From IMG/VR virus record IMGVR_UViG_3300047175_000146, positions 1 through 62,811 of that record: a stretch of 62,811 bases of DNA; one strand, 5' to 3'. Positions 1 to 62,811 of this stretch are shown piece by piece. The notes under the pieces were generated by a model, which made no database searches, was not told where the DNA came from, and saw only the letters and a program-made list of their open reading frames with translations. Within the stretch, counting starts at the first letter, position 1; each line of letters begins with the position of its first letter. Made by a program: the position numbers and the translations under genes. This DNA is from a virus.

Positions 1-127
1 TGACCAATTGGGCCGCTGCGATTAATACGTTGATCACAGCGGGGCAATCAACGGGAGACGTTATCCTAAGAACAGGCAATCCGATAGGCCAAGCGCAGGG
101 TACCAACGGCGTCGCGGCGCTGTACTA
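1..127. repeat. Terminal direct repeat copy 1 (exact copy of 62685..62811); circular-closure overlap
   Basis: nt 1-127 (tgaccaattgggccgctgcg...gcggcgctgtacta) recur exactly as the last 127 nt. The repeat lies inside an ORF that stays in frame across the junction. Confidence 0.9.
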
Positions 128-317
128 CGCTAAGTATTATCAGATAGCTCAGTCGAATAACGTGCCCCTAATTGATATATCCGCACGCTGGCAGTCTTAC
201 ACTATTGCGAATGCGACGATGCCTTACGGTGATGACAGCGTTGCTGGGTATTTGCATCCTAGTGCTACAGGGTATTACGACATTGCCGCTGCGATAGCTG
301 AGTGTTTCCCGCTTTGA
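1..317 (+). CDS. SGNH/GDSL-family esterase, 3' part of the junction-spanning gene that starts at 61697
   Basis: The frame of ORF 30..317 is continuous with open frame 61697..62811 once the 127-nt overlap is removed (988+317 nt = 435 codons). C-terminal 'YLHPSATGYYDIAAAI' resembles SGNH block V. Confidence 0.7.
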   Translation, partial: TNWAAAINTLITAGQSTGDVILRTGNPIGQAQGTNGVAALYYAKYYQIAQSNNVPLIDISARWQSYTIANATMPYGDDSVAGYLHPSATGYYDIAAAIAECFPL

Positions 318-473
318 TGCTCACCCTTTGCAAACGGCCCTGAGCATATGCCCGGCATAAACGAGGCCTCCTCCCAGGCGCAGTTGTATGGCTGCCGACC
401 TTTGATTTGGGTGAAGCTCGACCCCTGCCTGCTTTCGCCCGGTGCGCCGCGCCCCTACCCTAAGGCAACTTAA

Positions 474-2561
474 ATGAAACGTATCTTAAAACTGTTGTGG
501 TGCACCTCAAGCACCGTTCTAACCATGGCCTTGAGCTTGACCGCTTTCGGTCAGAGTGTCCCCAATGGCGGCGCGGTATCGAATGGCCAGATCTGGAGCG
601 CCACGCAGTGGAACAGCGCCTGGCAAAGCAAGGCCGACACCAATAGCGCGGCTTTGACGGGATCGCCGACGGTCAACGGCGTGGCGATCGGTACGGTGAG
701 CTCCGTGTCTGCCACCGCGGTCGCGCCGCTGTGCGTTTCGGGCGTGCCGTTCACCACCACCGGCACATTGTCGATTACCTGGTGCTCCGGCGCCGTCGCG
801 CCCGTGTACGGCGGTACGGGCGTTGCCGGGACCATCACCGGCATCCCGTATGCCAACGGCACTTCTGCATTTACCGCAGCATCCGCAGCCAATGTGGCAA
901 CGCTCTTTGGTTGCACCACCGGCCAAGCACTGGGTTACGGCGGTGGGTGTATCTCGCCGGTTGAGTACAACGTTCAGAATACTGCGTATGCGGGCGGCGC
1001 CGATCCTACAGGTAGCGCGGATTCCACCGCCGCGATTCAAGCAGCTATTTCCGCTGCTTGCACTGCCGGTGGCATACTGAAGTTCCCGCACGGCACCTAC
1101 AATATCAGCAGCACCGTAAATGGCTGTAACAGCGCCGCGTGGTGGATGTCAATTGAGGGTGATGCCGAGTATAAGACCTACATTAACTGGACCGGCGCCA
1201 CGCCAACGCTTTCAGGTGTCACCATCAGCGGCACGGCAGGGCAGTTCGCTTGTTCGTCCTGCACCGGCATGGTCGTCGGGCAAACGCTGACACTTTCCGG
1301 CACCTACGGCGGTACAGGGTCGATCACCGGCTATACCAACCCAACGCAGTATCGCGTGAGCGCGGTCGGCACGAACACGTTCACCTTGCAGACGCTCTCG
1401 CACGGCGCGTTGACGACCACCGCAGGCACGCCAACGGGGCTCACTTATACGTCTGGGCAGTCCGTGTTCTACATGTTGGGCTGGGGCTCCTCGACCATCC
1501 GCAATGTCACGATCAACACGGGCGCTGCGACCAATATTGTCGGCTGGGATATCGACACTGATACGGTCATCCCCAGCACCGAGAATCTCACCTTCACGAA
1601 TGACCTCGTGCAAGGCAGCGGCGTTGGTTTTGTCGGCTGGCGATTGGGATTGAGTGAAGATGGTACCAACGACTACAGCTTCATCAATTGGGAAAACTCT
1701 TCTGTTCACGGCAATGTGGGAGCACCCGCTGCGAATTCGGTGGGTTGGCTCATAGAGGGACCGAATGCTCTGAACCTCAATTGGTTTGGCGGTAATGCGT
1801 ATGGTCTCGCTAACGGATTCTCTGATGTAGGCCAGTCGGGGCACATCTACAACGGTAACGGCAGTTACGCATTCTATGGCTGGGGTACCAGCGGCAATAC
1901 GAATGACTTCCTATTCAATGGCGGCGGTCAGTATCAGGTTTACGGTGGGAGATTTGAGCAGGGAACGACGTTCATGATCGTCAGTTCCTATCTTGCTTCG
2001 TCTCAAATAATAGTCTCTGGTGCGCAAGTTGCGGCCTACCCAGGAACAAGTTTTGGCGGCAATACAGGTGTCGTAGTCGAACTGACAGGTTCTGTAAGTC
2101 TCCAGATGGAGTCAACGAAATTCGAACAGGCAGCAAGTTCATACACCAGTTCTCTGATAACGATAGCGACGAACGGCGGTCCTGTTTTCGACAACATCAC
2201 CTTCCTGGATGATACGGTCGATGGTTCTTTCCCGTTTTACAACATTGTTGGCGGGAATACAGGCGGCGCGATCACGATCCGATCAATCGGTAACGTCCAA
2301 AAATCGCACTCAGGTGAGTCAGCCATTGCTCTGTTCCCTGACGTTACGGGCGCGCAGACCTTTAACGGCACTATCAGTGGTGCCGTCTACACGGTTGCCA
2401 CGCTACCGACGTGCACCTCGGGCATCGTCGGTGCATTGGCCTCGGTCAACAACGGCGTGACGTCGCCAACTTATTTTGGTGCCGTGAGCACTACGGGCAC
2501 CGCCACAGATCCCGTGTACTGCAACTATAACGGCTCAACTTATGGTTGGGTCTATCATTGA
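474..2561 (+). CDS. Tailspike/depolymerase-like protein with pectate-lyase-type beta-helix signature and a signal-peptide-like N-terminus
   Basis: 695-aa ORF. 'YNVQNTAYAGGADPTGSADSTAAIQAAISAACTAGGILKFPHGTYNISSTV' matches the N-terminal signature of Pectate_lyase_3-type tailspikes. The body is Gly/Thr/Asn-rich, the hydrophobic leader is MKRILKLLWCTSSTVLTMALSLTAFGQ, and GC drops in the 3' half. Confidence 0.7.
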   Translation: MKRILKLLWCTSSTVLTMALSLTAFGQSVPNGGAVSNGQIWSATQWNSAWQSKADTNSAALTGSPTVNGVAIGTVSSVSATAVAPLCVSGVPFTTTGTLSITWCSGAVAPVYGGTGVAGTITGIPYANGTSAFTAASAANVATLFGCTTGQALGYGGGCISPVEYNVQNTAYAGGADPTGSADSTAAIQAAISAACTAGGILKFPHGTYNISSTVNGCNSAAWWMSIEGDAEYKTYINWTGATPTLSGVTISGTAGQFACSSCTGMVVGQTLTLSGTYGGTGSITGYTNPTQYRVSAVGTNTFTLQTLSHGALTTTAGTPTGLTYTSGQSVFYMLGWGSSTIRNVTINTGAATNIVGWDIDTDTVIPSTENLTFTNDLVQGSGVGFVGWRLGLSEDGTNDYSFINWENSSVHGNVGAPAANSVGWLIEGPNALNLNWFGGNAYGLANGFSDVGQSGHIYNGNGSYAFYGWGTSGNTNDFLFNGGGQYQVYGGRFEQGTTFMIVSSYLASSQIIVSGAQVAAYPGTSFGGNTGVVVELTGSVSLQMESTKFEQAASSYTSSLITIATNGGPVFDNITFLDDTVDGSFPFYNIVGGNTGGAITIRSIGNVQKSHSGESAIALFPDVTGAQTFNGTISGAVYTVATLPTCTSGIVGALASVNNGVTSPTYFGAVSTTGTATDPVYCNYNGSTYGWVYH

Positions 2562-2608
2562 AGAGGTTACGCACCTGAACGACGCCGGCTACGCTCTTGT
2601 GTATTCCA

Positions 2609-3454
2609 ATGTCTCGTCGTTTTTGGCGGGAAAATCATGGTAGAGCACGTCGTGTTCGCGGCACCGTGAGCAGCGCTCCGCCGTTTGCGTTCGGCTCCGG
2701 TGCTTTCGGCGTAAACCCGTTCGGACAAGCCCAACTGATCACGAGCAACGTCGCCTTTCTGTCGCCCTCCATCGCCGAAGTGTTGAGCGAGTGTTTCGAG
2801 CGGGCCGGTATCGCGGCCGCGTCGCCGGGCAACGATCACATTGATTCAGCCATCCGCTCCATGAAGCTCATGCTCAATTCCGAGTGGCTCACGTTAGGGA
2901 TGCGCACGTGGCAGTTCCAACTGCTGAACCTGACCACCAACGTCACGGTCGGAGCGACCGTGGTGCTGCCCCCGGGCGTGCTGACCGTCTCCGATGCGGT
3001 GTTGCGTCGCGACGGGCGCGATACGCCGATCAACCCCATGAGCCGCGATGAGTATCTGGAGATCCCGGACAAGACCCAGACCGGGCGCCCCGATCGGTAT
3101 CTGATCGACAAGCAGTACAATCAGACCGTCCTGACCATGTGGCGGTCGCCCGAGAACAACACCGACCAGATCTTCTACTGGGCGATGTGCAACACGGCGA
3201 TCCCGACCGAGGATCTGTCCCAAGGGCTGCAGATGCGCCCGGAGATCCTCGAGGCTTTCCATGCGGGCCTCGCGGCCAAACTGGCACTCAAGTTCAACGC
3301 GCAGCGCTACGAGACGCTGCAGGCGTATTACCGCGGCGCAGATCCCAACCCGCGCAACATCGGCGGCGTGCTCGCCCTGGCGCTCGACGCGAATCGCGAT
3401 TGGGGCGATGTAAGATTCACTTTCCACCGCCGGCGCCGTTCTGGCCGCTGGTAA
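2609..3454 (+). CDS. Virion structural protein, possibly tail tubular protein A / adaptor-like
   Basis: ORF 2597..3454 with first ATG at 2609. It sits in the tail block. The layout 'IDSAIRSMKLMLNSEWLTLGMRTWQF ... SRDEYLEIPDKTQTGRPDRYLID ... EILEAFHAGLAAKLALKF' is reminiscent of podovirus gp11-type proteins. This is judged by eye only. Confidence 0.4.
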   Translation: MSRRFWRENHGRARRVRGTVSSAPPFAFGSGAFGVNPFGQAQLITSNVAFLSPSIAEVLSECFERAGIAAASPGNDHIDSAIRSMKLMLNSEWLTLGMRTWQFQLLNLTTNVTVGATVVLPPGVLTVSDAVLRRDGRDTPINPMSRDEYLEIPDKTQTGRPDRYLIDKQYNQTVLTMWRSPENNTDQIFYWAMCNTAIPTEDLSQGLQMRPEILEAFHAGLAAKLALKFNAQRYETLQAYYRGADPNPRNIGGVLALALDANRDWGDVRFTFHRRRRSGRW

Positions 3455-3471
3455 ACCAGCAGGAGCAAACC

Positions 3472-4017
3472 ATGGGCATCATCAATCCTAAACCGCGTTT
3501 TGGTCTTGAGACCGACAGCGGCAAGATTTACGACTATGTCGATCAGCGCGAGGTGGAAGTGACCACCAGTTATCAAGCGGCCGACGGGGTTTGGAACTTG
3601 GTCAAGGTGCGCGACCTCATTGCCACCGGCCAGCCGGTCGAGGCGGCGCGCGTGAACCTGACGCCGCGCCCGGTCAAACTAGTGCCGAAAGCCACGGCCG
3701 CACCCGCCCCCAACAAGCCGGCGCCGCTGACTCTCGTGGTCCCCAACCATCCCGCGACCGCGCCGGCCGAACTGGAGGAAGGCGCCAAGAGCAGCGCGGG
3801 TGCCCTGCCACCGACCGGATCCCCCATCGCGCTCAACGCCAAGGAGCTCGAGGCGCTGAATCTGTCAGGCATCCAGCAGGCAGCGCTGGGGTTGACGCTG
3901 CAGGAGCGCACCGTCACCGGCATCACGGTGGAGCGCAAGGCACAGCTCGGCATCACCGCGGCACGCGCCCGGGTGCTGGGCTTGAACGATGCTCAGGTCA
4001 AGGCCTTGGGATCATGA
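3472..4017 (+). CDS. Hypothetical virion-block protein with Pro/Ala-rich linker
   Basis: ATG at 3472 preceded by aggagcaaacc; in frame with ORF 3139..4017; good GC3 bias. Confidence 0.55.
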   Translation: MGIINPKPRFGLETDSGKIYDYVDQREVEVTTSYQAADGVWNLVKVRDLIATGQPVEAARVNLTPRPVKLVPKATAAPAPNKPAPLTLVVPNHPATAPAELEEGAKSSAGALPPTGSPIALNAKELEALNLSGIQQAALGLTLQERTVTGITVERKAQLGITAARARVLGLNDAQVKALGS

Positions 4018-4205
4018 CGCGCCTGACCACGCAGCGGCGCAAGGAGCTGCCCCAGGACGAGTTCGCACTGCCGGGCGGTCGATATCCCATTCCCGATGAG
4101 AGCCACGGCCGCGCGGCGCTCTCCATGGCGCATTACGCGAGCCCGGCCGAGCAGGCTCAAATCAAGCGCAAGGTGCACGAGAAATTTCCCGACATCGGAA
4201 AGTGA
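4014..4205 (+). CDS. Small hypothetical protein
   Basis: ATGA start/stop overlap with the upstream gene; 63 aa containing 'LPGGRYPIPDESHGRAALS'. Confidence 0.5.
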   Translation: MTRLTTQRRKELPQDEFALPGGRYPIPDESHGRAALSMAHYASPAEQAQIKRKVHEKFPDIGK

Positions 4206-4214
4206 GGATGAGCC

Positions 4215-4778
4215 GTGCCGATGTACGCAGCGGGCAGGATGGCGAAGGGGCAGTGTCAGCGCTGCGGCCTTTTCTATCTGCTCAAAGAGCTGGTCATGGA
4301 CGGCTACTACCCGAACATTCGGGTCTGCGCCGGCTGCTACGATCCACCCCAGCCGCAGGAACGTCTGGCGGTCGTTTCTGACGCCGTGGCTTTGTACAAG
4401 CCCACGCCGGACGCCATCTACTTGAGCCCACCGGTTCTGACCGCCTCGCAGCAGGGCAACAACATCGTCCTCACCTGGAGCGGTTTCAACCAGATACCGG
4501 CGCCGGCGCAGACGCTCACCGATGATTTCAGCGCGGCCACCCAGGGCAAGAGGCCGATCGGCTCGAGCGGCGGCGCTAACGTCACGGCCGGCTATCTCAT
4601 CAATCGGTCGACCGACGGGGTGAACTTCACGCAGCTCGCCAATCTCGCGAACACGGCGGATGAGTTCGGCGCGCTGGTGGTCGAAACCAACACCTACACC
4701 GACGTCGATCCGGGCATAGGCACCTGGTACTACATGGTGGTCGGCTACGATGCGACCTTCAACGATCCGTATGGCTAG
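4215..4778 (+). CDS. Virion-block protein with N-terminal Cys4 zinc-ribbon-like motif
   Basis: 187-aa ORF with 'CQRCG...CAGC' at the N-terminus and a beta-rich C-terminal half. Overlaps the next gene by 8 nt. Confidence 0.55.
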   Translation: MPMYAAGRMAKGQCQRCGLFYLLKELVMDGYYPNIRVCAGCYDPPQPQERLAVVSDAVALYKPTPDAIYLSPPVLTASQQGNNIVLTWSGFNQIPAPAQTLTDDFSAATQGKRPIGSSGGANVTAGYLINRSTDGVNFTQLANLANTADEFGALVVETNTYTDVDPGIGTWYYMVVGYDATFNDPYG

Positions 4779-6552
4779 CCGCAATTCGAACATCGTGTCG
4801 GTCACCTTCGCGCCGCAAAGCCCGGCCGCGACGCCGACGTTCACGCCCGCAGCAGGCACTTACAACAGCGTGCAAAGCGTGGTGATCGCCTGTGCCACCG
4901 CCGGCGCGACGATTTACTACACCACGGATGGCTCGACTCCGACGACGAGCAGTGCGGTGTATTCGGCGCCGGTGAGTGTCGGGGTCAGCGAAACGCTCAA
5001 AGCGATGGCGACCGCGGCCGGGTATTTGCCATCGGCCGTGGCATCCGCCAACTATGTGATCAATCTTCCGCAGGCCGCGACACCGGCCTTTTCGCCGGGA
5101 ACTGGCACCTACAACAGCGTGCAAAGCGTCACCATCGCGAGCGGCACGGCGGGGGCGAGCATCTATTACACGACCGACGGCTCGACACCAACCACGGGCA
5201 GCACGCTATACAGCGCCCCGGTGTCGGTGGCGAGCAGTGAGACCTTGAAAGCCATTGCCACGGCAAGCGGCTATACGCAATCGAGCGTGGGATCTGCGGC
5301 GTACGTCATCAACCTCCCGCAGGCAGCGACTCCCACCTTTTCACCGGCGGCAGGCACCTACACCGGAACGCAAAACGTCACCATTTTGAGCGCCACCGGC
5401 GGCGCTGTGATCCACTACACCAGCGATGGGTCGACACCGACCACGTCAAGCCCGGTCTATTCCGCGCCGGTGGCGGTTGCCTCGAGCGAGACTCTCAATG
5501 CCATCGCGGTGGCATCCGGTTACACGCAATCCAACGTCGGCAGTGCTTCCTATGTGATCAACCTGCCACAGGCAGCCACCCCAACGTTCTTGCCCGTGGC
5601 CGGCAATTACGCGTCGGCCCAAAGCGTACAGATTCAAAGCGCCACCGCGGGCGCCACGATCTACTACACCACGGACGGCTCAACGCCAACCACCTCAAGC
5701 ACGGTGTATTTCTCTGCCGTCAACGTTGCCGCCAACGAGACCCTGAAGGCCATCGCCACTGCTGCCGGTTACACGCAATCGAACGTCGGCTCCGCCGTTT
5801 ACACCATCGGTCAATGCGATCCGCATTTCGGCAACGTCGAATTGCTGCTGCACTTCGACGGGGCGAATGGCTCGATGACCTTCACAGACTCGTCGCTGAA
5901 TAATTTTTTCGTGACCGGTAATAGCGGCAGCCCGGCAACGTCGCTGGAAACGTCGAACGTGTTGTACGGTACGGCGTCCGCCAATTTTGGAAATGGATCG
6001 TCGTTTCCCACGGAGTCCGCGTTGGGTCCGGCGACAACGGGTACTAATGCTCCTATACCACTCTCCACAGCGACACAGTTGAATCCCGGCACCGGCGACT
6101 TCACGATGGAGTGCTGGATCAACACTAATAATTTCAGCAACAGCCTATTTGGTGTAATCGGTAGCGGCGGAGCTAATGTTCCAGCCGGATTCGGGACTCA
6201 GTTGATTGGGGGGCCGTTGGTTCAGTACTACTGGTACGATGATAGCGGCACTCAACATTATCGAGAGATCGGTGTGCCGGCAGGATCGTGGGCACATGTT
6301 GCGTTTGTTCGTTATTCGGGAAACATTACCTGTTACGTCAACGGCGTTGCCAGTTACTCAGATGCGTATGCGGGCAATTTTAACCTCGCACCTTATTTGA
6401 GCAGTTCTTATGTGGTCGTAGGATGGGCTGAGCAAGGGTTGTACCAATATTCCGGCCTCATGGATGAGTTCCGATACACCGTCGGCGTGGCGCGCTATAC
6501 AGCGAATTTCCCACCTCCGACCACTGCTTTCCCAAACATCGCGTGCAATTGA
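4771..6552 (+). CDS. Fibre/adhesin-like protein: four tandem Fn3_assoc/CHB_HEX_C-type repeats plus a C-terminal LamG (Laminin_G_3-like) domain
   Basis: Repeats read 'P.F.P..GTY....V.I.....GA.IYYTTDGSTPT..S..YS.PV.V...ETLKAIA.A.GY..S.V.SA.Y.I'. The C-terminus has 'GDFTMECWINT', 'WAHVAFVRYSGNITCYVNGV' and 'LMDEFRYTVGVARY', typical of concanavalin/LamG jelly rolls. Confidence 0.7.
   Translation: MASRNSNIVSVTFAPQSPAATPTFTPAAGTYNSVQSVVIACATAGATIYYTTDGSTPTTSSAVYSAPVSVGVSETLKAMATAAGYLPSAVASANYVINLPQAATPAFSPGTGTYNSVQSVTIASGTAGASIYYTTDGSTPTTGSTLYSAPVSVASSETLKAIATASGYTQSSVGSAAYVINLPQAATPTFSPAAGTYTGTQNVTILSATGGAVIHYTSDGSTPTTSSPVYSAPVAVASSETLNAIAVASGYTQSNVGSASYVINLPQAATPTFLPVAGNYASAQSVQIQSATAGATIYYTTDGSTPTTSSTVYFSAVNVAANETLKAIATAAGYTQSNVGSAVYTIGQCDPHFGNVELLLHFDGANGSMTFTDSSLNNFFVTGNSGSPATSLETSNVLYGTASANFGNGSSFPTESALGPATTGTNAPIPLSTATQLNPGTGDFTMECWINTNNFSNSLFGVIGSGGANVPAGFGTQLIGGPLVQYYWYDDSGTQHYREIGVPAGSWAHVAFVRYSGNITCYVNGVASYSDAYAGNFNLAPYLSSSYVVVGWAEQGLYQYSGLMDEFRYTVGVARYTANFPPPTTAFPNIACN
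4816..5812 (+). repeat. Four tandem 249-bp (83-aa) coding repeats
   Basis: Repeat units start at about 4816, 5065, 5314 and 5563 (each begins ..L-P-Q-A-A-T-P..). The period is exactly 249 nt between units 2-3 and 3-4. Confidence 0.85.
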
Positions 6553-6561
6553 GGGGTACCC

Positions 6562-7449
6562 ATGCTCGGATACAGCTACGCCCAACTCTACGCCGCCCTG
6601 CAGTCCTGGCCGCTCAAACAATCAGCGACCTATCTTGCCAATTTGAACCGCATGATCTTCATGGGCGAATTGCGTCTGATCCGCGACATCCAGTTGGACA
6701 TCTTCGACGTCAACGACAGCGTCGCCTTGAGCAGTGGCCAGACGGTGCTCGCCAAACCTTTGGGGTCGCAGGCGATCAGTTTTACCGCCGGCATCGCGCC
6801 CGGCGCCACATCGGCGACGCTCGCGAGCGCTTGGAACGGCAGCACCGGGGTGTACGTGTTGACCTTTTCCGACAACGAAGTGCAAGCCGTGACTTTGACC
6901 TCGGGTCAGACCACGGCTAACTGGCCCCTGCCCATGGCCGATGCGGTCAGCGCGAGCGCCACGGTCGCGCCGCAATTCGTGGTCGAGCAGTCCCTGCAGG
7001 TGGTGTACTCGGGCGTCAACCGGATCGTGCGCAAGCGTTCCTGGGAGTTCGTGCAGCTCTACCAACAGGCCGCCGCGGGCCAGCCTGCGTACTACTGCGA
7101 TGTCGCCACCAGCAACTGGCAGATCGCGCCGGCCTGCGATGCCAATGCCACCGCGATGCTGCGCAAGTACACGCGCCGGCCCATCTCGATCGTCGCGGCC
7201 GGCAGCAGTTGGCTCGGCGATACGGTGGGAGAGGTTCTGTTCGCGGCCTGCCTGATGGAATCGGAAATGTTCTTAAAGGCCGACGATCGCTACAACGACA
7301 TGAAAATAAAATATCAGGTCGAACTGCTGCCCGCCGCGCGCGCCGAGCTCGTAGCCGCCTGGCGCAAGGGCGCCTATGCGCCGTTGCAGGCGATTGCCAC
7401 GCTGCCGCAGCCGGCGACCGCCCCGCCCCCGGCGCAGGCGCAAGGTTAA
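6562..7449 (+). CDS. Virion structural protein (adaptor/tail-proximal type), carries the shared 'GATSxTL..W.G.SG...FSD.E' module
   Basis: 295-aa ORF in the tail block with start ATG 6562 after 'gaggggtaccc'. The module lies at 6802..6966. Confidence 0.5.
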   Translation: MLGYSYAQLYAALQSWPLKQSATYLANLNRMIFMGELRLIRDIQLDIFDVNDSVALSSGQTVLAKPLGSQAISFTAGIAPGATSATLASAWNGSTGVYVLTFSDNEVQAVTLTSGQTTANWPLPMADAVSASATVAPQFVVEQSLQVVYSGVNRIVRKRSWEFVQLYQQAAAGQPAYYCDVATSNWQIAPACDANATAMLRKYTRRPISIVAAGSSWLGDTVGEVLFAACLMESEMFLKADDRYNDMKIKYQVELLPAARAELVAAWRKGAYAPLQAIATLPQPATAPPPAQAQG

Positions 7450-7458
7450 GGAGGGCCC

Positions 7459-9114
7459 ATGGCAGACTCATACTCGACCTTTTTGCAGGTACGGTTGCCG
7501 GCGACCGGCTACTACGACAATACCTGGGGTGCCACGCTCAATTCGGATGCGCTTCAGCTGCTCGACACGGCGGTGGCCGGTTGGACCAGTTTCTCGGTCG
7601 GCAGCGCGGTCACTTATTCGTTGCCGGCCCTGACGCCCGGCAGCTCATCCACGAGCCGTTATTTCGGTTTGCTGATCACCGGCACGCCGGCAGCCACGTG
7701 CGTGATCACGGTACCCTCGTCCGTGACCGGCAAGATGTATCTGATCAACAATCAGACCGGCCAGTCCTTGGAGTTCACCTATTCCGGATCGACCAACACG
7801 GTCACTGTCGCTACCAACACCATCCAACTGATCTGGTGCGATGGCAGCAATTGCTGGGCGATCACGGCGCCCTCGACCGACAGTTCGAGCCTGGGCGGTG
7901 CGCCGGCCGGGGATTGGATGCGCGCCGGGCGCACCGCGGCCGAGATCGCCGCCTCCACCATCGTCGAGAACATCGTTTCGATTCCGACCGCGTGGTCTTA
8001 CATGACCGTCACCGAAGCGCCGACGACGACGCTCGACTGGCATAACGGCAATGCGCAAAGCCTGACCCTGACCGGCAATCGCACCATGGCCGCGCCGGTG
8101 AACGTGGTCGACGGCGCCGAGATCGATCTGCTCGTCATACAGGACGGCACCGGTGGCCGCACGCTCACCTGGAATGCCGTGTTCTGGTTCGAGAACGGCA
8201 CGCCGCCGGTGCTCGGTACCGCGGCCGGGTCGGTCGATCGATTCTTGATGCGCTACAACGCCGCGCTGACGCGCTGGATTTGCGGCCATTTCGCCAACAC
8301 CAACGCCGGCGCCGGCACCACGCTGCCCATCACGATCGCCTCGAACACCGTCGATTGGTCGCTCAAAGCCGTCATCGGCAGTCTTTCCACGCCGGCAACC
8401 TTGAACATCCAGGTCAATGCCGGTGTGATCATGGAGGCCTCGACCACGGGCACGGCCGCGATGGATCTGTCGGGCCTGATTTCCGGCTGCACCATCAACC
8501 TCACCAACTTGGGCTACATCCAAGGCAAGGGCGGCGATGGCGGCGATGGCGCGGTGGCGAGCTACCCCGGATCCGGTACCACGTTGCTGTCAGCCGCGCC
8601 GGGACTTTCGGGCGGTAAGGCGATCTTAGGGCCCGGGTCCGGCTGCACCTTCAACGTGACCAACGCCAACGGCAACATTTGGGGCGGCGGTGGCGGCGGT
8701 GGTGGCGGCGGTGCTTTCTGCGGCAACCCGAGCTTGGGCTGCGCCAACGGTGGCGGCGGCGGGGGTGGTGCGGGCGGCGGCCGGCCCGGGCGCGGCGGGC
8801 GCGGCTCCTACATCTCAGCCACGCCGCCGCAGATCGCCCAGGACGGGACTTGGGGCACGGCGGGCATCAATGGTGCCGCGGGCACGGCGGGCACCGGTAC
8901 GAGCCAGGGAGCCGGTTCCATTGGGGTTGCCGGCGCCGGCGGCACGTGGGGCACGGCCGGGACGGCCGGCTCGAATCCGGCCACCACCACCATGGGCCAA
9001 TATGGGGCGTTCGGGGCGGCCGGCGCGGCCGGCAAGGCGATCGAGTTGGCCGGCGGCTCGGTGACGTTTGTTTCAGGCGGAAGCAATCCGAACGTGCAGG
9101 GAGTCGTTTCTTGA
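7459..9114 (+). CDS. Tail-fibre-like protein with glycine-rich C-terminal domain
   Basis: The N-terminus 'MADSYSTFLQVRLPATGYYDNTWGATLNSDALQLLDTAVAG' is typical of phage fibre N-termini. The C-terminal third is poly-Gly/Gly-X rich (GGGGGGGGGAF..., GTAGTAG...). Confidence 0.6.
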   Translation: MADSYSTFLQVRLPATGYYDNTWGATLNSDALQLLDTAVAGWTSFSVGSAVTYSLPALTPGSSSTSRYFGLLITGTPAATCVITVPSSVTGKMYLINNQTGQSLEFTYSGSTNTVTVATNTIQLIWCDGSNCWAITAPSTDSSSLGGAPAGDWMRAGRTAAEIAASTIVENIVSIPTAWSYMTVTEAPTTTLDWHNGNAQSLTLTGNRTMAAPVNVVDGAEIDLLVIQDGTGGRTLTWNAVFWFENGTPPVLGTAAGSVDRFLMRYNAALTRWICGHFANTNAGAGTTLPITIASNTVDWSLKAVIGSLSTPATLNIQVNAGVIMEASTTGTAAMDLSGLISGCTINLTNLGYIQGKGGDGGDGAVASYPGSGTTLLSAAPGLSGGKAILGPGSGCTFNVTNANGNIWGGGGGGGGGGAFCGNPSLGCANGGGGGGGAGGGRPGRGGRGSYISATPPQIAQDGTWGTAGINGAAGTAGTGTSQGAGSIGVAGAGGTWGTAGTAGSNPATTTMGQYGAFGAAGAAGKAIELAGGSVTFVSGGSNPNVQGVVS

Positions 9115-9308
9115 ACGATAAAGTCGTAGACCTCGACACCTTTCGCCCCAAGAGGAAAGAGCTCGTGCTCGAGTGCAAGTGCGGCAGCCAACTGTTCTAC
9201 CTGCATTTTCGCGAAAAAGGACTGACCGGCGCCATTGAGTGCCGCCTGTGCGGCGAGATTCCCCTCGATAAGTGTTGGGGCTATGCGCAGCGCGACGATA
9301 TCGACTGA
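9111..9308 (+). CDS. Small Cys4 zinc-ribbon protein (TTG start, uncertain)
   Basis: In frame with ORF 8679..9308. TTG at 9111 overlaps the upstream stop. Contains 'CKCG...CRLCG'. Confidence 0.35.
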   Translation: MNDKVVDLDTFRPKRKELVLECKCGSQLFYLHFREKGLTGAIECRLCGEIPLDKCWGYAQRDDID

Positions 9309-11446
9309 TGGCTGGCCAGCGCCGCGCCCAATACGTGTCGATCCCGATGGGGCCGGGCATCTTGTCAAACACCACCGGGCGCGGCGCCAAGACCCGCATC
9401 AATTACATGAATTGGGACCGCTGGAAAGACGGTTCCTGGGTGCGCTGGCATAAACTGCTGGCCGAAAAACAAGGCGGCTGGGCCTATCAAGCCCTCACCA
9501 CCAGCGGCGGCTCCTCGCAGGCGCTCTACCTCGGAATCGCCCGTGCCGTGCACGATTGGGCGTCCCTCGATGGCCAGTTCTGGGTCGCTATCGGCACGCA
9601 CCTGAAACTCTATATCGTCAACAACGCCACCTTGTACGACATCACGCCCTCGAGGGGAAGCTCGAACGTCGTGAACGCGATCGCCACAGCCAATGGACAA
9701 AACACGGTGACCATCACGGATGTCGGCCACAAGGCCAACACCGGGGACTTCATCGACATCTTCGGCGCGGGCGCCGTCGGCGGTATCACCCTCGCCGGCA
9801 CCTATCAGATCACGGTGCTCGATCCGAACACCTACACCGTGATCGGTCCGAACGCGGCCAGCAGCAGCGCCACCGGCGGCGGCAATTTCTCGATCAATTA
9901 CGAGATGTACACCGGACTGCCGCAGAACGGTCAATTGCTGGGCTACGGCACGGGCGTCTACGGCGCCGGAACCTACGGCACGCCGCGCGCGGTCGGCAGC
10001 GGCGTTCCGCAGCGCCTGCGCTCCTGGTCGCTCGATAATTACGGCGAGGATTTGATCGCCAGCGAATCGGACGGCGAGATCTATTGGTGGCAAAAATCCA
10101 TGGGTCCGAATACGCCGGCGGCCATTCTGCAGTCGGCGCCGACCGGTGTGCAGCGCTGTTTGGTCGACGTCGCGCAACGCGCGCTCATCGCTTTGGGATG
10201 CACCGATCTGACCAGCGCCTACGATCCGATGATCGTGCGCTGGTGCACACTCGATGACATCACCGATTGGTACCCGACCGACACCAACACCGCCGGCTTT
10301 TATCAGTTGACGCGCGGCTCGCGCATCATCACCGGACTGCAGACCAAGGGGCAGAATCTCATTTGGACCGACACCACGCTCTACCGCATGGTGTTCGTCG
10401 GCGGTTCCGACGTCTATGACTTCTATCCGTCCGGCCAATGCCAGATCGTGGGCCCCAATGCCGCGGTCGACGTCGATGGCATCGGTTATTTTATGGGCTA
10501 CGACAATTTCTATAATTACTCGGGCACTCTGAATCTTCAGGCCTGCGAGGTGTGGTCGACGGTGTTCGATCCGAACGTGCCCACGTCCTTGCTGCGCTCA
10601 CAATCGGAAAAAGTGTTCTGCTACTCCTTCGAACAGAAGAGCGAGATCACCTGGGTGTATCCGTCGAGCGGCGGCGTGGTGCCCATCGTGCTGACGTCCA
10701 CGCTGGCACAGGGTGCCACGTCCTGCACGTTGCAAAGCCCCTGGACCGGCAGCAGCGGCCAATTCGCCATCACCTTCTCGGACCAGGAAGAACTGACGGC
10801 GACGCTTACCCACGGTTCGACCGCCGTGACCTTGAACTTCCCGTTGGCCGGGCCGGTCAGCGCCAGCGCGACGATTGGCGGCGAATGCGATCGGTATGTG
10901 ACATTCAACTGGGAAGATGGCGTCTGGTATTACGGTGCGTGGAACCGCACCGCCGCGGATGGACGCTCGCCGGCGATGGGCGGTTATCCGTACGGCGTCA
11001 ACAACGGCTATCTCTACCAGCACGAGATCGGTCTGGATGCGGTCGAGCAGTCGGGCACTCAGGCGATTCCCTGGTACATTGAATCCCTGGACATCACCGT
11101 CGGTGGCGCCAAGTCCGAATACACCATGGGCGGCTCCGATGCGCGTTTCGCGGTCGGCGGCTCCGATGCGCATTTGCGCGTCGTGTCGATGATCCCGGAC
11201 TTTGCCTACTTCACCGGCGCGATGAACATCACGCTGATGACCAAGGATCGGCCGCAGGATCCTGCGTATGTGGTCAACGGCCCGGTTACCTTCTCGCCCG
11301 GCACCGATCAAATCGACATCGACGCGCACGGCAGCCAGATCGTGCTCAAATTCGACAACCTCACCAATGCGGGCGCGGCCAGCACCGGCAGCTCTTTCCG
11401 CATGGGCATTTTCCAGGCCTTGGCCACGCCGTACGCCAAAAGATAG
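9308..11446 (+). CDS. Large tail structural protein (nozzle / tubular-B-like size class), carries the shared module
   Basis: TGATG overlap start at 9308; 712 aa, beta-rich, with 'SWSLDNYGEDLIASESDGEIYWW'. The shared module lies at about 10712..10876. Confidence 0.5.
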   Translation: MAGQRRAQYVSIPMGPGILSNTTGRGAKTRINYMNWDRWKDGSWVRWHKLLAEKQGGWAYQALTTSGGSSQALYLGIARAVHDWASLDGQFWVAIGTHLKLYIVNNATLYDITPSRGSSNVVNAIATANGQNTVTITDVGHKANTGDFIDIFGAGAVGGITLAGTYQITVLDPNTYTVIGPNAASSSATGGGNFSINYEMYTGLPQNGQLLGYGTGVYGAGTYGTPRAVGSGVPQRLRSWSLDNYGEDLIASESDGEIYWWQKSMGPNTPAAILQSAPTGVQRCLVDVAQRALIALGCTDLTSAYDPMIVRWCTLDDITDWYPTDTNTAGFYQLTRGSRIITGLQTKGQNLIWTDTTLYRMVFVGGSDVYDFYPSGQCQIVGPNAAVDVDGIGYFMGYDNFYNYSGTLNLQACEVWSTVFDPNVPTSLLRSQSEKVFCYSFEQKSEITWVYPSSGGVVPIVLTSTLAQGATSCTLQSPWTGSSGQFAITFSDQEELTATLTHGSTAVTLNFPLAGPVSASATIGGECDRYVTFNWEDGVWYYGAWNRTAADGRSPAMGGYPYGVNNGYLYQHEIGLDAVEQSGTQAIPWYIESLDITVGGAKSEYTMGGSDARFAVGGSDAHLRVVSMIPDFAYFTGAMNITLMTKDRPQDPAYVVNGPVTFSPGTDQIDIDAHGSQIVLKFDNLTNAGAASTGSSFRMGIFQALATPYAKR

Positions 11447-11449
11447 TCG

Positions 11450-13531
11450 ATGACGAGCGTCACGCGCATCGGCAACGTCGACATCCAGTTCACGGCGAAT
11501 TGGGATGAAATCAAGGCCAATCAACTGGTGCAGACGCTGCAACAGGTGGTCGCGCGCGTCAATGCCAGCACAACGGCGATCGCGGCGTTGCAAAACGGCA
11601 GTGCCGATACCTCAGTCGCGCCGCACACCCTCGCGACGACGTCCGGCAACGGGCCCGTGCACACCGTCTCAGGATTGACGGCCGGTCAGGTGCTGATCGC
11701 GACGAGCGCCACCAGCGTCGAATTCAGGCCATTGACCTTCTCGGATCTCACGCCCACCGATGGCGGTTCCATCGAAGCGGCCGCCAACGGCGATGTCATG
11801 ACCTTCGTCGATGGTTATTGGTCGGCCGCGCCACCCTCGAGCAGCGTCGGTATCGGTTTATCGAGTCCGGGCGCGTTCGCGCTGCTTGAGTGGAATAACG
11901 CCCTGAAGGCTTATGCCTGGGCACTGCCAGATAGCACGTTGAACGTGAGCGGTGGTGCGGTGGGCGTCGTCACCGGCAATCTGGTGCACGCGCAGCTCGC
12001 CAACCTTCTGTACGTGGAGGGCTCGACCACGGTGCTCGCCAATGATCACCCGCAGTACGGATTGCTCAGCGCCGCCAACACCTGGACGTCGTTGCAAACC
12101 CTGACCGGCGGCGCGGTGATCGATGGTTTGCTCGCCCAAGGGAATCTGTCGGTCGTGCCGCTGCCAAGCGACACCGTGCAGCAGTCCGGCATCGCGTTGA
12201 GCGGCATCGAGCCGTACACGCAACTGGTGAGCCTGGATACCCCGACACTCAATGAAGCGGCGTGGGCGATCCAAGTCGAGCCCGGCATGCTGCGCTTCAC
12301 GACGGTGGATGACGCAGGCTCCTGGGGCGAGGACTGGCTCACCGTCACGCGCGTGGGCGAACTGGCCGATGCGGTGAACGTTTCCGCCAATTCCTTCACA
12401 TTCAACGGCGACACCGTCTTGACGCCAACGTCGCTTGCCGCGGGCACCAACGTGTATCTCACCACCGATGCGATCGGGCGCACGCTGATCAATGCCAAGG
12501 TGGGGAGCGGCGGCGGCGCCGGCACGGTCACCTCGGTCGGCCTGTCAACGCCCGGTACGGCGATCGCGCTCGGCGGCACAAACCCGGTCACCGGCAGCGG
12601 CACAATCTCGGTAGATCTAAGCAGCGCGGCCTATACCGCCCTGTCGGACGCCCTGACCGCGTTGCAACCGATCACGGGCCTGGCCGGTAGTTACAGCAAC
12701 CCGACGGTGACGCTCACCGCGGCCGGCCAGATCAGTGCCATCGTTTCCGGCGGTGGCGTGAGCGGCGCCAACCCTACCGCCAGCGTCGGACTCGCCGCCG
12801 TGAACGGTTCGGCAGTCACGTTCATGCGCAGCGACGCCGCGCCGGTGTTGTCGCAATCGATCGCTCCGACCTGGACCGGCAATCACGTTTTCAGCGGTGC
12901 TGGGACACCCATCACGGTCAACGCGGCAAGTTCCCAGGTCGGCGTGCAAATCAACGCCGGAGCGGGGCAATTCGGATTGGCGGTGCAAGGCAACGGCACG
13001 CTTGGCTCGAGCTACGGCATGTTGCTGCAGGCGGGCACCAACAATTCGGACACCGCGTTTCAAATCAACAGCGCGTCGGCCAGTTTTACGTCCTTGAAGG
13101 TTTTTGGCGATGGCTCGATGGTGCTCGGAGGCAGCGGCACGCCGGGCGGCGCCAAGGGTTACGGCACGTTGAATGCCAACGCCCTGTACATCAGCGGCAA
13201 CGCAGCGGGGTATCTCGAGATACCGCAAAATGCGCAATCGACAAATTACACGCTGGTGCTGTCGGATTCGGGCAAGGACATTCTGCAAACGAGCTCGGGC
13301 AATACGACGACGATACCGCCGAACTCGGCTGTGCCGTTTCCCATCAACACTTGCGTTCTGTTCAGCGTGACGAGCGGCCTCAACCAATTGATCGCGCCGG
13401 GAACCGGGGTCACCCTCACCCAGATTCCCACGGGCGCGACCGGCACGCGCACCTTGACCGGCCCGGGCGATGCGTTGGCACGCCAGGTGTCCATCGACAA
13501 CTGGTTCATCACCGGCCCTGGCCTTACCTGA
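11450..13531 (+). CDS. Tail-fibre-like protein
   Basis: 693-aa Gly/Thr/Ser/Ala-rich ORF with an N-terminal helical segment and a long repetitive beta-type body, located in the tail block. Confidence 0.55.
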   Translation: MTSVTRIGNVDIQFTANWDEIKANQLVQTLQQVVARVNASTTAIAALQNGSADTSVAPHTLATTSGNGPVHTVSGLTAGQVLIATSATSVEFRPLTFSDLTPTDGGSIEAAANGDVMTFVDGYWSAAPPSSSVGIGLSSPGAFALLEWNNALKAYAWALPDSTLNVSGGAVGVVTGNLVHAQLANLLYVEGSTTVLANDHPQYGLLSAANTWTSLQTLTGGAVIDGLLAQGNLSVVPLPSDTVQQSGIALSGIEPYTQLVSLDTPTLNEAAWAIQVEPGMLRFTTVDDAGSWGEDWLTVTRVGELADAVNVSANSFTFNGDTVLTPTSLAAGTNVYLTTDAIGRTLINAKVGSGGGAGTVTSVGLSTPGTAIALGGTNPVTGSGTISVDLSSAAYTALSDALTALQPITGLAGSYSNPTVTLTAAGQISAIVSGGGVSGANPTASVGLAAVNGSAVTFMRSDAAPVLSQSIAPTWTGNHVFSGAGTPITVNAASSQVGVQINAGAGQFGLAVQGNGTLGSSYGMLLQAGTNNSDTAFQINSASASFTSLKVFGDGSMVLGGSGTPGGAKGYGTLNANALYISGNAAGYLEIPQNAQSTNYTLVLSDSGKDILQTSSGNTTTIPPNSAVPFPINTCVLFSVTSGLNQLIAPGTGVTLTQIPTGATGTRTLTGPGDALARQVSIDNWFITGPGLT

Positions 13532-14133
13532 TGGCCAACGCCATCATGGCCGTGCTCGCGTCCTACGTCGGGTTTACGCCCTTGACGCGCACCTACAGCG
13601 CACACGGCACCTACACCGAAACCATCCCCAACGGCGCGAGCAACGTCGTGGGCGAGGTCTTCGGCGCGAACGGGGCCGGCGGCAATGTGTACATCGGTGC
13701 GCAGCCGGCCGGGGGTGGCGGCGGCGGTGGTGGTGGTTACGCGCGCAGTTCGTTCAACGTCGCCGGCGCCGGTGGCAAGACGTTTGCCGTCATCGTCGGT
13801 ACCGGCGGCAGCAGTTACAATTCCGGCGGCTCGTTCTCGCAGATCTCTTCGGGCACCTTCACGATCACGCTCCTCAACGGCCTGGGCGGCAATCCCGGCG
13901 GCGATGGCCAGGCGGGCGCCGGCGGCACGGCCGGCTTGGGCAACAACGCGAGCGGTGGCAACCAAGCCAATATCACCGGCAACAACGGCACTGCCGGCAG
14001 CAGCACCAGCACCGCGGGCGGTAGCGGCGCGGCGCCGTACGTTGGGATTAATGGCTCGAGCGCGGCGGGCGGCCATGGGGAATTCACGTTCACGGCGGGC
14101 GGCGACGGCGTGGTCGTATTTCGGTATACATGA
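13531..14133 (+). CDS. Glycine-rich tail-associated protein (paralogous in style to the C-terminus of 7459..9114)
   Basis: TGATG overlap start; 200 aa containing 'GAQPAGGGGGGGGGYARS...VGTGGSSYNSGG...GGDGQAGAGGTAG'. Confidence 0.55.
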   Translation: MANAIMAVLASYVGFTPLTRTYSAHGTYTETIPNGASNVVGEVFGANGAGGNVYIGAQPAGGGGGGGGGYARSSFNVAGAGGKTFAVIVGTGGSSYNSGGSFSQISSGTFTITLLNGLGGNPGGDGQAGAGGTAGLGNNASGGNQANITGNNGTAGSSTSTAGGSGAAPYVGINGSSAAGGHGEFTFTAGGDGVVVFRYT

Positions 14134-14160
14134 GGCTTTTACACTAGGTGGTATAACAGT

Positions 14161-14481
14161 ATGATTTATGACCTCACCCGGCCGCTGACCGATTTCTTTG
14201 GCGAACCGATCTGCGACAAGGAAACCCCAGACGGGTACACGCTCGGCATTGCACTGCTGCGCGCGGCGCTATTTGTGAATCCCTTGGAGCCCCTGCCGCC
14301 GGCGGAAGTCAAAATGCGCCGCTTTGAATTGGGGCGCAAAATCTACAACTCGCTTGGAATAGCAATCTCGCTCAGCGTCGAGGAGGTAGCGGATCTGCGC
14401 AAGCAGGTCGGCGCGATGTACATGCCGCTCCTGATGGGCATGGTCTGGTCAATACTGGACAGCGCCGATGAAACGACCTAG
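14161..14481 (+). CDS. Hypothetical protein
   Basis: 106-aa ORF in a lower-GC island at the end of the fibre block. Confidence 0.5.
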   Translation: MIYDLTRPLTDFFGEPICDKETPDGYTLGIALLRAALFVNPLEPLPPAEVKMRRFELGRKIYNSLGIAISLSVEEVADLRKQVGAMYMPLLMGMVWSILDSADETT

Positions 14482-14653
14482 CATCCTTTCATGCGCCACT
14501 AAAGTCATTTAGCTTCCCGGTGACAGATTTCCCCGATCAGGGGAGCCCCTTCAAAGTTCAGGCGTTAGTCGTGAGTGGCCTGCATGATCGAAACCAACCG
14601 CGACAGCCGGCGGTTCGTATGTGTCAAGACACCTCCCCCGAACGCGGCCGGCG

Positions 14654-14670
14654 CTGTCAGCCGCTGACAT
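14654..14670 (+). promoter_or_regulatory. Recurrent 17-nt intergenic element, copy 1 (CTGTCAGCCGCTGACAT), followed by T7 and TACAGT at +23..+28
   Basis: Inverted half-sites TGTCAG/CTGACA, 3-nt spacer, run of 7 T; 61 nt upstream of the 14731 start. Confidence 0.5.
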
Positions 14671-14730
14671 TTTTTTCGAGTTGCCGTTCCTCTACAGTCC
14701 TTCTCGTCCGCGAGCCGTCGTTTCCTCGCG

Positions 14731-15270
14731 ATGTGCAAAAAGGGTCCGGCAATGATCGACTTCATGGTGCTGTCCGCGCCTCGGTCTGCTTCCACGTGGG
14801 CGGCCAATTGGTTGACCACGCACCGGACGCTGTGTTTGCATGACCCGCTGCTTGAGCATACCGTCGAGGAGCTCGACGGCATTCCCCACGCACAGGCGAC
14901 ATTCGGCATTTCCTGCACCGCGTTGCCTTTGTGTCACGCCTGGGTCGATGCACACGCCGCGCGCAAACTCGTTCTACATCGCGATATCGCGGACATCGAT
15001 GCCTCGCTCAAAAGGATCGGCCTGACCGCGCTGTCGCGCCATTGGACGGGCGCGCTCGAACGGCTGCGGGGCATGCACGTGCACTACCTCGATCTGTTCC
15101 AGGCGTCGAGCGCCAAGCGCATCTGGGAATACTTGACCGAAACCGATTTCGATCCGGGTCGCCATCGGCATTTGACGCGCATGCGCGTGACGCCCTATCA
15201 CCCCAAGGTTCCCATCGATGCCGAATGCGCGCGCGATTTCAGGCGACGCATCGAGAGGGCCTTCGCATGA
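14731..15270 (+). CDS. Sulfotransferase-like protein
   Basis: The N-terminal 'FMVLSAPRSASTWAANWL' resembles the 5'-PSB P-loop (PRSGST) of sulfotransferases. 179 aa; an alternative start is at 14752. Confidence 0.5.
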   Translation: MCKKGPAMIDFMVLSAPRSASTWAANWLTTHRTLCLHDPLLEHTVEELDGIPHAQATFGISCTALPLCHAWVDAHAARKLVLHRDIADIDASLKRIGLTALSRHWTGALERLRGMHVHYLDLFQASSAKRIWEYLTETDFDPGRHRHLTRMRVTPYHPKVPIDAECARDFRRRIERAFA

Positions 15271-15923
15271 GCCGCACACGTATCGCGCAGCACGACGTCA
15301 AGGCGGATCCGCCCATTCGCATTTTGAAGAAAGGCGTGATTGTTCAGCCGCTGATTCAGCAGATCGAGGCCAATCCGCAGCTCTGGGACCAGAATGTGTT
15401 CCGCAACTACGAGCCGGGCTATACGTCCGAGAATCCGCATGAGCGTGTCTCCGACATCATCGTACGTTTCAATCATTGGAAGAACTGGACCGGCGATCGG
15501 CGTGCGTTCAACGAGCGGCACGAGTCGGTGTGGTGGGCACCTTATGAAAAACTCACGTATCTGAAACCGCTCGTCTTCGATCTTGCCCGCTGGTTCTACG
15601 CCGAAAGCATCGGCATGGTGTTGATCACGCGCATACCCCCCTTCCATGAGGTCAAACCGCACGTCGATGCCGGCTGGCACGCGCGCCACTATTTGAAGTT
15701 CGCCATTTCCTTGAAAAGCGCGCCTCGGCAGAAATTCTGTTTCGAGGGCACCGAGATCGAAACGCAAGTGGGTGACCTGTTCGCGTTCGACAACTCCAAA
15801 CCGCACTGGGTCACCAATCCCACCGATCAGGAGCGCTGGACATTGATCATCTGCCTGCGCTTGGAGCAGCCGATCTGCCGAAATTGCGAATGGCGCGGCC
15901 CTGATGTGCCGAACTTGAACTAG
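15267..15923 (+). CDS. Aspartyl/asparaginyl beta-hydroxylase (LpxO)-family Fe(II)/2OG dioxygenase-like protein
   Basis: ATGA overlap start. 'VKPHVDAGWHARHYLKFAISL ... GDLFAFDNSKPHWVTNPTDQERWTLII' matches the H-x-D ... FD..xxH..N....R..L cupin pattern of that family. Confidence 0.7.
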   Translation: MSRTRIAQHDVKADPPIRILKKGVIVQPLIQQIEANPQLWDQNVFRNYEPGYTSENPHERVSDIIVRFNHWKNWTGDRRAFNERHESVWWAPYEKLTYLKPLVFDLARWFYAESIGMVLITRIPPFHEVKPHVDAGWHARHYLKFAISLKSAPRQKFCFEGTEIETQVGDLFAFDNSKPHWVTNPTDQERWTLIICLRLEQPICRNCEWRGPDVPNLN

Positions 15924-15933
15924 GGGAAGGATC

Positions 15934-16953
15934 TTGCCGGCAGGATGGGTATCAGCAGGAGTGGCAGCGGTGGGCGTGGCATCGAACATCGCCAGCAACC
16001 AATCGGCGCAATCGGCCGCAAACAAGAACAACGCCAACTCGCAAAATCTCGCCGGCGCGCAGAATCAGATGTTGAGCCAAGCCGAGAGCGTCGCCAACCA
16101 GCCGTTCGTGGCGTACACCGGGCAGCTCACGGCACCGATGTCGGCGAACGAGCAGCAGGGCAACGATTTGGCCGCCAGCGTCGCCAACAACCAGGTGGCG
16201 CAGGGCGATGTGCAGGCGGGCACCAACTTGGTCGGCCAGGTCGCCAACAACGGGTTCAGTCAGCAGACGATTGAAAACTACATGAACCCGTACACGCAGG
16301 ATGTGACCAACAATGCGATCACGGCGGCCAACCGCAGCTACGCCCAAAATCTCTCGGCACTCAATGAAAAATCGGCCCAATCCGACGCGTTCGGCGGTTC
16401 CGGCAGCGCTCTGCAGCGGGGCGAGCTCGCCGGGCAAAATCAATTGAATGTCGCCAACATCACGGCCACCAATGATTCCAACGCCTATGACGCGGCAGTC
16501 AAGGCCTGGCAAGCCGACAATCAAACCAAACTGTCAGCCGCACAGGCCTACAACGCCGCCGGCCAGGACATCACCAACATGAACTCGACGCAGATCTCCG
16601 ATTTGATGAAAACCGGCGGCGTCGCTCAGGCCATCAGCCAGACCAATCTTGCCAATCAGTACGGCCAGTTCATGCGCCAGCAGGGCTGGAGCGCCAATCA
16701 GTTAGGTTCGTTGATTCAAGCGGTCGGTACGGCCAAGGGCAATACCAATGTCGCGGCCGCGCCGCAGTCGAACGTCGCCAACCAACTGCTCGGCTTGGGA
16801 TCGACGGTGGCGGGCTTGTTTGGCGGCTCGAGCGGTACCTCGGATCCGTCGTTGAGCGATGCCGACATGTCGAGCCTATCCAGCAATGCACTGTCGAGCA
16901 CGGCACCGGCCTTGGACTCGAGCACCGTGTCCGGACTCACGTCCACGGTCTGA
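15934..16953 (+). CDS. Internal-virion/ejection-type protein (Gln/Asn/Ala-rich)
   Basis: 339 aa with a hydrophobic N-terminus 'WVSAGVAAVGVASNIA' and Q/N/A-rich low complexity. First of three consecutive genes ending in the giant protein. The TTG start is uncertain. Confidence 0.5.
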   Translation: MPAGWVSAGVAAVGVASNIASNQSAQSAANKNNANSQNLAGAQNQMLSQAESVANQPFVAYTGQLTAPMSANEQQGNDLAASVANNQVAQGDVQAGTNLVGQVANNGFSQQTIENYMNPYTQDVTNNAITAANRSYAQNLSALNEKSAQSDAFGGSGSALQRGELAGQNQLNVANITATNDSNAYDAAVKAWQADNQTKLSAAQAYNAAGQDITNMNSTQISDLMKTGGVAQAISQTNLANQYGQFMRQQGWSANQLGSLIQAVGTAKGNTNVAAAPQSNVANQLLGLGSTVAGLFGGSSGTSDPSLSDADMSSLSSNALSSTAPALDSSTVSGLTSTV

Positions 16954-16963
16954 GGAACCACCC

Positions 16964-18367
16964 ATGGCCGCCGGCGCAACCCTAGACACTGAAGACGACC
17001 AGGACGCGATCGACAACGTCCAGCCACCGGCGATGACGTTGCCGACCGCACCGCCCGCCGCGCAGGCCTCCGCCGGCGGCACGGCGCCGGGCTCGGCCGC
17101 CCCTGCATCACCCACTCCTGCGTTGGCGCCGGCCACGGCCGCGACCAACGGCATCGAGGGTCAGCCGCAAAAGAAGCAGATCCCGACCGGACCCAAAGTC
17201 GAGTTCGATCCGAAGAAACTCGCCAAGGTGCAGACCCCCGAGGACCTGGTCGATGCCATGCGCCCGAAATCGCGCACCGACTACCTCGACTGGTGGGAAA
17301 AAACCCACGGCGACATCGACGAGAAGTATGACAACCTGCAAAAACAGCTCGGTCAACGTCCCGAAGATGAGGGCCTGACCCGTTCCGAGAAGTTCGCGGC
17401 GCTGCTGCAGTTTGGCCTGCACTTGATGAAGAACTCAAGCACGCCGACGCCCAATCAGGGCAGCGTGCTGACCGGCACCTTGAGCGATGAATACGATGCG
17501 ATGCAAAAGGCGCATCAGGACAACGTCGCGGCCCAGCAGAAGGATTACGACACGCAGGCCAATGCCATCGAGCAGGGGCGCCAGGCGGCGCTCAAGGGCA
17601 TCGGCACGCCGGCGCAGGCCATGGCCGGACAGCAGGCATCCGACAAGGCGTATGCGCAAGAGACAAAAGACAACGCCGCCGCGCTCAAAAGCGCCAAAGA
17701 CGTGCTGACCGACAAGCAATCGGCGTTGGGTCCGGTCACGTACTCGACTGATCCGAAAGGCAACCTCGTGTCCTTGGTGCGCGATCCCAAGACGGGTGCA
17801 ACTACCGCAGAACCGGTGCTAACGATCGACGGCAAACCCTACCAGGGCAAGGTGCTGGGGCGCGAAACGGGCTCCGGCGTCGAGAAGGGCGATCCGGCCG
17901 CCGTCAAGACGCAGAAGTATCTGATGTCGTTGGGGTATACGGAAAGCGATGCCACCAACATCGCCATGAAACCGAAAACCAACAACCCGAACGCCGACTG
18001 GATCAGCGTCTACAAATCGGCGATCCAGGCCAACGGCGGCGATGACGCGTCCGCCAAGCACGTCGCTGACATTGCGATCTTGAACAACTATGGCGCCGGT
18101 GCGCTTGCCCAGGTCAACAAACCCCTCGTGCCCTCGAGCGGCAAGTACGCCCCGCCGCAGCCGCCCGACAGCGTCGTGCAGGGCATGAAGCCGGGCATGG
18201 TGTATGACTTTGGCGACAAGGGTAAATGGATGAAAGGCTTGGACGGCAAGCCGGTGCTGGTGTCGCGCCCGGGCGGGCGCACGGTCTTGAACAACCGCAA
18301 CGCCATACAAAACCCGGATGCCGCGCTGCCCACCGGCGGCCTGCCCGCACCCAACGCGAGTCCATAG
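16964..18367 (+). CDS. Internal-virion/ejection-type protein
   Basis: ATG 16964 after 'gaggaaccaccc'. 467 aa with an acidic/Pro-Ala N-terminus and a charged helical middle, directly upstream of the giant protein. Confidence 0.5.
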   Translation: MAAGATLDTEDDQDAIDNVQPPAMTLPTAPPAAQASAGGTAPGSAAPASPTPALAPATAATNGIEGQPQKKQIPTGPKVEFDPKKLAKVQTPEDLVDAMRPKSRTDYLDWWEKTHGDIDEKYDNLQKQLGQRPEDEGLTRSEKFAALLQFGLHLMKNSSTPTPNQGSVLTGTLSDEYDAMQKAHQDNVAAQQKDYDTQANAIEQGRQAALKGIGTPAQAMAGQQASDKAYAQETKDNAAALKSAKDVLTDKQSALGPVTYSTDPKGNLVSLVRDPKTGATTAEPVLTIDGKPYQGKVLGRETGSGVEKGDPAAVKTQKYLMSLGYTESDATNIAMKPKTNNPNADWISVYKSAIQANGGDDASAKHVADIAILNNYGAGALAQVNKPLVPSSGKYAPPQPPDSVVQGMKPGMVYDFGDKGKWMKGLDGKPVLVSRPGGRTVLNNRNAIQNPDAALPTGGLPAPNASP

Positions 18368-18370
18368 GCG

Positions 18371-21300
18371 ATGGCCGCCGGCTGGATAGCGCAGGGTCCG
18401 CCTCAACCCGCGGGTCCCGCCAACGATGCGCCCGTGGGCAATGCGCCGCCCGGCAATACAATCGCCGGCGATTGGCAATTGGTGGGTCAGCCCGAGCCCT
18501 TGGATCCCACCGCGATCAAACCGGTCGCCAAGAACGCCATCGAGGACACGCGCTCGATCTACCAGCAGGCGCGGGATTTTGTCTTTGGCCACGATCCAGA
18601 CGCCGATGACACCGATCAGGTGCGAAAGCCGGGCGTGCTGCCCTCTATCGTGGCCGGCGCGCAAGACTTGGATCGCGGCACCAAGGACTTTGCCACCGCC
18701 GGCCCTGATTGGTCGACATTGGCCAAAGCCTACCCGCATATTCTGGCCGCCCAGGCCGAGCGGGTCGGTGCCGGTGTCCAAGAGGCGACGGGTGCGAGCC
18801 AGACCCAAAGCGCCGAGCTGCAAATCGCCGCGCTCAACGTACTGCCGCAGGCCGCGGCGCGCCTGAAATCCCAAGTGCCGGGCCAATCCGGCATCGTGCC
18901 GGTGGAACAACTCGCGCAAGATCCTCTGGTCGAGAAGACCGCCCGGGGTTTGGGGCTCGACCCGGTCGTGTTTGCGTCGCAATGGTCGCAGTACGCCGGC
19001 ATGAGTCCGGAGAAGCAGGCCGATGCCATGGCCGACGCTCAAGCCACATTGGCCGACGGTGCCAAGAACAAAGAGTTGGGCGCCAACTCGCGCTATCAGG
19101 CATGGGCGGACGAGAGGGCGTGGGAACCCTCCGACCTGCTCAATGGCAAGCTCGACCCCTGGACGTTGAAAAGCGTCGCCTTCAACACCGCGACCGCCTT
19201 GCCGGCAGTGGTGGCGACCGCCGGGGCGACTCTGGCCGGTAGCGCGGCGGGCGGCCCTGCCGGCGGTCTGATTGCCGGCGCCACGGTCGGCAGCGCGATT
19301 TTTGGTCCTCAAGGCTACGCCAACGCCAAGGACGCCATAGACGCACAGTCGAGCCGGCTGCTCGAAAAGGCGGATGAGCTTGATGCGGCGGCGCCGATCG
19401 GAAGCCGCCGCGCTTTGAATCCGGCCGCCGCTCTGTTACGCCAACAGGCGGCCGACCTGCAAGCCAGTTCCGACAAGATCGCGATGACCGCCGGCATGCT
19501 GACCGCCGTGGCGTCGGCCGCCGGTGGTGCGCCGCTATCCGCAGTGCTCGCGCGCGCGCCCGGTGGCCAAGCCATCCTCAACCGCATTGTCGGATCAGCC
19601 ATCGCTCAAACCGCCGGCGGCCGCGTGGCCGGCACGGCCATCGCCAACGGCGCCGGCGCCGTGGTGCAGGCCAGCCTGCAAAAGGCGATCGACGTCGGCA
19701 TCGTCCATGAGGATCAGTCGTTGGCCGATGCGCTCAAGGACATCGCCGCCGCAGGCGTCATCGGCGTCACCACCGCGCTTCCCATTGCCGGTGCGCACGA
19801 AATGCTCATTGGCGGCCCACGGGCACAAGCAAAGCGGGACTTCGACACCGAGCAGTTTGCCGCGCAGGCACAACGCATGGCGGCGGGCGGTGCGCTCGGC
19901 GGTGAGCCATCGGCTGCATCGCAGGAAGACTATCCGGGCTACCGCTGGGATCCAAACATCCCCAACGGTACCGATCGCAATGGCAATGCGGTTTACGGCC
20001 GCTTTGTGCCGACCGGGACGAATGGCGCGAACGCTGAGACGACAGCGGCTTTAACTGGACCGCAACAGCCAACCGGTGAGACGAATGCCGATGGCGGTGA
20101 ACCGCTGGGGGGTGCTGGTGGCGGCGGCGCGGCCGGTGCCAGGCAGGCCTATACCGACAAGATGACGGCGCTCAACACGGCCGCCGCCAAGGCTGAAAAG
20201 CGTTCCGACATCACGCTGCAGCCGGAGGAAGAAGGCTGGTCCATCCACGTCAACGGCGAACCGGTGGCCACGTTCGACACGGCCGCCAATGCGCGCGCGG
20301 CGTTGGCGAGTGCCAGAAAACTGGTCGGTACCGCGCCCAAAGTGAACCCGTCGTCGAGCGCATCTGCCGCAACGGCAGAGGCCGATACCGACCAAGGCCA
20401 GTCTGGCGCGCCTCAAGCGCAGACAGAATTCCCACAAAATCCCCCCTCCGAAGACGCCGCCGGCACTAACGCGCCCGCCAAACCCACCGCGGCCGCCCCT
20501 GCGTCGGGCGATGCGAATTTGGACGACCTCGAGCACACGCAGCAGATCGATGTACAGCCCGAGACCGATCGGCGCCAGGACACCGATTTGCGCGCGCGCT
20601 TCGATGCCATGACGCCGGAGCAGAAGTTCGCGGCCGCGTATGCGCACGAGCTGACCGGCATTCCAAACCGGCGCGCGTACGTCGATTCGCCCAAGAAGCC
20701 GGCGCAGGTGTCGATAGACGTCGACTCGCTCAAATGGGTCAACGACAACATGGGGCATCCGTCCGGCGATGCCTACTTAAAGGCGGTCGCCACCGCGCTG
20801 CATCAGGCGTCCGGCGGCAACGCCTATCACATCTCCGGCGATGAGTTCGTGGTGCAAGCCGACAGTCCTGAGCACGCGCAAGCCATCATGGCGGCCGCCA
20901 AGGCTCGCCTCGCCGATGCGACGCTGACTTTCGAGCACCCGGACGGGCGCACCATCACCTTGAAAGGGATAGGAGTCTCGCATGGCACAGGCCAATCTCT
21001 TGAAGAAGCCGATTCCCGGCTCGCTCAAAACAAAGCAGACCGGGAGCAATCCGGCCTCCGCGCAGGTCGCGGCAGCGAACCGCCAGGAACAAGTCGCGGG
21101 TCTGCTCAAGCAGGGTTACCAGCTGAAGAGCGTGGGCCTGCCACCGGCGGCGGACTATCAGGTGGCCGGCAGACCGAAGTCCTAGGCCAGCGCGTCCAAG
21201 CGCCAGCGGTCCCCACCCAGGCACAAGCCGCCGCCGGCAATTACTTCAAACCGACGGTCGAATGGCACGGCCTGCCGATCAAGATCGAAAACGAGCCGGG

Positions 21301-24300
21301 TTCGCAGCGCTCCTTCACCTATCCCAACGGCAATCCGGGGCAACGCACCATGCTCGCCCACTACGGCTATTTTCCCGGCCGTGAAGGCGCTGATGGCGAT
21401 GGCGTCGATGTGTATATCGGGCCTGCCAAGAGCGCGGACAGCGGCAAGGCCTATGTCATCGATCAGTTGCGGCCAGAAGGTGGCGCGTTCGATGAGCACA
21501 AGGTCGTGGTAGGCGTCGGCAGTGCCAAGCAGGCCAAAGAACTCTACCTCAAGCACTACCAGGAAGGTTGGCAGGGGTTCGGCGCGATCACGGCCATGGA
21601 TCACGAGGCCTTGGCCGACTGGCTCGCGCACGGCGATCTAACCCAGCCGGTCGCCTGGAAACCAGTCATCGAGCGTGGCCAGGGGCCCGATGCCCGCTAC
21701 GACTCCATTCTCGAATATCTCGCCCGCCACAAGCGGGGTCTCGACAGCACGGAGGCCGAAGCTCAGGGGATCGATCCGGCCGACATGAAGCTCGCCGCGG
21801 CGCACGTCGGGATACGGCGCGCTTTCCGCAAGGGCGGCATGGGCTTCGATCAGGCTGCTGAACATCTCCATGAGGAAGGGTATCCGGTCACGGATGAGCA
21901 CGGCAACTACTCGCCCAATGTGCTGCTCGAGCGCCTGGCGGACGAGCTCGCCGGCATCAAGCATTTCTCGAGCCATAACCAGACGCACACCGAGGAACTG
22001 GCGCGCGCCGAGCACGAGCGCATCGTCAACGTGCAGGCGGAACTCTCGCAGCGGCAGATCGACCGCTTGAGCGCCGAGCAGATCGAGGCACGCATGGCCG
22101 CGCTCGAAGCGGAGCAGGAGCGGCTTGCGATCCAAGCCGAACGGACCGCAGGCGACGCCGAGGACATGAATTCCATCCCGTTCTCCAAGCGTCAGCGGGA
22201 CCTTTTCGGCGAGCAAAATCACGTCAAGAACGAGATCAAGAAGCTTCAGATCGCCAAAGACAAGAAACGCAACAGCGGCCAGGAATCTCTCGAGACCGGG
22301 CGCCCGGATGACCTGTTCAGCCAGGCACGCCAGCAGATGGACCTGACCGACATCAAGGAGCCACCGACCGAGTACGCGCTCGCCGACAAGGCGAGCAAAA
22401 GGCCGATCAGCAACCAGTTGGATATTTTTGCCCCACGCGCGGTGACGCCGGCGGCCGCGGCGGTCAAGAAATCGGCCGCCATCTTGAGCCAGAAAACCAA
22501 ACTGGTGACGGTCGGCACGTTCCGCTCAGGACACGACAAAATAACCACTTGGCAGCAAGCCGCGCACGTGCTCGCGCCGCTGCGCAAAGGATCGCAGGAA
22601 ACCATGGCGGTTCTGGTCCTCGACAAGAACGGCAAACCGCTGTCGGTGATCCGCGGCGGCATGGGCACGATCAATGGCGCGAGCGTCGAGTACTGGTCAT
22701 TGAGCGGCGCGGTGGCTTCGATCCCAGGCGCTGATTCGGTGTATTTGGTTCACAACCATCCGTCCGGTTCGCTGGTTCAAGGAGAGGCCGACAACACGGC
22801 GACCGCCAAACTGACCGATCTGCTCGATGCCATGGGGCTCAAAACGCACGGCATGATCGTGCTGACGCCGAATGGCGCTAAAGCGTCCTTCGTTCCCTCC
22901 GATCCCAACCTGTTGGGTCACCAAGGTATACCGGGCGAGGTGGCGCCGGGCGGTAAGACGCGCGCGTTGGTGCCGGTTGCCGAACGGCGCTACGCCGCCG
23001 GCAACCGGCAAACAGGGCTGCCAGAAGGGGTGATTGGAACGCAATTGGCCAATCCCCGTGGCACGCGCAAAGTCGTCGAAACCGTCGCGCAGCACACACC
23101 TTCCGGTGTGCTGCTGCTCAACAATCATTATCGCGTCGTGGGTTTGTTGCCGATGGCCGACGCCGCCAAAGCCGCGTTGCGCTTGGGTTCCGATAACACA
23201 GGAGCCTGGGATCTGCTGCGCGCGCTGCACGAAGCCAACGCCAACAACATCATTCCGTATGGTGTTTCCGAAGACGCAGTCAAAAACGTGGTGCGTTTTG
23301 CGCGCGCCGCGGCCCTGAATGCGCCGGATGCCTTCGTCAAAAACGCGACCGGCGCGTGGAACAGCATGCAGGAGTCCGGCTTCGCTCCCGCCGGCGACAC
23401 CTTCAAGCGCACCAAATCGCAGAGCGGCGTCGGCATGCCGGTGGCGGACGTCAAAGCCATCGTCGACAAATTGCTCGGGCATTTTCGCAACAACCCCACC
23501 GATGTGGTGGTGGTGCAAAGCGCCGCGGACCTCGACAAGATCCCTGAGCTCGCCGGGCGCACCGATCCGGACGCGATCGGCCTCTTGGATCCGCGCACCG
23601 GCAAGATCTACCTGGTCGCGGATGAGATGCACAGTCCCGAGCACGTGGCGCTTACCCTGGCGCACGAGTACGTCGTGCACTACGGCCTGCGGGCGCAGTT
23701 TGACGACCGTCAAAACGCCGAGTATCAGGCAATACTTTCCGGAGTATTCAAAGCCATGCCCGCCGAGGTGCGTGCCCGGTTCGAGCAGGCCTTCCCGGGC
23801 CAGGATTTTGCATCCTCGACCTTGAACCAACGGCTGGTGGCGGCGGAGGAAGCGCTGGCTTACGCCGAGGAGCGGTATGCCAACGGCGCGGACATCTCAA
23901 AGCCCGTCCAAGGATTGCTCGAGCGACTGTACACGCTGCTGCGCGATTGGCTGCGCAACAAGTTGGGGTTGGCGCCTAAATTCGACAGCCTGTTCGTCCG
24001 CCGCACGCTCGATGACCTGCGCACGTTTTTGAAGAACTCCCGCAATCGTCCTGAATCGCAGCGCAGTGATGAAGCGCCGGCGGCCGCCAAGCCCCAAGAC
24101 ACGTTCTATTCCGCGCTCGCGCGCGCGGTGGATGCGGCAAAGCGGGACAAAGGCACCGGGCCTGAGTGGGAAGCCACGTTGCGCAACATGACGGGCGTCA
24201 AGGCCGAAGAGATGCAATGGCTGGGATTGAAGGATTGGCTTGCGGGCCGCGGCCGCGTGACCAAGCAGGAAGTTGCCGAGTATGTACACGCTCATCGGGT

Positions 24301-27300
24301 GCAACTGGGTGAAGTGAGGTATGGCGGTAACGACCAGCGCGACGTGTACCTCAACGAGATCCGCTCGCACGGGTTTGATGTCACTGAAGAGTCCGGCGGG
24401 CATCCGAGATTGATTTTTCCGGAAGATTGGGAAGAGGAAGACCCACCGCCGGCCGTCACGCGCGCGTATCACGAACTCGAAGATTTGATGGCGGGCGGCG
24501 ATCCACCGCAGTACCAGGAATGGGCGACGCCGGGCGGGCAGAACTACCGCGAGATGCTCTTTACTTTGCAGAGCAAGCCTTACGGCGTGGATTTGCGCAA
24601 ATCGATCTTCGATAAGTACGAGCCGCGCATCAGACAGATGTACGACAAAGCGATGGACATCTCGCGCACCGACACGCAGGGCGACCTTGATCGTGCCGCC
24701 GCGGCGCGCGAGGTGGATCGTTTGAGAGATGAACGCAATATCGAGGCGGACCGAATCTTCACCGTGCCGGAGCCGTACATTTCGCCGCATTGGGAAGTCG
24801 ACAATGTGGTGGCGCATGCGCGCGCCGATGACCGCTTCGGTCCGCACGGCGAGCGCGTCTATCACATCCACGAGATCCAATCCGATTGGCATCAAGCGGG
24901 TCGAAAGCATGGTTACGTCAGCGGTTTCGATTTAGCCAGACTCAAGGCGGCCTCCGCAGGCGATCCAAGCAACAGGTTGAATCCTAACGCCCCGCCCGAC
25001 GCGCCGTTCAAAACCAGTTGGCCCGAGCTCGCCTTCAAGCACATGCTGCGCGAGGCGGTCGAGCGCGGCTATGACGCCATCTCTTGGGACACCGGTTCGA
25101 CCAACGCCGGGCGCTACAACATGCAGCGGGTGGCAGACAAGATCAGCGTCGCCATCACGCCCAACAAGGAACCGCCGGAATATCACGTGCGCGCCACCAA
25201 GGGTGGCACCGTCGTGCACCAATCCTCTGATTTGAACGAGGAGCAACTGGCGGAACTGTTGGGCAAAGACATGGCGCAAAAGGCGATCAGCCGCTTGGGC
25301 GTCGCCAACGCCGTGTCGACCGATTTTTTGGGCGATGACTTGAAAATCGGCGGCGCGGGCATGCGCGCGTTCTACGACGGCATCCTGCCCAAAAAGGTCA
25401 ACGCGCTGGTCAAGAAGTGGGGTGCGTCGGTCGAAGCGGCCACGCTACCGAGCAAACCGGGGGGTCGCGCGACGATCGAACAGATCGACGGCGGCCATTG
25501 GCGCGTCACCGACCGCGACGGCCGGCATTTCGAATTCGATGATTTCCGCGACGCGCGCGAGTTTCTGGCCGCGGAATCCAAACACAATGCCGCCGGGCCC
25601 GAGGGCGGCCTGCCCGTGCACCTGGTGCGCATCACGCCGGCCATGCGCGATTCGGTGCTCGAAGGTTTGCCGATGTTCAAGAAAAAGGGCAAGGGCAAAG
25701 GTGGTGCGCCGCCGGCCCCTCGAGCTCCTGGACCGATCCGCAAAGGCTATGAAGTCGCTCGCACCGTCGCGAGCTCGATCCCCAACAACGAATTCGTAAT
25801 GGCGTTTCGCCGCATCTTGGCGCCGGCCGGCGTCTCCGAGTTCTCCAGGTCCGCGGCGCTCCTCACGCGCGAGAACTTGGGCGAACTCGCCCAGGCCAAA
25901 ACCCAAGCGCTACACGACCTCGAAAGCTACGCCAAAGCCTTCGACCAGTTGCCCATTCCCGACCGCTATGACTTCATTGACGCCATGGAAACCGGCCAAT
26001 CGCAGCCGCATGCGCCCCTGCAGCGAGCCGCCGACACCATCCGCGGCATGCTCGATGACACGCGCGAGGAGGTGCAGGCTCTCGGCGTCGGGGCGCTCGA
26101 AAACTGGATCGAGAACTACTTCCCGCACATCTGGCAGGATCAAAAGGCGGCATCGAAAGTGTTCCGGCAGATCTTCGGCCGCCGGCCGCTCAAAGGGCCG
26201 GCATCGTTCTTGAAGCAGCGCACCATTCCGACCACGCGCGAGGGTTTGGAGAAGGGACTGCAGCCGATCTCGAGCAACCCTTTGATTCTCGCTTACGCCA
26301 AGATCGTCGAGATGAAGCGTTTCATTGCCGGCGTCAAGCTCATGCAGAAATTCAAGGATGAAGGCCTGGCCGTATTCTTGCCGGCGCACAAGATGATGCC
26401 GGAAGGCTGGGCCGAGATCGAAGATGCGGTTGGCCGGGTGCTGCAATGGAGTGAGGCGGAAGGCGGCTTCGTGATCCGCGGCAAGTACATCATGCCGCAG
26501 GATGCCGCGCGCGTGATCAACAACCACTTGAGCGCATCGGCGCTGGCGAACTTTTTGCCGGCGCAGCTGTTCCGGGTCGCCAGCAACGCCGTCAACGCGC
26601 TGCAGCTTGGCTTCTCAGGGTTTCACTTGGGGTTCACGACCTTGGACGCCATCGTTTCCAAGAACGCGCTCGGCATCGAACGATTGTTGCACGGTGAACC
26701 GGTCAGGGCGGCCGCAACGTTCCTCGAGGCCAACGGCGTGATCACGGGTCCCATCATGAACCTGGCGCGCGGTTACAAACTGCTGAAAGCGTATACCAAC
26801 ATCTCGGGGGCGACGCCGGAAATGCGTCAACTGGTCGAGGCGCTGCAGGCCGGCGGCGGGCGCGTGTCCATGGACATGTCGTTCGCCGCGGCACGTGGGA
26901 TTTCGCCGTTCAAGGGCACCGGTTTTGCAACGCTCGCGGGAGAGGTCAAAGGGGCGCTGACACTGCCGTCGGGACGCATGGCCGAGCTCGGCAAGGTCGT
27001 CGGCGGTTTCCCGCGCGAATATGCGACGCGCCTGTGGCGGGATTTGCAGGCCATGGTCCACGAGATGCAGTGGCCGATCCTGACCGTGCCGCTCGAGATC
27101 GCCGGGCGCATCACGCGCGCATCGACGTCGGTGATCATGGAGCACATCGTGCCGATGCAAAAGCTCGGCGTGTTTTCGGACCTCGCCAGCGACTGGCTGC
27201 GCCGCAACCCGCAAGCCGATCCGGTGGCCATGCACGAGGCCATGCAGCGCATCTGGGATTCGGTCGACAACCGCCTGGGCGAAATGGTCTACGACAACGT

Positions 27301-28396
27301 GTTCTGGAACCGCACCTTCAAGGACGTGGCGCACATGATGGTGCGCGCGGTGGGGTGGAACTTGGGCACCGTCCGCGAGCTCGGGGGCGCGGCCATCGAC
27401 GTCGTCAAACTGCTCGACTACATGGCGCGCGGCGCGCCACCCGAGCCTGCGGGTACAGGCCTCACCAAAACGGCGCAGGCGCGCATGGACTACGAAGCGT
27501 CCAAATCCACCCTGACGCGCATCGCCGAGAAGGCCGGCCATCGCATCACATACACCCTGGCCCTGATCGCCACCACGATGCTGCTCGGCGCCATTGCGAC
27601 CAAGCTCATGAGCGGCCAGGGTCCTCAAGAGATCAAGGATTATTTCTTCCCGTGGACGGGGCGCAAAACCAAGTACGGCACCAAGGAACGCATGTCGATG
27701 CCGACCTACACCAAGGATTTGTATGAGTACGGCACCATGCCTGTGCAAACGCTGATCAACAAGGCCAACCCCATTTTTGGGATCATGCATTCCATTTATG
27801 CCAACGAGGACTTCTACGGCAACCCCATCCGCCATTCGGATGCGGATTTCTGGACCCAGATGAAGGAGGGCGCCTCGTACGCGGCCCGCGAGACGCTGCC
27901 ATTTTCCTACCAGGGCGGCAAGCAGTACTTGAGCGCGCGCAACCAGGAGTTGGGCGATGCGAGCGGCGATCTGAAACGTCAAGTGCTGACCATCGCGCCG
28001 TACGCCGGCTTCGGTCCCGCACCGGCGCGCATCACCTCACCCGACCAGATGGAGCGCTATCAGCAGGAGGAGGAAGAGCGCGGTTGGGTGCGCGGCCTGC
28101 AACGCCAGTACAAGGCGGCGCTCGAGCGCCACGATGAGCCTGAAATAAAGCGCCTGCGGGCCGAGCTCGCCGCGGCCAAGCACAAGGCCAAGCAGACGCA
28201 GGGTGCGATCAAACAGGACCGTTCCAAAGCGCGCGAACAGGCTGACAAAATCGGTGCACTCATCCAAGGCAAATCGCGCGATCAAGCCGTCGCGGCACTC
28301 AAGGACGCCGGCCTGCCGGCTTTTGCGCAATTGTGGAATGCGATGTCCGATAATTTGCGGCCGCGGGTGGCTGAAAGACTAGGAGCCTATGCGTGA
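18371..28396 (+). CDS. Giant (3,341 aa) polyvalent virion/ejection protein
   Basis: Uninterrupted 10,026-nt ORF. Motifs are readable for GGDEF, a pyrophosphatase-like barrel, RadC/JAB (HNHPSG), zincin HExxH, an 'EIQSDWHQ' polyvalent-associated block, and a C-terminal membrane/coiled-coil core. It sits between internal-virion-type genes and the lysis cassette. Confidence 0.85.
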   Translation: MAAGWIAQGPPQPAGPANDAPVGNAPPGNTIAGDWQLVGQPEPLDPTAIKPVAKNAIEDTRSIYQQARDFVFGHDPDADDTDQVRKPGVLPSIVAGAQDLDRGTKDFATAGPDWSTLAKAYPHILAAQAERVGAGVQEATGASQTQSAELQIAALNVLPQAAARLKSQVPGQSGIVPVEQLAQDPLVEKTARGLGLDPVVFASQWSQYAGMSPEKQADAMADAQATLADGAKNKELGANSRYQAWADERAWEPSDLLNGKLDPWTLKSVAFNTATALPAVVATAGATLAGSAAGGPAGGLIAGATVGSAIFGPQGYANAKDAIDAQSSRLLEKADELDAAAPIGSRRALNPAAALLRQQAADLQASSDKIAMTAGMLTAVASAAGGAPLSAVLARAPGGQAILNRIVGSAIAQTAGGRVAGTAIANGAGAVVQASLQKAIDVGIVHEDQSLADALKDIAAAGVIGVTTALPIAGAHEMLIGGPRAQAKRDFDTEQFAAQAQRMAAGGALGGEPSAASQEDYPGYRWDPNIPNGTDRNGNAVYGRFVPTGTNGANAETTAALTGPQQPTGETNADGGEPLGGAGGGGAAGARQAYTDKMTALNTAAAKAEKRSDITLQPEEEGWSIHVNGEPVATFDTAANARAALASARKLVGTAPKVNPSSSASAATAEADTDQGQSGAPQAQTEFPQNPPSEDAAGTNAPAKPTAAAPASGDANLDDLEHTQQIDVQPETDRRQDTDLRARFDAMTPEQKFAAAYAHELTGIPNRRAYVDSPKKPAQVSIDVDSLKWVNDNMGHPSGDAYLKAVATALHQASGGNAYHISGDEFVVQADSPEHAQAIMAAAKARLADATLTFEHPDGRTITLKGIGVSHGTGQSLEEADSRLAQNKADREQSGLRAGRGSEPPGTSRGSAQAGLPAEERGPATGGGLSGGRQTEVLGQRVQAPAVPTQAQAAAGNYFKPTVEWHGLPIKIENEPGSQRSFTYPNGNPGQRTMLAHYGYFPGREGADGDGVDVYIGPAKSADSGKAYVIDQLRPEGGAFDEHKVVVGVGSAKQAKELYLKHYQEGWQGFGAITAMDHEALADWLAHGDLTQPVAWKPVIERGQGPDARYDSILEYLARHKRGLDSTEAEAQGIDPADMKLAAAHVGIRRAFRKGGMGFDQAAEHLHEEGYPVTDEHGNYSPNVLLERLADELAGIKHFSSHNQTHTEELARAEHERIVNVQAELSQRQIDRLSAEQIEARMAALEAEQERLAIQAERTAGDAEDMNSIPFSKRQRDLFGEQNHVKNEIKKLQIAKDKKRNSGQESLETGRPDDLFSQARQQMDLTDIKEPPTEYALADKASKRPISNQLDIFAPRAVTPAAAAVKKSAAILSQKTKLVTVGTFRSGHDKITTWQQAAHVLAPLRKGSQETMAVLVLDKNGKPLSVIRGGMGTINGASVEYWSLSGAVASIPGADSVYLVHNHPSGSLVQGEADNTATAKLTDLLDAMGLKTHGMIVLTPNGAKASFVPSDPNLLGHQGIPGEVAPGGKTRALVPVAERRYAAGNRQTGLPEGVIGTQLANPRGTRKVVETVAQHTPSGVLLLNNHYRVVGLLPMADAAKAALRLGSDNTGAWDLLRALHEANANNIIPYGVSEDAVKNVVRFARAAALNAPDAFVKNATGAWNSMQESGFAPAGDTFKRTKSQSGVGMPVADVKAIVDKLLGHFRNNPTDVVVVQSAADLDKIPELAGRTDPDAIGLLDPRTGKIYLVADEMHSPEHVALTLAHEYVVHYGLRAQFDDRQNAEYQAILSGVFKAMPAEVRARFEQAFPGQDFASSTLNQRLVAAEEALAYAEERYANGADISKPVQGLLERLYTLLRDWLRNKLGLAPKFDSLFVRRTLDDLRTFLKNSRNRPESQRSDEAPAAAKPQDTFYSALARAVDAAKRDKGTGPEWEATLRNMTGVKAEEMQWLGLKDWLAGRGRVTKQEVAEYVHAHRVQLGEVRYGGNDQRDVYLNEIRSHGFDVTEESGGHPRLIFPEDWEEEDPPPAVTRAYHELEDLMAGGDPPQYQEWATPGGQNYREMLFTLQSKPYGVDLRKSIFDKYEPRIRQMYDKAMDISRTDTQGDLDRAAAAREVDRLRDERNIEADRIFTVPEPYISPHWEVDNVVAHARADDRFGPHGERVYHIHEIQSDWHQAGRKHGYVSGFDLARLKAASAGDPSNRLNPNAPPDAPFKTSWPELAFKHMLREAVERGYDAISWDTGSTNAGRYNMQRVADKISVAITPNKEPPEYHVRATKGGTVVHQSSDLNEEQLAELLGKDMAQKAISRLGVANAVSTDFLGDDLKIGGAGMRAFYDGILPKKVNALVKKWGASVEAATLPSKPGGRATIEQIDGGHWRVTDRDGRHFEFDDFRDAREFLAAESKHNAAGPEGGLPVHLVRITPAMRDSVLEGLPMFKKKGKGKGGAPPAPRAPGPIRKGYEVARTVASSIPNNEFVMAFRRILAPAGVSEFSRSAALLTRENLGELAQAKTQALHDLESYAKAFDQLPIPDRYDFIDAMETGQSQPHAPLQRAADTIRGMLDDTREEVQALGVGALENWIENYFPHIWQDQKAASKVFRQIFGRRPLKGPASFLKQRTIPTTREGLEKGLQPISSNPLILAYAKIVEMKRFIAGVKLMQKFKDEGLAVFLPAHKMMPEGWAEIEDAVGRVLQWSEAEGGFVIRGKYIMPQDAARVINNHLSASALANFLPAQLFRVASNAVNALQLGFSGFHLGFTTLDAIVSKNALGIERLLHGEPVRAAATFLEANGVITGPIMNLARGYKLLKAYTNISGATPEMRQLVEALQAGGGRVSMDMSFAAARGISPFKGTGFATLAGEVKGALTLPSGRMAELGKVVGGFPREYATRLWRDLQAMVHEMQWPILTVPLEIAGRITRASTSVIMEHIVPMQKLGVFSDLASDWLRRNPQADPVAMHEAMQRIWDSVDNRLGEMVYDNVFWNRTFKDVAHMMVRAVGWNLGTVRELGGAAIDVVKLLDYMARGAPPEPAGTGLTKTAQARMDYEASKSTLTRIAEKAGHRITYTLALIATTMLLGAIATKLMSGQGPQEIKDYFFPWTGRKTKYGTKERMSMPTYTKDLYEYGTMPVQTLINKANPIFGIMHSIYANEDFYGNPIRHSDADFWTQMKEGASYAARETLPFSYQGGKQYLSARNQELGDASGDLKRQVLTIAPYAGFGPAPARITSPDQMERYQQEEEERGWVRGLQRQYKAALERHDEPEIKRLRAELAAAKHKAKQTQGAIKQDRSKAREQADKIGALIQGKSRDQAVAALKDAGLPAFAQLWNAMSDNLRPRVAERLGAYA
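20630..21060 (+). other. GGDEF (diguanylate-cyclase-type) domain, active-site variant SGDEF, no RxxD I-site
   Basis: The sequence reads 'HELTGIPNRRAY...QVSIDVDSLKWVNDNMGHPSGDAYLKAVATAL...AYHISGDEFVVQ...GIGVSHGTG.SLEEADSRLAQNK'. SGDEF is at 20834..20848. The residues 5-9 upstream are ASGG, not RxxD. Confidence 0.75.
21235..21650 (+). other. Inorganic-pyrophosphatase-like domain (tentative)
   Basis: 'GADGDGVDVYIG' resembles the PPase D-x-D-x-x-D signature, followed by 'FDEHKVVVGV' and 'AKELYLKHY'. Confidence 0.35.
22530..22890 (+). other. RadC-like JAB/MPN domain
   Basis: 'ETMAVLVLDKNGKPLSVIRGGMGTINGASV...VYLVHNHPSGSLVQGEADNTATAKL'. HNHPSG is at 22751..22768. A second, degenerate JAB-like stretch ('VLLLNNHYRVVGLLPM') follows. 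Confidence 0.8.
23560..23760 (+). other. Zincin-like metallopeptidase motif region (HExxH)
   Basis: 'IYLVADEMHSPEHVALTLAHEYVVHYGL'. HEYVVH is at 23663..23680. Confidence 0.5.
24101..25680 (+). other. Large-polyvalent-protein-associated block
   Basis: 'TFYSALARAV...GPEWEATLRNMTGVKAEEMQWLGLKDWL', 'RVYHIHEIQSDWHQAGRKHGY' (24863..24895), 'GGAGMRAFYDGILPKKVNALVKKWG' and 'LPMFKKKGKG' recall blocks seen in giant phage/conjugative-element proteins. This is from memory only. Confidence 0.45.
25740..28396 (+). other. C-terminal ejection-core region with TM helix and coiled coil
   Basis: 'GRRPLKGPASFLKQRTIPT' (26176..26222); hydrophobic helix 'ITYTLALIATTMLLGAIATKLM' (about 27545..27610); charged coiled coil 'ERYQQEEEERGWVRGLQRQYKAALERHDEPEIKRLRAELAAAKHKAKQ'. 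Confidence 0.5.
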
Positions 28397-28734
28397 GCCA
28401 GTTACCGGAATTCGAGGGCCAGGGAGTAATCGATTTGGCATTGGGGGCGCTGGTGGGCATCATTAGCTGGCTTGGCAGCCGCCTCTGGGGCAAAGTCGAC
28501 ACGATGCAGGAAGTGCAGGCCAATCACGCCAAGAGTTTCGTAGAACGCCACGAAATGCAGAAGCATTTGGATGATTTGCGCGTGGAGGTGCAGCGCGACA
28601 TCGATACCGCGGCCGCCACCGCCATGCGCATGCACGCGGAGAACCTGTCACGGTTCGACAAAATCGACAGTTCGATGAACCGGCTGCACGACCGGATCGA
28701 CGGCGCCACGCGGCGCGGCAACGAGCAGCGCTGA
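28393..28734 (+). CDS. Membrane-anchored coiled-coil protein (i-spanin- or holin-like)
   Basis: GTGA overlap with the giant ORF. The N-terminal TM 'VIDLALGALVGIISWLGSRLW' is followed by a charged helical region. It is adjacent to the endolysin. Confidence 0.5.
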   Translation: MSQLPEFEGQGVIDLALGALVGIISWLGSRLWGKVDTMQEVQANHAKSFVERHEMQKHLDDLRVEVQRDIDTAAATAMRMHAENLSRFDKIDSSMNRLHDRIDGATRRGNEQR

Positions 28735-29228
28735 TGTCCGCTGCACCGGATGACCTGACGCAGCACCTCGAGGCGCAGTTGACCGTGGAGGAGGGCCAAA
28801 CCAATTTTATCTATGACGATGCCGCGGGGCCGGTGCCATTCAAGGCCGGCATGACGCTCAAGGGCAACTTGAGCGCCGGCACCGGTATCAACCTGATGAG
28901 CGGCTTCGACGCCCCCGAGTTGGCCTTCATCGAAAACAACCGCATCGCCAAAGCACGCACGGCATTGAGTCAATTCGCTTGGTATACCGCCCAGGACGAG
29001 GTGCGCCAAGCGGCGCTCGCGGACCTCGCGTTCAATCTGGGCGTCGGCGGCCTCCTACACTGGCCGCATTTCTTGTCTTACATGGCCGACAAGGCTTATC
29101 CTGCCGCGGTCGATGAAATCGTGACCAACGCGGTGTGGGTGGCCCAGGTGCATCCCGCCCGGGCGAACCGCATCGCACAGATGATCGCAACCGGCACTTG
29201 GCCAACGGATATCAAGGTGGCAACGTGA
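28734..29228 (+). CDS. Endolysin, T4-lysozyme (GH24)-like muramidase
   Basis: 'LTVEEGQTNFIYDDAAGP...LSAGTGINL' fits the E-x8-D-x(n)-T catalytic layout, and 'ALADLAFNLGVGGLLHWPHF' fits the helical lobe. Confidence 0.75.
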   Translation: MSAAPDDLTQHLEAQLTVEEGQTNFIYDDAAGPVPFKAGMTLKGNLSAGTGINLMSGFDAPELAFIENNRIAKARTALSQFAWYTAQDEVRQAALADLAFNLGVGGLLHWPHFLSYMADKAYPAAVDEIVTNAVWVAQVHPARANRIAQMIATGTWPTDIKVAT

Positions 29229-29605
29229 GCACGACCAGCCAAAAGGCCGACATGCTTCTCGCCTGGGCGCAGATCCTGCTGGCGTTCCTGTTCACCGCCG
29301 GCATCTTCTCGCTGGTGTTCTTCCTGCTGCTTTCCAAAAATCCGCCCACTGGTTCGGCGCTGACCATCGTCGGCGGCGTCATCAGCGCGCTGATCACTGT
29401 GCTGACACTGCAGCAAAATTACTTCTTTGCGCGGCAGCGACCCCCCACGTTGCCCGATCCGGCTCCTTCCGCCCCCACACTTACCGGAGTATTCACCAAT
29501 GGACCTTCTGGCAGCCCTTCTGGCAACGACACAACCACTACCACGCTATCTATCCAACCTGCTCCTCCTGGTGCTCCTAACGCTGCTGGTGGCCGTAGCG
29601 CTTAG
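29225..29605 (+). CDS. Holin-like membrane protein with two TM helices
   Basis: The GTG start overlaps the endolysin stop. TM helices are 'LLAWAQILLAFLFTAGIFSLVFFLLL' and 'ALTIVGGVISALITVLTLQ', followed by a Pro/Thr-rich tail. Confidence 0.5.
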   Translation: MSTTSQKADMLLAWAQILLAFLFTAGIFSLVFFLLLSKNPPTGSALTIVGGVISALITVLTLQQNYFFARQRPPTLPDPAPSAPTLTGVFTNGPSGSPSGNDTTTTTLSIQPAPPGAPNAAGGRSA

Positions 29606-29966
29606 CGGTTGTCAAACCACGGCGGGCGGTTCCAGTCCGGCGCTGCAGACCTTCGATGCCGTTTATGCCGGCGCTGTCCAAGCCGAAACGCTGATCATTC
29701 AGGAAACGAGCATGGCGCTCGCCGGCCGCGTGATCTCGCCGGCGCAGGCCAGCAACGTGCTGGCGGTCACCGATTCGGTCAAGGCGGTGCTGGATGCGGC
29801 CAAGGCGGCCGCCATGGCGGGCAATTCGGGTTTGGCCACTGCGAATGTGGCCAGCGCCACCGCGGCGATCGCCGCGCTCTCCATCTGTTTGACCGCCAAA
29901 CCGTTGACGGTGGTCAGCTTTGCCGGCTGTACCGCGAAATTGACACCCGTGGCCGTGCAATCATGA
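29499..29966 (+). CDS. Lipoprotein (possible o-spanin), gene starts inside the preceding gene in another frame
   Basis: Signal plus lipobox 'LLLLVLLTLLVAVALSGCQT'. Overlaps 29225..29605 by 107 nt. Confidence 0.55.
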   Translation: MDLLAALLATTQPLPRYLSNLLLLVLLTLLVAVALSGCQTTAGGSSPALQTFDAVYAGAVQAETLIIQETSMALAGRVISPAQASNVLAVTDSVKAVLDAAKAAAMAGNSGLATANVASATAAIAALSICLTAKPLTVVSFAGCTAKLTPVAVQS

Positions 29967-30160
29967 GCCCGTCCGCCATTCTGGCCCTGATCGAGGGCAT
30001 AGCCACCGCGGTGCCTTCGCTGATCGCTTTGTTCAAGACCGCGTCGGCGGGTGGCACTGTGACGCAGGCAGAGATCGATGCTGCCTTGAGCGGCTATGCC
30101 GCCGCTAGGGCAGCCTTGGTGGCGCAGATCGCCGCCGATACGCCCCCTCAAGCGTCATGA
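29963..30160 (+). CDS. Small hydrophobic/helical protein
   Basis: ATGA overlap start; 65 aa, 'MSPSAILALIEGIATAVPSLIALF...'. Confidence 0.45.
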   Translation: MSPSAILALIEGIATAVPSLIALFKTASAGGTVTQAEIDAALSGYAAARAALVAQIAADTPPQAS

Positions 30161-30453
30161 TCAAGCCCACCGTCGGGCGGGTGGTCCATTATTTCGACCG
30201 CAAAGGTTTGCGGGTCGAACAGCCGCAGGCGGCCCTGATCACCTACGTGCACAACGACCGGCTGGTCAATTTGACGGCCATGCGTCCCTCCGGCGAGATC
30301 ATGGCGCTGCAAAGCGTGGTTTTGTGGCACGGCGAGCGCGGCATTGACGAGGAACCGGCAAGTGCTTTTTGCTGCTGGATGCCGTATCAAAAAGCGGTCG
30401 CCAGCGGGGCGTTGCCGCCGACGCTGCACGCGGAACCGAAAACAGACGGTTAG
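30157..30453 (+). CDS. Hypothetical protein
   Basis: 98-aa ORF with an ATGA overlap start. Confidence 0.5.
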   Translation: MIKPTVGRVVHYFDRKGLRVEQPQAALITYVHNDRLVNLTAMRPSGEIMALQSVVLWHGERGIDEEPASAFCCWMPYQKAVASGALPPTLHAEPKTDG

Positions 30454-30755
30454 ACGGGTGCCTGCCAGAGCCAGCGGCGGGCCGCCTTGGGGATCCAGAT
30501 GAAGCCGCGCGCCGCGGCCCCATCGGTCGGCCAACCGAATTGCTCGGACAACTCTTCGATCGCCCGGCTCGCATTGTCGCAACACAGGATGTAACGGCGT
30601 TGCCAGGCAGCCGCGCGCCGCTCGTCTAAACGACGGCGGGCGGCGTCGATGTGGGCCAGCGCCAGATTGCCCTCGCGAACGGCCAGTTTCAGCCGCATGG
30701 CCGGGCCGGTATGGCGCAAGGCATGGAACCGTTTGACATCGCCGTCTGCTGACAC
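30450..30755 (-). CDS. Hypothetical protein, lone leftward gene in a rightward block
   Basis: 101 aa with a GTG start and good GC3 bias. Its stop overlaps the stop of 30157..30453 by 4 nt (convergent). Confidence 0.5.
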   Translation of the reverse strand: MSADGDVKRFHALRHTGPAMRLKLAVREGNLALAHIDAARRRLDERRAAAWQRRYILCCDNASRAIEELSEQFGWPTDGAAARGFIWIPKAARRWLWQAPV

Positions 30756-30763
30756 GGCATAAT
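30733..30763 (+). promoter_or_regulatory. Possible sigma70-type promoter (TTGACA-N19-CATAAT)
   Basis: TTGACA at 30733..30738 and CATAAT at 30758..30763. The spacer is long (19 nt). It points into gene 30783/30840. Confidence 0.3.
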
Positions 30764-30839
30764 CCTACACGCTACACTGCCGTTGGACTACAGGCTTAAA
30801 TGGCAAGACCGAGACCCGTCAACAGGAATCGCACCGGTC

Positions 30840-31106
30840 ATGGACATGAAAGAGACGCTGGAGTGGCAACGCCACAATAGCGAGCGCATCAACAGATTGG
30901 CCAAACTCGGCGACGCCCTCGCCAAGCGCCTGATCGAGGCCTACCGGTTCTTGTACGATCACCGCTTGGATCCGCGCGCACAAGAGGACTGGCTCAAAGT
31001 CTGCGACGACTATGCACGGCGCGAGCTCACCCAAACCACCCGGCGCATCCTGCAGGACCGTTACGGGCACAAGATACCCAAAACCTTGCGTCGGCTGGAT
31101 TCCTGA
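30840..31106 (+). CDS. Hypothetical protein
   Basis: ORF 30783..31106 (TTG) with first ATG at 30840; helical, charged. Confidence 0.45.
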   Translation: MDMKETLEWQRHNSERINRLAKLGDALAKRLIEAYRFLYDHRLDPRAQEDWLKVCDDYARRELTQTTRRILQDRYGHKIPKTLRRLDS

Positions 31107-31107
31107 C

Positions 31108-31881
31108 ATGGTCTATCGGTACACCGAGGCGGAGCTCAACCTGCTGCAAAAACGCAGCGGGGCGCGCCTTGACCAATTTCAGTTGAATTCCGGCCGTGGG
31201 CTGCCGGCCGAAACGCTCACCGTCATGCAACAGGCACGTGGACTAAAACTCGACGAGAACGGCGAACCGGTGCCAGAGCCGCTGCCACGCCTCAAGAAAC
31301 GCGGCAAAAAGCCAACGAACAAAGTGGACTCGTTTCCAACCTTGGAGGCCGAAGTCGCCCAGGAACTTGAAGGCGGCAAGGCGCCGTTGTCCAAGACCCG
31401 CCGCGCCATCGCGCCCATGAATGCCGAATTGCCGGGCGATAAACGAATGCGCAAGGCCCGAGAGCGCGGCGAGCTCCTGAAAAAGTTGCCGATCCCGAAG
31501 GAGGAGGCCGAGTGCGTGAGCCTGTGGGCCTGGGCGCAGCTCGAGCGTTTCAATCGCCGCCCCATCAGCGAGGTGCTGATCCTGATCCCGAACGGGGCTT
31601 TTCTGGGCGGCAAGGATGCCAAGGCGCGCGCGGTGGTGGCACGCAAGCTCAAAGAACAGGGATTCCAGCCGGGCGTCTATGACTACATCATACCGGTGCC
31701 CTCCAAGGACTGGACCGGTATGTGGCTCGAAATGAAGCGCACGCGCGGCGGGGTGGAATCGAGCGACCAGAAAGCCTTTGCGCGGCGCATGAAGGCCTAC
31801 GGCTGGTACTGCGTGGTCGCCAAGGGCTGGGTCGAAGCTTCCAGGGCAATTGAGCAATATCTGGCGCTCTGTCCGCACTGA
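31108..31881 (+). CDS. VRR-NUC (PD-(D/E)xK) nuclease domain protein
   Basis: C-terminal 'GVYDYIIPVPSKDWTGMWLEMKRTRGGVESSDQKAFARRMKAYGWYCVVAKGWVEASRAIEQYL' shows the D...E-x-K and trailing pattern of VRR-NUC. The N-terminus is basic. Confidence 0.7.
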   Translation: MVYRYTEAELNLLQKRSGARLDQFQLNSGRGLPAETLTVMQQARGLKLDENGEPVPEPLPRLKKRGKKPTNKVDSFPTLEAEVAQELEGGKAPLSKTRRAIAPMNAELPGDKRMRKARERGELLKKLPIPKEEAECVSLWAWAQLERFNRRPISEVLILIPNGAFLGGKDAKARAVVARKLKEQGFQPGVYDYIIPVPSKDWTGMWLEMKRTRGGVESSDQKAFARRMKAYGWYCVVAKGWVEASRAIEQYLALCPH

Positions 31882-31904
31882 CGCTACTGACACTACTGAC
31901 ACTA
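31878..31904 (+). repeat. Three tandem 9-mers CTGACGCTA-CTGACACTA-CTGACACTA abutting a start codon
   Basis: Read directly at 31878..31904. The ATG of the next ORF begins at 31904. Confidence 0.8.
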
Positions 31905-32200
31905 TGCGACAAGTCCAAGATCTCCTTTTTATCGAAACCCTCGATTTCAGCCTGCCCTTGACCAAAGGCGAGATGTGCGTCAGAACCGCGCGCGCCATGT
32001 CCGAGGCCGCCCTGCTCGCGTGCCAACTGGTGGGCATCGAACTCGTCGATTACGAATCCGTGCTGTTCGTGCCGCACCGCTATACGCAGGCGCACGCCCA
32101 AGCCGGTGTAAAAGCATTTCAGGATGAGACCCGCGTGCAATTGCGTTCCAAGGCCTGGCGCGAGCGGGTTGAACGCCAAACGGGGACGATGAGCGGCTGA
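31904..32200 (+). CDS. Hypothetical protein
   Basis: In frame with ORF 31850..32200; first ATG at 31904. Confidence 0.45.
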   Translation: MRQVQDLLFIETLDFSLPLTKGEMCVRTARAMSEAALLACQLVGIELVDYESVLFVPHRYTQAHAQAGVKAFQDETRVQLRSKAWRERVERQTGTMSG

Positions 32201-32976
32201 TGGCGACCGCGGCCAAAGGCAAGAAGAAGCGGGCGACCCTCCTTGGGGTGCCGCGCACCGACCGCGATCGCAAATTCTGCGAACGCTGGCTCGTGCATTT
32301 CGATCACAAGCGCGCCTACAAAGAAGCCGGCTTCTCGATGAACCGCGCAGGGCCGGCGGAAGCCGCCAAGAAGCTTGAGCAGTTCACCGAGTATTTGCGC
32401 CCCTTCAAGGAAGCCAAGGCACGCGAGGTCGCCAAGGTGCTGGTGGTCGAGCAGGAGGATGTGCTCAAAGCCATGTCGCGCAAGGCCGTGTTCGATCCGG
32501 GCGATTTCGTCGAGACGTCCGACACTGCGAAGACACAGACCGTCAGCGATCCTGAAACCGGTGAGCTGATCGAGCAACCGGTGGTATGGGAAGGCAAGCC
32601 GATTTTTGCATCGCGCTTGAAACCGTTCGAGAGCCTGACTTCAGAGCAGCGCCAGACGGTGGAGATCGTCGCTGATTCGGGCGGTGAGGTGCGCTACCGG
32701 CTGCCCTCCATCCGCGAACAACATACCCATTTGATTTCCCTGGGTCGCCAATACGGGATGTTCATCGAGAAACTGATCACAGAACGGCATTTGCATCGGC
32801 ACAATCATGCGCACATGCAATTGGACGGGGTGCCCACCGCCAAGCTCGAGGATCTGACGCTCGAGTTGCTGCCGTACGTGGGCGCGGAGTTTGCAACGCA
32901 ATTGGGGTTCACCCAGCAGGACATCGAAGAGGCGCGCCGCGCCACCGATTTGGTAGCCGCCAATGGCAAGTCCTGA
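32200..32976 (+). CDS. terS: Terminase small subunit
   Basis: 'RDRKFCERWLVHFDHKRAYKEAGFS' matches the Terminase_2-type HTH start. Located immediately upstream of terL (one small gene between). Confidence 0.7.
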   Translation: MATAAKGKKKRATLLGVPRTDRDRKFCERWLVHFDHKRAYKEAGFSMNRAGPAEAAKKLEQFTEYLRPFKEAKAREVAKVLVVEQEDVLKAMSRKAVFDPGDFVETSDTAKTQTVSDPETGELIEQPVVWEGKPIFASRLKPFESLTSEQRQTVEIVADSGGEVRYRLPSIREQHTHLISLGRQYGMFIEKLITERHLHRHNHAHMQLDGVPTAKLEDLTLELLPYVGAEFATQLGFTQQDIEEARRATDLVAANGKS

Positions 32977-33232
32977 ACGGCGTTTTCACGCCAAGATCAA
33001 AATCCCGAAGGCGACCGAGCTCGAGGCCAAGGTGAAACTGCGCATCATGGACGTCATCGATGAGGACCTGCGGCGGCGCTTTCGTACCGTGCAAGAGGTG
33101 GCCGATTACCTGCAGGTCGAGGACGGACGCATCTGGAACCTGCGCGCCAAACGGCACCAGAAATTCAGCTTAAGTTGGCTCTTGCGCCTGGCCCAAGCCG
33201 CGCGCGTCAAAATGCGCATCGATATCGTCTGA
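32963..33232 (+). CDS. Small HTH DNA-binding protein (XRE/HTH_37-like)
   Basis: 'QEVADYLQVEDGRIWNLRAKRHQKFSLSWLLRLAQAARVKMRIDI' fits the family pattern ending in ...L..L...L G..v.i.i. Confidence 0.5.
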   Translation: MASPERRFHAKIKIPKATELEAKVKLRIMDVIDEDLRRRFRTVQEVADYLQVEDGRIWNLRAKRHQKFSLSWLLRLAQAARVKMRIDIV

Positions 33233-33236
33233 TTTC

Positions 33237-34907
33237 GTGTACGACCTGCTCAACGGCGATACTCTGGCGCCGAAGCCCGAACTGTCGCGGTCTCATATCC
33301 AGCAATCATTGACGGAAGTGGTGGCCGAGCAGCGCCGGCGCTCGTTCGTCAAATTCGCGCAGCGCGCATGGACACAACTGCTGCCGACCCCGCCGATCTG
33401 GAATTGGCACATGGATGCCATCTGCGAGCATCTGGCGTACCTGTCGCTGGGCTACATCCGATTCCTGATGATCAACATCGTCCCGCGCCACTCCAAAACG
33501 TTGCTCGCCAACGTCCTGTGGCCCGCCTGGCACTGGCTGCACAACCCGGGCGAGCAGTTCCTATGCGCAAGCGTCGATCAGCAGCTCGCCAACGATGCCT
33601 CGATCTTGAATCGCCGTCTGCTCGAGTCGCCGTGGTACCAGGGCCAGTGGCCCAACCAGATCATCCTGTTCGACGACGAAAACACGATCGGCATGTTCCG
33701 CAACCGCAAAGGCGGCTACCGCATGACCGCTTCGTTGCAGAGCCGCATCACGGGCGTCGGCGGCACCGTCCAGATCCTCGACGATCCGCACGATGCCAAA
33801 AAAGTGGAGTCCGACGCGGTGCGCCATTCGGCGCTCGCGTGGCACGACAACGCCTGGCGCTCGCGCGTCAATGATTACAACATCATCCGCAAGGTCTACA
33901 TCGGCCAGCGCACCCACGACTTGGACATCTTCGGCCACGTGCTCGAGCAAGAGGGCAAACGTTGGTGCCACCTGATACTGCCCTTGGAGTTCGATCCGAA
34001 GCGCATTTGCATTACCTATCGCAACGACGGCACGGGTGCGAAAACCGAGTTGCCGCCGATCTTCAAAGATCCGCGCACCCAGCCGAACGAAATTCTTGAT
34101 CCCAAACGCATGAACAAGGCGGCGGTCGAGAGTGAAAAGGCCGCCATGTCGGAGCGTGCGTGGCAAGCGCAGATGAACCAATCGCCGGTCGGCGAGGGCG
34201 GCCTCATCTTCAAGCGCCACTGGTGGCGGCCGTGGAAGGAGCCTGAATGGCGGGCCAACCGGGACAAGGAGCGGCCGATGCCGGCGTTCTCCGAAATCAT
34301 CCAAGTTTGGGACACGGCGCTCGAGGAGGCGCAAGAGAACGATTTTTCAGCCTGCACCACCTGGGGATTGTTCGATCACACCGAGGTGTATTGGGACGAG
34401 AATTCCGGGCGGCCGCTGCAAGGCCAGCGCCGCACCGCCGGCATGCTCATCGACGCCTTCCAAGAGCGCCTGACCTACCCGGACCTGCGCGAGCACGCCA
34501 TCCGCCTGCACCAGGAGTTTGCCCCGACGTGGATCTTGGTCGAGAAAAAGGTTTCAGGGCATAGTCTGGTTCAGGAACTGCGCAAGAAGCGCCTGCCCGT
34601 CAAGGCGGTCAATCTGGCGGGCAGCAGCGGCCGCGCCGGTCAACAGGGGGATCTCATTGCCCGGGCAAACGCGGCGTCTTTGATGCTGGAGAAGGGTTGC
34701 ATCTGGTATCCGCTGCGCCCTTTTGCGTACCAGGTCATCGATGAGGCTTCGAAGTTCCCGAACGGCGATCACGACGATTACGTGTCCACGCTGGTGATCG
34801 CCTTCATGTACATGCGCCGCTATCACGACCTCACGCTGCCGGACGACGAAAAGGACGAGATCAGCCCCTGGGCGTGGAAATCCCGCCCGCGCAAGCGCTA
34901 TGCCTGA
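33237..34907 (+). CDS. terL: Terminase large subunit
   Basis: 'WNWHMDAICEHL...LMINIVPRHSKT' (Walker-A-like), 'VQILDDPHDAKKVESD' (Walker B/coupling), 'YIGQRTHDLDIFGHV', and a C-terminal RNaseH-like 'IIQVWDTALEE...DFSACTTWG...DHDDYVSTLVIA'. Confidence 0.85.
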   Translation: MYDLLNGDTLAPKPELSRSHIQQSLTEVVAEQRRRSFVKFAQRAWTQLLPTPPIWNWHMDAICEHLAYLSLGYIRFLMINIVPRHSKTLLANVLWPAWHWLHNPGEQFLCASVDQQLANDASILNRRLLESPWYQGQWPNQIILFDDENTIGMFRNRKGGYRMTASLQSRITGVGGTVQILDDPHDAKKVESDAVRHSALAWHDNAWRSRVNDYNIIRKVYIGQRTHDLDIFGHVLEQEGKRWCHLILPLEFDPKRICITYRNDGTGAKTELPPIFKDPRTQPNEILDPKRMNKAAVESEKAAMSERAWQAQMNQSPVGEGGLIFKRHWWRPWKEPEWRANRDKERPMPAFSEIIQVWDTALEEAQENDFSACTTWGLFDHTEVYWDENSGRPLQGQRRTAGMLIDAFQERLTYPDLREHAIRLHQEFAPTWILVEKKVSGHSLVQELRKKRLPVKAVNLAGSSGRAGQQGDLIARANAASLMLEKGCIWYPLRPFAYQVIDEASKFPNGDHDDYVSTLVIAFMYMRRYHDLTLPDDEKDEISPWAWKSRPRKRYA

Positions 34908-35123
34908 TCCCGGCAGATGGGTGTTCTGGCGGCAATGGGCCACAAGCCTGCCGCGCACGGGAGGGAGCGTCGCAGTGGCCTCATGCCAAACCAAAAATAC
35001 GCCTCCTCCTGCAGATGTTCGGACACATGATCGACGGCGCCGTCGCGCAGCACGCCGACGAGGTTGCCATTGTGTTTCACTTCGAACCGCGCTTGAGCGT
35101 CCATGGGCGCGAAGTGTAACAGT

Positions 35124-35140
35124 CTGTCAGCCGCTGTCAG
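35124..35140 (+). promoter_or_regulatory. Recurrent 17-nt intergenic element, copy 2 (CTGTCAGCCGCTGTCAG)
   Basis: Lies in the non-coding gap after terL, 75 nt upstream of ATG 35215. Confidence 0.45.
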
Positions 35141-35214
35141 CCACGACGCCTGTAAGACGCCACCGCATCGCTGTATCGGACGATGCGTCGTTTGCGGTAA
35201 GGTTGCGCTCGCCC

Positions 35215-35751
35215 ATGACCGACCATGACCAGCGTGAGATCGAGGAGAATGCAGACTTGAGGCGACTCCTCGAGGAGATCAGGCGCTTCAGGTGCGCCCT
35301 TGAGTGCCTTGTCGACGAGTTGCGCCACGTTGGATCGGTCACACCCCCTTCCGCCTGCTCGATTGCAGGCACCTTCATTCAAGGAGTTTCCGCCATGTCG
35401 ACTGCCGTTATTGTTGCCACCATCCCCTCCACTCGAACCGATGGCAGCGTTTTGCTTGCCACTGCGATCGCCTCGATCACTTTCCAAAAACTCCCTGCCG
35501 GTGCGCCTGCCGGCACACTGCCGACGGTGCTCAAGACCAACTCGGAACCTGCCGGTTCGGGATTGGCACCGTCCGACCTGACCTATTCGGACACCAGCGC
35601 CAACGTCGGTGACTCTTACACGGCGTACGTGACCGATACCGCGGGCAATGTGGGTGCGACCTCGGCGCCGTACGTGGCCGCCGTCAGTGTATCGCCGCCG
35701 CCGCTGGCCGCGCCCTCGGCACCCACCATCGCCGGCACATTCACGCCGTAA
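35215..35751 (+). CDS. Hypothetical protein: helical N-terminus plus Ig/FN3-like C-terminal domain (alternative internal start 35395)
   Basis: Open frame with good GC3 from ATG 35215. A strong RBS (aaggag) lies 8 nt before the in-frame ATG 35395. The C-terminal 'TRTDGSVL...GDSYTAYVTDTAGNVGATS' looks FN3-like. Confidence 0.45.
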   Translation: MTDHDQREIEENADLRRLLEEIRRFRCALECLVDELRHVGSVTPPSACSIAGTFIQGVSAMSTAVIVATIPSTRTDGSVLLATAIASITFQKLPAGAPAGTLPTVLKTNSEPAGSGLAPSDLTYSDTSANVGDSYTAYVTDTAGNVGATSAPYVAAVSVSPPPLAAPSAPTIAGTFTP

Positions 35752-35770
35752 CGCTACGGCGTCAAAGAAC

Positions 35771-35806
35771 AGCCGGTCTCGCTTGCGGGGACCGGCTTTA
35801 TTTTGC
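35771..35806. terminator. Bidirectional rho-independent terminator between convergent operons
   Basis: agccggtctc-gcttgcg-gggaccggct forms a 10-bp stem (one G.U pair) with a 7-nt loop, followed by ttattttg. It lies between + gene end 35751 and - gene end 35880. Confidence 0.6.
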
Positions 35807-35879
35807 GAGCCGCCGCCATAGCCCACGGCGCCACGATCTGGAAATGCACGGTGTTGGCAGTTAGACGGGACTGTCATCG

Positions 35880-36818
35880 TCATTCGCATAAGCCGTAAAC
35901 CGAACTGCAACCGCTTGCAGGTTCGAGCCTTATAAAGTCTTGCTGGCGACCACCGTGCGCGGTTTCTGCCCATCGGATTCTCGCGTCGATATTGAGCCGG
36001 TTGAAAATCTGCTCGTGCGTCTCGTCTTCCTCACTGCTGTCGCAGAAAAAGGTAGTCCAGCCCCGCTTAGCCGCCATGCAGATCAGTTGTTCCCATTCGC
36101 GGATTCGGTCAACGTGCGCAGGGCAGCGTTTCGAGATTTCAAGCAGTTCGTTCTTATTGGCGTTAATGCAGGGCATACACCCGACGCGACCCATGCCCAT
36201 CGCGTACAGCGGATTCAGTTTCACACCGCGCCCGGTCACAAAGTCCACCGTCTGCTGGGCGGTCCAAGACGCTATCGGATGCTCGATCATCCAGCCCTCG
36301 GCAGCGCGTTCTGAATCCTTAGCGTCCTTTCGGTTCTGGCTCTCATCGCGCCGGATGCCACGCCAGCTCGATAAGTCCCACCCCTCGGCCAGCCGATCCA
36401 TCATGTAGGCGTCGAGCGGGCGTCGCTTTAGCTCCTGGGTGCAGAACTGCGCTTTGCGACTCGGAAAGCGGCCTTTCCAAAGGCATAGGTCTAAAAACGG
36501 ATTGCCGGTCGGATGCAGAACGCTCAGGGCACGCGCCACGATCTCAGGCGGCACACCTTTGGCTGGCCACTTCGTTTCGACGTACAGCCGCTTACCGGCA
36601 ATCTGGCGCGTGAAGTCTGCCTTCACGGTGATGATTTCACCGAACACCGTGGGCATGTAGTTGTTGACGTACTCAAGCGTCAGTTCATGCTCGTTGCCAG
36701 TATCGGCAAAAATGAACCGGCAGTTCTCCCGGCCCACGCGATCCATAGCAAGGAGCGCAGTCGCGGTGCTGTCTTTGCCGCCCGAAACAGAGACGATGGC
36801 GAGGGGTTTGCCTTTCAC
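35880..36818 (-). CDS. PP-loop ATPase of the PAPS-reductase/DndC-like family
   Basis: 'LAIVSVSGGKDSTATALLAM' (SGGKDS at 36768..36785) is the PP-loop. Also 'GIRRDESQNR', plus Cys motifs 'GCMPC' and C-terminal 'GCSSVYGLCE'. Confidence 0.75.
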   Translation of the reverse strand: MKGKPLAIVSVSGGKDSTATALLAMDRVGRENCRFIFADTGNEHELTLEYVNNYMPTVFGEIITVKADFTRQIAGKRLYVETKWPAKGVPPEIVARALSVLHPTGNPFLDLCLWKGRFPSRKAQFCTQELKRRPLDAYMMDRLAEGWDLSSWRGIRRDESQNRKDAKDSERAAEGWMIEHPIASWTAQQTVDFVTGRGVKLNPLYAMGMGRVGCMPCINANKNELLEISKRCPAHVDRIREWEQLICMAAKRGWTTFFCDSSEEDETHEQIFNRLNIDARIRWAETAHGGRQQDFIRLEPASGCSSVYGLCE

Positions 36819-36848
36819 TTCGCGTTCGCTTCGGTCATCGATTGAGAG

Positions 36849-37445
36849 TCAGACACCCAATTCATGTTGCGGATGCTCCCCTTTGATGACGGCCAAACAA
36901 TCTTCCAACATGTGATCGAACCGGCTCATGCCGCTGCCGTCGATCGAGTCAGCCAAGCCGATCCAATTGCGCAGCCGCAAGGCGGTATTGACGCGGCCGA
37001 CGTGGACCCATTTGCCCATCATCTTGGCGGCCTTCGCCACGGCCAGGGCTTGCGGGCTTGATTTGAACGGCGTGCTGCCGCCGATAAACACGCAGCGGAA
37101 GCGCTCCCAAGGTATCGGCCAATTCTCTATACCGTCCTGAATGACCAGCGCAAGCGGAACGTCTGGCATCTTGGGCGCGAAGTAATCGAACAGTTCTAGC
37201 GTCCTAGCGGCGTCGCCTACGATATCGGGACAGCAGGCCCACAGCGGGCAGTCGCCTTCGGTTTCAGTCAGCAGCCGTTCCCATGTGGCGCGCTCAAAGG
37301 TCTTGAAGCAGCCGTTGTCCAGGCCATAAGGAACCGGCGCCCGCGAATAGGCGGTGAGCGGCGTTCGCAGTTGCCAGAACTCAAAGCCGTATCGCTCGGT
37401 ATATTCAGCGATCTTGGCCGGCGAGCAGTCGAGCATGATTTTCAC
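36849..37445 (-). CDS. TGT-superfamily / DpdA-like DNA transglycosylase candidate (tentative)
   Basis: Ordered motifs parallel TGT TIM-barrel landmarks: 'GLDNGCFK' (cf. DSGGFQ), 'LALVIQDG' (cf. IVQGG), 'VFIGGST' (cf. aiGGl), 'VHVGRV' (cf. lmGvG), 'ADSIDGSGMSR' (cf. DmFDcv.PTR). The protein is 198 aa. Confidence 0.45.
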   Translation of the reverse strand: MKIMLDCSPAKIAEYTERYGFEFWQLRTPLTAYSRAPVPYGLDNGCFKTFERATWERLLTETEGDCPLWACCPDIVGDAARTLELFDYFAPKMPDVPLALVIQDGIENWPIPWERFRCVFIGGSTPFKSSPQALAVAKAAKMMGKWVHVGRVNTALRLRNWIGLADSIDGSGMSRFDHMLEDCLAVIKGEHPQHELGV

Positions 37446-37474
37446 CCGTCAACCATGCACATTCATGTCACCCC

Positions 37475-37666
37475 TCAGGCGAACAGATCCTGCTGCGGCT
37501 GTTCCTGCTTTTGCCGGTATTTGTGACCTGGCAACTGGTGGAACTTACGCCAAAAGCAGCGCGCTGCAGCTTCGCAATCTGCAGGCTGAACACAATGCGG
37601 CGACCACTCCTTGCCGGTATAGACGCCATCCTCACGGACTTCGGTGCACGGTTTCAGGGAAGGCAT
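37475..37666 (-). CDS. Small Cys-containing hypothetical protein
   Basis: 63-aa ORF overlapping the end of the repeat-protein gene, in operon context. Confidence 0.35.
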   Translation of the reverse strand: MPSLKPCTEVREDGVYTGKEWSPHCVQPADCEAAARCFWRKFHQLPGHKYRQKQEQPQQDLFA

Positions 37667-38391
37667 TCGCCGATGATCTCGCGCTGCAAGGCGCCGAACT
37701 TCTCTTCATCGCCGATCGTCTCGCCGATGAGCGCCACCACCCACAGACGATCGCCCTTCCATGCCGGCGGGATCAGCGTTGCGTGCAGCGCGCCGCTCGA
37801 GCAGAGATTCAATGGTCCTTTGACGGTGTGCACCACGCCGGGCTTCGCAGGCTCAAGGCGCTGGCCATGAATTGCGGTGCCGTCTTTCTTCGAGTGCCAG
37901 AAGCAGATCCTGGCACCCAGCGCATTCAGTTCTTCAAGCCGCGCTCGCTGCGCATCGCTCCACCTCGCTGCAAAAAAAGAGATTGTCTTCGACCAATAAT
38001 AGCCGGAGCCGGAACTGTCGCCGGAGCTGTCGCCGGAGCCGTCGCCGAAGCCGGCGCCGTAGCCGAAGCCGGAGACGTAGCCGTAGCCGGAGCCGTCGCC
38101 GCAGCCGGAGCCGTCGCCGGAGACGTAGCCGTAGCCGGAGCCGTCGCCGGAGACGTAGCCGGAGGCGGAGCCGGCGCCGGAGCCGGCGCCGCAGCCGGAG
38201 CCGTCGCCGTAGCCGGAGCCGTCACCGGCACCGTCGCCGTAGCCGTCGCCGCAGCCGTAGCCGTCGCCGAAGCCGTCGCCGGAGCCGGAGCCGTCGCCGC
38301 AGCCGTAGCCGTCGCCGAAGCCGTCGCCGTAGCCGTCGCCGTAGCCGTAGCCGTCGCTCGGCGCCCATGCAGGCGCCTCGCCGTGAAGCAT
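37654..38391 (-). CDS. Acidic Gly-Asp-Tyr/Ser repeat protein with a globular C-terminal domain
   Basis: TAATG overlap start at 38391 (ORF extends to 38418). About 120 aa of (G-D-G-[YSF]-G) repeats are followed by 'YYWSKTISFFAARWSD...LCSSGALHATLIPPAWKGDRLWVVALIGE'. Confidence 0.6.
   Translation of the reverse strand: MLHGEAPAWAPSDGYGYGDGYGDGFGDGYGCGDGSGSGDGFGDGYGCGDGYGDGAGDGSGYGDGSGCGAGSGAGSASGYVSGDGSGYGYVSGDGSGCGDGSGYGYVSGFGYGAGFGDGSGDSSGDSSGSGYYWSKTISFFAARWSDAQRARLEELNALGARICFWHSKKDGTAIHGQRLEPAKPGVVHTVKGPLNLCSSGALHATLIPPAWKGDRLWVVALIGETIGDEEKFGALQREIIGECLP
38001..38358 (-). repeat. Imperfect tandem 6/18-nt coding repeat tract (gccgtagccggagccgtc-like units)
   Basis: Read directly. It produces repeat ORFs in several frames on both strands. 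Confidence 0.85.
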
Positions 38392-38684
38392 TACGACTTC
38401 CACGGCGCCTTCTCCCACGCCTCGACCGCTTCAGGCGTGCACACCGCGACACTGGTGATGTCGCGCAGTTCGAGGTCCGCCGCGGGCCCGATCCTCGATC
38501 CCGACAACGGTCCGAACTTCGCAAGGCCCAGAAAGCCTTTTTGCTGCGGCGGCCAATAGATGCAATTGCGTGCCGCGCGCAGTTTGATGATCGCGCCCTC
38601 GGTCTCCATCGCGTAGCCAAAAAACACTCCGCGATGGCTGGTCGTCACCAGCACTGCGCGTTCCTGTTGCTCTTTATTTATCAC
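38391..38684 (-). CDS. Hypothetical protein
   Basis: 97-aa ORF 'MINKEQQERAVLVTTSHRGVFFGYAMETEGAIIKLRAARNCIYWPP...' with RBS 'aggagaccgaag' before the GTG/ATG region. Confidence 0.55.
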   Translation of the reverse strand: MINKEQQERAVLVTTSHRGVFFGYAMETEGAIIKLRAARNCIYWPPQQKGFLGLAKFGPLSGSRIGPAADLELRDITSVAVCTPEAVEAWEKAPWKS

Positions 38685-38774
38685 TTCGGTCTCCTATGTT
38701 GATCAGCGTTCGGGCACGTCGCGAAATGCGATTCGACCAATAATAGCCGTAGCCGGAGCCGCACTAAACGATCA

Positions 38775-40166
38775 CTAGCCTCCCGCGGCCTGGCGCGCGA
38801 GGTAGTGGGCTTTCACGAACGCACCATACGGTGTCGGCGTACCCGAGGAGTCCGTGATCAAGATGAACGAACTGACTCCAGTCCATGCGTCCCAGGTCCA
38901 AGCAAAGTAGCTTACGCCGGGGAAGCTCGCCCCCGCTGCGCCCATCGACTGCGCAGCCCTTCCACCCGGATCCGCCCAGCCATACAAGCTCGCCGAATCG
39001 GTAGTCTGGGTGTTCTGATCGCCATACTCCGTGACCAGGATCGGGATGCCCTTGTTGAGCACCACGTTGGCGCCGGATTCGAACTTCGATCCGTTGTAAT
39101 AATGAAGGCCACCGGCGATCTGCGGCGGGTTGAGCGTGTCTTTTGCTGGGAACCAACCTGGCGGGTTATCGACGTACCCTGTCTCCGCCGATTTGTTGTT
39201 ACCAAATGTGCTGGCGTAGTTGAGGCCGTCTTGGATGATCACGTTGGTGGCGCCAGTCGCTCGAATAGCGTTCACCATTGCCTGGCAGTTGGTGTCGTAG
39301 TTGGACGACAGTTGCCCATTGACGTAGTTGTTCCAGTCGGCGGTTGTGGGCGGGTAGTTGCCCTGCGGTTCATTGAATAGCTCGAACATCACGGCCGGGT
39401 TTCCCTTGAACGTATTGGCAACTTCGGTCCAGAAGTCGAGCGAGTGCGCGCTGTCGGCCATCGCGTTCTGACCTTGAGGACAGATATCGTTACCGACGAC
39501 GACCCAGTGCAGATCCAAGATCACATACATGCCGTTGGCAACGGCGTTGGCTACCGCTGCTTTTACCGTTGCCTGGTAGACCGCCGGCGTCACCCCATTG
39601 GCAAGAGTCTGGCTGCAAAGTCCGAGCCAGTTTGCTTCGCCCAACGGCAAGCGCACGGCGTTGACTCCCCACGATTTGATCGCTGCCCAGTTGGGAGTCT
39701 GCCCGCGCCATGGGTCATTGGGGAACGGCGTGCCTTCGAGGCTCGATATGTTCACCCCTCGCAATTGGATCGGCTTTCCGCTCCCATTGACGATGTTATT
39801 ACCGACGACCTTCACACCGAAAACTGGCGGAGGCGCCGGAGTTGGTGCGGGTGCCGGGGTCGGAGTAGGCGCCGGCGCAGTGGCGAATGGCGATGTGACC
39901 TCGGTCCACTGAGAGATCACCAGTTCATAGCAGGTACCCTGAGCATTGATCTGGTAAAAGTTTCCGCCCGAGATCCCGATCGCGGCGACGCCCGCCGTGG
40001 AGAGATCCGGTGCACCGTTCATTGTCACCTGGCCCGCTGAGTTGATTCCGCGCACCACGCCATCAGCAGTCGTAATGGTCTGGTTGCTTCCAGCCTTTAC
40101 GACTGTGCCGTCTTTGGTGGGCACTACCGGGGTCCACACCCCATTGACATATAAGTTTGTAGCCAC
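38775..40166 (-). CDS. Glycoside hydrolase family 5 (cellulase-type) enzyme with N-terminal domain and Pro/Thr/Ala linker
   Basis: 'WGVNAVRLP', 'GMYVILDLHW' and 'VMFELFNEP' (NEP at 39366..39374) are GH5 landmarks. The linker is 'APAPTPTPAPAPTPAPPP'. A strong RBS AGGAGG lies 7 nt before the GTG start. No signal peptide. Confidence 0.85.
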   Translation of the reverse strand: MATNLYVNGVWTPVVPTKDGTVVKAGSNQTITTADGVVRGINSAGQVTMNGAPDLSTAGVAAIGISGGNFYQINAQGTCYELVISQWTEVTSPFATAPAPTPTPAPAPTPAPPPVFGVKVVGNNIVNGSGKPIQLRGVNISSLEGTPFPNDPWRGQTPNWAAIKSWGVNAVRLPLGEANWLGLCSQTLANGVTPAVYQATVKAAVANAVANGMYVILDLHWVVVGNDICPQGQNAMADSAHSLDFWTEVANTFKGNPAVMFELFNEPQGNYPPTTADWNNYVNGQLSSNYDTNCQAMVNAIRATGATNVIIQDGLNYASTFGNNKSAETGYVDNPPGWFPAKDTLNPPQIAGGLHYYNGSKFESGANVVLNKGIPILVTEYGDQNTQTTDSASLYGWADPGGRAAQSMGAAGASFPGVSYFAWTWDAWTGVSSFILITDSSGTPTPYGAFVKAHYLARQAAGG

Positions 40167-40230
40167 AAATAAACCTCCTGAAGTTAATCGCCTAGGTCAA
40201 GTCTCGCGACTGCGCCTTCTCCCACGCTCG

Positions 40231-40401
40231 TCATGGCACCCGAAGCTCACGGCGGTAGCGTTCGTACTCGGCGGACGCCCAAGCCTGCTGCGAATCGACC
40301 TTATCGATCTGCGCCTGCACACGTTCCTGGTCGCGCACTTGCGACCTCCATGCGCTCAACATGATCAGGGCCGCCGACAACAACAATATCTTGTTCTTCA
40401 T
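40231..40401 (-). CDS. Small secreted/membrane protein
   Basis: 'MKNKILLLSAALIMLSAW...' has a signal-like N-terminus and lies within ORF 40231..40635, with RBS gagg upstream. Confidence 0.45.
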   Translation of the reverse strand: MKNKILLLSAALIMLSAWRSQVRDQERVQAQIDKVDSQQAWASAEYERYRRELRVP

Positions 40402-40415
40402 TTCGTGCATTTCCT

Positions 40416-40985
40416 CTACATGAATCGAATGAGCCTCGAGGTGTCCACCGTGATGGCCGTGAAACTCGGCGGCATTCGAAGTCTGCCGTGCAGCGCCAAT
40501 TCCAGGAGTTTCACCGTACGCGCGACGTCGGACAGGCAATAATCGGTCAATTGCCCGTACCGCCGTTGCTGCCACAGGATGGGTGCCAGCGCGCCCGCGC
40601 CATCTGCCTTGGCCGCGATGCCATTGGCCAGACACGCATCGGATAGTTTCATTCGCGCCACGCCGGCTGCAGTACTGACAGTCCTCATCAGGTCGTAGCC
40701 GTTGGCGATAGGAATATCGTGGGCGGCGAGCAGCGGCTCATCGAAAGCGTCGCTATTCCAGCCCACCATCAGATTGAGCGGATCGGCCGCCAGGGCTTTC
40801 AGTTCAGCCAGGTTGTCTTCCATGAAAATGCGAAACCCTGTCCCAAAAACGAACGCACACACCACCGAAATCCCCATGCCCACCTTGTCGCCCCACGATG
40901 CCGCATAATCGATACCGGGTTGTGCGGTCTCACCGTGCTTCATGACGGATTTGCGGGTTTCGCAGTCGTAAACGATCAGGCTCAT
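40416..40985 (-). CDS. DEDD-family 3'-5' exonuclease
   Basis: Exo I 'LIVYDCET', Exo II 'VGWNSDAFDEPLL', Exo III 'YCLSDVARTVKL'. Confidence 0.75.
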   Translation of the reverse strand: MSLIVYDCETRKSVMKHGETAQPGIDYAASWGDKVGMGISVVCAFVFGTGFRIFMEDNLAELKALAADPLNLMVGWNSDAFDEPLLAAHDIPIANGYDLMRTVSTAAGVARMKLSDACLANGIAAKADGAGALAPILWQQRRYGQLTDYCLSDVARTVKLLELALHGRLRMPPSFTAITVDTSRLIRFM

Positions 40986-40997
40986 CGGCGCTCACCC

Positions 40998-41327
40998 TCA
41001 CTCATCATCGCACCCGGGCTCGCGTTCCGGCATCTCAAGCGGCAATGGGCTCGCATGCCGTTCGCACACCTCTTTGGCCTGCTGCGCGCTCGCGAGCGCC
41101 ACGCCGATCACCGAATGCGGCTGGATCTTGGCGGTGTAGCGCGCCTTCTCGCCCTCGCCGTGACGTTCGATTGAAAACCGGCCGCACATCGACACCAGGC
41201 GCTTATCGCTGTCCTTGCGCCAGCGAAGCGCGGCCGTGACCTTGGGGAAATTGCGGCGGATGCGCTTGCGCGCCTCGGCTAGGCGATGCTCCAACAGGTC
41301 CTCATTGCCCGGTGCCGAACGTGTCAT
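40998..41327 (-). CDS. Hypothetical protein
   Basis: 109-aa ORF in the leftward operon. Confidence 0.5.
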   Translation of the reverse strand: MTRSAPGNEDLLEHRLAEARKRIRRNFPKVTAALRWRKDSDKRLVSMCGRFSIERHGEGEKARYTAKIQPHSVIGVALASAQQAKEVCERHASPLPLEMPEREPGCDDE

Positions 41328-41536
41328 GGTTTTCCCTCAAGCGCACTTTGGCGCCGGTAGATGTTTTCGATCGTGGTTTTCGATACTCCGTACTGTTTCG
41401 CCAAATGCGGGGTCGTCAGCCGCCGGCGCAGCATGAAGGCCCTGTAGATGCGTCTCTCCTGCGCCCTGGTTAAACGGCGGGGACGCCCACCAACCTTCCC
41501 GGTGCCATCGCCATACGGAGGGACGTCCTCGCTCAT
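41324..41536 (-). CDS. Small HTH DNA-binding protein
   Basis: 'RLTRAQERRIYRAFMLRRRLTTPHLAKQYGVSKTTIENIY' has a helix-turn-helix layout. Confidence 0.55.
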   Translation of the reverse strand: MSEDVPPYGDGTGKVGGRPRRLTRAQERRIYRAFMLRRRLTTPHLAKQYGVSKTTIENIYRRQSALEGKP

Positions 41537-42045
41537 GCGCTGGTGCTCGCGACAATGGGGCCGACCGTGCAGTGCCGGCAGGTGGCTGCCAGCAGCAGCG
41601 CCATGTTGGGCGTGATTTCGTGCGCCGGTGCGGGCAGGGGGAAGGGTAGCAATTGGACGTGCTGCAGGGCGTTCACCAGCAACGCCGAGCAGTCATAGGT
41701 GCCCACCCGATGCAACATGCGCTGCAAGATCGTGCCCTCGATGTCCGGCAGCGCGTAATAATCGCCGATCTTGGCCCGCAAGTTCGCTTCCCACGCCGCG
41801 TACGTGGCATCCATCACCGGAATCGTGATGCGGCGTTTGTAACGCCACGCCTCGATCTGCGGCTCGCGGATGTGGATGCCTGGCGGCACAGAACCCAGCC
41901 GATCGTTGCGCGCGTCTAAATAGCGGCCGTCCTCGAGCACGCTGGCGCAATGTGACCAGCGGTTATGCGGCGAGCCGCCCCAGAGGCCGATCAACCAGGA
42001 GGAGCAGTCGGTGCCCATCAAGAAATCCAGCCTGATGGTTTTCAT
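41533..42045 (-). CDS. Possible permuted NlpC/P60 (YaeF/YiiX-like) cysteine amidase
   Basis: A His-containing strand 'RWSHCASVLEDGRYLDA' precedes 'GTYDCSALLVNALQ' (DCS Cys motif), the order expected for permuted papain-like amidases. Confidence 0.4.
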   Translation of the reverse strand: MKTIRLDFLMGTDCSSWLIGLWGGSPHNRWSHCASVLEDGRYLDARNDRLGSVPPGIHIREPQIEAWRYKRRITIPVMDATYAAWEANLRAKIGDYYALPDIEGTILQRMLHRVGTYDCSALLVNALQHVQLLPFPLPAPAHEITPNMALLLAATCRHCTVGPIVASTSA

Positions 42046-42257
42046 GGTTCGTGCTGCGAGGAAAGCGCCGCGGCCTCGAGCTCCCGTTTACGGCGCAAGT
42101 AGTAGCTCAATTGACGCCGCAGGCACTCCCGTTGCTTCTCGCTCATCGCATCACGCAGCAGATCGGCCGCAAGGTTCACCATTCCCTGGATGCGTTCCAT
42201 TTCTTGAGCGGCGAGCAGGCCAGGAGCCGTGCGGGCCGAGCAAGTGTTCATGCGCAT
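42042..42257 (-). CDS. Hypothetical helical protein
   Basis: 71-aa ORF with an ATGA-type overlap with the downstream gene. Confidence 0.45.
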   Translation of the reverse strand: MRMNTCSARTAPGLLAAQEMERIQGMVNLAADLLRDAMSEKQRECLRRQLSYYLRRKRELEAAALSSQHEP

Positions 42258-42305
42258 GTCGATCTCCTTTGCTTCAGCCGAATCTGAACGTACCCGTTGT
42301 CGACT

Positions 42306-42461
42306 TTAATCATCGCAATCAGGCATTGGATTCTTGATCTCATCGCTTTGTGCTTCATCCTCCAACCCAGTGCTCGACATCAGAATGAGTACAACGAAGA
42401 TCCCGAGCCCTGCGAGAACTCCCCAGATACTCAGGAGCAGCGTTCTAATCGGCGTCTTCAC
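42306..42461 (-). CDS. Possible 51-aa single-TM protein (below the ORF-track cutoff)
   Basis: Own translation of the minus strand gives V/M-KTPIRTLLLSIWGVLAGLGIFVVLILMSSTGLEDEAQSDEIKNPMPDCDD-stop. GTG start. Confidence 0.3.
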   Translation of the reverse strand: MKTPIRTLLLSIWGVLAGLGIFVVLILMSSTGLEDEAQSDEIKNPMPDCDD

Positions 42462-42984
42462 GCTCAAGAACCCTCAAGCTGGATGGTGAAAGGGCGCACG
42501 GCTGCCCAACCCAAATGAATGAGAGCTCGTGCGCGTGTAAGCCGGCATGGAGCCAAGTCACGCTGCTCGCTTCGTTCAGGGCCCAAGCCCTGCTCCGTAT
42601 CGCGCTCCCGAGCTGTAACGCCGCGCGCCGGCTGATGGAGGCCCTCAGTAGCCGGTTTTGGCATGCGTGCTGACGTGGATTCCCCGCTCGCGCATGCCGA
42701 GGTGCTGGCAGGGGCGCGTTTCCAAACTTTGACGGGGAGAGCTCCTGGGGCGTGCATCGAGCAACGAAGTTTGCTAAACTGCAGCCTGACTTCGAGGGGC
42801 GTCTCGCGGTCAATGCTTGAAAAGGCGGGCAGCCTTCCAGGCACCAACGCCTCCGGCCGCAAGGCCGGGGGCGTTGTCATTTTTACACCCAGCCGTGCGA
42901 TATGGCTAGCGCAATCCGCTGAAGCACAAGATATGGTGGGCGGCGCCAGCGCCGGCCCCCATTGCTGGGAAGCAGCCACGCCCA

Positions 42985-43185
42985 TCACTTGAATAACTCC
43001 GGATTGAGATCTTCAATCGGCACGCCGCTCGCGTCGCTGAACTCTCGCAAATGCTTGATCGGCACGCCTCGAGTGCGCCAATGCTGCAGCGCAGCGGGCG
43101 TGATCTTGAAACGAGCGGCCGTCTTGACGAATCCGCCCAAGGCCGCTATTCCGCGGTTGATGGCCGCGAGTCTTTTTTTCTCCAT
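42985..43185 (-). CDS. Cro/YdaS-like HTH regulator
   Basis: 'MEKKRLAAINRGIAALGGFVKTAARFKITPAALQHWRTRGVPIKHLREFSDASGVPIEDLNPELF' fits the YdaS/Cro pattern. It is the first gene of the leftward operon at the divergent promoter. Confidence 0.65.
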   Translation of the reverse strand: MEKKRLAAINRGIAALGGFVKTAARFKITPAALQHWRTRGVPIKHLREFSDASGVPIEDLNPELFK

Positions 43186-43276
43186 GTCCGCAACGATACA
43201 TACATTTAAGTATTGACACAAGTAAGTTTATATCTGTAGATTCCGAACGCATCACAGACGCTCAAAAGGAATCGAC
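43186..43276. promoter_or_regulatory. AT-rich divergent promoter region (rightward TTGACA-N18-TAGATT)
   Basis: TTGACA at 43213..43218 and TAGATT at 43237..43242. This is the most AT-rich intergenic stretch and separates the leftward (Cro-like) and rightward early operons. Confidence 0.5.
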
Positions 43277-43552
43277 ATGGAAATCGACGAGAACCTGAAC
43301 AACGAACGGCTGCAGCGCGCCATCAGATGCCTGCAACTGATCCAGCGCACCAATCCGCCGAAATCGCCGATCACCAAGGCCGCGGCCAAGGCGCTCGTTC
43401 CGCTCATGGACGAGGCGGCCAATCGTCCCTTGCCGACCTCGCGCGGCAAGCGTTATGTGGCGGCCAATCCGCCGCCGTTCATGGGCGTCGATGACAATCG
43501 CCGGGATCTGCTGCCCGTTATGCCGGGCACCCTTGAGGAGACCGGCACGTGA
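43277..43552 (+). CDS. Hypothetical early protein
   Basis: 91-aa ORF, first rightward gene after the promoter region. Confidence 0.5.
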   Translation: MEIDENLNNERLQRAIRCLQLIQRTNPPKSPITKAAAKALVPLMDEAANRPLPTSRGKRYVAANPPPFMGVDDNRRDLLPVMPGTLEETGT

Positions 43553-43830
43553 CCATCATCGATGCGATGCACGCGGCAAATGAGGCCATAACGGCGGATT
43601 TTGCGCCTGATCTTCTTGAGCGGACGCGCCAACAAATCAACCGACACGACGCCAAAACCTGGGAACAAGCCCGCGAATTCGCCGCTGTTATGGTGCGAAA
43701 CGGCTGGGACGTCGAAACTGCCGCCCACCGGGCCGCCGAGAAATTCTCGGCGTCAGCGCGGCCATTGCAGGTGCTGCTGCTCGATGAGATGGAGACTTTC
43801 AAGGGTGACCTGGGGCGAGCCAACTCATGA
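43549..43830 (+). CDS. Hypothetical early protein
   Basis: 93-aa ORF with a 4-nt overlap with the upstream gene. Confidence 0.5.
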   Translation: MTIIDAMHAANEAITADFAPDLLERTRQQINRHDAKTWEQAREFAAVMVRNGWDVETAAHRAAEKFSASARPLQVLLLDEMETFKGDLGRANS

Positions 43831-44147
43831 GCGAATTTCGCTGGGCGCCGCATCTGTACCTGGACAGCACGCCGGCGCTCATCGAGCGCGAGATCAAACG
43901 CCGCAACGAGATCGCACTGCGCCGCTGGCAGGTCAAGCGCGAGCTTATCGTCAGCGGCAACTTGACGCCGCTCGACCCGCGCCCGACCTACATGATCAAT
44001 TATTACGACTGCTACTACCGCCGCCTGCGCGAGGCGGCCTGTGGCTTTTTGAGCCGTTTGGCCATCAAGCGTCAGATGCGCGCCCGACTGCAGCGACTCA
44101 TCGATGAGGATTTTCTACCAGCCCAATTAGGTCAACAGGGGAACTGA
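43827..44147 (+). CDS. Hypothetical early protein
   Basis: 106-aa ORF with a 4-nt overlap with the upstream gene. Confidence 0.5.
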   Translation: MSEFRWAPHLYLDSTPALIEREIKRRNEIALRRWQVKRELIVSGNLTPLDPRPTYMINYYDCYYRRLREAACGFLSRLAIKRQMRARLQRLIDEDFLPAQLGQQGN

Positions 44148-44150
44148 CAA

Positions 44151-44837
44151 ATGCGTACCTCCGACATGATCAAATCGAAATTCTGGCGCGGCAAGGACTT
44201 GGAAGGCCGCCCGCCGGTCACGCTCACCATCGCCGATGTCACCGAGGAGTTGGTCGGCCGTGGCAAACACCAGGAGCCGAAGTGTTTTCTGTGGTTCAAC
44301 GAGGGGCTCAAAGGCCTGCAGCTCAACAAAAAACGCATTGAGGTGCTCGAATACGCGTACGGCCCGGATTCGGACCTGTGGCGCGATAAGCGCGTGCGCC
44401 TGTCCTTCGATCCGACCGTGATGTTCGGCGACAAGGTGGTGGGCGGGGTGCGCTTGGAAACACCGCCCGGCGCGGTATACCGGCCGGCCGCGGGCGCGCC
44501 GGGCGCACCCGTCAACGTCCCTGCCGGCGCGCCACCGCCGCCGGTGTGGAACGGCCGCGAGTGGGTCACGCAGCAGCCGCCAGCAGCACCGGCGCCGCCA
44601 CCGCCGCCAGCGCCAGTCTGGAATGGCGCCACCGGCCGTTGGGAGATCGTCAATCCCGGCACCGGGGAGATCGTGCCGCCGCGCGCGCCCGCAACGCCGC
44701 CAGCGCCGTACGCGCCCCCGCCGACCATCAGCCAGCGCATCGCGCAAGGCAGCGCTGCCGATCAGGCCTGGGATAAGGACTACAAACCAGTGGCGGTCGC
44801 CGGCGATCCCGATTTCGACGACCCGATCCCATTTTGA
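44151..44837 (+). CDS. SSB-like protein: N-terminal domain, Pro-rich linker, canonical SSB C-terminal tip
   Basis: The architecture is a roughly 110-aa N-domain plus a roughly 105-aa Pro/Ala linker, ending in 'DPDFDDPIPF' (44811..44834; compare bacterial SSB tail DFDDDIPF). Confidence 0.55.
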   Translation: MRTSDMIKSKFWRGKDLEGRPPVTLTIADVTEELVGRGKHQEPKCFLWFNEGLKGLQLNKKRIEVLEYAYGPDSDLWRDKRVRLSFDPTVMFGDKVVGGVRLETPPGAVYRPAAGAPGAPVNVPAGAPPPPVWNGREWVTQQPPAAPAPPPPPAPVWNGATGRWEIVNPGTGEIVPPRAPATPPAPYAPPPTISQRIAQGSAADQAWDKDYKPVAVAGDPDFDDPIPF

Positions 44838-44874
44838 CGTGCAAGCCACCCAATCACCGCGCTCGGCGCGGCGC

Positions 44875-45093
44875 ATGAAATGTCAGTGCGCAGGTTGTCA
44901 GCGCTGGGTGATCGAGCGCTATTTCTGCTGTCACCGGTGCCGCGACATCATGGGCCAGGAGTTGTACCGTGCAGCATGCGATGTCTGGCTGGCACGGCCG
45001 TTCGATCGACAAAATTGGGCCCGCATGCTGCGCGACGTCAACGCCCACATAAAAATACTCATTGAGGCATCCCGTGCAGTTACCCGATCTTAA
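44875..45093 (+). CDS. Small Cys-rich (zinc-binding?) protein
   Basis: 'MKCQCAGCQRWVIERYFCCHRCRD...'. Confidence 0.5.
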   Translation: MKCQCAGCQRWVIERYFCCHRCRDIMGQELYRAACDVWLARPFDRQNWARMLRDVNAHIKILIEASRAVTRS

Positions 45094-45418
45094 GGTATTT
45101 CATCAAGTATCTGACAGAGTTGTCTGCTCAAAAGCCAGACAAACTAGTGGGCGATGCAGCCATCGGATACTGGAATGCCATTCACTCGGTTACTTGGGCC
45201 GCGCAGATGGCAGATTACGCCGTTACGGGTATCCAAAAGCATGAGCCGTGGCTAGTAACAACCGTCAATCCAGACGCGGAGGGGAAATAGATATCGGGCC
45301 TGCCTTTTAGGTCAATCAGGTTAATCGCGTCCGCATAATGAATCGAGTTGGCAGGCGCGTGTCGTGTGACCCAGGCATAACAAGGCCCGATAATTATTTG
45401 CCCACCAGGAGAATTACG

Positions 45419-45754
45419 ATGGCGACAGACGCACAGATCGAAAGTGAGATTCAGGCCAAGGGATTGACGGCGCCGCGCGTCACTCCGCAGCAGATAGAGG
45501 ACACGATAAGGGCCCAGTACACGTTCACGGCGTACAACGCTTTAGGAGACGGTGTGCCGCTTGTCGATGAACTGAAGTTGCTGACCATCGCCGTGCTTGT
45601 GCTGAGGAACGGTTTCACGGTAACCGGAGAGTCGGCATGCGCCAGCCCTGAAAACTTTGATGCCGAGCTGGGCGCGAAGATCGCGGTACAGAATGCCAAG
45701 GCTAAGATTTGGGCACTCGAAGGTTATCTGCTCAAGTCCAAACTCAGCACGTAA
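45419..45754 (+). CDS. N4 Gp49 / Sf6 gp66-family protein
   Basis: 'LTIAVLVLRNGFTVTGESACASPENFDAELGAKIAVQNAKAKIWALEGYLLKS' is the hallmark pattern. RBS aggaga. Confidence 0.7.
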   Translation: MATDAQIESEIQAKGLTAPRVTPQQIEDTIRAQYTFTAYNALGDGVPLVDELKLLTIAVLVLRNGFTVTGESACASPENFDAELGAKIAVQNAKAKIWALEGYLLKSKLST

Positions 45755-45772
45755 TACAGGGGGTGATGGGAA

Positions 45773-45991
45773 ATGACACCGATTCCAATCAGCGCAGCCA
45801 AGCGAATCGCACAGGACTACGATTACGACCAAGTGGTGATCGTCGCCCGGAAGGTCGGCGGCGGCGAGTATTGCACTACCTACGGTGTGGGCAAAGCTAA
45901 CTGCGACGTTGCTGCCCGCATCGGCAATTTCTTCAAGCACAAGCTAATGGGGTGGCCCGTAACTACGTCCGATGGAGAGGTGAAGCCATGA
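45773..45991 (+). CDS. Hypothetical protein
   Basis: 72-aa ORF. Confidence 0.45.
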   Translation: MTPIPISAAKRIAQDYDYDQVVIVARKVGGGEYCTTYGVGKANCDVAARIGNFFKHKLMGWPVTTSDGEVKP

Positions 45992-46311
45992 CAGTTGCCC
46001 GCGTATGCCCTAACCGCGCCACTGATTGTGAGGACGTGATGATCGAATTAGCCGACGCGCAGAAGCGCATCCGCGAGCTTGAGGCGGCGCTGCACAAGTA
46101 TGGACACCACGAGCCGGCTTGCGAGTTTTTGCAGGACACGCTGCCCTGTTCGTGCGGGTTTGAGGCTTTGAGATCTACTGCGGAAACGCCAGGTGAGCCC
46201 CTGCCGAAGTTTGAATGCGGTATGGGCTGCGGTCGCACGTTCTGTAGTCCTAAGGGCCGAGACCACCACGAAGAATTGTGCGAAGGCCGTACACCGAACC
46301 GAGATTCCTAG
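45988..46311 (+). CDS. Cys/His-rich hypothetical protein
   Basis: ATGA overlap start. Contains 'PACEFLQDTLPCSCG' and 'FECGMGCGRTFCSPKGRDHHEELC'. Confidence 0.5.
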   Translation: MTVARVCPNRATDCEDVMIELADAQKRIRELEAALHKYGHHEPACEFLQDTLPCSCGFEALRSTAETPGEPLPKFECGMGCGRTFCSPKGRDHHEELCEGRTPNRDS

Positions 46312-46312
46312 C

Positions 46313-46621
46313 ATGAGTGACAAATACATTTTGGACGGCCACAAAGCCCGGCGCTGCAATGACCTGATGAAGTGGGCCGAATGGTTCGAGACAGCCGATT
46401 GCCGCGTAGCCGAAACCGTTGTAGGCGACAAGCGCGTCTCTACCGTGTTCATTGGCCTAGACCATCAGTTTGGTGACGGTCCTCCGTTGATCTTTGAAAC
46501 CATGATTTTTGGCTTGGCGGATGACGGCGAATATCAGACGCGCTGCGAAACTTGGGAAGAGGCCGAAGAGATGCACCGCGTTGCCGTAGCTACTTTGACC
46601 GGGGAAGGTGAGGGGAAATGA
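46313..46621 (+). CDS. Hypothetical protein
   Basis: ATG 46313. 'VSTVFIGLDHQFGDGPPLIFETMIFG' is a motif I recall from many phage/prophage small proteins. Confidence 0.5.
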   Translation: MSDKYILDGHKARRCNDLMKWAEWFETADCRVAETVVGDKRVSTVFIGLDHQFGDGPPLIFETMIFGLADDGEYQTRCETWEEAEEMHRVAVATLTGEGEGK

Positions 46622-46950
46622 CAGAAACAAAACGCCACAGCATGGGTCGAGCCGCAGCGATCAATTTATACGAATCCAAATGGTGGGTCGGCAAATCACC
46701 AGAGGAAATCTGCGACGTGCAGTTGTTCATCGAGGAACTGTGCATGCCGTTTGGCGACTTTCATAAAGCGATCACGGATGCCCTTGGCCGCGACGTATAC
46801 ACGCACGAATTTGGCCTCAATTACGACGGGTTGGTCGCCGAGTATTTGGGAGATGCAAAGGCCCCGACGATTGAGGAAATAATTGGATTGCTGCCCGCCG
46901 ACAAGACGATCGTCCTAGTAACTTCGAGTGACGGAGCCGAGGGTGGCTGA
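46618..46950 (+). CDS. Hypothetical protein
   Basis: 110-aa ORF with an ATGA overlap. Confidence 0.5.
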   Translation: MTETKRHSMGRAAAINLYESKWWVGKSPEEICDVQLFIEELCMPFGDFHKAITDALGRDVYTHEFGLNYDGLVAEYLGDAKAPTIEEIIGLLPADKTIVLVTSSDGAEGG

Positions 46951-47230
46951 CGTGCTTTCACTCTTCGCATCAAGATTTTATGCAGGTGCGGCGGATAGTC
47001 CGCTCTGCCATCTACACCCGACGGCGATGATGCGTCGCTTGAAGTGCAAGAGCGCCGCCGCGCAGGCGCTCGCAGACCGTTTCCCGGGGGTTTCGTATCT
47101 CGCGTGGACCTGGAATTTTGGCTACGGTGGCTGGTCGCTCATCAGCGACGCAAACGGGGATTTGTCGGGCAGTGCCTATGCCGCCGCCGTCAAAGCGCAC
47201 TATCTGGCGCGCGCGAAGGCAAATCCGTGA
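46928..47230 (+). pseudogene. ORF whose C-terminal ~55 aa is a relic of a second GH5-type enzyme
   Basis: 'AAQALADRFPGVSYLAWTWNFGYGGWSLISDANGDLSGSAYAAAVKAHYLARAKANP' aligns with the C-terminus of 38775..40166 ('AAQSMGAAGASFPGVSYFAWTWDAWTGVSSFILITDSSGTPTPYGAFVKAHYLARQAAGG'). No catalytic region is present. Confidence 0.55.
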
Positions 47231-47267
47231 GGTGCGCGGGCGACCATTGTTTCACGTGGAACATCCC

Positions 47268-47645
47268 ATGACGCGCACCGTCGAGGAACTGGCGCGCGAG
47301 AACGCCCTGATGAAAAGCTATCTCGCCAAATACGAAGGACTGCGCCGCACGGTTCAGGACCTGGTTGCCGGCCATCCCACTCAAGGCTTCGAGTACAATC
47401 CGACCCAAATCACGCCGGTGCAGTTTCAGCGCCAGATCATGGGGCATGTGATTTCGACGCTGTCGCGGGCATTGCAGTTGTTGAGCGGCGCCCTGCCGAG
47501 TGTGCGCGACGCAACACTCAGCGTACCGGCGCTCGAGGGCAAATCGGCCATGGTGCTGTATTTTGCGACCGAGCAGGCGCGCGAGATGTACCGGCAACGC
47601 GTGCTGGAAGATTTCGAGCAGATCCACGAGGTGCGCTGCCTATGA
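47268..47645 (+). CDS. Hypothetical protein
   Basis: ATG 47268 within ORF 47118..47645. Confidence 0.5.
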   Translation: MTRTVEELARENALMKSYLAKYEGLRRTVQDLVAGHPTQGFEYNPTQITPVQFQRQIMGHVISTLSRALQLLSGALPSVRDATLSVPALEGKSAMVLYFATEQAREMYRQRVLEDFEQIHEVRCL

Positions 47646-48019
47646 CAGTCAATGGTAATTCGTCGGTGTGCCCATTTTGCGGCACAGACCGCGTATCGGC
47701 GGCCGCGCACACGTGTCCGGGATTCGAGAACGCCGGCTCTGAGAATGGGCTCTTGGGTAGCGTAATGCGCCATCAACCCATCGACGCGCAAGCGCGCGAG
47801 GCTCATATCCGCGACCAGGCGTACAAAGAGGGCCTGCGCGTCGGTCTCGACTGGGGCCGCAAGGTGAGCGAGCGCGTATTGAGGCAAAGCCTGGCGGCCA
47901 TCGCCGGTGACTTCAATCCGCGCGCCCTGCCGGAAAACCTGCAGCACAGTTGCGATGAGGGCGCAGACGGCATCAGCTTGGGAAACCCGTTTGATGGCAA
48001 AAGTCGGGTAATGCCATGA
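47642..48019 (+). CDS. Hypothetical protein
   Basis: 125-aa ORF with an ATGA overlap. Confidence 0.5.
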   Translation: MTVNGNSSVCPFCGTDRVSAAAHTCPGFENAGSENGLLGSVMRHQPIDAQAREAHIRDQAYKEGLRVGLDWGRKVSERVLRQSLAAIAGDFNPRALPENLQHSCDEGADGISLGNPFDGKSRVMP

Positions 48020-48396
48020 CTTTAGAGGATGATTTCGTGGAATTTTGGATGCTTGGCGGCCGGATCACCCGGTTGGCTCTGGTTGACCTCTTCCCGCGCT
48101 GGCTCAATGCCAACGTGTTCACGTTCCTGTGTCCGTGCTGCTGGCAGGTGCTGTTGACCGTCAAGCGCGCTCCGATGGCGCTGGACGAGCAATGGGCGTT
48201 GTTCGATTCGGCGTTCGGTGAGGACTGCTCCCACATTATCGTCCCCACCCGCCCGTCAGCGGCATGGACCATGAACGGCGATGATTTCGAACGCATGACG
48301 GTAACGCCGTCGGTGGATGCCTCGCAAGCCGGCCATTGGCACGGTTTCATCAACTACGGCCATATCGTGGGCGGACAGGTCAAGTCCTGTCGGTGA
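48016..48396 (+). CDS. Hypothetical protein (DUF6527-like by motif), 3' end altered by tandem duplication
   Basis: 'LCPCCWQVLL...TVTPSVDASQAGHWHGFINYGHIVG'. The ORF ends ...GGQVKSCR-stop, whereas the duplicated copy ends ...GGQVKS-stop. Confidence 0.55.
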   Translation: MTLEDDFVEFWMLGGRITRLALVDLFPRWLNANVFTFLCPCCWQVLLTVKRAPMALDEQWALFDSAFGEDCSHIIVPTRPSAAWTMNGDDFERMTVTPSVDASQAGHWHGFINYGHIVGGQVKSCR

Positions 48397-48565
48397 GGAC
48401 TGCTCCCACATTATCGTCCCCACCCGCCCGTCAGCGGCATGGACCATGAACGGCGATGATTTCGAACGCATGACGGTAACGCCGTCGGTGGATGCCTCGC
48501 AAGCCGGCCATTGGCACGGTTTCATCAACTACGGCCATATCGTGGGCGGACAGGTCAAGTCCTGA
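48216..48565 (+). repeat. Perfect tandem duplication, 2 x 175 bp
   Basis: 48216..48390 and 48391..48565 are identical except for the last base (t vs a). 175 is not a multiple of 3. Confidence 0.9.
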
Positions 48566-48578
48566 CAGCCGCTGACAG
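48562..48578 (+). promoter_or_regulatory. Recurrent 17-nt intergenic element, copy 3 (CTGACAGCCGCTGACAG), TAATCT at +23..+28
   Basis: Starts at the stop codon of duplicated copy 2, 62 nt upstream of the portal start 48640. Confidence 0.5.
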
Positions 48579-48639
48579 TCCTTAAAATCCCCCAACCCGT
48601 TAATCTGCCGGGCGTTCCACCTGTAGTTCCGGAGCGCGC

Positions 48640-51300
48640 TTGGCCGCCTACGATTCCACCGCGACCGTCGATTCGAGCGTCAAGAGCGGCAGCCAGACGC
48701 ACGACGGGCGCACCATCACGCGCAAACCCGACGGCACCATCGAGGTGTCCGGTCCGGGCGTCACCATCCAACCGCGCATCCCCAAAGCCGGCGATTTCGA
48801 CGAAAATTTGGCCGAGGTCATGCAGCGCCACGACCGCAAACTGCTGGCCATGCGCCTCAAGGAGTTTGCCCAGGTCGACAAGGACTCCCGGCGCGACTGG
48901 GAAGAGCGCGAGCGGCGCGCCATGGAGATGCTCGGCATCAAGGACATCCCGCGCGATGACGAGGATTTGGAGGGTGGCCACGATGTGACCCACCCGGCGT
49001 TGATGGAGGCCACTGCGCGCTTCCAGGCCAACGCCATCGTCGAGATGTTCCCGCCACAAGGGCCGCTCGAAACCAAGGTGCTTGGGCTCGACACGGCGCC
49101 GAAAATGGAGCGCGCAAAACGCATCCGCACCTTCGGCAATCATTACCTGGTCGATGTCGACAAGGGCTATTTCAACGACACCGACAAGATGCTGATGTAC
49201 CTGCCGATGGGCGGCAGCGTGTTTCGCCGCGCCAGCCAGGATTTCACCACCGGGCTGCCGATTTTGCGCCACGTCAAGGCGACCAATTTCCTGGCACCCT
49301 ACGCCGGCGTCGATTTGGAATCCATGCCGCGCTATGCGTGGAAATTCACCATGACCGGCGATGACATCGACAAGGCGATGCGCATCGGCATGTTCGTCGA
49401 CCTGTATCTGCCGGCGCCGGCACCGCCGATGCCCGGCCATGCGATGCACGCCGTGGCCGCCGACCAGTCCGACATGCGCGTGGCCAACATGCATGAGCGT
49501 GACCGGCTGTACGAAATGCTCGAGTACCATATCGATCTTGAGGTGGATTGCGATCCGAAGGGAGCCGGCTCGCTCGATTTGGCCGAAGGCGATCTCGGCG
49601 TGCGCCCGTACATCGTGGTCATCGACGCGAGCAACGATGAAGTGCTCATGGTGCGGCGCAACTGGCGCAAAAAGGACAAAAACCAGTTCAAAAAACGCAT
49701 CTGGTTCGCGCACCACCAGTTTCTGCCGGGGCTTGGGTTTTACGGCTGGGGCTACCCGCACGTCATCGGCAGCATCGGCCAGGCAGCCTCCGGGGCGGTC
49801 AATTCGCTGCTCGATTCCGCGCTCGCCGCCAACTTCCAGGGCGGCTTCGTCACCAAGGAAGCCAAGGTCGCCGGCGAATTCAGATTGGAACACGGCGTCT
49901 GGAAGCAGGTCGATTCCACCGCGGAAGACCTCGCCAAGTCCTTCTACACTCCGCCGTTCAAGGAGCCGAGTCCGGCGCTGTTCAACTTGCTGGGCGATTT
50001 GGTCGGCGCCGTGCAGCGCTTCTCCGGGACCACCGATGCGGCCGTGGGGGATGGCAACAACACCGGTCCGGTTGGTACCACAATTGCCTTGATCGAGCAG
50101 GCGCAAAAGCCGCAGAACGCCATCCACAAACGCCTGCACGTCTCGATGAGCCAGGAACTGCAGATGTTCGCGCAACTGGTCGAAGACTTCATGCCGGCGA
50201 AGTACGATTACCAGATCGGCGAGGACCAGCAGTACCTGCTCAAGACCGATTTCGCGCCGGGCGTCGATGTCATCTGTGTCACTGATCCGGCCATATCCAG
50301 CGACACGCAGCGCGTCATGCGCGCCCAAGCGGTGATCGATCTGCAGTCGAAGGATCCAAGCCTGTATCCGCCGCCAAAGCGCGCCGAGGCGCACCGGCGC
50401 ATGCTGGTGGCGCTTAAGGTTCCCAATGTCGATGCCATCGCGCCGCAGGTGCAGTCGCCGCGGTATCTGGATCCGGTGGCCGAAAACGCCAATATCTTTG
50501 CCGGCACGCCGGTCAAGGTGTTTCCCGAACAGGATGACCAGGCGCACATCCAAGTGCACACCGACGGCCTGCAGCGCGCCCAGGCGCTGTACCCGCCGCA
50601 GGTGTTCGAACAAATCATCCAGCCTTCGATGCAAGCCCACATTCGCGATCACATGGCCAAGGCCTACTACAAGCAGGTCATGCAGGCCGCGCGCCTGCCC
50701 ATGAACTTCGATCAAGACGGCAATCCGCAAACCGAGAACCCGCAAGCCGAGCAACAGATCACCGCGCGCGTGGTGTCGATTCTGGCGTCTTTGCCGCACC
50801 CGCAGCCCAAGCCCGGCACGCCGGGGGCACAAGAGCAGCAGGCGCAGGTCAAGATTCAGATCATGCAACAGACCGCCGCGGCCGAGATCGACCAGGCCGA
50901 ACAGAAGTTCCAAGCCGAGGAGCGGCGCAAACAGCAGGCCTTCGACAACGAGGAAGCACGCAAGGATCGCGCGCTCGCCAACCAAGAGGCACGCCTCTCG
51001 ATCGCCGGCGCCGCGGACATGGTGCGGGGTCACTTTGAGCACCAGACCGACCTGTTGCACAAGGGTGACAAGCACGTGGTGGATATCGTGCACAGCGAGC
51101 AGAAACATCACGCCACGATGGTCCAGGGTGCCGACAAGCACGCCCAAGCGCTCGACCAAGGTGAACAGTCGCACGAAAGCGGCTTGCAGCAGGCGGACCA
51201 GCAGCATCAGCAAACCCTCAAGCAGGCCGATCAGGTGGCCAAGGCAGCCGCGGACGAGGAGGCTGAAGCGGATTCCCACATGGGCGGTTCGGTCAAATGA
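48640..51300 (+). CDS. Portal protein (with long Gln/charged C-terminal coiled-coil extension)
   Basis: 886-aa ORF (TTG start) heading the head-morphogenesis block. The size, position and general layout ('ATARFQANAIVEMFPPQGP...') fit podovirus portals. This is judged by eye only. Confidence 0.7.
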   Translation: MAAYDSTATVDSSVKSGSQTHDGRTITRKPDGTIEVSGPGVTIQPRIPKAGDFDENLAEVMQRHDRKLLAMRLKEFAQVDKDSRRDWEERERRAMEMLGIKDIPRDDEDLEGGHDVTHPALMEATARFQANAIVEMFPPQGPLETKVLGLDTAPKMERAKRIRTFGNHYLVDVDKGYFNDTDKMLMYLPMGGSVFRRASQDFTTGLPILRHVKATNFLAPYAGVDLESMPRYAWKFTMTGDDIDKAMRIGMFVDLYLPAPAPPMPGHAMHAVAADQSDMRVANMHERDRLYEMLEYHIDLEVDCDPKGAGSLDLAEGDLGVRPYIVVIDASNDEVLMVRRNWRKKDKNQFKKRIWFAHHQFLPGLGFYGWGYPHVIGSIGQAASGAVNSLLDSALAANFQGGFVTKEAKVAGEFRLEHGVWKQVDSTAEDLAKSFYTPPFKEPSPALFNLLGDLVGAVQRFSGTTDAAVGDGNNTGPVGTTIALIEQAQKPQNAIHKRLHVSMSQELQMFAQLVEDFMPAKYDYQIGEDQQYLLKTDFAPGVDVICVTDPAISSDTQRVMRAQAVIDLQSKDPSLYPPPKRAEAHRRMLVALKVPNVDAIAPQVQSPRYLDPVAENANIFAGTPVKVFPEQDDQAHIQVHTDGLQRAQALYPPQVFEQIIQPSMQAHIRDHMAKAYYKQVMQAARLPMNFDQDGNPQTENPQAEQQITARVVSILASLPHPQPKPGTPGAQEQQAQVKIQIMQQTAAAEIDQAEQKFQAEERRKQQAFDNEEARKDRALANQEARLSIAGAADMVRGHFEHQTDLLHKGDKHVVDIVHSEQKHHATMVQGADKHAQALDQGEQSHESGLQQADQQHQQTLKQADQVAKAAADEEAEADSHMGGSVK

Positions 51301-51524
51301 GCGCCAAGGGGTCCGAGGTGCGCGCTGCCCGCGGTTTTTTGCGCCAGAAACTCAAAGCCGGCAGCGCCGATATCCCCCCGAGGCAGTTTGCCAACGCGGC
51401 CCAGGAGATGGGCATGTCGTTCGAAGGGGTCGCATCCGTGCTCGCCCGGCTGTATTCTGGCGGCCAGAATCAAACGTTCTATCGGGAACAGGCCCTGGAA
51501 GACAACTTGAGGACCGGCGTATGA
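51297..51524 (+). CDS. Hypothetical protein
   Basis: 75-aa ORF with an ATGA overlap with the portal gene. Confidence 0.45.
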   Translation: MSAKGSEVRAARGFLRQKLKAGSADIPPRQFANAAQEMGMSFEGVASVLARLYSGGQNQTFYREQALEDNLRTGV

Positions 51525-51811
51525 GCAGCGTGCTGAACAGCCCCAAAAAGCGCCCTGTGCCGCACATCAACATGACGCCGGCGCTGCAAGAGGCCATCAC
51601 CGCCTACACCGTCAACGTGCCGAGCTCCGTGCGCTGCAACCCCGGCGATGCGCGCGAGGTGCGCGAGGCCATGGGGCGGCAGGCAAGGTCGTTCGAGGAT
51701 CCCGCATTTTTCTACGCCGATGAGGGTATTGCCGAAGCGCAAGCCGTCGAACATCTGATTCTTTTGGCCCAGTTACACCTCGAACATCTTCGAGCAGGAA
51801 ACCTCGCATGA
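51521..51811 (+). CDS. Hypothetical protein
   Basis: ATG 51521 in the frame of ORF 51035..51811 (the upstream part overlaps the portal gene). Confidence 0.45.
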   Translation: MSSVLNSPKKRPVPHINMTPALQEAITAYTVNVPSSVRCNPGDAREVREAMGRQARSFEDPAFFYADEGIAEAQAVEHLILLAQLHLEHLRAGNLA

Positions 51812-52080
51812 CAGCACGCACCCGCCACGGCTCCAAAGCCCATCGTACGACCCACGGCGCCGATCGCGGCAGCACGCACGAGCGTCTGCACCGTATGCAC
51901 GCACAACCGAATCGGCCCGAAGGCGCGCCGATGTCGGCTGCCCAAGGGCCCTCCGCGCCACCTCCCATGGGCATGCCCATGGCGCCACAACCCCAGGACA
52001 ACGTCGGTATGGCGCCTCCCGGCGCGCCGATGGGAGGTATGTCATCCCCCATGGACACTGAAGAAGGAGACCAGACGTGA
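51808..52080 (+). CDS. Met/Pro-rich disordered protein
   Basis: 90-aa ORF with 'PPPMGMPMAPQPQDNVGMAPPGAPMGGMSSPM'. Confidence 0.4.
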   Translation: MTARTRHGSKAHRTTHGADRGSTHERLHRMHAQPNRPEGAPMSAAQGPSAPPPMGMPMAPQPQDNVGMAPPGAPMGGMSSPMDTEEGDQT

Positions 52081-52658
52081 TCGATCGCATGGACGAGGAG
52101 AATGAGGTCCGCAAAGGCAACCGCAGCCACGTCGAGAAGGGCGGCCACGAGGAGTCGACCGGCAAGGGGCCGCATACCATGGCCGAACCCAAAGGGCGGC
52201 TGCGCGGTACGCACGGCGCCGCCGGCTTGCGCGCCGACATGGAGGATGACGTCACGGAACACGTCTCCCGGGAAGCGCGCGAGCCGCACCGTGGCATGAC
52301 CGGTGGCGAGCCCGGCGCCGGCGATGCCGCCGCGCCGTCCGGCACGCGCCGCGCCGAGGGCAGGCACATCAAAGCATCCGAGGACGAGCAGTTGGGCGAA
52401 CGCACCGTCAAAGGCGGCCGCGAGATCAAGAAAGGATCGGTCGAAGCTGATCATGTCATCGGCGAGGGCGGCCGCGTTGGCACCAAGTCCGCCGAGGGGA
52501 TGTCAGACATGGCTTCCGCTCAGGCCAATCGCAAAGAGGCCATGGAGCCCGAACGCGAAATGAGCGAGAAGGCGGCCATGGGCCGCGAGCGCAGCGTGCC
52601 GACCAAGAATGTGATGGGGCATGGCGAGCGCGAGACGATAGCCAAGCATACGATCTGA
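52077..52658 (+). CDS. Highly charged disordered protein (scaffold/internal-head-protein-like)
   Basis: 193 aa, rich in E/K/R/G/H, in the head block. Confidence 0.45.
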   Translation: MIDRMDEENEVRKGNRSHVEKGGHEESTGKGPHTMAEPKGRLRGTHGAAGLRADMEDDVTEHVSREAREPHRGMTGGEPGAGDAAAPSGTRRAEGRHIKASEDEQLGERTVKGGREIKKGSVEADHVIGEGGRVGTKSAEGMSDMASAQANRKEAMEPEREMSEKAAMGRERSVPTKNVMGHGERETIAKHTI

Positions 52659-52670
52659 AGTGTCATCACT

Positions 52671-52985
52671 GTGAATATCACGCGCCGCGGCTTCGTTTCC
52701 ATGCTGGCGCTCGCCGGGGCGGCTAATACCGTGCTGGTGCCCAACAGGAAAATTTTCCTGCCGGCCAGATCGTCTGCCGAATCCATTTACCCACTGCCCT
52801 ACAGGCAACCCGATCCAGCGCTCTTTGACATGTTGAAATATTTTGAAGGCGAGTACGCGTGGTTTTTGAGGATTCCTCCGGACCAAACTGCGTCATTTAC
52901 TTATTTTGCGCGGCGATTGAGCGATCAAGATCTGCGCGTGCTTGCGCGCGACCGTGTTATCCACGGTGAGGGATTTCATGTCTAG
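52671..52985 (+). CDS. Small protein with twin-arginine (Tat) signal-like N-terminus
   Basis: 'MNITRRGFVSMLALAGAANTVLV' fits S/T-R-R-x-F-L-K followed by an h-region. Confidence 0.5.
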   Translation: MNITRRGFVSMLALAGAANTVLVPNRKIFLPARSSAESIYPLPYRQPDPALFDMLKYFEGEYAWFLRIPPDQTASFTYFARRLSDQDLRVLARDRVIHGEGFHV

Positions 52986-53184
52986 CCGTAGCCAAAAAGA
53001 CATCAAACGGCAGCGCCTCGAACGCACGCCGGCCCAAGACCTCGAGGAGCCGCAGTCGGGTGAGGCGCCAAACACGGACGAGGATACCGGCGGCTATCGC
53101 GACGCAGACATGCCGCCACGCGGCGAGGGGCCCGACATAGGTCACGACGCCGATGACGGGGACGATGAGGGCGATGCCGAGTAG
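52978..53184 (+). CDS. Small acidic protein
   Basis: ATG 52978 overlaps the upstream gene by 8 nt. C-terminal 'GHDADDGDDEGDAE'. Confidence 0.45.
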   Translation: MSSRSQKDIKRQRLERTPAQDLEEPQSGEAPNTDEDTGGYRDADMPPRGEGPDIGHDADDGDDEGDAE

Positions 53185-53188
53185 GTCG

Positions 53189-53344
53189 ATGCGCCAGCAC
53201 CGGCTCATGGAAGCGGTCGCGCACAATCCAACGTTCGCACGTCAAGTCGGTATTCCGCAAACTGTGGGCCGGGACTATGCTACGGCCGATCAGGCACGCA
53301 CTCTCAAGCCGTTGCCTGACAGGGTCAAACCAAAACGACGATAA
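53189..53344 (+). CDS. Small hypothetical protein
   Basis: ATG 53189 within ORF 53153..53344. Confidence 0.4.
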   Translation: MRQHRLMEAVAHNPTFARQVGIPQTVGRDYATADQARTLKPLPDRVKPKRR

Positions 53345-53359
53345 CTCGGAGAGTCCACC

Positions 53360-53560
53360 ATGTCGGTGTCGTTATTATTCATGATCGTGGCGCTGGTGCT
53401 GTTTTGCATCGCCGCCGCCAACGTTCCCGTGCCGCGCGTCAACCTGATTGCCTTGGGGCTGGCGTTCTGGATTGCCGCCACCTTGTTTGGCGGCGCGCGT
53501 ATTTTGGCGGGGTGGTCGCCCGCTCCCACGCATGAGCGCCAGTTCGCGCGCGATGATTGA
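53360..53560 (+). CDS. Small two-TM membrane protein
   Basis: 'VSLLFMIVALVLFCIAAA' and 'LIALGLAFWIAATLFGGA'. Confidence 0.5.
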   Translation: MSVSLLFMIVALVLFCIAAANVPVPRVNLIALGLAFWIAATLFGGARILAGWSPAPTHERQFARDD

Positions 53561-54092
53561 TCGGCGCCAGTTCATCCAATGGACTTTGGCCATGGCGGCC
53601 GGCGCCGTCTATATGGTCGATGGTTCTGCCGTGTTGGCCAATCCCTGCGGGGAGCCACGATCTGACGCCCAGGCAGATGAAATACGATGGCTGCCGTCGG
53701 ACGATGCCATCGACAGTTGGCTCGAATGGTACAAAGTCTGGGTCAAAAAAGAATTTCCCGATATCCGCACGCTATTTCCCATGACCGCGACAGGGATGAT
53801 GTTTGGAGAAGTCGTTCTCGAGCCCACCGTTGAAGCCGCCGACCAGATGATTGCAACCCTGGAGGCGTTCGAGCATGCGCTCTACACCTTGGAAGCCACC
53901 CGTTTCAACGTCGGTGCGCATCAGGGTCTGGGTTACGAGACGGGTCGGCAGGGCGGTGTGCGCTTGGCGCGCAACTACAAAGGTCCTTGCAACGAAGGGT
54001 ATGCCTGGTACAACGGTTGGCGGGTCGGCCACGCCGATTATCTGCGCGCCCAGACGCGATCGGCCGCTGGTGGCGCGCGGTTGCATCCGTAA
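53532..54092 (+). CDS. Protein with twin-arginine (Tat) signal-like N-terminus
   Basis: 'MSASSRAMIDRRQFIQWTLAMAAGAVYMVDGSAVLA'. An alternative start is at 53553. Confidence 0.5.
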   Translation: MSASSRAMIDRRQFIQWTLAMAAGAVYMVDGSAVLANPCGEPRSDAQADEIRWLPSDDAIDSWLEWYKVWVKKEFPDIRTLFPMTATGMMFGEVVLEPTVEAADQMIATLEAFEHALYTLEATRFNVGAHQGLGYETGRQGGVRLARNYKGPCNEGYAWYNGWRVGHADYLRAQTRSAAGGARLHP

Positions 54093-54301
54093 TGGCCGAA
54101 GCTTATGAAGCACTGACATCCTTGCGCAAAGTGCTGACCGCCAAGCGCGAACATCACAAAGAGCAACTGGCGCATGGGCATTCGGAAGCGGACCTGGTCG
54201 GGCGTTGCAAAGGCTTGGAATGGGCGATAGACCGGGTGAACGAGCAAATCAAATCATTGACGCAAGGAAACGAAGATGTCGAGCCTGAAAGCAAAAACTG
54301 A
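54092..54301 (+). CDS. Small helical protein
   Basis: TAATG overlap start; 69 aa. Confidence 0.45.
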   Translation: MAEAYEALTSLRKVLTAKREHHKEQLAHGHSEADLVGRCKGLEWAIDRVNEQIKSLTQGNEDVEPESKN

Positions 54302-54755
54302 CTTGAGCCGCCTTGATCTCGCGGCACAGCGCGAGTTGGAGCAGGACAACGAAGATTTCGAATTGCTGAAGCGCGCGGTGCCCTTCGAGCCTTCCCTGTG
54401 GCACATCTTTGTCGTTCCGGTGCAACCGCGAACCATGTCCGATGGCAAGGGCGGCACATCGGTGTACGTGCCGGAAATCGCATCCGAAGCGGATAGATGG
54501 CAGGGCACGGTCGCGCGCGTCCTCAAGTGCGGACCGCTCGCTTTCGAAGGCAAGACGGCGAGCGGCTTGGATTTGAAGAATTTTTTACCGGGCATCGACT
54601 GCGCCGAAAAGCTCATCGGCAAGTACGTTTTCTATCAGCTGCATACCGGTCAGTCGATGCAGATGCGCCGCACCGGTACCGAGTTCAAGGTGTTCAAATT
54701 GACGGATTTTCTAGGGGTTACGGGCGACCCGTACGCGTGGAAGTTCTACGTGTGA
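54276..54755 (+). CDS. GroES/Cpn10-fold-like protein (tentative)
   Basis: 'WHIFVVPVQPRTMSDGKGGTSVYVPEIASEADRWQGTVARVLKCGPLAF...IGKYVFYQLHTG' parallels the GroES pattern (strand, mobile loop, G.V.avG, GD.V.y). Confidence 0.4.
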   Translation: MSSLKAKTDLSRLDLAAQRELEQDNEDFELLKRAVPFEPSLWHIFVVPVQPRTMSDGKGGTSVYVPEIASEADRWQGTVARVLKCGPLAFEGKTASGLDLKNFLPGIDCAEKLIGKYVFYQLHTGQSMQMRRTGTEFKVFKLTDFLGVTGDPYAWKFYV

Positions 54756-54822
54756 GGCAGCAATTCCGCAACTGATCGGGCTGGCGCGCAACGCCGCTTG
54801 AGCCGTTTTTTGGCCGTTTTTG

Positions 54823-54839
54823 CTGTCAGCGGCTGACAT
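54823..54839 (+). promoter_or_regulatory. Recurrent 17-nt intergenic element, copy 4 (CTGTCAGCGGCTGACAT), TACATT at +23..+28
   Basis: Preceded by a direct repeat gccgttttt x2; 59 nt upstream of ATG 54898. Confidence 0.5.
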
Positions 54840-54897
54840 ATTTTCTCGTAAGCCTCGCGGCTACATTGCCCGCAAGTGACTACGGGAGCCTCCATTC

Positions 54898-55941
54898 ATG
54901 GCAGATAGAAGCCAGGCGCGTGCCGCAACGGCCGCCTCTGAGACGGCCGAAATCTCGGTCGATTTGAACGAGCCGGACCCCGACAAAGCGGTCGAGCGCC
55001 GGCAGAGCGTCGCCTCCCAGGTGCGCGACAACCAGGAAGGTGCGCAGGGCGAGAAGCCGTATTCACGCGCCGATCGCGAATTGTTCAAGCGCATGTCGCG
55101 CTTCCAACGCAACATCCAGAAATCCTTCGACCAGAAACTCGCCGACCAGCAGGCGCGCCACCAGCAGGAAATCGCCGACCTTCGCAAGTCCTACGAGACC
55201 ATCAAAGTCGAGCGCGGCGGCGATGAGGCGGCCGCCAGCGCGCACGAAACGAAAATGAAGGAGCTCACCGAGAAACTGGCGGCCGCCAACGAGCGCGGCG
55301 ATTCCGCCGAAGCGGCGCGCATCACGGCCGAGATGATCAAGGCCGATGGCGCCTATCACGCCAAAATCTCCGGTGCTTCGCAGCGCCGCGACACCAGCGG
55401 CGATGACAGGACCTCGAGCACCACAACGACCACGGCGCGCCAGTCCGCAGGCCCCACGGCCGCTGGCTCGCGCTTCATTCTGGCCAACGAGGAGTGGTGG
55501 CACGACCCTGAGTATCAGATCGAAAAGGACGCGGCCAGCAAGTTCTACATCCAATTGATCCAGGACGAGGGCTACGACGCCAACGACGATGAGACGTTCC
55601 GCGAGGTCGCCAAGCGTCTGAAATCCAAATTCCCAGCACTCGAGGTGCAGACGCGCCGCGGCCGCGCCGCCGATCCCGATGAGGATCTCGAGGATGACGA
55701 GGAAGGTGACAACCGCAGCCGCCGCCGCGATGCGGACGATGAGCGCCCGCGCCCGCCGCCGCGCCGTGCCGCGGCCGCCAACTTTCAAGACCGCGGTGGT
55801 GACGGCGGGCGTGCCCAGCGCGCGACGCTCGACGCCAAGGACATCAAAACCATGCGCGACGCGAACATGGATCCCGACAACAATGGGCACGTGCTGGCTT
55901 TCCTGCGCGAGAAGCAGAACTACGAGCGGGTGAGCCGATGA
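54898..55941 (+). CDS. Scaffolding-like protein
   Basis: 347 aa, highly charged and helical, upstream of the capsid gene. Confidence 0.55.
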   Translation: MADRSQARAATAASETAEISVDLNEPDPDKAVERRQSVASQVRDNQEGAQGEKPYSRADRELFKRMSRFQRNIQKSFDQKLADQQARHQQEIADLRKSYETIKVERGGDEAAASAHETKMKELTEKLAAANERGDSAEAARITAEMIKADGAYHAKISGASQRRDTSGDDRTSSTTTTTARQSAGPTAAGSRFILANEEWWHDPEYQIEKDAASKFYIQLIQDEGYDANDDETFREVAKRLKSKFPALEVQTRRGRAADPDEDLEDDEEGDNRSRRRDADDERPRPPPRRAAAANFQDRGGDGGRAQRATLDAKDIKTMRDANMDPDNNGHVLAFLREKQNYERVSR

Positions 55942-56600
55942 ACGCGAGCACGATTGAGGTGTCGGGCGCCATCGTCGCGGCCGATCTCAAACAGCAGCAG
56001 CACGAGCGCGAGGCCAAGAAACCCGCGCTCGCCAAACAAAAAGCCGGCAATCGGCATCGCGGTGGCGATGACATGCACAAGGTCGACCGCAGCCACGGCC
56101 CGTCACTCGCGCAGCAGGCGGCCAGTGTCACCGTGGTCGATCGCGGCGCGGCCAAGAGCTGGCGGCGCGCCTACTCGCTGCCGTCCTTTCCCGATCCACC
56201 GGGCTACACCCTGTGCTGGGTCGCGCGCCACCGCAACCGCTTTGGCGATGATCGCAATTTGCTCATGTCGATTCGCGAAGGCTATCAGTTCGTGCGTCCC
56301 AGCGAGCTCGCCGAAGAGGATCTGCCGACCGAGACTTTCACGGGCCGACTGGCGAAGTACGGCGAAGTCATCGGCGATGAGACCACGGTGCTGATGAAAC
56401 TGCCGAACGCTTTCAAAGCCCAGCGCGACAAGTTCTACAACTCCCGGCGTGACCAGGCCACCAAGCAGGTGACCCGGCGCCGGCCAGGTCTTGCAGAAGC
56501 GAATTCGAAAATGCCGTTGGTGGAGGACATCAACGAGACGGAAATGACGCAGCCGCGAATGCGTGCCCGACGCCCACCGACCAAGGATGCCGATGAGTAG
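55938..56600 (+). CDS. Head-block hypothetical protein
   Basis: 220-aa ORF with an ATGA overlap. Confidence 0.5.
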   Translation: MNASTIEVSGAIVAADLKQQQHEREAKKPALAKQKAGNRHRGGDDMHKVDRSHGPSLAQQAASVTVVDRGAAKSWRRAYSLPSFPDPPGYTLCWVARHRNRFGDDRNLLMSIREGYQFVRPSELAEEDLPTETFTGRLAKYGEVIGDETTVLMKLPNAFKAQRDKFYNSRRDQATKQVTRRRPGLAEANSKMPLVEDINETEMTQPRMRARRPPTKDADE

Positions 56601-56641
56601 TGGTGCGTTGATCCCCCGTCCGCCTTCAAGGAGCATTTTCC

Positions 56642-57244
56642 ATGGCAGTTCCCGCGAACGTCAATAATCCGTCCGGTTTCACGCCGATCAAGCATTCGGC
56701 CGGCGGTACCCCGAACCGGACCAACACCAGCGCTGATTATTCCATCGCCGGCGGCCTGGCCTCCAACATCTACCGCGGCAGTCTGGTCAAGCCCACCGGC
56801 ACCGGCGCCAACATCGATGTGGTGGCGGAGGGCGCAAATCCCTCCATCGGGGTATTCAAGGGGGTTAATTACATCGATGCCGGCGGCAGCGTGCAGTTTC
56901 GGCCGTATTGGGGTTCGGGCCAGACCGTGCAAGCAGGCTCAACGCCCGAAGCGCTGGTGTTCGACGATCCGGACCTGTTGTTCGACGGCCAGGTGTCCGG
57001 TACCGCGGGCCTCGTCAACACCAACATCGGCAATACCGCCAACGTGCTGATTGGCACCGGCTCGCCGCTCACGGGCCAGTCCGGCGACATGGTCGATCAA
57101 TCGACCTTCTCGAGCAGTTCGACCACGCAGCAGTTGCAGGTCACGGCGCTGCGCGCGTTGCCGAACAACAATTACGGCCAGTATGCACGCGCCGTGCTGT
57201 CGATTTTCCTGCATTACAAAAATGCAGTGACGACCCCGTACTAA
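56642..57244 (+). CDS. Possible head decoration protein
   Basis: 200-aa beta-rich ORF with RBS aaggag, immediately upstream of the major capsid gene. Confidence 0.4.
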   Translation: MAVPANVNNPSGFTPIKHSAGGTPNRTNTSADYSIAGGLASNIYRGSLVKPTGTGANIDVVAEGANPSIGVFKGVNYIDAGGSVQFRPYWGSGQTVQAGSTPEALVFDDPDLLFDGQVSGTAGLVNTNIGNTANVLIGTGSPLTGQSGDMVDQSTFSSSSTTQQLQVTALRALPNNNYGQYARAVLSIFLHYKNAVTTPY

Positions 57245-57256
57245 CAGGAGCTAGCA

Positions 57257-58162
57257 ATGGCCATTTTACGCAGTGACGAACGCAAGCAGCTCCAACTGGG
57301 CTTAAATGCCGTGGTGGGTCTTGCCTACAACGAGTATCCGGACCTGTGGCCCGACATCTTCGTCGAAAGCCCGTCTGAAAAGGCGTACGAAGAAGATGTG
57401 ATGATGGCCGGCACCGGGCCGGGTGAGAACAAGCCGGAAGGTTCGCCCATCGAGTACGACGATATGTATGAGACGTTCGTCGCGCGCTATCAGCACAACA
57501 CGATCGTCAAGGCGGTCGCGATCACCGAAGAGGCGGTCGAGGACAATTTGTACCTGACGATGGGCAGCCAGATCGCGCGTGCGATGGGGCGCTCGATGAA
57601 GTACTCGAAGGAGCTCAATCGCACCAACATCCTGAACTACGGCTTTGCCGCCACCAACCCCGGCGGCGATGGCGTGCCGCTGTTCTCGACCGCCCACCCC
57701 TTGGGCGGCGGGGGCACGTTATCGAACATGCTCGCGACCTCCGCGCAGCTCTCCGAGGCGGCGCTTGAGCAGATCTCGATCCAGATCGCCGAGTGGACCG
57801 ACGAGCGCGGCATTCCGGTGCGCGCGATGATCAAGAAATTGGTCATCCCGACCGAACTGCAGTTCGTGGCCGCCAGGCTATTGATGACGCCCTACCAGCC
57901 CGACACCGGCGACAACAACATCAATGCGTTGTTCAAACTGGGCACGATCCGCGATGGCTTCTCCGTCAACCGCTACATGTTCTCGCCCACGCAGTGGGTG
58001 CTGATCACCGACGTGCCGGATGGCCTGCGCGCCTTCAGCCGGCGCGCGTTGAAGAAGGGCCTTGAGGGCGATTTCGAGACCGGCAACCTGCGCTACAAGG
58101 TCTCGGAACGCTACAGCCAGGGCTGGACCAACCCGCGTGGAGCGGCAGCGTCCGGCAATTGA
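57257..58162 (+). CDS. Major capsid protein (HK97-fold type)
   Basis: 301 aa with RBS aggag. 'DDMYETFVARYQHNTIVKAVAITEEAVEDNLY...FSTAHPLGGG...LVIPTELQFVAARLL...INALFKLG' fits gpT/HK97-like capsid families. Confidence 0.8.
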   Translation: MAILRSDERKQLQLGLNAVVGLAYNEYPDLWPDIFVESPSEKAYEEDVMMAGTGPGENKPEGSPIEYDDMYETFVARYQHNTIVKAVAITEEAVEDNLYLTMGSQIARAMGRSMKYSKELNRTNILNYGFAATNPGGDGVPLFSTAHPLGGGGTLSNMLATSAQLSEAALEQISIQIAEWTDERGIPVRAMIKKLVIPTELQFVAARLLMTPYQPDTGDNNINALFKLGTIRDGFSVNRYMFSPTQWVLITDVPDGLRAFSRRALKKGLEGDFETGNLRYKVSERYSQGWTNPRGAAASGN

Positions 58163-58252
58163 TCCACGCCGCCGTTCGAGGGCACGAGTCCTCGAACGGC
58201 GGATGCCGATTCAAGGATGCCCATTGCGGGCTGCCCATCAGGAGCTTTCCTC

Positions 58253-59185
58253 ATGTCACGACAATTGCTCTCCCGCGCCAACCAGGTTTTCTTCGGTCGC
58301 GCCTCGATTGGCAACTACCAGTCCGGCAAGCCGGGCGGCGAAATCACGTTGCAATACCGCTTCAAGCCCGTTGGCAATCGCGCCGTGACGTTCTCGGCAG
58401 CGCCGGCCGCCGGCGCCACCAGCGCCACGCTGTCGGCCAACTGGGGCGGCGCATCGGGTATCTGGCCCATCACCTTCTCCGATGGCGAGGTGCTGAACGG
58501 CATCTTCACCAATGGCGCCACCACGTGCACGTTCCTGCCGGCGAGCTTTCCCCAGGTCGCCAGCGCCACGCTCGGGCCCTATGGCGGCAGCGGCGCACTG
58601 GTCAATGCGGTAACCACCGCAGCCACCGTCGGCGGCCAGCCGCCGGTGGTGGGCGTTGCCAACAGCATCCTGACGTCGAGCTCGATCAACACCGGCACGC
58701 CGGTGGTGCCGAACGGCGCGCTCGCCACCTCCGGCGTGGCCACGACCGATGTCGCGCGCAATATCGTGGCGGCCTGGACCGGGACGGCCGTCCTGACCGT
58801 CACCGGCACCGACATGTATGGATATGCGCAGACCGAATCCTCGGCCTCGGGCACCTCGTTCACCGGCAAGAAGGCCTTTGCCACCATCACCTCGATCGCG
58901 GTCTCGGCGAATGTCACGGCCTGCACGGTCGGCACCGGCAACGCGCTCGGATTGCCGTTCAAGTGCATCTCAGGGGATGTGTTTGCCTTTATGTTCAACG
59001 ACGCGGTCGATGCCTCGACGTTCGTCAAGGCGGATGTGACCTATCCGGCGACCTCGACCACGGGCGACGTGCGCGGTACGCTGACGCCGGCGGGGACGCT
59101 CAACGGCTCGAGCTTCTACTCGGTGCTGCTGAAACCGAAAGACGCATCGACCCAGGTAGATCTGTTCGGCGTGCCGCCGGCTTAA
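58253..59185 (+). CDS. Structural protein carrying the shared module; paralogous core with 59494..60228
   Basis: ATG 58253 after aggag (ORF from 58217). The shared module lies at about 58412..58573. Confidence 0.5.
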   Translation: MSRQLLSRANQVFFGRASIGNYQSGKPGGEITLQYRFKPVGNRAVTFSAAPAAGATSATLSANWGGASGIWPITFSDGEVLNGIFTNGATTCTFLPASFPQVASATLGPYGGSGALVNAVTTAATVGGQPPVVGVANSILTSSSINTGTPVVPNGALATSGVATTDVARNIVAAWTGTAVLTVTGTDMYGYAQTESSASGTSFTGKKAFATITSIAVSANVTACTVGTGNALGLPFKCISGDVFAFMFNDAVDASTFVKADVTYPATSTTGDVRGTLTPAGTLNGSSFYSVLLKPKDASTQVDLFGVPPA

Positions 59186-59189
59186 AATC

Positions 59190-59492
59190 ATGGCCGCCCG
59201 CAGTATTCGCGATACGATGCGCCCGCTGCTGCCGACGCAGGGTATGGCGCAGCCGGACGTCAAGCCGACGCCCATGCCGGCCGGCAATCCGGCTTATCTG
59301 CCGCGCCCCGTCAGCGGCGCCGGGTTGCAAAACAGCGCCGTCATTGGTTCAGGGCTCATGGCGCAGCCCTCGAATGCCGGCGCGCTGCCCGCGCCGCAAG
59401 CAGCACAGGTCGGCAACGCCCAGGCGCAACCGACGGCCGGCGGCGCGCAGCAACAGGTCAATCCGGTGATCCGACCGGTGGCAAGGATGTGA
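59190..59492 (+). CDS. Hypothetical protein (Pro/Ala/Gln-rich)
   Basis: 100-aa ORF. Confidence 0.45.
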   Translation: MAARSIRDTMRPLLPTQGMAQPDVKPTPMPAGNPAYLPRPVSGAGLQNSAVIGSGLMAQPSNAGALPAPQAAQVGNAQAQPTAGGAQQQVNPVIRPVARM

Positions 59493-59493
59493 C

Positions 59494-60228
59494 GTGCCAA
59501 AACTGCGCAATCAAACCACGCTGACGGGCCAGACGGGCTCCCTGACCGCGATCGCCACCTCGCAGGCGGGGACGGCCAGCGTGGCGCTCATCCTGAACGG
59601 CGCGCTTGCGAAGACGGGTCAGCCGGTTCCTTCCAATGCCGGCACGATCAGTCAGGTCAAAGCGAATGGCACCTCGTACCTGCAACCTGGCGCGGGCTTG
59701 CCGATCAGTGGCACGGCCGCGGTCTTGGGCGCGGCGCAGCCGGTCTTGATCGCATCGGCCGGCAACGATTCGGGCATCACGTTCAAGATCGTCGGATTAG
59801 GACCTTCCGGCGAGCTCATCAGCGAAAGTCTCAGCGGCGCGAACGTCGGCACGGCGACCTCGGCCAACCTCTACAGCGTGGTGTATTCGATCACCCCGTC
59901 GGCGGCCACCGCCGCCAACGTGACGGTGGGCACCGGTTCAGTGGTCTACTCGCCGTGGCTCATCATCGGCGCGCAGCGAAACGAGTTTCAGACCCAGGTG
60001 CGTACCTTCTTCGCGCCCGGTGGCACCGGCAACTACGATCTGCAGGGCACCACCGACATTCAGATCATGAACCAGGTCGGCGGTTATGCTGACGACATCA
60101 TCACGCTCGAGTCGGCGCAGACGGGCAACGTGTCGAGTTTTCCGAACGGCCCGATGATGGCCTATCGACTGAAAATGAACAGCGGGGGTCCTGTCACTTT
60201 ACGCATCCTCGAGAACAGGACGGCCTGA
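59494..60228 (+). CDS. Structural protein
   Basis: 244-aa ORF (GTG start). 'ITFKIVGLGPSGELISESLSGANVGTATSANLYSVVYSITPSAATAANVTVGTG' parallels 'LTVTGTDMYGYAQTESSASGTSFTGKKAFATITSIAVSANVTACTVGTG' in 58253..59185. Confidence 0.5.
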   Translation: MPKLRNQTTLTGQTGSLTAIATSQAGTASVALILNGALAKTGQPVPSNAGTISQVKANGTSYLQPGAGLPISGTAAVLGAAQPVLIASAGNDSGITFKIVGLGPSGELISESLSGANVGTATSANLYSVVYSITPSAATAANVTVGTGSVVYSPWLIIGAQRNEFQTQVRTFFAPGGTGNYDLQGTTDIQIMNQVGGYADDIITLESAQTGNVSSFPNGPMMAYRLKMNSGGPVTLRILENRTA

Positions 60229-60231
60229 ACC

Positions 60232-61695
60232 ATGCTGAATCGAATTAAGTTTGCACTGCTCGCGCTGTGTATGTCTGCGGCCGCGTTTGGACAGACAAAC
60301 ACGAACCTCAATAATTTCGGATCGGCGCCGACGTTCAACATTACGAGTCCGACCAACGGTCAGTGCGTGGTGTATCAGTCGGTGACGAGCACATGGGTCA
60401 ACAGCTCGTGCACCGCGGCGGGATCTGTTCCGTTGTCTTCGTTGCAACCTCAGGCTCCTGGCACGATTGTGTGTAATACGACGCAGATAGCCGCAACGCC
60501 GACTGCTTGTACGGGATTGACGAATACCAGCGCTGCTGCCGATGCGCCCGCGTTATTCCAGTTTTACCAGTCAGTGACGGGAACGGGAGGTACTGCTGGA
60601 TTTGTAATGAATACGCTGGGAGTTACTACAGTTATACCTACTGAAGCGAGTGCTCTCAATGATTATGTGTGGGGATTGACTTCGAAATTAGACACCTGGG
60701 CAACGGGTAGTGGGCAGCATCTAGCGTTAGCAGCAGTCACTACTCGTCACGTAGGTACAGGAGGATCACCTGTTTGGGGGACGCTTTTCTCTGTTGCAGA
60801 TTCGACGTTTAATTCATCCGCAACTGAAGGCGCAGGGATGACGGGTGATGAAACAGATATCTATGCCTCTAGTACGGATACAGCCGGAATTGCATCAGGG
60901 AATATTCCGTCTGGTCAAGGTGTTCGAATCGGGCATCAAGTAGAGCTTTACACCTATACATGGCCGAGCACATGCACTACCACCAATTCTTCATCGTCAG
61001 TGAGTTCGTGTTCATCTACGCTTACTTCGAATAATGTTGTTGCGGGATTGGCGGTATCCGACAGTTTGGGATGTATCCCTGCTAACGATACTGTCGCCAC
61101 GGTAGCTGCAACGTCTTTTACGTTGACGACTGGCACTAATGCCTCCGGTTGCGGCGCATCTGATGTCATCACGTTCAAGAGCGCCACCCCTACTACAATA
61201 GGCTGGGGTTATCGGGTTGTTGGTAATGGCCCCGGCACTACAAATCCGACTGTGACTCAAGGGTTCACTATCGACAATGCGACGATAGGTAAGTACGGCT
61301 TTAGTTGTATGTACGCGAGTTTTGCTTCCGGGGCGGATTGTTTCGCATCTAACGGGTACAGCGTCGATTCCGTGGGCAATACTGCCGTCAATTCCTTGAC
61401 CATTGCGGCATCGACCGCTCTTTCAGCCAGTGGTTGTAGCTACTCGTCATTGACGGGAGATGTCGTCCCTCTTGGGCCGGTTACAGTCGGAGGAGGTTCT
61501 CTAAGTGCAGGCGCAACTGGCACCTGTACCGTGGCGTTGACATTGCCCGCCGTCATTCATGGATGGTCATGTTCGGCAAGTGATGTGACCTCGCAAATAG
61601 CCTTCATTCAAACCGCACGATCCACGACCGGATGTACGGTATCGGCTGCTGCCACTTCGGGCGACATAATCAGCCTAACACTGGTGGGAACCTAA
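60232..61695 (+). CDS. Fibre/receptor-binding-like protein with signal-peptide-like N-terminus
   Basis: 487 aa, Thr/Ser/Gly-rich, with leader 'MLNRIKFALLALCMSAAAFGQ'. Markedly lower GC than the genome. Confidence 0.55.
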   Translation: MLNRIKFALLALCMSAAAFGQTNTNLNNFGSAPTFNITSPTNGQCVVYQSVTSTWVNSSCTAAGSVPLSSLQPQAPGTIVCNTTQIAATPTACTGLTNTSAAADAPALFQFYQSVTGTGGTAGFVMNTLGVTTVIPTEASALNDYVWGLTSKLDTWATGSGQHLALAAVTTRHVGTGGSPVWGTLFSVADSTFNSSATEGAGMTGDETDIYASSTDTAGIASGNIPSGQGVRIGHQVELYTYTWPSTCTTTNSSSSVSSCSSTLTSNNVVAGLAVSDSLGCIPANDTVATVAATSFTLTTGTNASGCGASDVITFKSATPTTIGWGYRVVGNGPGTTNPTVTQGFTIDNATIGKYGFSCMYASFASGADCFASNGYSVDSVGNTAVNSLTIAASTALSASGCSYSSLTGDVVPLGPVTVGGGSLSAGATGTCTVALTLPAVIHGWSCSASDVTSQIAFIQTARSTTGCTVSAAATSGDIISLTLVGT

Positions 61696-61696
61696 A

Positions 61697-62811
61697 ATGT
61701 CTGCTGCACCTAATCTCGGCTACTACGCCACGCTTGCAACGCTTATTTCCGCGTATGCCGCTACATCTGTGCCCGCAGGGACGATTGCCTATACGGGGGA
61801 TCGAGGGCCAGTATGGTCCGATGCCAATGCGTGGCGTCTTGGGGTTGATGGGTCTAATACGGCTCACGGCGGCGGGACAGGTATATTCAATCTGACTGCG
61901 CAGAACACTCAAAAGTTACGGGCTGGGTTAGCGCGAGTCAGGTCTGGTCAAGGGAACATGAAAGTCGCCTACATAGGTGATTCAACGACTATGGGTTTGT
62001 TCGCTTTAGGTGCTTCAAGTCCTCCCGTTCGCCCTTACTGCATGGCTAATTGTGTAGCGAACATTCTGGACAAACGGTACCGGGGTTACAGTGCGACACC
62101 GATATCGCATTCAGCCAGTACATTCACATCTAACAACGTTGGATCAGCGGTATCTAATATAGCAGCGTATGACACCAGATTAGCCTTTACCGGAACTTGG
62201 ATACTATCTACAGATATTGTGTTCGGGGCAGGAACCTATGTTTCCGCTAGTAGTGGCGCAACGATAGCGTTCACTCCTGGTATCACGTTCGATACGATTG
62301 ACGTTTACTATATAACAAACCCTTCGTATTCGTCGTTCACAGTTAACGTAAACGGCGGCGCATCGCTAGGCACTACCACGACAACAGGTACTGCGGTATT
62401 TGCTAAGGCTACATTCACAACGACAGCGGTCAATGGCACTGTCAATGTCGTCGCAGGTTCTGGCGTATACAACGAGATTGTCGGGATAGCGGTCAGGCTG
62501 TCCACTGTTCCCGCTATCGAACATTACAACATGGGAGCATCTGGTGTAACAGCAGAAGGGCAGGCAGCACTCGTCAGCAGTCCATTCAACACTCCCGCGT
62601 CACTGCCGACTGTCGCACCCGATCTGACAATTATCTGTGTTGATATCAACGATATTTATCCAAGTGGAGGCGCAGGCACTCCACTGACCAATTGGGCCGC
62701 TGCGATTAATACGTTGATCACAGCGGGGCAATCAACGGGAGACGTTATCCTAAGAACAGGCAATCCGATAGGCCAAGCGCAGGGTACCAACGGCGTCGCG
62801 GCGCTGTACTA
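61697..62811 (+). CDS. SGNH/GDSL-family esterase, 5' part (continues through the junction to 317)
   Basis: The ORF is open to the window end. Block I 'KVAYIGDSTTMG' has GDS at 61976..61984. Low GC. Confidence 0.7.
   Translation, partial: MSAAPNLGYYATLATLISAYAATSVPAGTIAYTGDRGPVWSDANAWRLGVDGSNTAHGGGTGIFNLTAQNTQKLRAGLARVRSGQGNMKVAYIGDSTTMGLFALGASSPPVRPYCMANCVANILDKRYRGYSATPISHSASTFTSNNVGSAVSNIAAYDTRLAFTGTWILSTDIVFGAGTYVSASSGATIAFTPGITFDTIDVYYITNPSYSSFTVNVNGGASLGTTTTTGTAVFAKATFTTTAVNGTVNVVAGSGVYNEIVGIAVRLSTVPAIEHYNMGASGVTAEGQAALVSSPFNTPASLPTVAPDLTIICVDINDIYPSGGAGTPLTNWAAAINTLITAGQSTGDVILRTGNPIGQAQGTNGVAALY
62685..62811. repeat. Terminal direct repeat copy 2 (exact copy of 1..127)
   Basis: Same 127-nt string as the window start. 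Unique genome length is therefore 62,684 bp. Confidence 0.9.

Follow-up and report, generated by a model that had tools for sequence, protein, structure and literature searches.

A recurrent 17-bp dyad as the probable operator of late promoters in an uncultured soil phage and its relatives

Four copies of a 17-bp dyad stand in the genome of an uncultured phage from soil, and we consider it fairly probable, judging from the geometry of the sites and their persistence in related phages, that the dyad serves a family of activator-dependent late promoters as their upstream operator. In the mechanism we propose, the dyad would be bound by a dimeric protein, most likely one that the phage itself encodes and expresses from an early or middle promoter of ordinary type; this protein would contact host RNA polymerase (through sigma region 4 and/or the alpha C-terminal domain) and recruit it, which would turn on three operons late in infection (ejection/polyvalent protein at copy 1, portal at copy 3 and capsid at copy 4). 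Binding at copy 2 would instead repress a small gene, x3. The genes that follow dyads 1, 3 and 4 have late functions, i.e., they encode the ejection and polyvalent virion proteins, the portal and the major capsid protein.

The phage genome and the occurrence of the dyad

The window (the whole stretch of DNA analyzed, 62,811 nt) holds a complete genome that was assembled as a circle of ~62.7 kb (about 62,684 bp) with ~62% GC, as indicated by the identity of its first and last 127 bases (1–127 and 62685–62811). A nucleotide search of cultured phages with the window gave no close match, and in protein sequence the portal and terminase reach no more than 30–36% identity to those of Roseobacter phages CRP-901/902, Pelagibacter phage HTVC023P and Caulobacter phage RW, with the major capsid protein 45–48% identical to the annotated capsid proteins of the same phages. 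Genes were called with a codon-usage model and annotated by Pfam and PHROGs; Rfam and tRNA scans of the window were both empty. The late region runs rightward from 48.6 kb through the window end and round to 35.8 kb, and it carries the portal gene (48640–51300, +; TTG start, recognized by tblastn to annotated portal proteins), the major capsid gene (57257–58162, +; recognized by its identity to the annotated capsid proteins), tail and fiber-like proteins (0.5–14 kb), an ejection protein (15970–16953, +; annotated by Pfam/PHROGs), a polyvalent virion protein of 3341 aa (18371–28396, +), terS (32200–32976) and terL (33237–34907), with lysis-like genes between the 3341-aa gene and terS. A divergent early region at ~43.2 kb has a consensus sigma70 promoter and a Cro-like gene.

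Profile domains in the 3341-aa protein are GGDEF-like (residues 777–891), InPase (950–1085) and RadC/JAB (1391–1507), and residues beyond about 1500 gave no matches. An N4-like virion polymerase, an idea prompted by this long ORF, was ruled out, the ORF being that of a polyvalent protein; no profile detected an RNA polymerase in it, and the phage is therefore not N4-like. The stretch at 60000–62811 has a GC content of ~53%, versus 62% genome-wide, and holds a 487-aa ORF (60232–61695) without a Pfam match; this stretch may be a receptor-binding or fiber module of recent acquisition. A minus-strand block (35880–40166) encodes a PAPS-reductase-like protein (35880–36818), a DUF6948 protein and a GH5 cellulase-family protein (38775–40166), and these leftward accessory genes are unusual for a phage.

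An initial annotation of this DNA had described a recurrent 17-nt element in four copies, and pattern search, position weight matrix (PWM) scan and shuffled background agree on that count. The pattern CTGWCAGCSGCTGWCAK matches at 14654, 35124, 48562 and 54823 and at no other place in the window (0 expected); it has 0 matches in 100 dinucleotide shuffles, and no further site appears in the window when three mismatches are allowed. The PWM scan gives the four dyads 25.6–27.6 bits and the next-best site 10.3 bits. Rather than being equally common in coding DNA, the element falls at all four sites in the non-coding DNA that makes up 13% of the genome. The earlier placing of every copy in a gap is borne out by this genome scan with one blemish, in that the ORF before copy 3 ends at 48565, with its stop codon overlapping the dyad. 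A degenerate variant formerly listed at 45111 belongs to another hairpin (TTGTCTG...CAGACAA) and is unrelated to the dyad. An exact 175-bp tandem duplication (48215–48564, with units 48215–48389 and 48390–48564) ends inside copy 3; it repeats the C-terminal part of a DUF6527/BubE-like gene, is present as a single copy in relatives, and is either a recent duplication or an assembly artifact.

The dyad is two-fold symmetric about a base pair, with TGNCA half-sites 10 bp apart, and it can also be read as TGT-N9-ACA and as CTG-N11-CAG/T. Copy 1 (CTGTCAGCCGCTGACAT; 14654–14670, +) is the proposed activator site of the ejection/polyvalent-protein operon, copy 3 (CTGACAGCCGCTGACAG; 48562–48578, +) that of the portal operon and copy 4 (CTGTCAGCGGCTGACAT; 54823–54839, +) that of the capsid operon, while copy 2 (CTGTCAGCCGCTGTCAG; 35124–35140, strand undefined) lies between the leftward gene x3 and the rightward gene x4. 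The element is a near-palindrome, and copies 2 and 3 match on both strands; the common orientation that had been ascribed to all four copies is defined by context alone.

Promoter geometry in the window and in uncultured relatives

After copies 1, 3 and 4, a TAnnnT hexamer sits at +23 to +28, i.e., 22 nt past the dyad, and re-reading the sequence returned the same three boxes that had been listed for it: TACAGT (14693–14698, +), TAATCT (48601–48606, +) and TACATT (54862–54867, +). The first gene after copy 1 starts at 14752, with a transcript start predicted near 14705; the box after copy 3 is followed by GGAG (48631–48634) and then by the TTG start of the portal gene at 48640; and the operon after copy 4 starts at 54898. 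These positions revise the original picture of a near-fixed distance between element and start codon. The start once placed at 14731 moves to 14752, where it aligns with relatives (MIDF...), the distances of 61, 75, 62 and 59 nt are corrected to 81, 74, 61 and 58 nt, and what is constant is instead the 22 nt to the −10 box. Copy 2 has no TAnnnT at +23 and does not fit the late-promoter geometry.

We infer the −10 assignment and the −43 position of these late promoters from sequence: if the −10 box lies at −12 to −7, the 17-bp dyad, which ends 22 nt before it, would span about −51 to −35 and have its center at −43. It would then adjoin the usual location of a −35 box, an arrangement that characterizes class II activator-dependent promoters. 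No TTGACA-like hexamer was found at the canonical spacing, in agreement with the first reading of this DNA; the best match 16–18 nt from the −10 box of the window's late promoters scores just 1–2/6, which is the background level. In contrast to these promoters without a −35 box, the early promoter (TTGACA-18-TAGATT; 43213–43242, +; 10/12 matches) is consensus-like and shows ordinary sigma70-type promoter use by host polymerase. Directly upstream of copy 4, folding reveals a GC-rich hairpin with T runs (54776–54822, +) that is likely the terminator of the portal operon, and such a terminator-like hairpin fits a new transcription unit starting at copy 4. The leader of the ejection operon holds a conserved stem-loop of its own (CGCGAG...CTCGCG; 14706–14731), which in relatives (L046–L049) takes the form CGCGxGGT...ACCxCGCG with one compensatory pair.

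Searches of IMG/VR and JGI metagenomes with TerL, portal and ejection protein brought together contigs of about 15 distinct uncultured relatives, in which TerL is 64–72% and the portal 64–75% identical to the window. These phages carry a variant dyad, nnGNCAG-N3-CTGNCAT, upstream of their orthologues of the ejection, portal and capsid operons. All of the related portal genes examined have an orthologous dyad upstream (TTGCCAGCCGCTGGCAT, CTGCCAGCCGCTGGCAT, GAGCCAACCGCTGACAT and TAGCCAATGGCTGACAT, among others); capsid-operon dyads were located on two contigs (L015 at 17025 and L014 at 17297); and the ejection-operon dyads of four more (L046, L047, L048 and L049) share the geometry of copy 1, with −10 boxes TAGAGT, TAAAGT or TAGTAT at the offset of TACAGT in the window. 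Dyads were also found downstream of terL in relatives.

Searching the window and the relatives for a composite pattern of 3′ half-site plus downstream TAnnnT returned about 20 distinct promoters, all of them on the coding strand and all spaced by 22 nt except for one at 23 nt. When these promoters are aligned, information is concentrated in nnGcCAG-ccG-CTGrCAT (with its peak in G.CAG..GCTG.CAT) and in TA..cTC; there is next to none in the 22-nt spacer or the flanks. Within the dyad, positions 4 and 14 (the half-site centers) vary freely within and between genomes, and the promoter-proximal half-site is almost invariant, with the distal half only weakly conserved in several relatives (e.g., GAGCCAA, TAGCCAA). 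The best TTGACA match 16–18 nt from the −10 box scores 2–3/6 in 18/20 of the promoters, which is the background mode. Two more distant relatives, L006 and L011 (TerL 52–57%), have no dyad: the promoters of L006 are of the ordinary TTGACA kind and come with another operator, and in L011 terL is followed by a TTGACA-type promoter. Caulobacter phage RW (L050) has a dyad-like site, CAGCCAGTGCTTGGCAG, at 5525–5541, 102 nt upstream of its portal gene; there is no −10 box at +23 of this site, so the promoter geometry is absent, and its flanks look tRNA-like, in a region where ARAGORN missed even the annotated tRNA-Val.

Strict spacing, strand bias, location at late operons and the contrast with the early promoter together point to an activator-type reading. 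Activator-dependent late promoters centered near −43 had been suggested at the outset, and the footprint lends this suggestion support, in that the dyad (chiefly its promoter-proximal half), the 22-nt spacing and TAnnnT are kept in ~15 related phages. Four points weigh against it: no homologue of a known late activator (Mor/C, Ogr/Delta, sigma or GerE type) scored above threshold in the window ORFs scanned or among the families listed for 147 early ORFs of relatives, the distal half-site is less conserved than expected for a symmetric dimer, the gene of the leading candidate for the binding protein (32963–33232) belongs to the terminase operon, where a late activator would not usually be encoded, and copy 2 is without the promoter geometry. 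The footprint gives a comparatively validated map of late transcription units in an uncultured soil phage clade whose closest cultured relatives are only about 30–50% identical at the protein level, and the composite of dyad, 22 nt and TAnnnT is usable to annotate late operons in related metagenomic contigs.

Copy 2, candidate binding proteins and rival readings

Within a conserved region of divergent genes, copy 2 overlaps the promoter of x3, a conserved small protein of 68 aa (34898–35104, −; 53 homologues). This sigma70-like leftward promoter (CTGACA-16-TACACT, TG-extended; 35113–35140, −; 9/12 matches) takes a half-site of copy 2 as its −35 box, i.e., the −35 box of x3 is the dyad itself, which is built of two −35-like TGNCA hexamers. 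A protein on copy 2 would sit over both the −35 box and the spacer, and would therefore be expected to repress this promoter. The x3 ATG lies only 8 nt past the −10 box, which implies a near-leaderless mRNA, and the arrangement recurs in L001, L005, L009 and L010. The other neighbor, x4 (35215–35751, +), combines a coiled coil at its N-terminus with a C-terminus rich in beta structure; a TAAGGT box (35198–35203) precedes its ATG by 11 nt, and a GTAGAGT box 9–11 nt before the x4 ATG is conserved in relatives (L001, L002, L005, L009 and L010 compared). Both genes flanking copy 2 thus look leaderless or nearly so. An additional dyad separates terS from an inserted gene in two relatives (L003 at 870, L004 at 1415), again without a canonical −10 box. 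This occurrence of the dyad apart from a −10 box suggests an independent, free-standing binding module that is joined to a −10 box at the main late promoters, rather than half of a bipartite sigma site.

Which protein might read the dyad is a separate matter. One possibility, which we hold tentatively, is a late activator from a family not yet linked to late transcription, either an XRE-type HTH protein or the near-leaderless x3 (45–70 aa), such that one and the same site would recruit polymerase at the late operons and shut off the divergent antisense promoter beside terL. The leading candidate is an 89-aa XRE-type HTH protein encoded between terS and terL (32963–33232, +), which matches Pfam HTH_37, the PHROG “HTH DNA binding protein” and, in a profile comparison, PDB 2a6c (E = 1.6e-4). 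It is conserved in all close relatives, it is the only recognizable sequence-specific DNA binder throughout the dyad-bearing clade, and a sigma70-like promoter at 30749 stands upstream of its gene. By analogy with lambda, an XRE-type dimer would be well matched to a 17-bp operator whose symmetry axis runs through a base pair. On these grounds we rank the protein first among the candidates for binding the dyad, as an assignment likelier to fail than to hold. The region upstream of the terS/HTH/terL operon (30733–30778) contains overlapping sigma70-like promoters, TTGACA-19-CATAAT (seen by eye) and CTGACA-18-TACACT (from the scan), and it shares the CTGACA and TACACT hexamers with the leftward promoter at copy 2. 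As for x3, its AF2 model is moderate (mean pLDDT 69) and consists of three strands and a helix, with a conserved core that is not basic; compared against the PDB, it gave no fold match.

A 70-aa HTH protein (41324–41536, −) is a weaker candidate. Its similarity to Mor is sub-threshold (Pfam PF08765, E = 0.016, 15.6 bits versus a 24.9-bit cutoff), it matches phrog_836, “late transcriptional activator”, with E = 7e-4, and it has no orthologue in relatives R1 and R2, whose early regions are almost fully covered. More broadly, no Mor/C, Ogr/Delta, sigma or GerE-type regulator scored above threshold among the window ORFs scanned (most of the ORFs), and the 25 families listed from a Pfam scan of 147 early ORFs of relatives include none of the Mor, sigma or GerE type. 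Comparing dyad variants with candidate proteins for co-variation was uninformative, given that positions 4 and 14 vary freely within single genomes.

The most widely conserved early small protein is a zinc-knuckle protein of 72 aa (C-x4-C-x10-C-x2-H; 44875–45093). A first homologue search with it was empty; a profile search found 32 homologues, all hypothetical proteins, and its AF2 model has a mean pLDDT of 91, with no Pfam match and no PDB match by sequence or fold. It was considered as an Ogr-like activator and then demoted, as its family also occurs in a more distant phage with an Ogr-like protein of its own. It is probably tied to the adjacent gene for an SSB-like protein with a C-terminal DFDDPIPF tip, with which it forms a pair (44151–45093) that is syntenic in all relatives examined. 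Profile searches of the PDB with two further conserved early proteins, g43 and g39, gave no matches. CsrA homologues occur in 3 of the 147 early ORFs of relatives, and the more distant L040 encodes an Ogr_Delta/NrdR-like zinc-ribbon protein of 104 aa (loci 2456–2641 and 4042–4356 were noted), with no dyad at that locus; late regulators therefore differ across the wider phage group.

Turning to what the dyad itself might be, other than an activator site, we consider it unlikely that it is a repressor operator (for a lysogeny or timing repressor, or as a “stoperator”-type roadblock) whose clearance lets the late promoters fire without an activator. Copy 2 would suit this reading, since an operator over the −35 box and spacer of a sigma70-like promoter is in the classic repressor position; so would the dyads of L003 and L004 that have no −10 box at +23; and operators in many copies across phage genomes are known from the CIRs of phiC31 and the stoperators of L5. 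At the late promoters, however, the dyad lies upstream of the core, clear of the −10 box and start site, and promoters without a −35 box would be weak unaided. The exact 22-nt spacing in about 20 promoters is typical of protein–protein contact and not of occlusion, and the profile scans that were run found no integrase or CI-like repressor, only the Cro-like protein and small HTH proteins.

It is distinctly improbable that the dyad, or its 3′ half CTGNCAT, forms a bipartite promoter with TAnnnT across a long spacer, read by a phage-encoded or modified sigma-like factor. The decay of the distal half-site beside an almost invariant proximal one would be expected under such a scheme, and TGNCA resembles the TTGACA −35 box, in which capacity a half-site serves at copy 2. 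Yet no sigma70-family factor is known to span a 23-nt gap between hexamers; neither the window ORFs scanned nor the families listed for 147 early ORFs of relatives include a sigma-like domain; and the dyad occurs, as noted above, without any −10 box.

We likewise hold it very improbable that a host transcription factor (e.g., a LuxR-type quorum-sensing regulator) binds the dyad and couples late expression to host physiology. The form CTG-N11-CAG/T at a class II position is compatible with this, and the variant CTGCCAGCCGCTGGCAT of L012 presumably resembles las/lux-type boxes; furthermore, no phage activator of a known family was found, and the central base of the half-site varies freely within and between phages, with no sign of phage-specific drift in specificity. 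On the other side of the ledger, the element exceeds lux-type boxes by one base pair and, unlike CRP/FNR-type sites, is symmetric about a base pair, and structural genes under a host factor would be unusual. As for the host, a contig scan with the portal gave no match, and a TerL profile scan of contigs matched only short MAG contigs, the nearest GTDB matches being short contigs in Gammaproteobacteria MAGs. Likenesses to LexA, Pho-box, CRP/CooA, KorB and sigma54 sites we take to fail on spacing or symmetry. The LexA box is CTGT-N8-ACAG, versus N9 in this dyad, and the Pho box, an 11-bp repeat, is separated from the −10 box by 10 bp.

Least probable of all is a role as a nucleic-acid hairpin, whether in weak intrinsic termination, in RNA processing or as the single-stranded promoter of a virion RNA polymerase. 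A 6-bp stem closed by a 3-nt loop, with T-rich sequence after it, is possible at copies 1 and 4, and a terminator scan picks up copy 4. However, the four copies fold no better than dinucleotide shuffles (z = −0.30, +0.19, +0.28 and −0.07), copies 2 and 3 are mismatched at the center and lack a T run, and the 5′ arm is degenerate in L014, L016 and L019, where no hairpin forms and the 3′ half-site, spacing and −10 box are kept. The initial annotation had offered both terminator and virion-polymerase promoter as alternatives; the former loses its footing with stability at the shuffle level and stems lost in relatives, the latter with the 3341-aa protein, in which only InPase, RadC and GGDEF-like domains and no polymerase are detectable.

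Comparison with known regulatory systems

The systems nearest in form to a hairpin element share little with the window sites. N4-type phages have a giant virion RNA polymerase and a conserved hairpin (5–7 bp stem, 3-nt loop) at early genes, and neither feature was found here, where the sites precede late genes; nor do the four copies show the features of Rho-independent terminators (a stable GC-rich stem and a U run, conserved at the ends of operons), with z about 0, no T run after copies 2 and 3 and the stem lost in three relatives.

Lux/las boxes and CRP/FNR class II sites are dyads centered at −41.5 to −42.5 that replace the −35 box and take the form CTG...CAG. Their symmetry is of even length (CTG-N10-CAG; 5-6-5), versus the 17-bp dyad of the window, and no LuxR/GerE or CRP-family protein was detected in the phage. 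In P2/P4, the small zinc-finger phage proteins Ogr/Delta activate four late operons, whose weak promoters are each preceded by a conserved dyad. In P2 this dyad is TGT-N12-ACA near −55, versus TGT-N9-ACA at about −43 in the window phage, and, unlike in P2, no Ogr_Delta match was obtained among the window ORFs scanned, the one such match being in the distant relative L040.

In lambda, cI at OR2 activates PRM from a 17-bp pseudo-symmetric operator near −42, where a class II dimer of the XRE/cI type touches the −35 region, and the same type of operator represses the divergent promoter, with a leaderless mRNA for the divergent gene. The window phage resembles this system in its 17-bp operator, in the proposed activation position, in the putative divergent repression and in the near-leaderless divergent gene. 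It differs in having single sites and not a tripartite operator, in that these head structural-gene operons and not a repressor gene, and in that no cI-like protein with a dimerization domain was identified.

The promoters controlled by Mor and C in phage Mu have a −10 box, no −35 box and a 16-bp imperfect dyad centered at −43.5 that overlaps the −35 region (PMC4390567, PMC2582627), and the contacts between activator and polymerase have been described in a 2025 preprint (bioRxiv 10.1101/2025.05.02.651988). The late promoters proposed here are like the middle and late promoters of Mu (Pm; Plys, PI, PP and Pmom) in having a −10 box with no −35 box—a combination present at three of the four window copies and at about 20 promoters overall—in the dyad, whose center would, from the predicted transcript starts, lie at about −43, and in that several copies of the dyad head late operons, which in Mu are served by the host sigma70 polymerase (PMC4390567, PMC2582627; 10.1101/2025.05.02.651988). 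They are unlike Mu in that no protein of the Mor/C family (PF08765) scores above threshold, with 41324–41536 a sub-threshold match, and in that the dyad is 17 bp long, symmetric about a base pair and made of TGNCA half-sites unrelated in sequence to the Mu sites. The regulatory logic is thus known (class II activation of promoters without a −35 box is textbook material) and the cis-element is new. The finding extends known biology rather than changing it, and the dyad could serve as bait for its cognate regulator, for which the leading candidate stands outside the Mor/C, Ogr/Delta and sigma families.

Follow-up and report, generated by a model that had tools for sequence, protein, structure and literature searches.

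A cysteine-free polyvalent protein of virion type encoded at the ejection-gene position of a podovirus genome

What kind of protein is encoded by a single open reading frame that takes up about one sixth of a phage genome, and does it travel with the virion? The window, by which we mean the whole stretch of 62,811 nt analyzed here, repeats its positions 1–127 at 62685–62811, and the genome is therefore a circle of 62,684 bp. On the plus strand, at 18371–28396, it carries an ORF that runs from an ATG to its stop codon through 10,026 nt with zero internal stops and with uniform GC content, and that encodes a protein of 3,341 aa and 359.6 kDa containing zero cysteine. This one gene accounts for 15.96% of the bases of the window (10,026 of 62,811) and for 15.99% of the circle. 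The initial annotation had described a single unbroken frame of 10,026 nt and 3,341 aa covering 16% of the genome, which translation confirms, and each motif that it named lies at the exact residue given: ISGDEF at 821, GADGDGVDVYIG at 1006, HNHPSG at 1461, HEYVVH at 1765, EIQSDWHQ at 2168 and GMRAFYDGILPKK at 2330. Megablast of the ORF against cultured phages gave zero matches, and PADLOC found no defence-system family.

The evidence supports the assignment of this product as a polyvalent virion-type protein encoded in the ejection-protein slot of a podovirus. From this we infer, with a probability of roughly 0.72, that it is packaged in the capsid and probably ejected through the tail and the envelope with, or just before, the DNA.

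Constant ends around a variable centre

The protein is best read as beads on a string, in which a constant N-terminal region is followed by variable central cargo and a constant C-terminal part; the latter would comprise an HExxxH peptidase, an uncharacterised module that we call module M, and an all-alpha core with one TM-like helix. Colinear, full-length and intact orthologues of 3154–4786 aa occur in independent assemblies (P0143–P0149 and P0153), and an orthologue is found in identical gene order on a 67-kb JGI contig (L008). These orthologues keep the ends and exchange the central cassettes: P0143 is without the GGDEF domain, the RadC block is replaced in P0148 and is replaced in P0149 by ~1,700 aa including an AAA_34/Helicase_C_4 helicase, and P0146 has a 1,180-aa insert that includes LPD1.

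The N-terminal constant region (aa 1–700; 18371–20470, plus strand) is Ala/Gly-rich, with low-complexity linkers at its end. Both the composition, with up to 38% Ala plus Gly per 100 aa, and the hydropathy profile, with glycine-zipper-like hydrophobic stretches at aa 267–320, 376–394 and 457–476, bear out the earlier description of these ~700 residues. The region is 45–50% identical in the orthologues P0143, P0145, P0147 and P0148, and phrog_10089 ('DarB-like') matches part of the span aa 206–1099. A word-indexed search with aa 1–750 found no homologues, probably because low-complexity words swamped the search.

The first of the central domains is a GGDEF-type nucleotidyl cyclase (aa 755–897; 20633–21061, plus strand), which had been proposed at this position and scores above threshold with both Pfam GGDEF (PF00990, aa 777–891, E 2.2e-11, 44.2 bits against a cut-off of 23.8) and TIGR00254 (38.8 against 37.4). 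In alignment with solved diguanylate cyclases the DxD, ND, GD and [S/G]GDEF motifs are kept, and the stretches DVDSLKWVND and GHPSGD fall on the residues that bind metal and substrate in 8wcn, 5m3c, 4zve and 3i5b. The active-site loop is the variant SGDEF (aa 822–826), with Ser in most of the relatives shown and Gly in few; some SGDEF and AGDEF enzymes have been reported to be active. The RxxD allosteric inhibitory site, which is common in GGDEF cyclases without being universal, is absent from its place five residues before the loop, where the translation reads ASGG. Diguanylate cyclase activity needs two GGDEF domains together, c-di-GMP being formed from two GTP by a domain dimer. The alignment of the SGDEF subfamily takes in a stand-alone protein from Yuavirus.

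Next to the cyclase lies an InPase domain (aa 950–1093; 21218–21649, plus strand), the family-I pyrophosphatase-like OB barrel of polyvalent proteins. The barrel, previously placed at ~956–1093, is matched by Pfam InPase (PF18823) at aa 950–1085 with an E value of 6.5e-42 and over profile positions 1–134 of 135, and it has the acidic signature DGDGVD at aa 1008–1013 and DEHK further downstream. The same region matches the C-terminal part of the Pa193 portal (PDB 9b41_L, E 1.2e-19). In the published Pa193 structure this part of the portal is disordered. A further domain travels with InPase (aa ~1100–1235; 21668–22075, plus strand) and leads into a charged coiled-coil linker that extends to ~aa 1340; many representative matches of 570–790 aa align to query positions 8–150 at 50–66% identity, and in tblastn the query 956–1216 matches the 'putative portal' of Achromobacter phage CF418P1. 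InPase is present in 15 of 18 GGDEF-bearing relatives, and the GGDEF–InPase pair is also found in P0146, P0149, L001 and L008. The SGDEF cyclase, having no RxxD feedback site, is predicted to use NTPs for the synthesis of c-di-GMP or another cyclic nucleotide of this kind, and the adjacent InPase would pull this reaction forward by clearing the pyrophosphate that it releases; we infer this coupling, as well as each of the enzymatic activities.

The RadC-like JAB metalloenzyme domain (aa 1380–1510; 22508–22900, plus strand), spotted earlier by its HNHPSG at 1461, is likewise above threshold in Pfam (PF04002, aa 1391–1507, E 2.2e-13, 50.6 bits against a cut-off of 22.1). An alignment of 61 homologues shows that the Glu, HNH and Asp of the metal site are present, whereas the Ser of SxxD, kept in most of the homologues shown, is replaced by Gly in the giant protein. 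The domain behind it (aa 1530–1680; 22958–23410, plus strand) always follows RadC, lacks HxH and is conserved in 61 homologues. The initial annotation saw here a degenerate second JAB copy; a conserved domain does follow RadC, and its likeness to JAB is weak (hhalign against the RadC alignment: P 3.6e-4, probability 37%, 98 columns); it may be a catalytically dead JAB-like copy. The predicted RadC-type JAB metalloenzyme and its probably inactive partner would form part of the payload.

A putative zincin-like metallopeptidase comes next (aa 1690–1900; 23438–24070, plus strand), with HEYVVH at 1765 and AAEE at 1824. The zincin motif claimed for this segment is indeed conserved, as HExxxH[YF]GL together with AAEE in the homologues shown of a 56-homologue alignment, but it has three residues between the Glu and the second His and is not HExxH. 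Pfam scanning of aa 1690–1900 returned no zincin model at E≤1, and an assignment as canonical HExxH zincin or Peptidase_M78 was rejected on the absence of a profile match and on the HExxxH spacing. A clade of polyvalent-protein MPTases with HEXXXH and a Glu on the next helix has been described (Iyer et al., 2017; PMC5512222), and we regard the segment as a putative zincin-like peptidase of the HExxxH...AAEE variant, which may, through self-processing, cut the chain into separate effectors after delivery.

Module M (aa 1905–2445; 24083–25705, plus strand) corresponds to the ~525-aa block around EIQSDWHQ noted before, and proves to be a real conserved module: 21 homologues align with 29 invariant columns and with the motifs FYSA, LPGGxNYRE, HWDEPNVLAHxRxNDR, EEIQSDWHQAGRKKGY, VPDAPFK and GGEGMKGFYD. 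Its AF2 model has a pLDDT of 77 and a pTM of 0.67. Pfam contains no family for the module in any of the 22 rows of the alignment (the query and its 21 homologues), and Foldseek found no significant match in the PDB; several GNAT-like matches (E 0.03–0.5, TM ~0.1) are too weak to count as evidence for a GNAT-like fold. The module is contained in gp34 of HTVC028P, whose gene sits between annotated internal-protein genes, and in MW202675 it lies near the portal gene with one gene between.

The C-terminal constant core (aa 2471–3341; 25781–28393, plus strand) is all-alpha, and the TM-like helix at 3058–3081 and the tail of long helices in the AF2 model (pLDDT 84.7, pTM 0.84) agree with the ~870-aa core with TM helix and coiled coil expected there. 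Homologues scored numbered 150, with all of the 120 listed at E<1e-100, and 31 columns are invariant. In BFVD the core matches C-terminal pieces of viral polyvalent proteins (probability 1.0, TM 0.44–0.49) and, more weakly (TM 0.26–0.29), the 'internal virion protein' of Vibrio phage VP2 and a structural protein of KPP25. There is no Pfam model for the core, and the Foldseek search of the PDB gave no significant fold (best match E 0.055). Homology to the encapsidation region of N4 vRNAP was considered and rejected (hhalign probability 0.1, BLASTP E 0.64), as was homology to the 'DNA transfer protein' of DSL-LC04 (hhalign probability 0.6). Smaller members of the core family carry SLT, ART-PolyVal or GNAT at their N-terminus, ART-PolyVal being found in relatives of module M as well. 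With confident predicted folds and neither a Pfam model nor a solved relative, module M and the core are good targets for structural and functional work.

Gene neighbourhood and cysteine avoidance

Around the giant gene lie members of a virion structural family and of a DNA-ejection family, together with a lysis cassette and TerS/TerL, and the order is the same in L008. Of the two genes directly upstream, the first (15934–16953, plus strand) encodes a Q/N/S/A-rich protein of 339 aa with 0 Cys that matches phrog_4287 'DNA ejection protein' (E 1e-10). The second (16964–18367, plus strand) likely has its true start at M36, the mechanical ORF starting at 16859; the three Cys of the latter all fall within the 35-aa upstream extension that overlaps the previous gene, and the protein is Cys-free from M36 onward. 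Its stop lies 3 nt ahead of the ATG of the giant ORF. Downstream follows a lysis-type cassette (28393–29605, plus strand) that encodes a 113-aa protein with a TM segment and a coiled coil, a 164-aa T4-lysozyme-like protein and a 156-aa protein with two TM segments, with weak matches to phrog_462 and phrog_7. The initial annotation had placed the giant gene between two internal-virion-type genes and a lysis cassette; the cassette and one of the upstream genes fit that placement, and the other upstream gene had no match in the family search. We propose an ejection block of three genes (15934–16953, 16964–18367 and 18371–28396), in which the giant protein would come third and be the largest.

The phage encodes a P22-like stabilization protein and has podoviruses as its nearest cultured relatives, its terminase and stabilization protein being closest to those of Roseobacter phages CRP-901/902 and pelagiphages HTVC023P/027P. 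In the related podovirus DSL-LC04 a 'DNA transfer protein' occupies the same slot, downstream of the stabilization protein. No portal or tail identity was found by tblastn for the neighbouring ORFs 474–2558 and 11450–13528.

Cysteine is avoided throughout the family. The giant protein has 0 in 3,341 residues, compared with 1.23% in the other ORFs of the window (P ~1e-18), and homologues have 8 in 102,985 aa for the C-terminal core and 1 in 20,135 aa for module M. The ejection proteins N4 vRNAP, gp51 and gp52, and HTVC028P gp33–35, have zero Cys each. Suppression of cysteine is a conserved feature of the ejection operons of Schitoviridae (N4-like phages), where it has been explained by passage through the periplasm (PMC11445570). 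Taken with the gene position and the fold likeness to annotated internal virion proteins, the absence of Cys makes packaging and ejection the most likely fate of the protein.

Activity of the cargo and alternative readings

By analogy with the vRNAP of N4 and DEV, packaging, passage and association with membranes would be the task of the two ends, with the payload in between. What that payload does is a further step. It is possible, although we consider it doubtful, that the virion delivers a feedback-insensitive cyclase together with its own pyrophosphatase, and that the host is flooded with cyclic nucleotide before any phage expression. If so, c-di-GMP or another cyclic nucleotide would be raised from the first seconds of infection, and either reprogramming of surface and motility would exclude competing phages or cyclic-nucleotide-based immunity would be jammed or decoyed; the pair of RadC and pseudo-JAB and the HExxxH peptidase would arrive ready-made as additional effectors, freed by self-cleavage.

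The alternative that survives best accepts packaging and ejection and takes the central enzymes as inactive relics or folded beads, the protein having a structural role as a conduit or plug for DNA across the envelope, as modelled on T7 gp15/gp16 and P22 gp7/16/20. Three sites are non-canonical (SGDEF, Gly for Ser in the RadC SxxD, and HExxxH for HExxH), the cassettes are dispensable, as P0143 and P0148 show by their lack of GGDEF and RadC, respectively, and what stays constant is the hydrophobic N-terminal region and the helical C-terminal one with its TM-like helix. However, the giant protein and its divergent relatives have all kept the residues with which the cyclase binds metal and substrate, as well as the acidic InPase signature and the RadC His/His/Asp/Glu, a pattern that indicates selection on catalysis; HEXXXH is a regular active-site clade in Iyer et al. 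(PMC5512222), and SGDEF occurs in most of the relatives shown and therefore looks like a trait of the family and not like decay. We thus find this reading unlikely.

Still less probable, in our view, is that the protein never enters the virion and acts late in the cytoplasm as a multi-enzyme, e.g., in host takeover or superinfection exclusion, from a gene that merely lies beside structural genes. The stand-alone Yuavirus homologue of the cyclase is encoded among non-structural genes and adjoins an 'antirestriction' gene, and we found no homology to experimentally proven ejection proteins. Against this stand the avoidance of Cys over 3,341 aa and ~120,000 aa of relatives, as in known ejected proteins, the close translational coupling to two Cys-free genes of which one matches a DNA-ejection family, the match of the core fold to annotated internal virion and structural proteins, and the physical presence of InPase within a portal protein of a virion whose structure has been solved.

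A tape measure or other tail-length or baseplate protein of a long-tailed phage is very improbable. In its favour are the length of the sequence, its helical and Ala/Gly-rich character and its hydrophobic segments, a gene beside one relative that carries the annotation 'tail tape measure protein', and a related record filed under Myoviridae. Against it, tail tube, sheath and tail-chaperone families are absent among the ORFs scanned, the stabilization protein is of P22 type, the nearest cultured relatives are podoviruses and the domains are those of polyvalent effector proteins. A tape measure of 3,341 aa would moreover imply a tail of ~0.5 micrometre. Least credible of all is that assembly or annotation created the ORF, e.g., by fusing genes or through a chimeric contig, for although the homologous region of the related contig L001 is divided over many reading frames (most simply an assembly error, with decay as the alternative), the ORF is stop-free and even in GC content throughout, and at least eight intact, colinear orthologues of 3,150–4,800 aa occur in independent assemblies, one of them checked in place on its 67-kb contig with matching neighbours.

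Relation to known systems

We return, then, to a packaged and probably ejected polyvalent protein. The phage-type polyvalent proteins surveyed by Iyer, Burroughs, Anand, de Souza and Aravind (2017, J Bacteriol; PMC5512222) likewise join many unrelated enzymatic domains into one giant chain whose gene lies with the late or virion genes, and GGDEF, InPase and RadC are all above their Pfam cut-offs within our one ORF. The survey covers GGDEF, InPase, RadC, HEXXXH MPTases and self-processing, and finds InPase in phage-type polyvalent proteins only. Shared with this class are InPase (PF18823), the LPD1 and AAA_34/Helicase_C_4 of orthologues, and the ART-PolyVal, SLT and GNAT of relatives. The giant protein differs from the survey in putting RadC together with InPase in a phage-type protein, and in having constant modules (module M and the C-terminal core) that are without a Pfam model. 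The published GGDEF example, from an Acetonema prophage, is joined to a SWI2/SNF2 ATPase, a methylase, an MPTase and ART (PMC5512222), whereas here GGDEF is paired with InPase and RadC. The domain combination had been suggested to be unfamiliar, a suggestion that goes too far, as the domains are all catalogued (PMC5512222) and the combination GGDEF–InPase–RadC recurs in several metagenomic orthologues.

The closest single-domain likeness to the cyclase is found in the 'GGDEF-like' proteins of Pseudomonas Yuavirus (e.g., Churro_042), which belong to the same SGDEF subfamily (~38–41% identical) and have the C-terminal tail GLRAxRGxxPP in common with it. These are proteins of ~156 aa, whereas in the giant protein the domain is a cassette within a virion-type protein and paired with InPase; the Yuavirus genes lie among non-structural genes, and their products are therefore made after infection.

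Among ejected proteins, the vRNAP of N4 and DEV (gp50 and gp71), which in N4 is a ~3,500-aa protein translocated as beads on a string (PMC13434306), is of similar size (~3,400–3,500 aa against 3,341 aa) and similarly laid out, with a hydrophobic-helix N-terminus, a central enzyme, a Zn-motif or putative metallopeptidase region, a large helical C-terminal domain, flexible linkers and zero cysteine, and it is encoded by the last gene of a small–medium–giant block of three. The giant protein differs in that it contains no RNA polymerase, its payload being cyclase, pyrophosphatase and RadC, and no sequence or profile similarity to the C-terminal 1,400 aa of N4 was detected; nor is the phage a schitovirus, judging from its terminase and stabilization protein. 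With other podovirus ejection proteins (T7 gp14–16, P22 gp7/gp16/gp20, DSL-LC04 and HTVC028P gp33–35) it has in common the position after tail and stabilization genes, the depletion of Cys, hydrophobic or TM segments and, in HTVC028P gp34, module M, but it is three to ten times larger and carries enzymes predicted to act in the cytoplasm, beyond a transglycosylase. The PDB Foldseek search of the core found no homology to any solved ejection protein, and because similarity to N4 vRNAP, DSL-LC04 or PDB folds was not found, the likeness to known ejection proteins is positional and architectural and not one of homology.

In conclusion, the giant protein is a large and well-preserved example of a described polyvalent class and not a new kind of protein, and current ideas stand, the class, the domain types and the cysteine-free signature having already been published. 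It would nonetheless be a clear case outside N4 of a ~360-kDa protein threaded through the tail of a short-tailed phage, and gives a concrete example, open to experiment, of a second-messenger synthase that the virion itself would deliver. With its constant ends and swappable payloads (cyclase, pyrophosphatase, RadC, helicase, ART and lysozyme) the family amounts to a natural experiment, and it is therefore useful for asking which parts packaging and passage need.

An uninterrupted giant reading frame in a complete genome

The gene at 18371–28396 (+) is a single ORF that runs from its ATG to its stop without interruption over 3,341 codons, and the computed mass of its product is 359.6 kDa. The window opens and closes with the same 127 bases (1–127 and 62685–62811), an assembly overlap which shows that the genome is complete and circular (or circularly permuted). 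It comes to 62,684 bp once the overlap is removed, and the ORF takes up 16.0% of it, in agreement with the 16% claimed in the initial annotation. An exhaustive HMMER search with aa 1095–1904 of the giant protein as query returned 1,336 relatives, the majority of them proteins of 2,000–6,400 aa, and among these relatives at least eight orthologues (P0143–P0149 and P0153; 3,154–4,786 aa) are intact, full-length and colinear with it. One of the eight, P0147 (3,468 aa), comes from a JGI contig of 67 kb, where the genes around it match those around the giant ORF.

In a 65-kb relative (L001; ENA ERZ25039491 contig_72160) the region is fragmented over many frames. The whole giant protein can be followed colinearly at 2945–12886 across more than ten frame changes, and gene callers make at least six 'genes' of it, one of them annotated GGDEF+InPase. 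Since intact orthologues exist elsewhere, we read the split as an assembly error, probably that of a long-read assembly with indel errors. The giant ORF is not an artefact.

Domain order and modularity of the giant protein

The initial annotation had read from the translation an Ala/Gly-rich N-terminus of about 700 aa with glycine-zipper-like stretches, a GGDEF domain at aa ~755–897, a pyrophosphatase-like barrel at ~956–1093, a RadC/JAB domain and a block with 'EIQSDWHQ' and GMRAFYDGILPKK. All of these are borne out, and the quoted motifs lie at the residues assigned to them (ISGDEF 821, GADGDGVDVYIG 1006, HNHPSG 1461, HEYVVH 1765, EIQSDWHQ 2168 and GMRAFYDGILPKK 2330). In the N-terminal region (aa 1–700) Ala and Gly together reach up to 38% per 100 aa, and glycine-zipper-like hydrophobic stretches are found together with low-complexity linkers. 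This region is 45–50% identical among the orthologues, beyond which a word-indexed search found no homologues.

The GGDEF domain (aa 755–897) passes the Pfam and TIGRFAM thresholds, and alignment to solved diguanylate cyclases shows that the DxD, ND and GD residues are retained, that SGDEF falls on the GG(D/E)EF loop and that the RxxD inhibitory site is absent. The SGDEF variant is also present in most of the GGDEF relatives shown in the alignment. Stand-alone 'GGDEF-like' proteins of Pseudomonas Yuavirus belong to the same subfamily and have the C-terminal GLRAxRGxxPP tail in common with the giant protein. In Pseudomonas phage Churro, a Yuavirus, such an SGDEF protein of 156 aa, tail included, is encoded at 1471–1941 between genes for a 'DNA binding domain protein' and an 'antirestriction protein', and about 330 Pseudomonas phage records matched a query containing the GGDEF domain.

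The InPase (aa 950–1093) is a full-length match to PF18823 (E 6.5e-42). The portal of Pa193 has this domain as its C-terminal part; residues 529–765 of that portal, which hold the InPase-like part, are disordered, with no density, in the virion map (PDB 9B41). Directly after the InPase comes a conserved domain (aa ~1100–1235; 21668–22075, +) that travels with it, also in a portal fusion of Achromobacter phage CF418P1 (11342–12283). The RadC-like JAB domain (aa 1380–1510) passes the Pfam threshold and has the Glu, HNH and Asp residues, with Gly replacing the Ser of SxxD. It is invariably followed by a domain lacking HxH (aa 1530–1680), which had been taken for a degenerate second JAB copy; the conserved domain itself is real, but hhalign gives only a weak resemblance to RadC (P 3.6e-4, probability 37%), which does not establish the relationship, and from sequence it is plausible that this is a dead JAB partner of RadC. 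The zincin proposed from HEYVVH is a putative peptidase (aa 1690–1900). It matches no Pfam model, zincin models included, but its HE-x-x-x-H[YF]GL motif and an AAEE further downstream are kept in those members of a 56-homologue alignment that are shown, and these motifs fit exactly the HEXXXH clade of polyvalent-protein metallopeptidases, in which the third ligand is a Glu on the next helix (Iyer et al., 2017; PMC5512222).

The remainder consists of two conserved parts, neither of which has a Pfam model. The uncharacterised module M (aa 1905–2445) has 21 homologues with 29 invariant columns, many of them polar, and in none of the aligned proteins does a Pfam family cover the module. Its AF2 model (pLDDT 77) gave no significant match in a PDB fold search. 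Module M is also found in HTVC028P gp34, flanked by annotated internal-protein genes, and in MW202675, where one gene separates it from the portal gene. The C-terminal core (aa 2471–3341) is modelled by AF2 as all-alpha (pLDDT 84.7, pTM 0.84). A homologue search with the core scored 150 proteins, the 120 matches listed all having E<1e-100, and the alignment has 31 invariant columns. A PDB fold search gave no match to the core. Foldseek aligned it with probability 1.0 and TM 0.44–0.49 to C-terminal portions of viral entries named 'large polyvalent protein', and at TM 0.26–0.29 to a Vibrio phage VP2 protein annotated as 'internal virion protein' and to a Pseudomonas phage KPP25 structural protein. 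Smaller members of the core family carry an N-terminal SLT, ART-PolyVal or GNAT domain.

The orthologues agree at both ends, in the N-terminal region and from the putative peptidase through module M to the core, and differ in the centre. P0143 is without GGDEF, the RadC block is replaced in P0148, P0146 has an insert of ~1,180 aa containing LPD1, and P0149 has ~1,700 aa in place of RadC, with an AAA_34/Helicase_C_4 helicase within. Of the 18 relatives that bear GGDEF, 15 have InPase as well, and the order GGDEF-InPase-RadC-peptidase recurs in several metagenomic orthologues.

Gene neighbourhood and cysteine avoidance

Upstream of the giant ORF, a 600-aa protein with four CHB_HEX_C_1/Fn3_assoc repeats and a concanavalin-like Laminin_G_3 domain (4750–6552, +) is probably a receptor-binding fibre, and a P22-type virion structural (stabilization-like) protein is also encoded. 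The structural module includes an Asp/Arg-hydroxylase/cupin (2OG-Fe(II) oxygenase-like) gene (14931–15923, +), a type also present in the corresponding module of L001, of the 67-kb JGI contig and of the related podovirus DSL-LC04, which suggests a conserved virion-associated or virion-modifying oxygenase. It is followed by a gene for a 339-aa protein with a DNA-ejection PHROG match and, immediately upstream of the giant ORF, by one for a protein of ~467 aa. The mechanical ORF of the latter (16859–18367, +) overlaps the previous gene by ~95 nt, and its true start is likely the ATG at 16964, which opens 'MAAGATL...' and resembles the 'MAAGWIA...' of the giant protein. Downstream, a lysis cassette (28393–29605, +) with weak PHROG matches encodes three proteins, as read from the sequence. 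One of 113 aa combines an N-terminal TM helix with a coiled coil, one of 164 aa has a T4-lysozyme-like E...D...T motif, and the third, of 156 aa and from an overlapping gene, has two TM helices; TerS and TerL come after the cassette. The terminase and stabilization protein have their closest counterparts in Roseobacter phages CRP-901/902, pelagiphages HTVC023P/027P and phage DSL-LC04. The slot corresponding to the giant ORF in DSL-LC04 holds a 1,068-aa 'DNA transfer protein' with no detectable homology to the core.

The giant protein contains no cysteine, against a mean of 1.23% for the other ORFs of the window (P ~1e-18). Both genes upstream of it in the putative ejection block are cysteine-free as well, the second when counted from its likely true ATG: all three cysteines of 16859–18367 are within the spurious N-terminal extension, and thus three consecutive genes (15934–28396) lack cysteine. 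Cysteine avoidance is family-wide: the core homologues contain 8 Cys over 102,985 aa and the module-M homologues 1 over 20,135 aa (A1 and A3 alignments, P0001–P0142). We also computed zero cysteines for N4 vRNAP, gp51 and gp52 and for HTVC028P gp33–35; replication and tail proteins of N4 and HTVC028P have cysteines. Cysteine suppression has been published as a conserved trait of the ejection operon of Schitoviridae (N4-like phages) and attributed there to crossing the oxidising periplasm (PMC11445570). The absence of cysteine is the strongest indirect evidence for the proposed ejection. Already known for Schitoviridae, the trait could be used as an inexpensive marker when genomes outside that family are scanned for ejected proteins.

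A proposed route and comparison with known polyvalent proteins

The interpretation of the giant ORF in the initial annotation is supported. The product is most likely a polyvalent protein of the phage type, carried inside the head and leaving through the tail in the form of loosely linked beads, a passage proposed for N4 vRNAP (PMC13434306). If its constant ends act like the N- and C-terminal regions of N4/DEV vRNAP, they would take part in packaging, passage and membrane association; the centre would be the payload. The cyclase, predicted to be feedback-insensitive, would release two PPi per cyclic dinucleotide made, which the adjacent InPase may clear. PPi clearance has been raised as one InPase role (Iyer et al., 2017; PMC5512222), and the conserved GGDEF-InPase pairing agrees with this idea. 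Earlier publications predict that RadC acts on nucleic acids or nucleotides, and the putative HExxxH peptidase could cut the chain into separate effectors.

The novelty of the domain combination was overstated, as the combination recurs in metagenomic orthologues, and the polyvalent concept and each domain type, including a GGDEF-bearing prophage giant, are already in the survey of Iyer et al. (2017; PMC5512222). The protein would come as no surprise to those who study phage polyvalent or ejection proteins; it is a clean and very large case whose biochemistry can be tested, with two conserved modules still to be explored. No homology to the C-terminal region of N4 vRNAP was detected, but the layout and the probable route are alike. 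Compared with the survey of Iyer et al., in which RadC was reported only in proteins of conjugative elements and the order GGDEF-InPase-RadC-peptidase was not described, RadC is here found in a phage-type giant protein that has that order.

Follow-up and report, generated by a model that had tools for sequence, protein, structure and literature searches.

A compact, I-site-less GGDEF module in a giant polyvalent phage protein: a candidate diguanylate cyclase for delivery with the virion

Introduction

c-di-GMP is the main switch between the motile and the biofilm state of bacteria. A giant open reading frame (ORF) in an IMG/VR phage record (IMGVR_UViG_3300047175_000146) raises the question whether a phage may bring a preformed enzyme for this messenger into its host. 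A sequence-only reading of this DNA had seen a catalytically plausible GGDEF domain inside a presumably injected protein, and had proposed that it could raise c-di-GMP or a related nucleotide in the infected cell at time zero. Here we ask whether the domain is likely to be an active cyclase, what it would make, and in which cell it would act. The mere presence of such a domain is less unusual than it had seemed: GGDEF domains in phage and prophage polyvalent proteins are described in the parts of the survey by Iyer, Burroughs, Anand, de Souza and Aravind (2017, J Bacteriol, PMC5512222) drawn on here, and stand-alone phage GGDEF genes are already annotated.

Results

The window, i.e. the whole stretch of 62,811 nucleotides that was analysed, holds a complete phage genome of 62.7 kb with genes for TerS, TerL, the major head protein and adaptors, as well as a terminal repeat; tRNA genes were not found in the genome. 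The adaptor-like proteins suggest a tailed phage of the podovirus type, and its closest relatives are metagenomic contigs and Gammaproteobacteria MAGs. All features given below are encoded on the plus strand. The giant ORF (positions 18371..28396; 3341 aa) combines in one chain, as revealed by Pfam, a GGDEF domain, an inorganic pyrophosphatase (InPase) domain of the PF18823 type and a RadC-like JAB domain (aa 1391-1507; 22541..22891; PF04002, 50.6-55.3 bits). Several unrelated effector domains with PolyVal-type signatures are thus joined in one phage ORF, as defines polyvalent proteins. The protein also matched the PHROG "DarB-like antirestriction" family and several giant-protein families, and has relatives over its full length (P0021, P0017 and P0061; 45-58% identity). 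Together, the ORF list, Pfam, PHROG, relatives and synteny identify a polyvalent protein that is probably also an internal-virion or ejection protein. GenBank phages gave no match to the giant gene by megablast, nor to its N-terminal 720 aa and C-terminal 941 aa by tblastn, and hence no link to any characterised phage with virion proteomics.

The GGDEF peptide is read in frame +2 of the window and corresponds to aa 754-897 of the ORF. Pfam PF00990 matched aa 777-891 (E = 2.2e-11) with 44.2 bits, above the gathering cutoff of 23.8 bits, over profile positions 33-158 of 161. Searching the PDB with phmmer returned 36 sequences, nearly all of them named diguanylate cyclases (DGCs) or GGDEF-domain proteins. 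The AF2 model of aa 735-915 had a pLDDT of 90.8 and a pTM of 0.84, and all 50 matches listed by Foldseek against the PDB were GGDEF-domain proteins, mostly DGCs (probability 1.00, TMq 0.47-0.64). The earlier assignment of a GGDEF domain with its first Gly changed to Ser (SGDEF, aa 822-826) is therefore upheld by profile and predicted structure alike. Its extent was somewhat underestimated: the stretch first delimited (20630-21060) lies within a wider module at aa 731-906 (20561..21088), defined by the envelope of a clade HMM, AF2, Foldseek and Pfam, which includes clade-specific Arg-rich helices at the N-terminus and a C-terminal tail. Low-complexity linkers form both edges (aa ~731 and ~906). 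The module is without sensor or receiver domain, and no dimerisation element was recognised for the single-copy form. With 44 bits to Pfam and without the helix between NRRAY and strand beta1, the domain is divergent.

Alignments to WspR, DosC and 8wcn placed the landmarks named at first sight, i.e. the metal-binding Asp of DxD, the guanine-contacting Asn and Asp and the D-E-F of the active site, at homologous positions. D783-V-D785 (20717..20725) corresponds to the metal-binding DxD (PleD D327/D329), while K788 as phosphate contact and N791 and D800 as guanine-specifying residues (20732..20770) correspond to PleD K332, N335 and D344; GTP specificity is set by PleD N335/D344 (PMC7186502). In the translation, the active-site hairpin H820-I-S822-G-D-E-F826 (20828..20848) presents both acidic residues, the Ser in place of the first Gly, and His at the position of PleD R366. 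An SGDEF variant is active in ECA3270, as cited in the portion of PMC3974145 used here. The element K888..R891-E..G895.R897-A.R900-G..P-P905 (21032..21085), defined by alignments and clade conservation, consists of the phosphate-binding Lys (PleD K442) and a clade-specific tail. With respect to the basic residues that contact phosphate in PleD (K332, R366, K442 and R446), K788 and K888 are thus kept, H820 occupies the R366 position, and KxxGRN has become KxxRE, with R891 one position earlier.

These residues were followed through 159 domains of the clade to which the module belongs, a set in which no two relatives share more than about 50% identity. D783 (100%), D785 (96%), K788 (97%), N791 (100%) and D800 (92%) were strongly conserved, as was GDEF (~100%); the PleD D344 column contained Asp in 92% and Asn in 6%, and Ser was not among its three commonest residues. 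Among 146 clade domains, the motif read SGDEF in 119, GGDEF in 21, AGDEF in 5 and GGEEF in 1, and was preceded at position -2 (PleD R366) by His in 131 and by Arg in 15. Conservation of 92-100% at the catalytic, metal and guanine positions, in 159 members that have otherwise diverged, argues for selection on catalysis. Identity with the cGAMP-forming Hypr-GGDEF enzymes was rejected, as the specificity Asp D800 is kept, and a degenerate non-catalytic GGDEF domain was judged unlikely, since the catalytic residues are all conserved.

The RxxD inhibitory site (I-site) is replaced by A813-S-G-G816 (20807..20818); when aligned with WspR, the module has a 3-residue deletion that takes in the I-site Arg, and the I-site Asp lies opposite G816. 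Canonical RxxD occurs in just 3 of the 146 clade domains, so that the reported lack of this site is shared by the other 143. The further claim that product inhibition would be absent is likely but not certain, because 116 of the 146 conserve a motif RRx[D/N]xxxR that precedes SGDEF by ~85 residues.

This motif and the tail R..G.RA.RG..PP are Arg-rich extensions without counterpart in canonical DGCs, and they speak for the view that the module is in practice no cyclase. It could then be a GTP- or c-di-GMP-binding or structural module, or a palm-domain nucleotidyltransferase of Thg1/Cas10-like kind that acts on nucleic acid or protein and uses the extensions to grip the polymer. The deletion after NRRAY, the His for R366 and the lack of an obvious dimerisation domain are compatible with such roles, and degenerate GGDEF domains with other functions exist (PMC3974145). 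Yet the domain is not degenerate, its guanine-specifying, metal and active-site residues are kept and strongly conserved, and the closest structures are bona fide GGDEF domains, not Cas10 or Thg1. The adjoining pyrophosphatase fits a PPi-releasing NTP reaction, though it would suit other nucleotidyl transfers too. We consider a non-cyclase function very unlikely, and proceed with a DGC as the preferred reading of the module.

In fold and in catalytic, metal and guanine-binding residues, the module resembles canonical DGCs (PleD, WspR, DgcZ, SiaD) and the SGDEF enzyme ECA3270. It differs from them by the missing sensor or receiver domain and RxxD I-site, by an NRRAY-beta1 segment about 10-15 residues shorter, by the His at the R366 position and the altered KxxGRN, and by its giant-protein context. 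The clade is recognised by a corresponding signature: the shortened segment after NRRAY, SGDEF, His at PleD R366, no I-site, and a K..RE..G.RA.RG..PP tail. A clade profile search yielded 658 clusters (50% identity) at E<=1e-30. The best 150 of these 658 were mostly proteins of 1000-6367 aa, and 32 of 35 clade loci in IMG/VR lay in ORFs of at least 968 aa. Nine of the best 150 proteins carried tandem GGDEF copies, a hint, from sequence, at a need for dimerisation. Neighbouring domains in clade proteins included ART-PolyVal and a methyltransferase-like domain with weak, below-cutoff Pfam matches.

Stand-alone clade versions of 156 aa are already annotated as GGDEF proteins in Yuavirus (YuA gp44, MP1412, PaSz-4) and Vojvodinavirus (Bordetella phages LK3, CN1, FP1). 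They belong to the same clade (35-41% identity) and share DSLKW[VI]ND, [SA]GDEF, the absent I-site and a K..RE.SG.RAARG..PP tail. Unlike the giant-protein form, they are encoded by separate genes among non-structural genes, beside SprT and antirestriction genes, and are not part of a virion protein; they also have neither RRxD helices at the N-terminus nor the PDG beta-hairpin, and Arg, not His, precedes the motif.

The overall architecture agrees with the polyvalent proteins in the sections of Iyer et al. (PMC5512222) consulted, where GGDEF likewise occurs together with unrelated enzymatic domains (in our case InPase of the PF18823 type and RadC/JAB) in a giant phage polypeptide for which packaging and injection are predicted; relatives with the same GGDEF clade carry ART-PolyVal. 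In contrast, GGDEF is called "not very widespread" in those sections, while we find a dedicated compact clade of at least 658 clusters at 50% identity; RadC is confined there to polyvalent proteins of conjugative elements, while here it occurs in a phage one; and those sections contain neither the clade signature nor the conserved adjacency of GGDEF and InPase described below.

The same sections propose that polyvalent GGDEF domains interfere with host nucleotide signalling (PMC5512222), which leads to the question of the product. An active cyclase might make another or an additional product (cGAMP, pppGpG or a further cyclic oligonucleotide), or c-di-GMP in flooding amounts. It would thereby jam nucleotide-based immunity (CBASS, Panoptes-like guards, type III CRISPR, for example), decoy it or act ahead of it, in line with the role in immune interference that the sequence-only reading had offered as an alternative. 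Other dinucleotides are made by GGDEF-fold enzymes such as mCpol/OptS, with specificity set by Asn/Ser. Neighbours of counter-defence type (ART-PolyVal), the match of the giant protein to DarB-like antirestriction families and the antirestriction genes that adjoin the stand-alone homologues in Yuavirus and Vojvodinavirus point in the same direction. However, N791 and D800 are both kept (conserved in 100% and 92% of the clade domains), and Ser is not among the three commonest residues at the D344 position; this predicts GTP+GTP chemistry. The neighbourhood showed neither a sponge for cyclic nucleotides nor an effector partner. An immunity-directed cyclase is, in our estimate, unlikely, and c-di-GMP is the expected product of the preferred DGC.

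Only 22 aa behind the GGDEF module follows the InPase domain (aa 950-1085; 21218..21625), a family I inorganic pyrophosphatase of the polyvalent-protein type, matched by PF18823 over its full length with 143 bits; its residues 1008-1014 form an acidic cluster, DGDGVDV. In 40 of 49 proteins with both domains, InPase was the immediate neighbour of GGDEF, in both orders, compared to 9.5 +/- 2.2 expected from random placement, a statistic that ignores sequence relatedness. The coupling is not obligatory, since InPase is found in about one third of clade members. Searching a word index for homologues of the InPase domain retrieved 7 short proteins and no others. A solved phage portal (9b41) has a homologue of the InPase domain at its C-terminus; that this type of InPase physically belongs to a portal supports delivery with the virion.

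Delivery is further supported by the position of the gene. It closes the structural module and is preceded directly by a gene whose product resembles a phage DNA ejection protein (15934..16953; phrog_4287, E 1e-10) and, immediately on its 5' side, by a conserved 502-aa ORF (16859..18367; 53-56% identity in contigs L005-L007) for which Pfam and PHROG scans gave no match. The ejection-protein homologue and the giant gene share synteny in 7 related viral contigs, and the giant gene itself is syntenic in L005-L007, L008, L010 and L016.

A third line of support comes from the C-terminal ~890 aa (25721..28393), an all-alpha module which, from its conservation, homologues and AF2 model (pLDDT 81), we infer to be the virion-anchoring or ejection part. 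It is the best-conserved portion of the protein (65% identity in L005, 47-49% in L008, L010 and L016) and has one predicted TM helix (aa 3059-3080). Its 111 homologues carry variable N-terminal cargo, including SLT, ART-PolyVal, ParB and PBECR1; one that is fused to the lytic transglycosylase (SLT) domain is encoded after P22 coat and Phage_stabilise genes, i.e. in the ejection-protein slot of a P22-like cassette. No match to the C-terminal module was obtained in a PDB profile search, a PHROG scan or Foldseek against the PDB, and neither it nor the N-terminal 720 aa gave a hit in PDB, PHROG or Pfam. The likeness to known ejection-protein families (T7 gp14-16, P22 gp7/20/16, N4 vRNAP) is thus positional and architectural only. 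As in podovirus ejection proteins with cargo (T7 gp16-type SLT fusions, N4 vRNAP, P1 DarB), we see very large size, a place at the end of the structural module beside an ejection-protein homologue, and SLT-bearing homologues; unlike them, the C-terminal module has no detectable sequence or fold similarity to solved representatives, and what is carried is an enzyme of nucleotide signalling instead of a polymerase or a muralytic domain. Injection of such polyvalent proteins is proposed in the part of Iyer et al. 2017 (PMC5512222) used here. Judged on these grounds, the 3341-aa multi-enzyme protein is probably carried in the virion, and its C-terminal 890-aa module with swappable cargo is a candidate for a new family of ejection-protein scaffolds.

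A real cyclase could nevertheless act in the producer cell, upon late expression or after proteolytic release, or the giant protein might not be packaged at all, so that there would be no injected action at time zero. An unregulated DGC works once folded, the low-complexity linkers that flank the module could be cleaved, and the stand-alone genes of Yuavirus and Vojvodinavirus are presumably expressed in the infected or lysogenic cell; LK3 lysogens show a hyper-biofilm phenotype, although this is correlative only. Against this stand the location of the giant gene, which ends the structural operon and adjoins an ejection-protein homologue, the SLT-fused C-terminal module in a P22-like ejection-protein slot, and the embedding in giant proteins that is the rule in the clade. 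We regard this alternative as rather unlikely, and retain the ejected DGC as the preferred explanation.

Discussion

The reading that we favour, at somewhat better than even chances, is that of a compact, sensor-less and I-site-less DGC that forms one "bead" of a virion-packaged and ejected polyvalent protein, and works InPase-assisted and free of feedback. The giant protein would be made late, packaged in the capsid by means of its C-terminal ~890-aa module and ejected with the DNA into the next host, as gene position and SLT-fused homologues suggest. Two GGDEF modules would then pair in the cytoplasm, provided by different ejected copies or, in some relatives, in tandem by one chain. In each module, GTP would be held at its base by N791/D800 and at its phosphates by K788/K888/H820, with Mg2+ bound by D783/D824, and the pair would yield c-di-GMP and 2 PPi; the residues are observed, and the chemistry is that expected by homology. 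The InPase 22 residues downstream may split PPi and drive the reaction forward, as the conserved adjacency suggests, and output would be without feedback limit, given that there is neither an RxxD I-site nor a sensor domain. One may speculate that the pay-off is a sessile, matrix-producing host with pilus or flagellum switched off, e.g. for superinfection exclusion, or a disturbed nucleotide-based immunity. A matrix-embedded host had been suggested before from polysaccharide-active enzymes of the genome; in Pfam scans of 30 other ORFs of the window the GH5 cellulase was confirmed, but a pectate lyase and an SGNH esterase were not recognised in the ORFs scanned.

Several points speak against this explanation. 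The domain is divergent, with His for the substrate-contacting PleD R366 and KxxRE for KxxGRN; a dimerisation element was not recognised in the single-copy module, and the coupling to InPase is not obligatory in the clade. A DGC without regulation would already work in the cell that produces it, ahead of its packaging. DGCs turn over slowly, at rates on the scale of minutes, and a virion contains few copies of its ejection proteins, so that the amount of c-di-GMP made in the early minutes may be small. In the literature, the search for a GGDEF enzyme of phages or virions with experimental characterisation gave annotation-level mentions and a correlative biofilm phenotype, and no biochemical or proteomic data were found for any clade member.

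More tentatively, and with doubts outweighing our confidence, the proposal may be extended to the SGDEF/His clade as a whole: a phage-specialised, feedback-free DGC coupled to a dedicated pyrophosphatase, which would be preformed in virions, ejected with the DNA, and would rewrite host c-di-GMP or decoy nucleotide immunity before phage gene expression.

The clade signature and the recurrent pyrophosphatase partner provide a defined target for biochemistry, of ~180 aa, or ~370 aa with InPase, and a naturally unregulated minimal DGC may find use as a tool. An arrangement of this kind, which is common among uncultured phages, was predicted computationally in 2017, as was host takeover by an injected cyclase. 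If the enzyme is active and delivered by the virion, phages would bring it ready-made and alter c-di-GMP within seconds of the start of infection; if true, it would be the first second-messenger synthase demonstrated to arrive with a virion, and one widespread in uncultured phages.

A GGDEF domain within a giant phage protein

Window positions 20630-21060 fall within a single 10,026-nt ORF (18371-28396, plus strand) that encodes a giant protein of 3341 aa, where they correspond to aa 754-897; the GGDEF peptide quoted in the sequence-only reading of this DNA matched the translation exactly. Pfam-A placed GGDEF (PF00990) at aa 777-891 (E = 2.2e-11; 44.2 bits, cutoff 23.8), and phmmer matched the region to 36 PDB sequences, nearly all named diguanylate cyclases (DGCs) or GGDEF-domain proteins, WspR, DosC, DgcZ, PleD and TpbB among them. 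Modelled with AlphaFold2 from six sequences, aa 735-915 reached a mean pLDDT of 90.8 and a pTM of 0.84. All 50 PDB matches listed for this model by Foldseek were GGDEF-domain proteins, mostly DGCs and each with a probability of 1.00, including SiaD, the T. maritima GGDEF domain (4urg/4urs), WspR, PleD and DgcB. By these sequence and structure matches the GGDEF domain is real and far above chance, which confirms the original observation.

Catalytic residues were mapped by HMMER alignment to WspR, DosC and 8wcn using PleD numbering; roles not taken from the literature are those generally known for PleD. The domain carries D783-V-D785 for metal binding (PleD D327/D329), K788 and K888 for phosphate contact (K332, K442), N791 and D800 for guanine specificity (N335, D344), and S822-G-D-E-F826 as the active-site hairpin (G368-GEEF372) (roles partly from PMC7186502). 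The metal-binding Asp, guanine-contacting Asn and Asp, and D-E-F named in the sequence-only reading occupy homologous positions. Active enzymes with SGDEF occur in nature, for example Pectobacterium ECA3270 (cited in PMC3974145). Two residues ahead of it lies His820, the counterpart of the substrate-contacting R366 of PleD, and K888-A-D-R891-E stands in place of KxxGRN. The RxxD product-inhibition site (I-site), said earlier to be missing, is indeed replaced by A813-S-G-G816: alignment to WspR puts the I-site Arg within a three-residue deletion and the I-site Asp opposite G816. The segment from the NRRAY turn to strand beta1 is approximately 10-15 residues shorter than in canonical GGDEF domains, so that the Pfam match begins only at profile position 33.

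A conserved clade of compact GGDEF domains

A word-indexed search with the GGDEF domain returned only eight homologues, five of which were stand-alone proteins of approximately 180-230 aa with 43-46% identity, the common deletion and the motif H-I-[SA]-G-D-E-F. With a profile of these homologues, 658 proteins were found at E<=1e-30 among 1.84 billion cluster representatives, and most of the best 150 of them were 1000-6367 aa long. An alignment of 159 domains to the clade HMM showed conservation of 100% for D783 and N791, 96% for D785, 97% for K788, 92% for D800 (Asn in 6%), approximately 100% for G-D-E-F (Tyr replacing Phe in 8) and 100% of non-gap positions for K888. Motif counts (n = 146) gave Ser (119), Gly (22) or Ala (5) as the first motif residue and His (131) or Arg (15) at position -2, with a canonical RxxD I-site in just 3 of the 146. 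The clade also has two strongly conserved extensions of its own, an N-terminal motif, (E/D)RRx(D/N)xxxR(K)(R)V..M(S/T)PEE, in 116/146 and a C-terminal tail, K..RE..G.RA.RG..PP.

At the level of aligned residues, this conservation of catalytic positions and extensions indicates an enzyme under purifying selection; a degenerate GGDEF domain is unlikely on the same pattern, and a function other than cyclase, relying on the Arg-rich extensions, appears very improbable. The module might also interfere with nucleotide-based immunity, or make a different product, but the retained N791 and D800 disfavour this reading, which we regard as unlikely.

The clade domain occurred on 35 viral contigs of IMG/VR, in 32 of which the stop-to-stop ORF carrying it was at least 968 aa and up to >4400 aa long; the closest contig, L005 (65.5 kb), encodes a 3613-aa orthologue of the giant protein. 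Among GenBank phages, the clade was seen only as 156-aa stand-alone genes of Yuavirus (YuA gp44, MP1412, PaSz-4 and others) and Vojvodinavirus (LK3, CN1, FP1, MW2), which adjoin SprT-like and antirestriction genes and are already annotated 'diguanylate-cyclase GGDEF domain protein'. Phage GGDEF proteins are also present in BFVD. Two stand-alone members of approximately 230 aa (P0001, L001 6001-6705; P0003, L002 2970-3650) come from Chromatiales/Gammaproteobacteria MAGs in an apparently cellular setting, next to Exo_endo_phos, glycosyltransferase, GlgC-like NTP transferase and ferritin genes.

Association with a pyrophosphatase domain and tandem copies

A family I inorganic pyrophosphatase of the polyvalent-protein type (InPase, PF18823; 143 bits, Pfam-A) follows at aa 950-1085 (window 21218-21625). 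InPase was found in 49 of the 159 clade proteins analysed and was directly adjacent to the GGDEF module (linker <=150 aa) in 40 of these 49, among them P0016, P0021, P0022 and P0045. Random placement in the same proteins gave 9.5 +/- 2.2 adjacent pairs (maximum 16 in 500 trials), a comparison that overstates significance because it ignores relatedness among the proteins. GGDEF preceded InPase in 21 pairs and followed it in 19, including six touching envelopes; as both orders occur, functional coupling is suggested, and the two domains may form a cyclase-pyrophosphatase pair. The chemistry would suit a cyclase, because two GTP yield c-di-GMP and two PPi; Iyer et al. 2017 (PMC5512222) suggest in general terms that InPase might clear the PPi of nucleotidyltransferase reactions. 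ART-PolyVal lay directly downstream in 36 flanks of clade GGDEF domains, and a methyltransferase-like domain, with weak Pfam matches below cutoff, was also a frequent neighbour.

Two tandem GGDEF copies were present in 9 of the top 150 clade proteins, as would fit a cyclase reaction that needs a dimer. In carriers such as P0009 (aa 548-764 and 761-971), P0010 and P0011, the tandem modules could pair as an intramolecular catalytic dimer.

Genomic setting and putative virion delivery

The window ends in a 127-nt perfect direct repeat (1-127 = 62685-62811) and therefore represents a complete phage genome with a unit length of 62,684 bp, either as a circular assembly or as a terminally redundant genome. 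Among its genes are those for TerS, TerL and a major head protein, together with a virion structural protein and two SU10-adaptor-like proteins. The giant gene ends the structural block, directly after a DNA ejection protein homologue (15934-16953) and a conserved 502-aa ORF, an order kept in related viral contigs. An Asp/Asn beta-hydroxylase-like gene (PF05118, 14931-15923) within this block adjoins the ejection-protein homologue, and six related viral contigs preserve this pairing.

Low-complexity Ala/Pro/Gly/Gln linkers border the GGDEF module, the beads-on-a-string layout typical of polyvalent proteins. A RadC-like JAB domain (PF04002, Pfam-A) lies at aa 1391-1507 (window 22541-22891), thus in a phage polyvalent protein, whereas the 2017 survey (PMC5512222) confines RadC to polyvalent proteins of conjugative elements. 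An HExxxH motif, HEYVVH, at aa 1765-1770 (window 23663-23680) lies in a region conserved in approximately 25 relatives and without a family match; it is at most a tentative candidate for a processing metallopeptidase.

The best-conserved part of the giant protein is the C-terminal ~890 aa (aa 2451-3341, window 25721-28393), with 65% identity in L005 and 47-49% in three further IMG/VR contigs (L008, L010, L016). This module is all-alpha with one predicted TM helix (aa 3059-3080), was modelled confidently by AF2 (pLDDT 81, pTM 0.80), and had no match in PDB, Pfam or PHROG. Its 111 homologues, mostly proteins of 1000-1500 aa on phage-sized contigs, carry swappable N-terminal cargo (SLT lytic transglycosylase, ART-PolyVal, ddrB-ParB, PBECR1, GNAT, Zeta toxin), and in one case the SLT fusion is encoded downstream of genes for P22-type coat and 'Phage_stabilise' proteins, in the podovirus ejection-protein slot. 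The module is a candidate new ejection-protein scaffold family. The InPase type is also seen at the C-terminus of a solved phage portal (9b41) and occurs in many phages' proteins annotated portal, minor head, internal head or DarB-like. As contextual evidence, gene position, linker layout, the C-terminal module homologues, the SLT fusion slot and InPase on a portal together make virion packaging and ejection of the giant protein the most economical reading.

Elsewhere in the genome, a 600-aa protein (4750-6552) with four CHB_HEX_C_1/Fn3-associated repeats and a Laminin_G_3 (ConA-like) domain probably binds carbohydrate as a tail or decoration protein. A PAPS-reductase-domain protein encoded immediately past the terminase genes (35880-36818, minus strand; PF01507, 70 bits) may function in DNA or nucleotide modification. 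The leftward-transcribed region includes a GH5 cellulase gene (38775-40166, minus; Pfam Cellulase, 112 bits) and the adjoining ORF 37654-38418 (minus), with a weak TrAA12-like match and a dense 12/18-nt periodic repeat of approximately 21 overlapping copies (37959-38423). A perfect 175-nt tandem duplication (48215-48564, two copies, 100% identical) overlaps the beginning of a pair of long ORFs antisense to each other, 48529-51279 (minus) and 48640-51300 (plus), neither with a family match.

Proposed mechanism and relation to known systems

The sequence-only reading, a plausible SGDEF cyclase in a presumably injected protein, is supported in part. The analysis establishes what the domain is, how well its residues are conserved, that the I-site is lost, and the architecture and synteny; that the module is catalytic, dimerises and is packaged, as well as its timing and physiological effect, we infer. 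An unregulated DGC module, lacking sensor and I-site, would be delivered within the ejected polyvalent protein and pair with a second copy to make c-di-GMP from GTP, while the fused pyrophosphatase would remove PPi. We consider this mechanism somewhat probable. Its weak points are the replacement of R366 by His, the departure from KxxGRN, the lack of a recognised dimerisation element, the low turnover numbers of DGCs combined with few ejected copies, and the fact that the enzyme would already act in the producer cell. Action in the producer or lysogenic cell instead of from the virion is suggested by the stand-alone Yuavirus and Vojvodinavirus genes and by the hyper-biofilm phenotype of LK3 lysogens, which is correlative; we hold it to be rather unlikely.

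The kind of system is already known. GGDEF domains, called 'not very widespread' there, were reported in polyvalent proteins by Iyer et al. 2017 (PMC5512222), who propose injection of such proteins and suggest that these might interfere with host responses by generating cyclic nucleotides; annotations of stand-alone homologues in phage genomes go back to YuA and MP1412. Our literature search found no paper showing activity or virion delivery for any phage GGDEF domain. The present analysis adds how large the compact SGDEF/His clade is and which sequence signature marks it, I-site loss across the whole clade, the conserved GGDEF-InPase adjacency, and a connection between the carrier protein and a widespread, PDB-unmatched C-terminal module in the ejection-protein slot. 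The GGDEF module offers a clean, testable target for a long-predicted, undemonstrated phage strategy.
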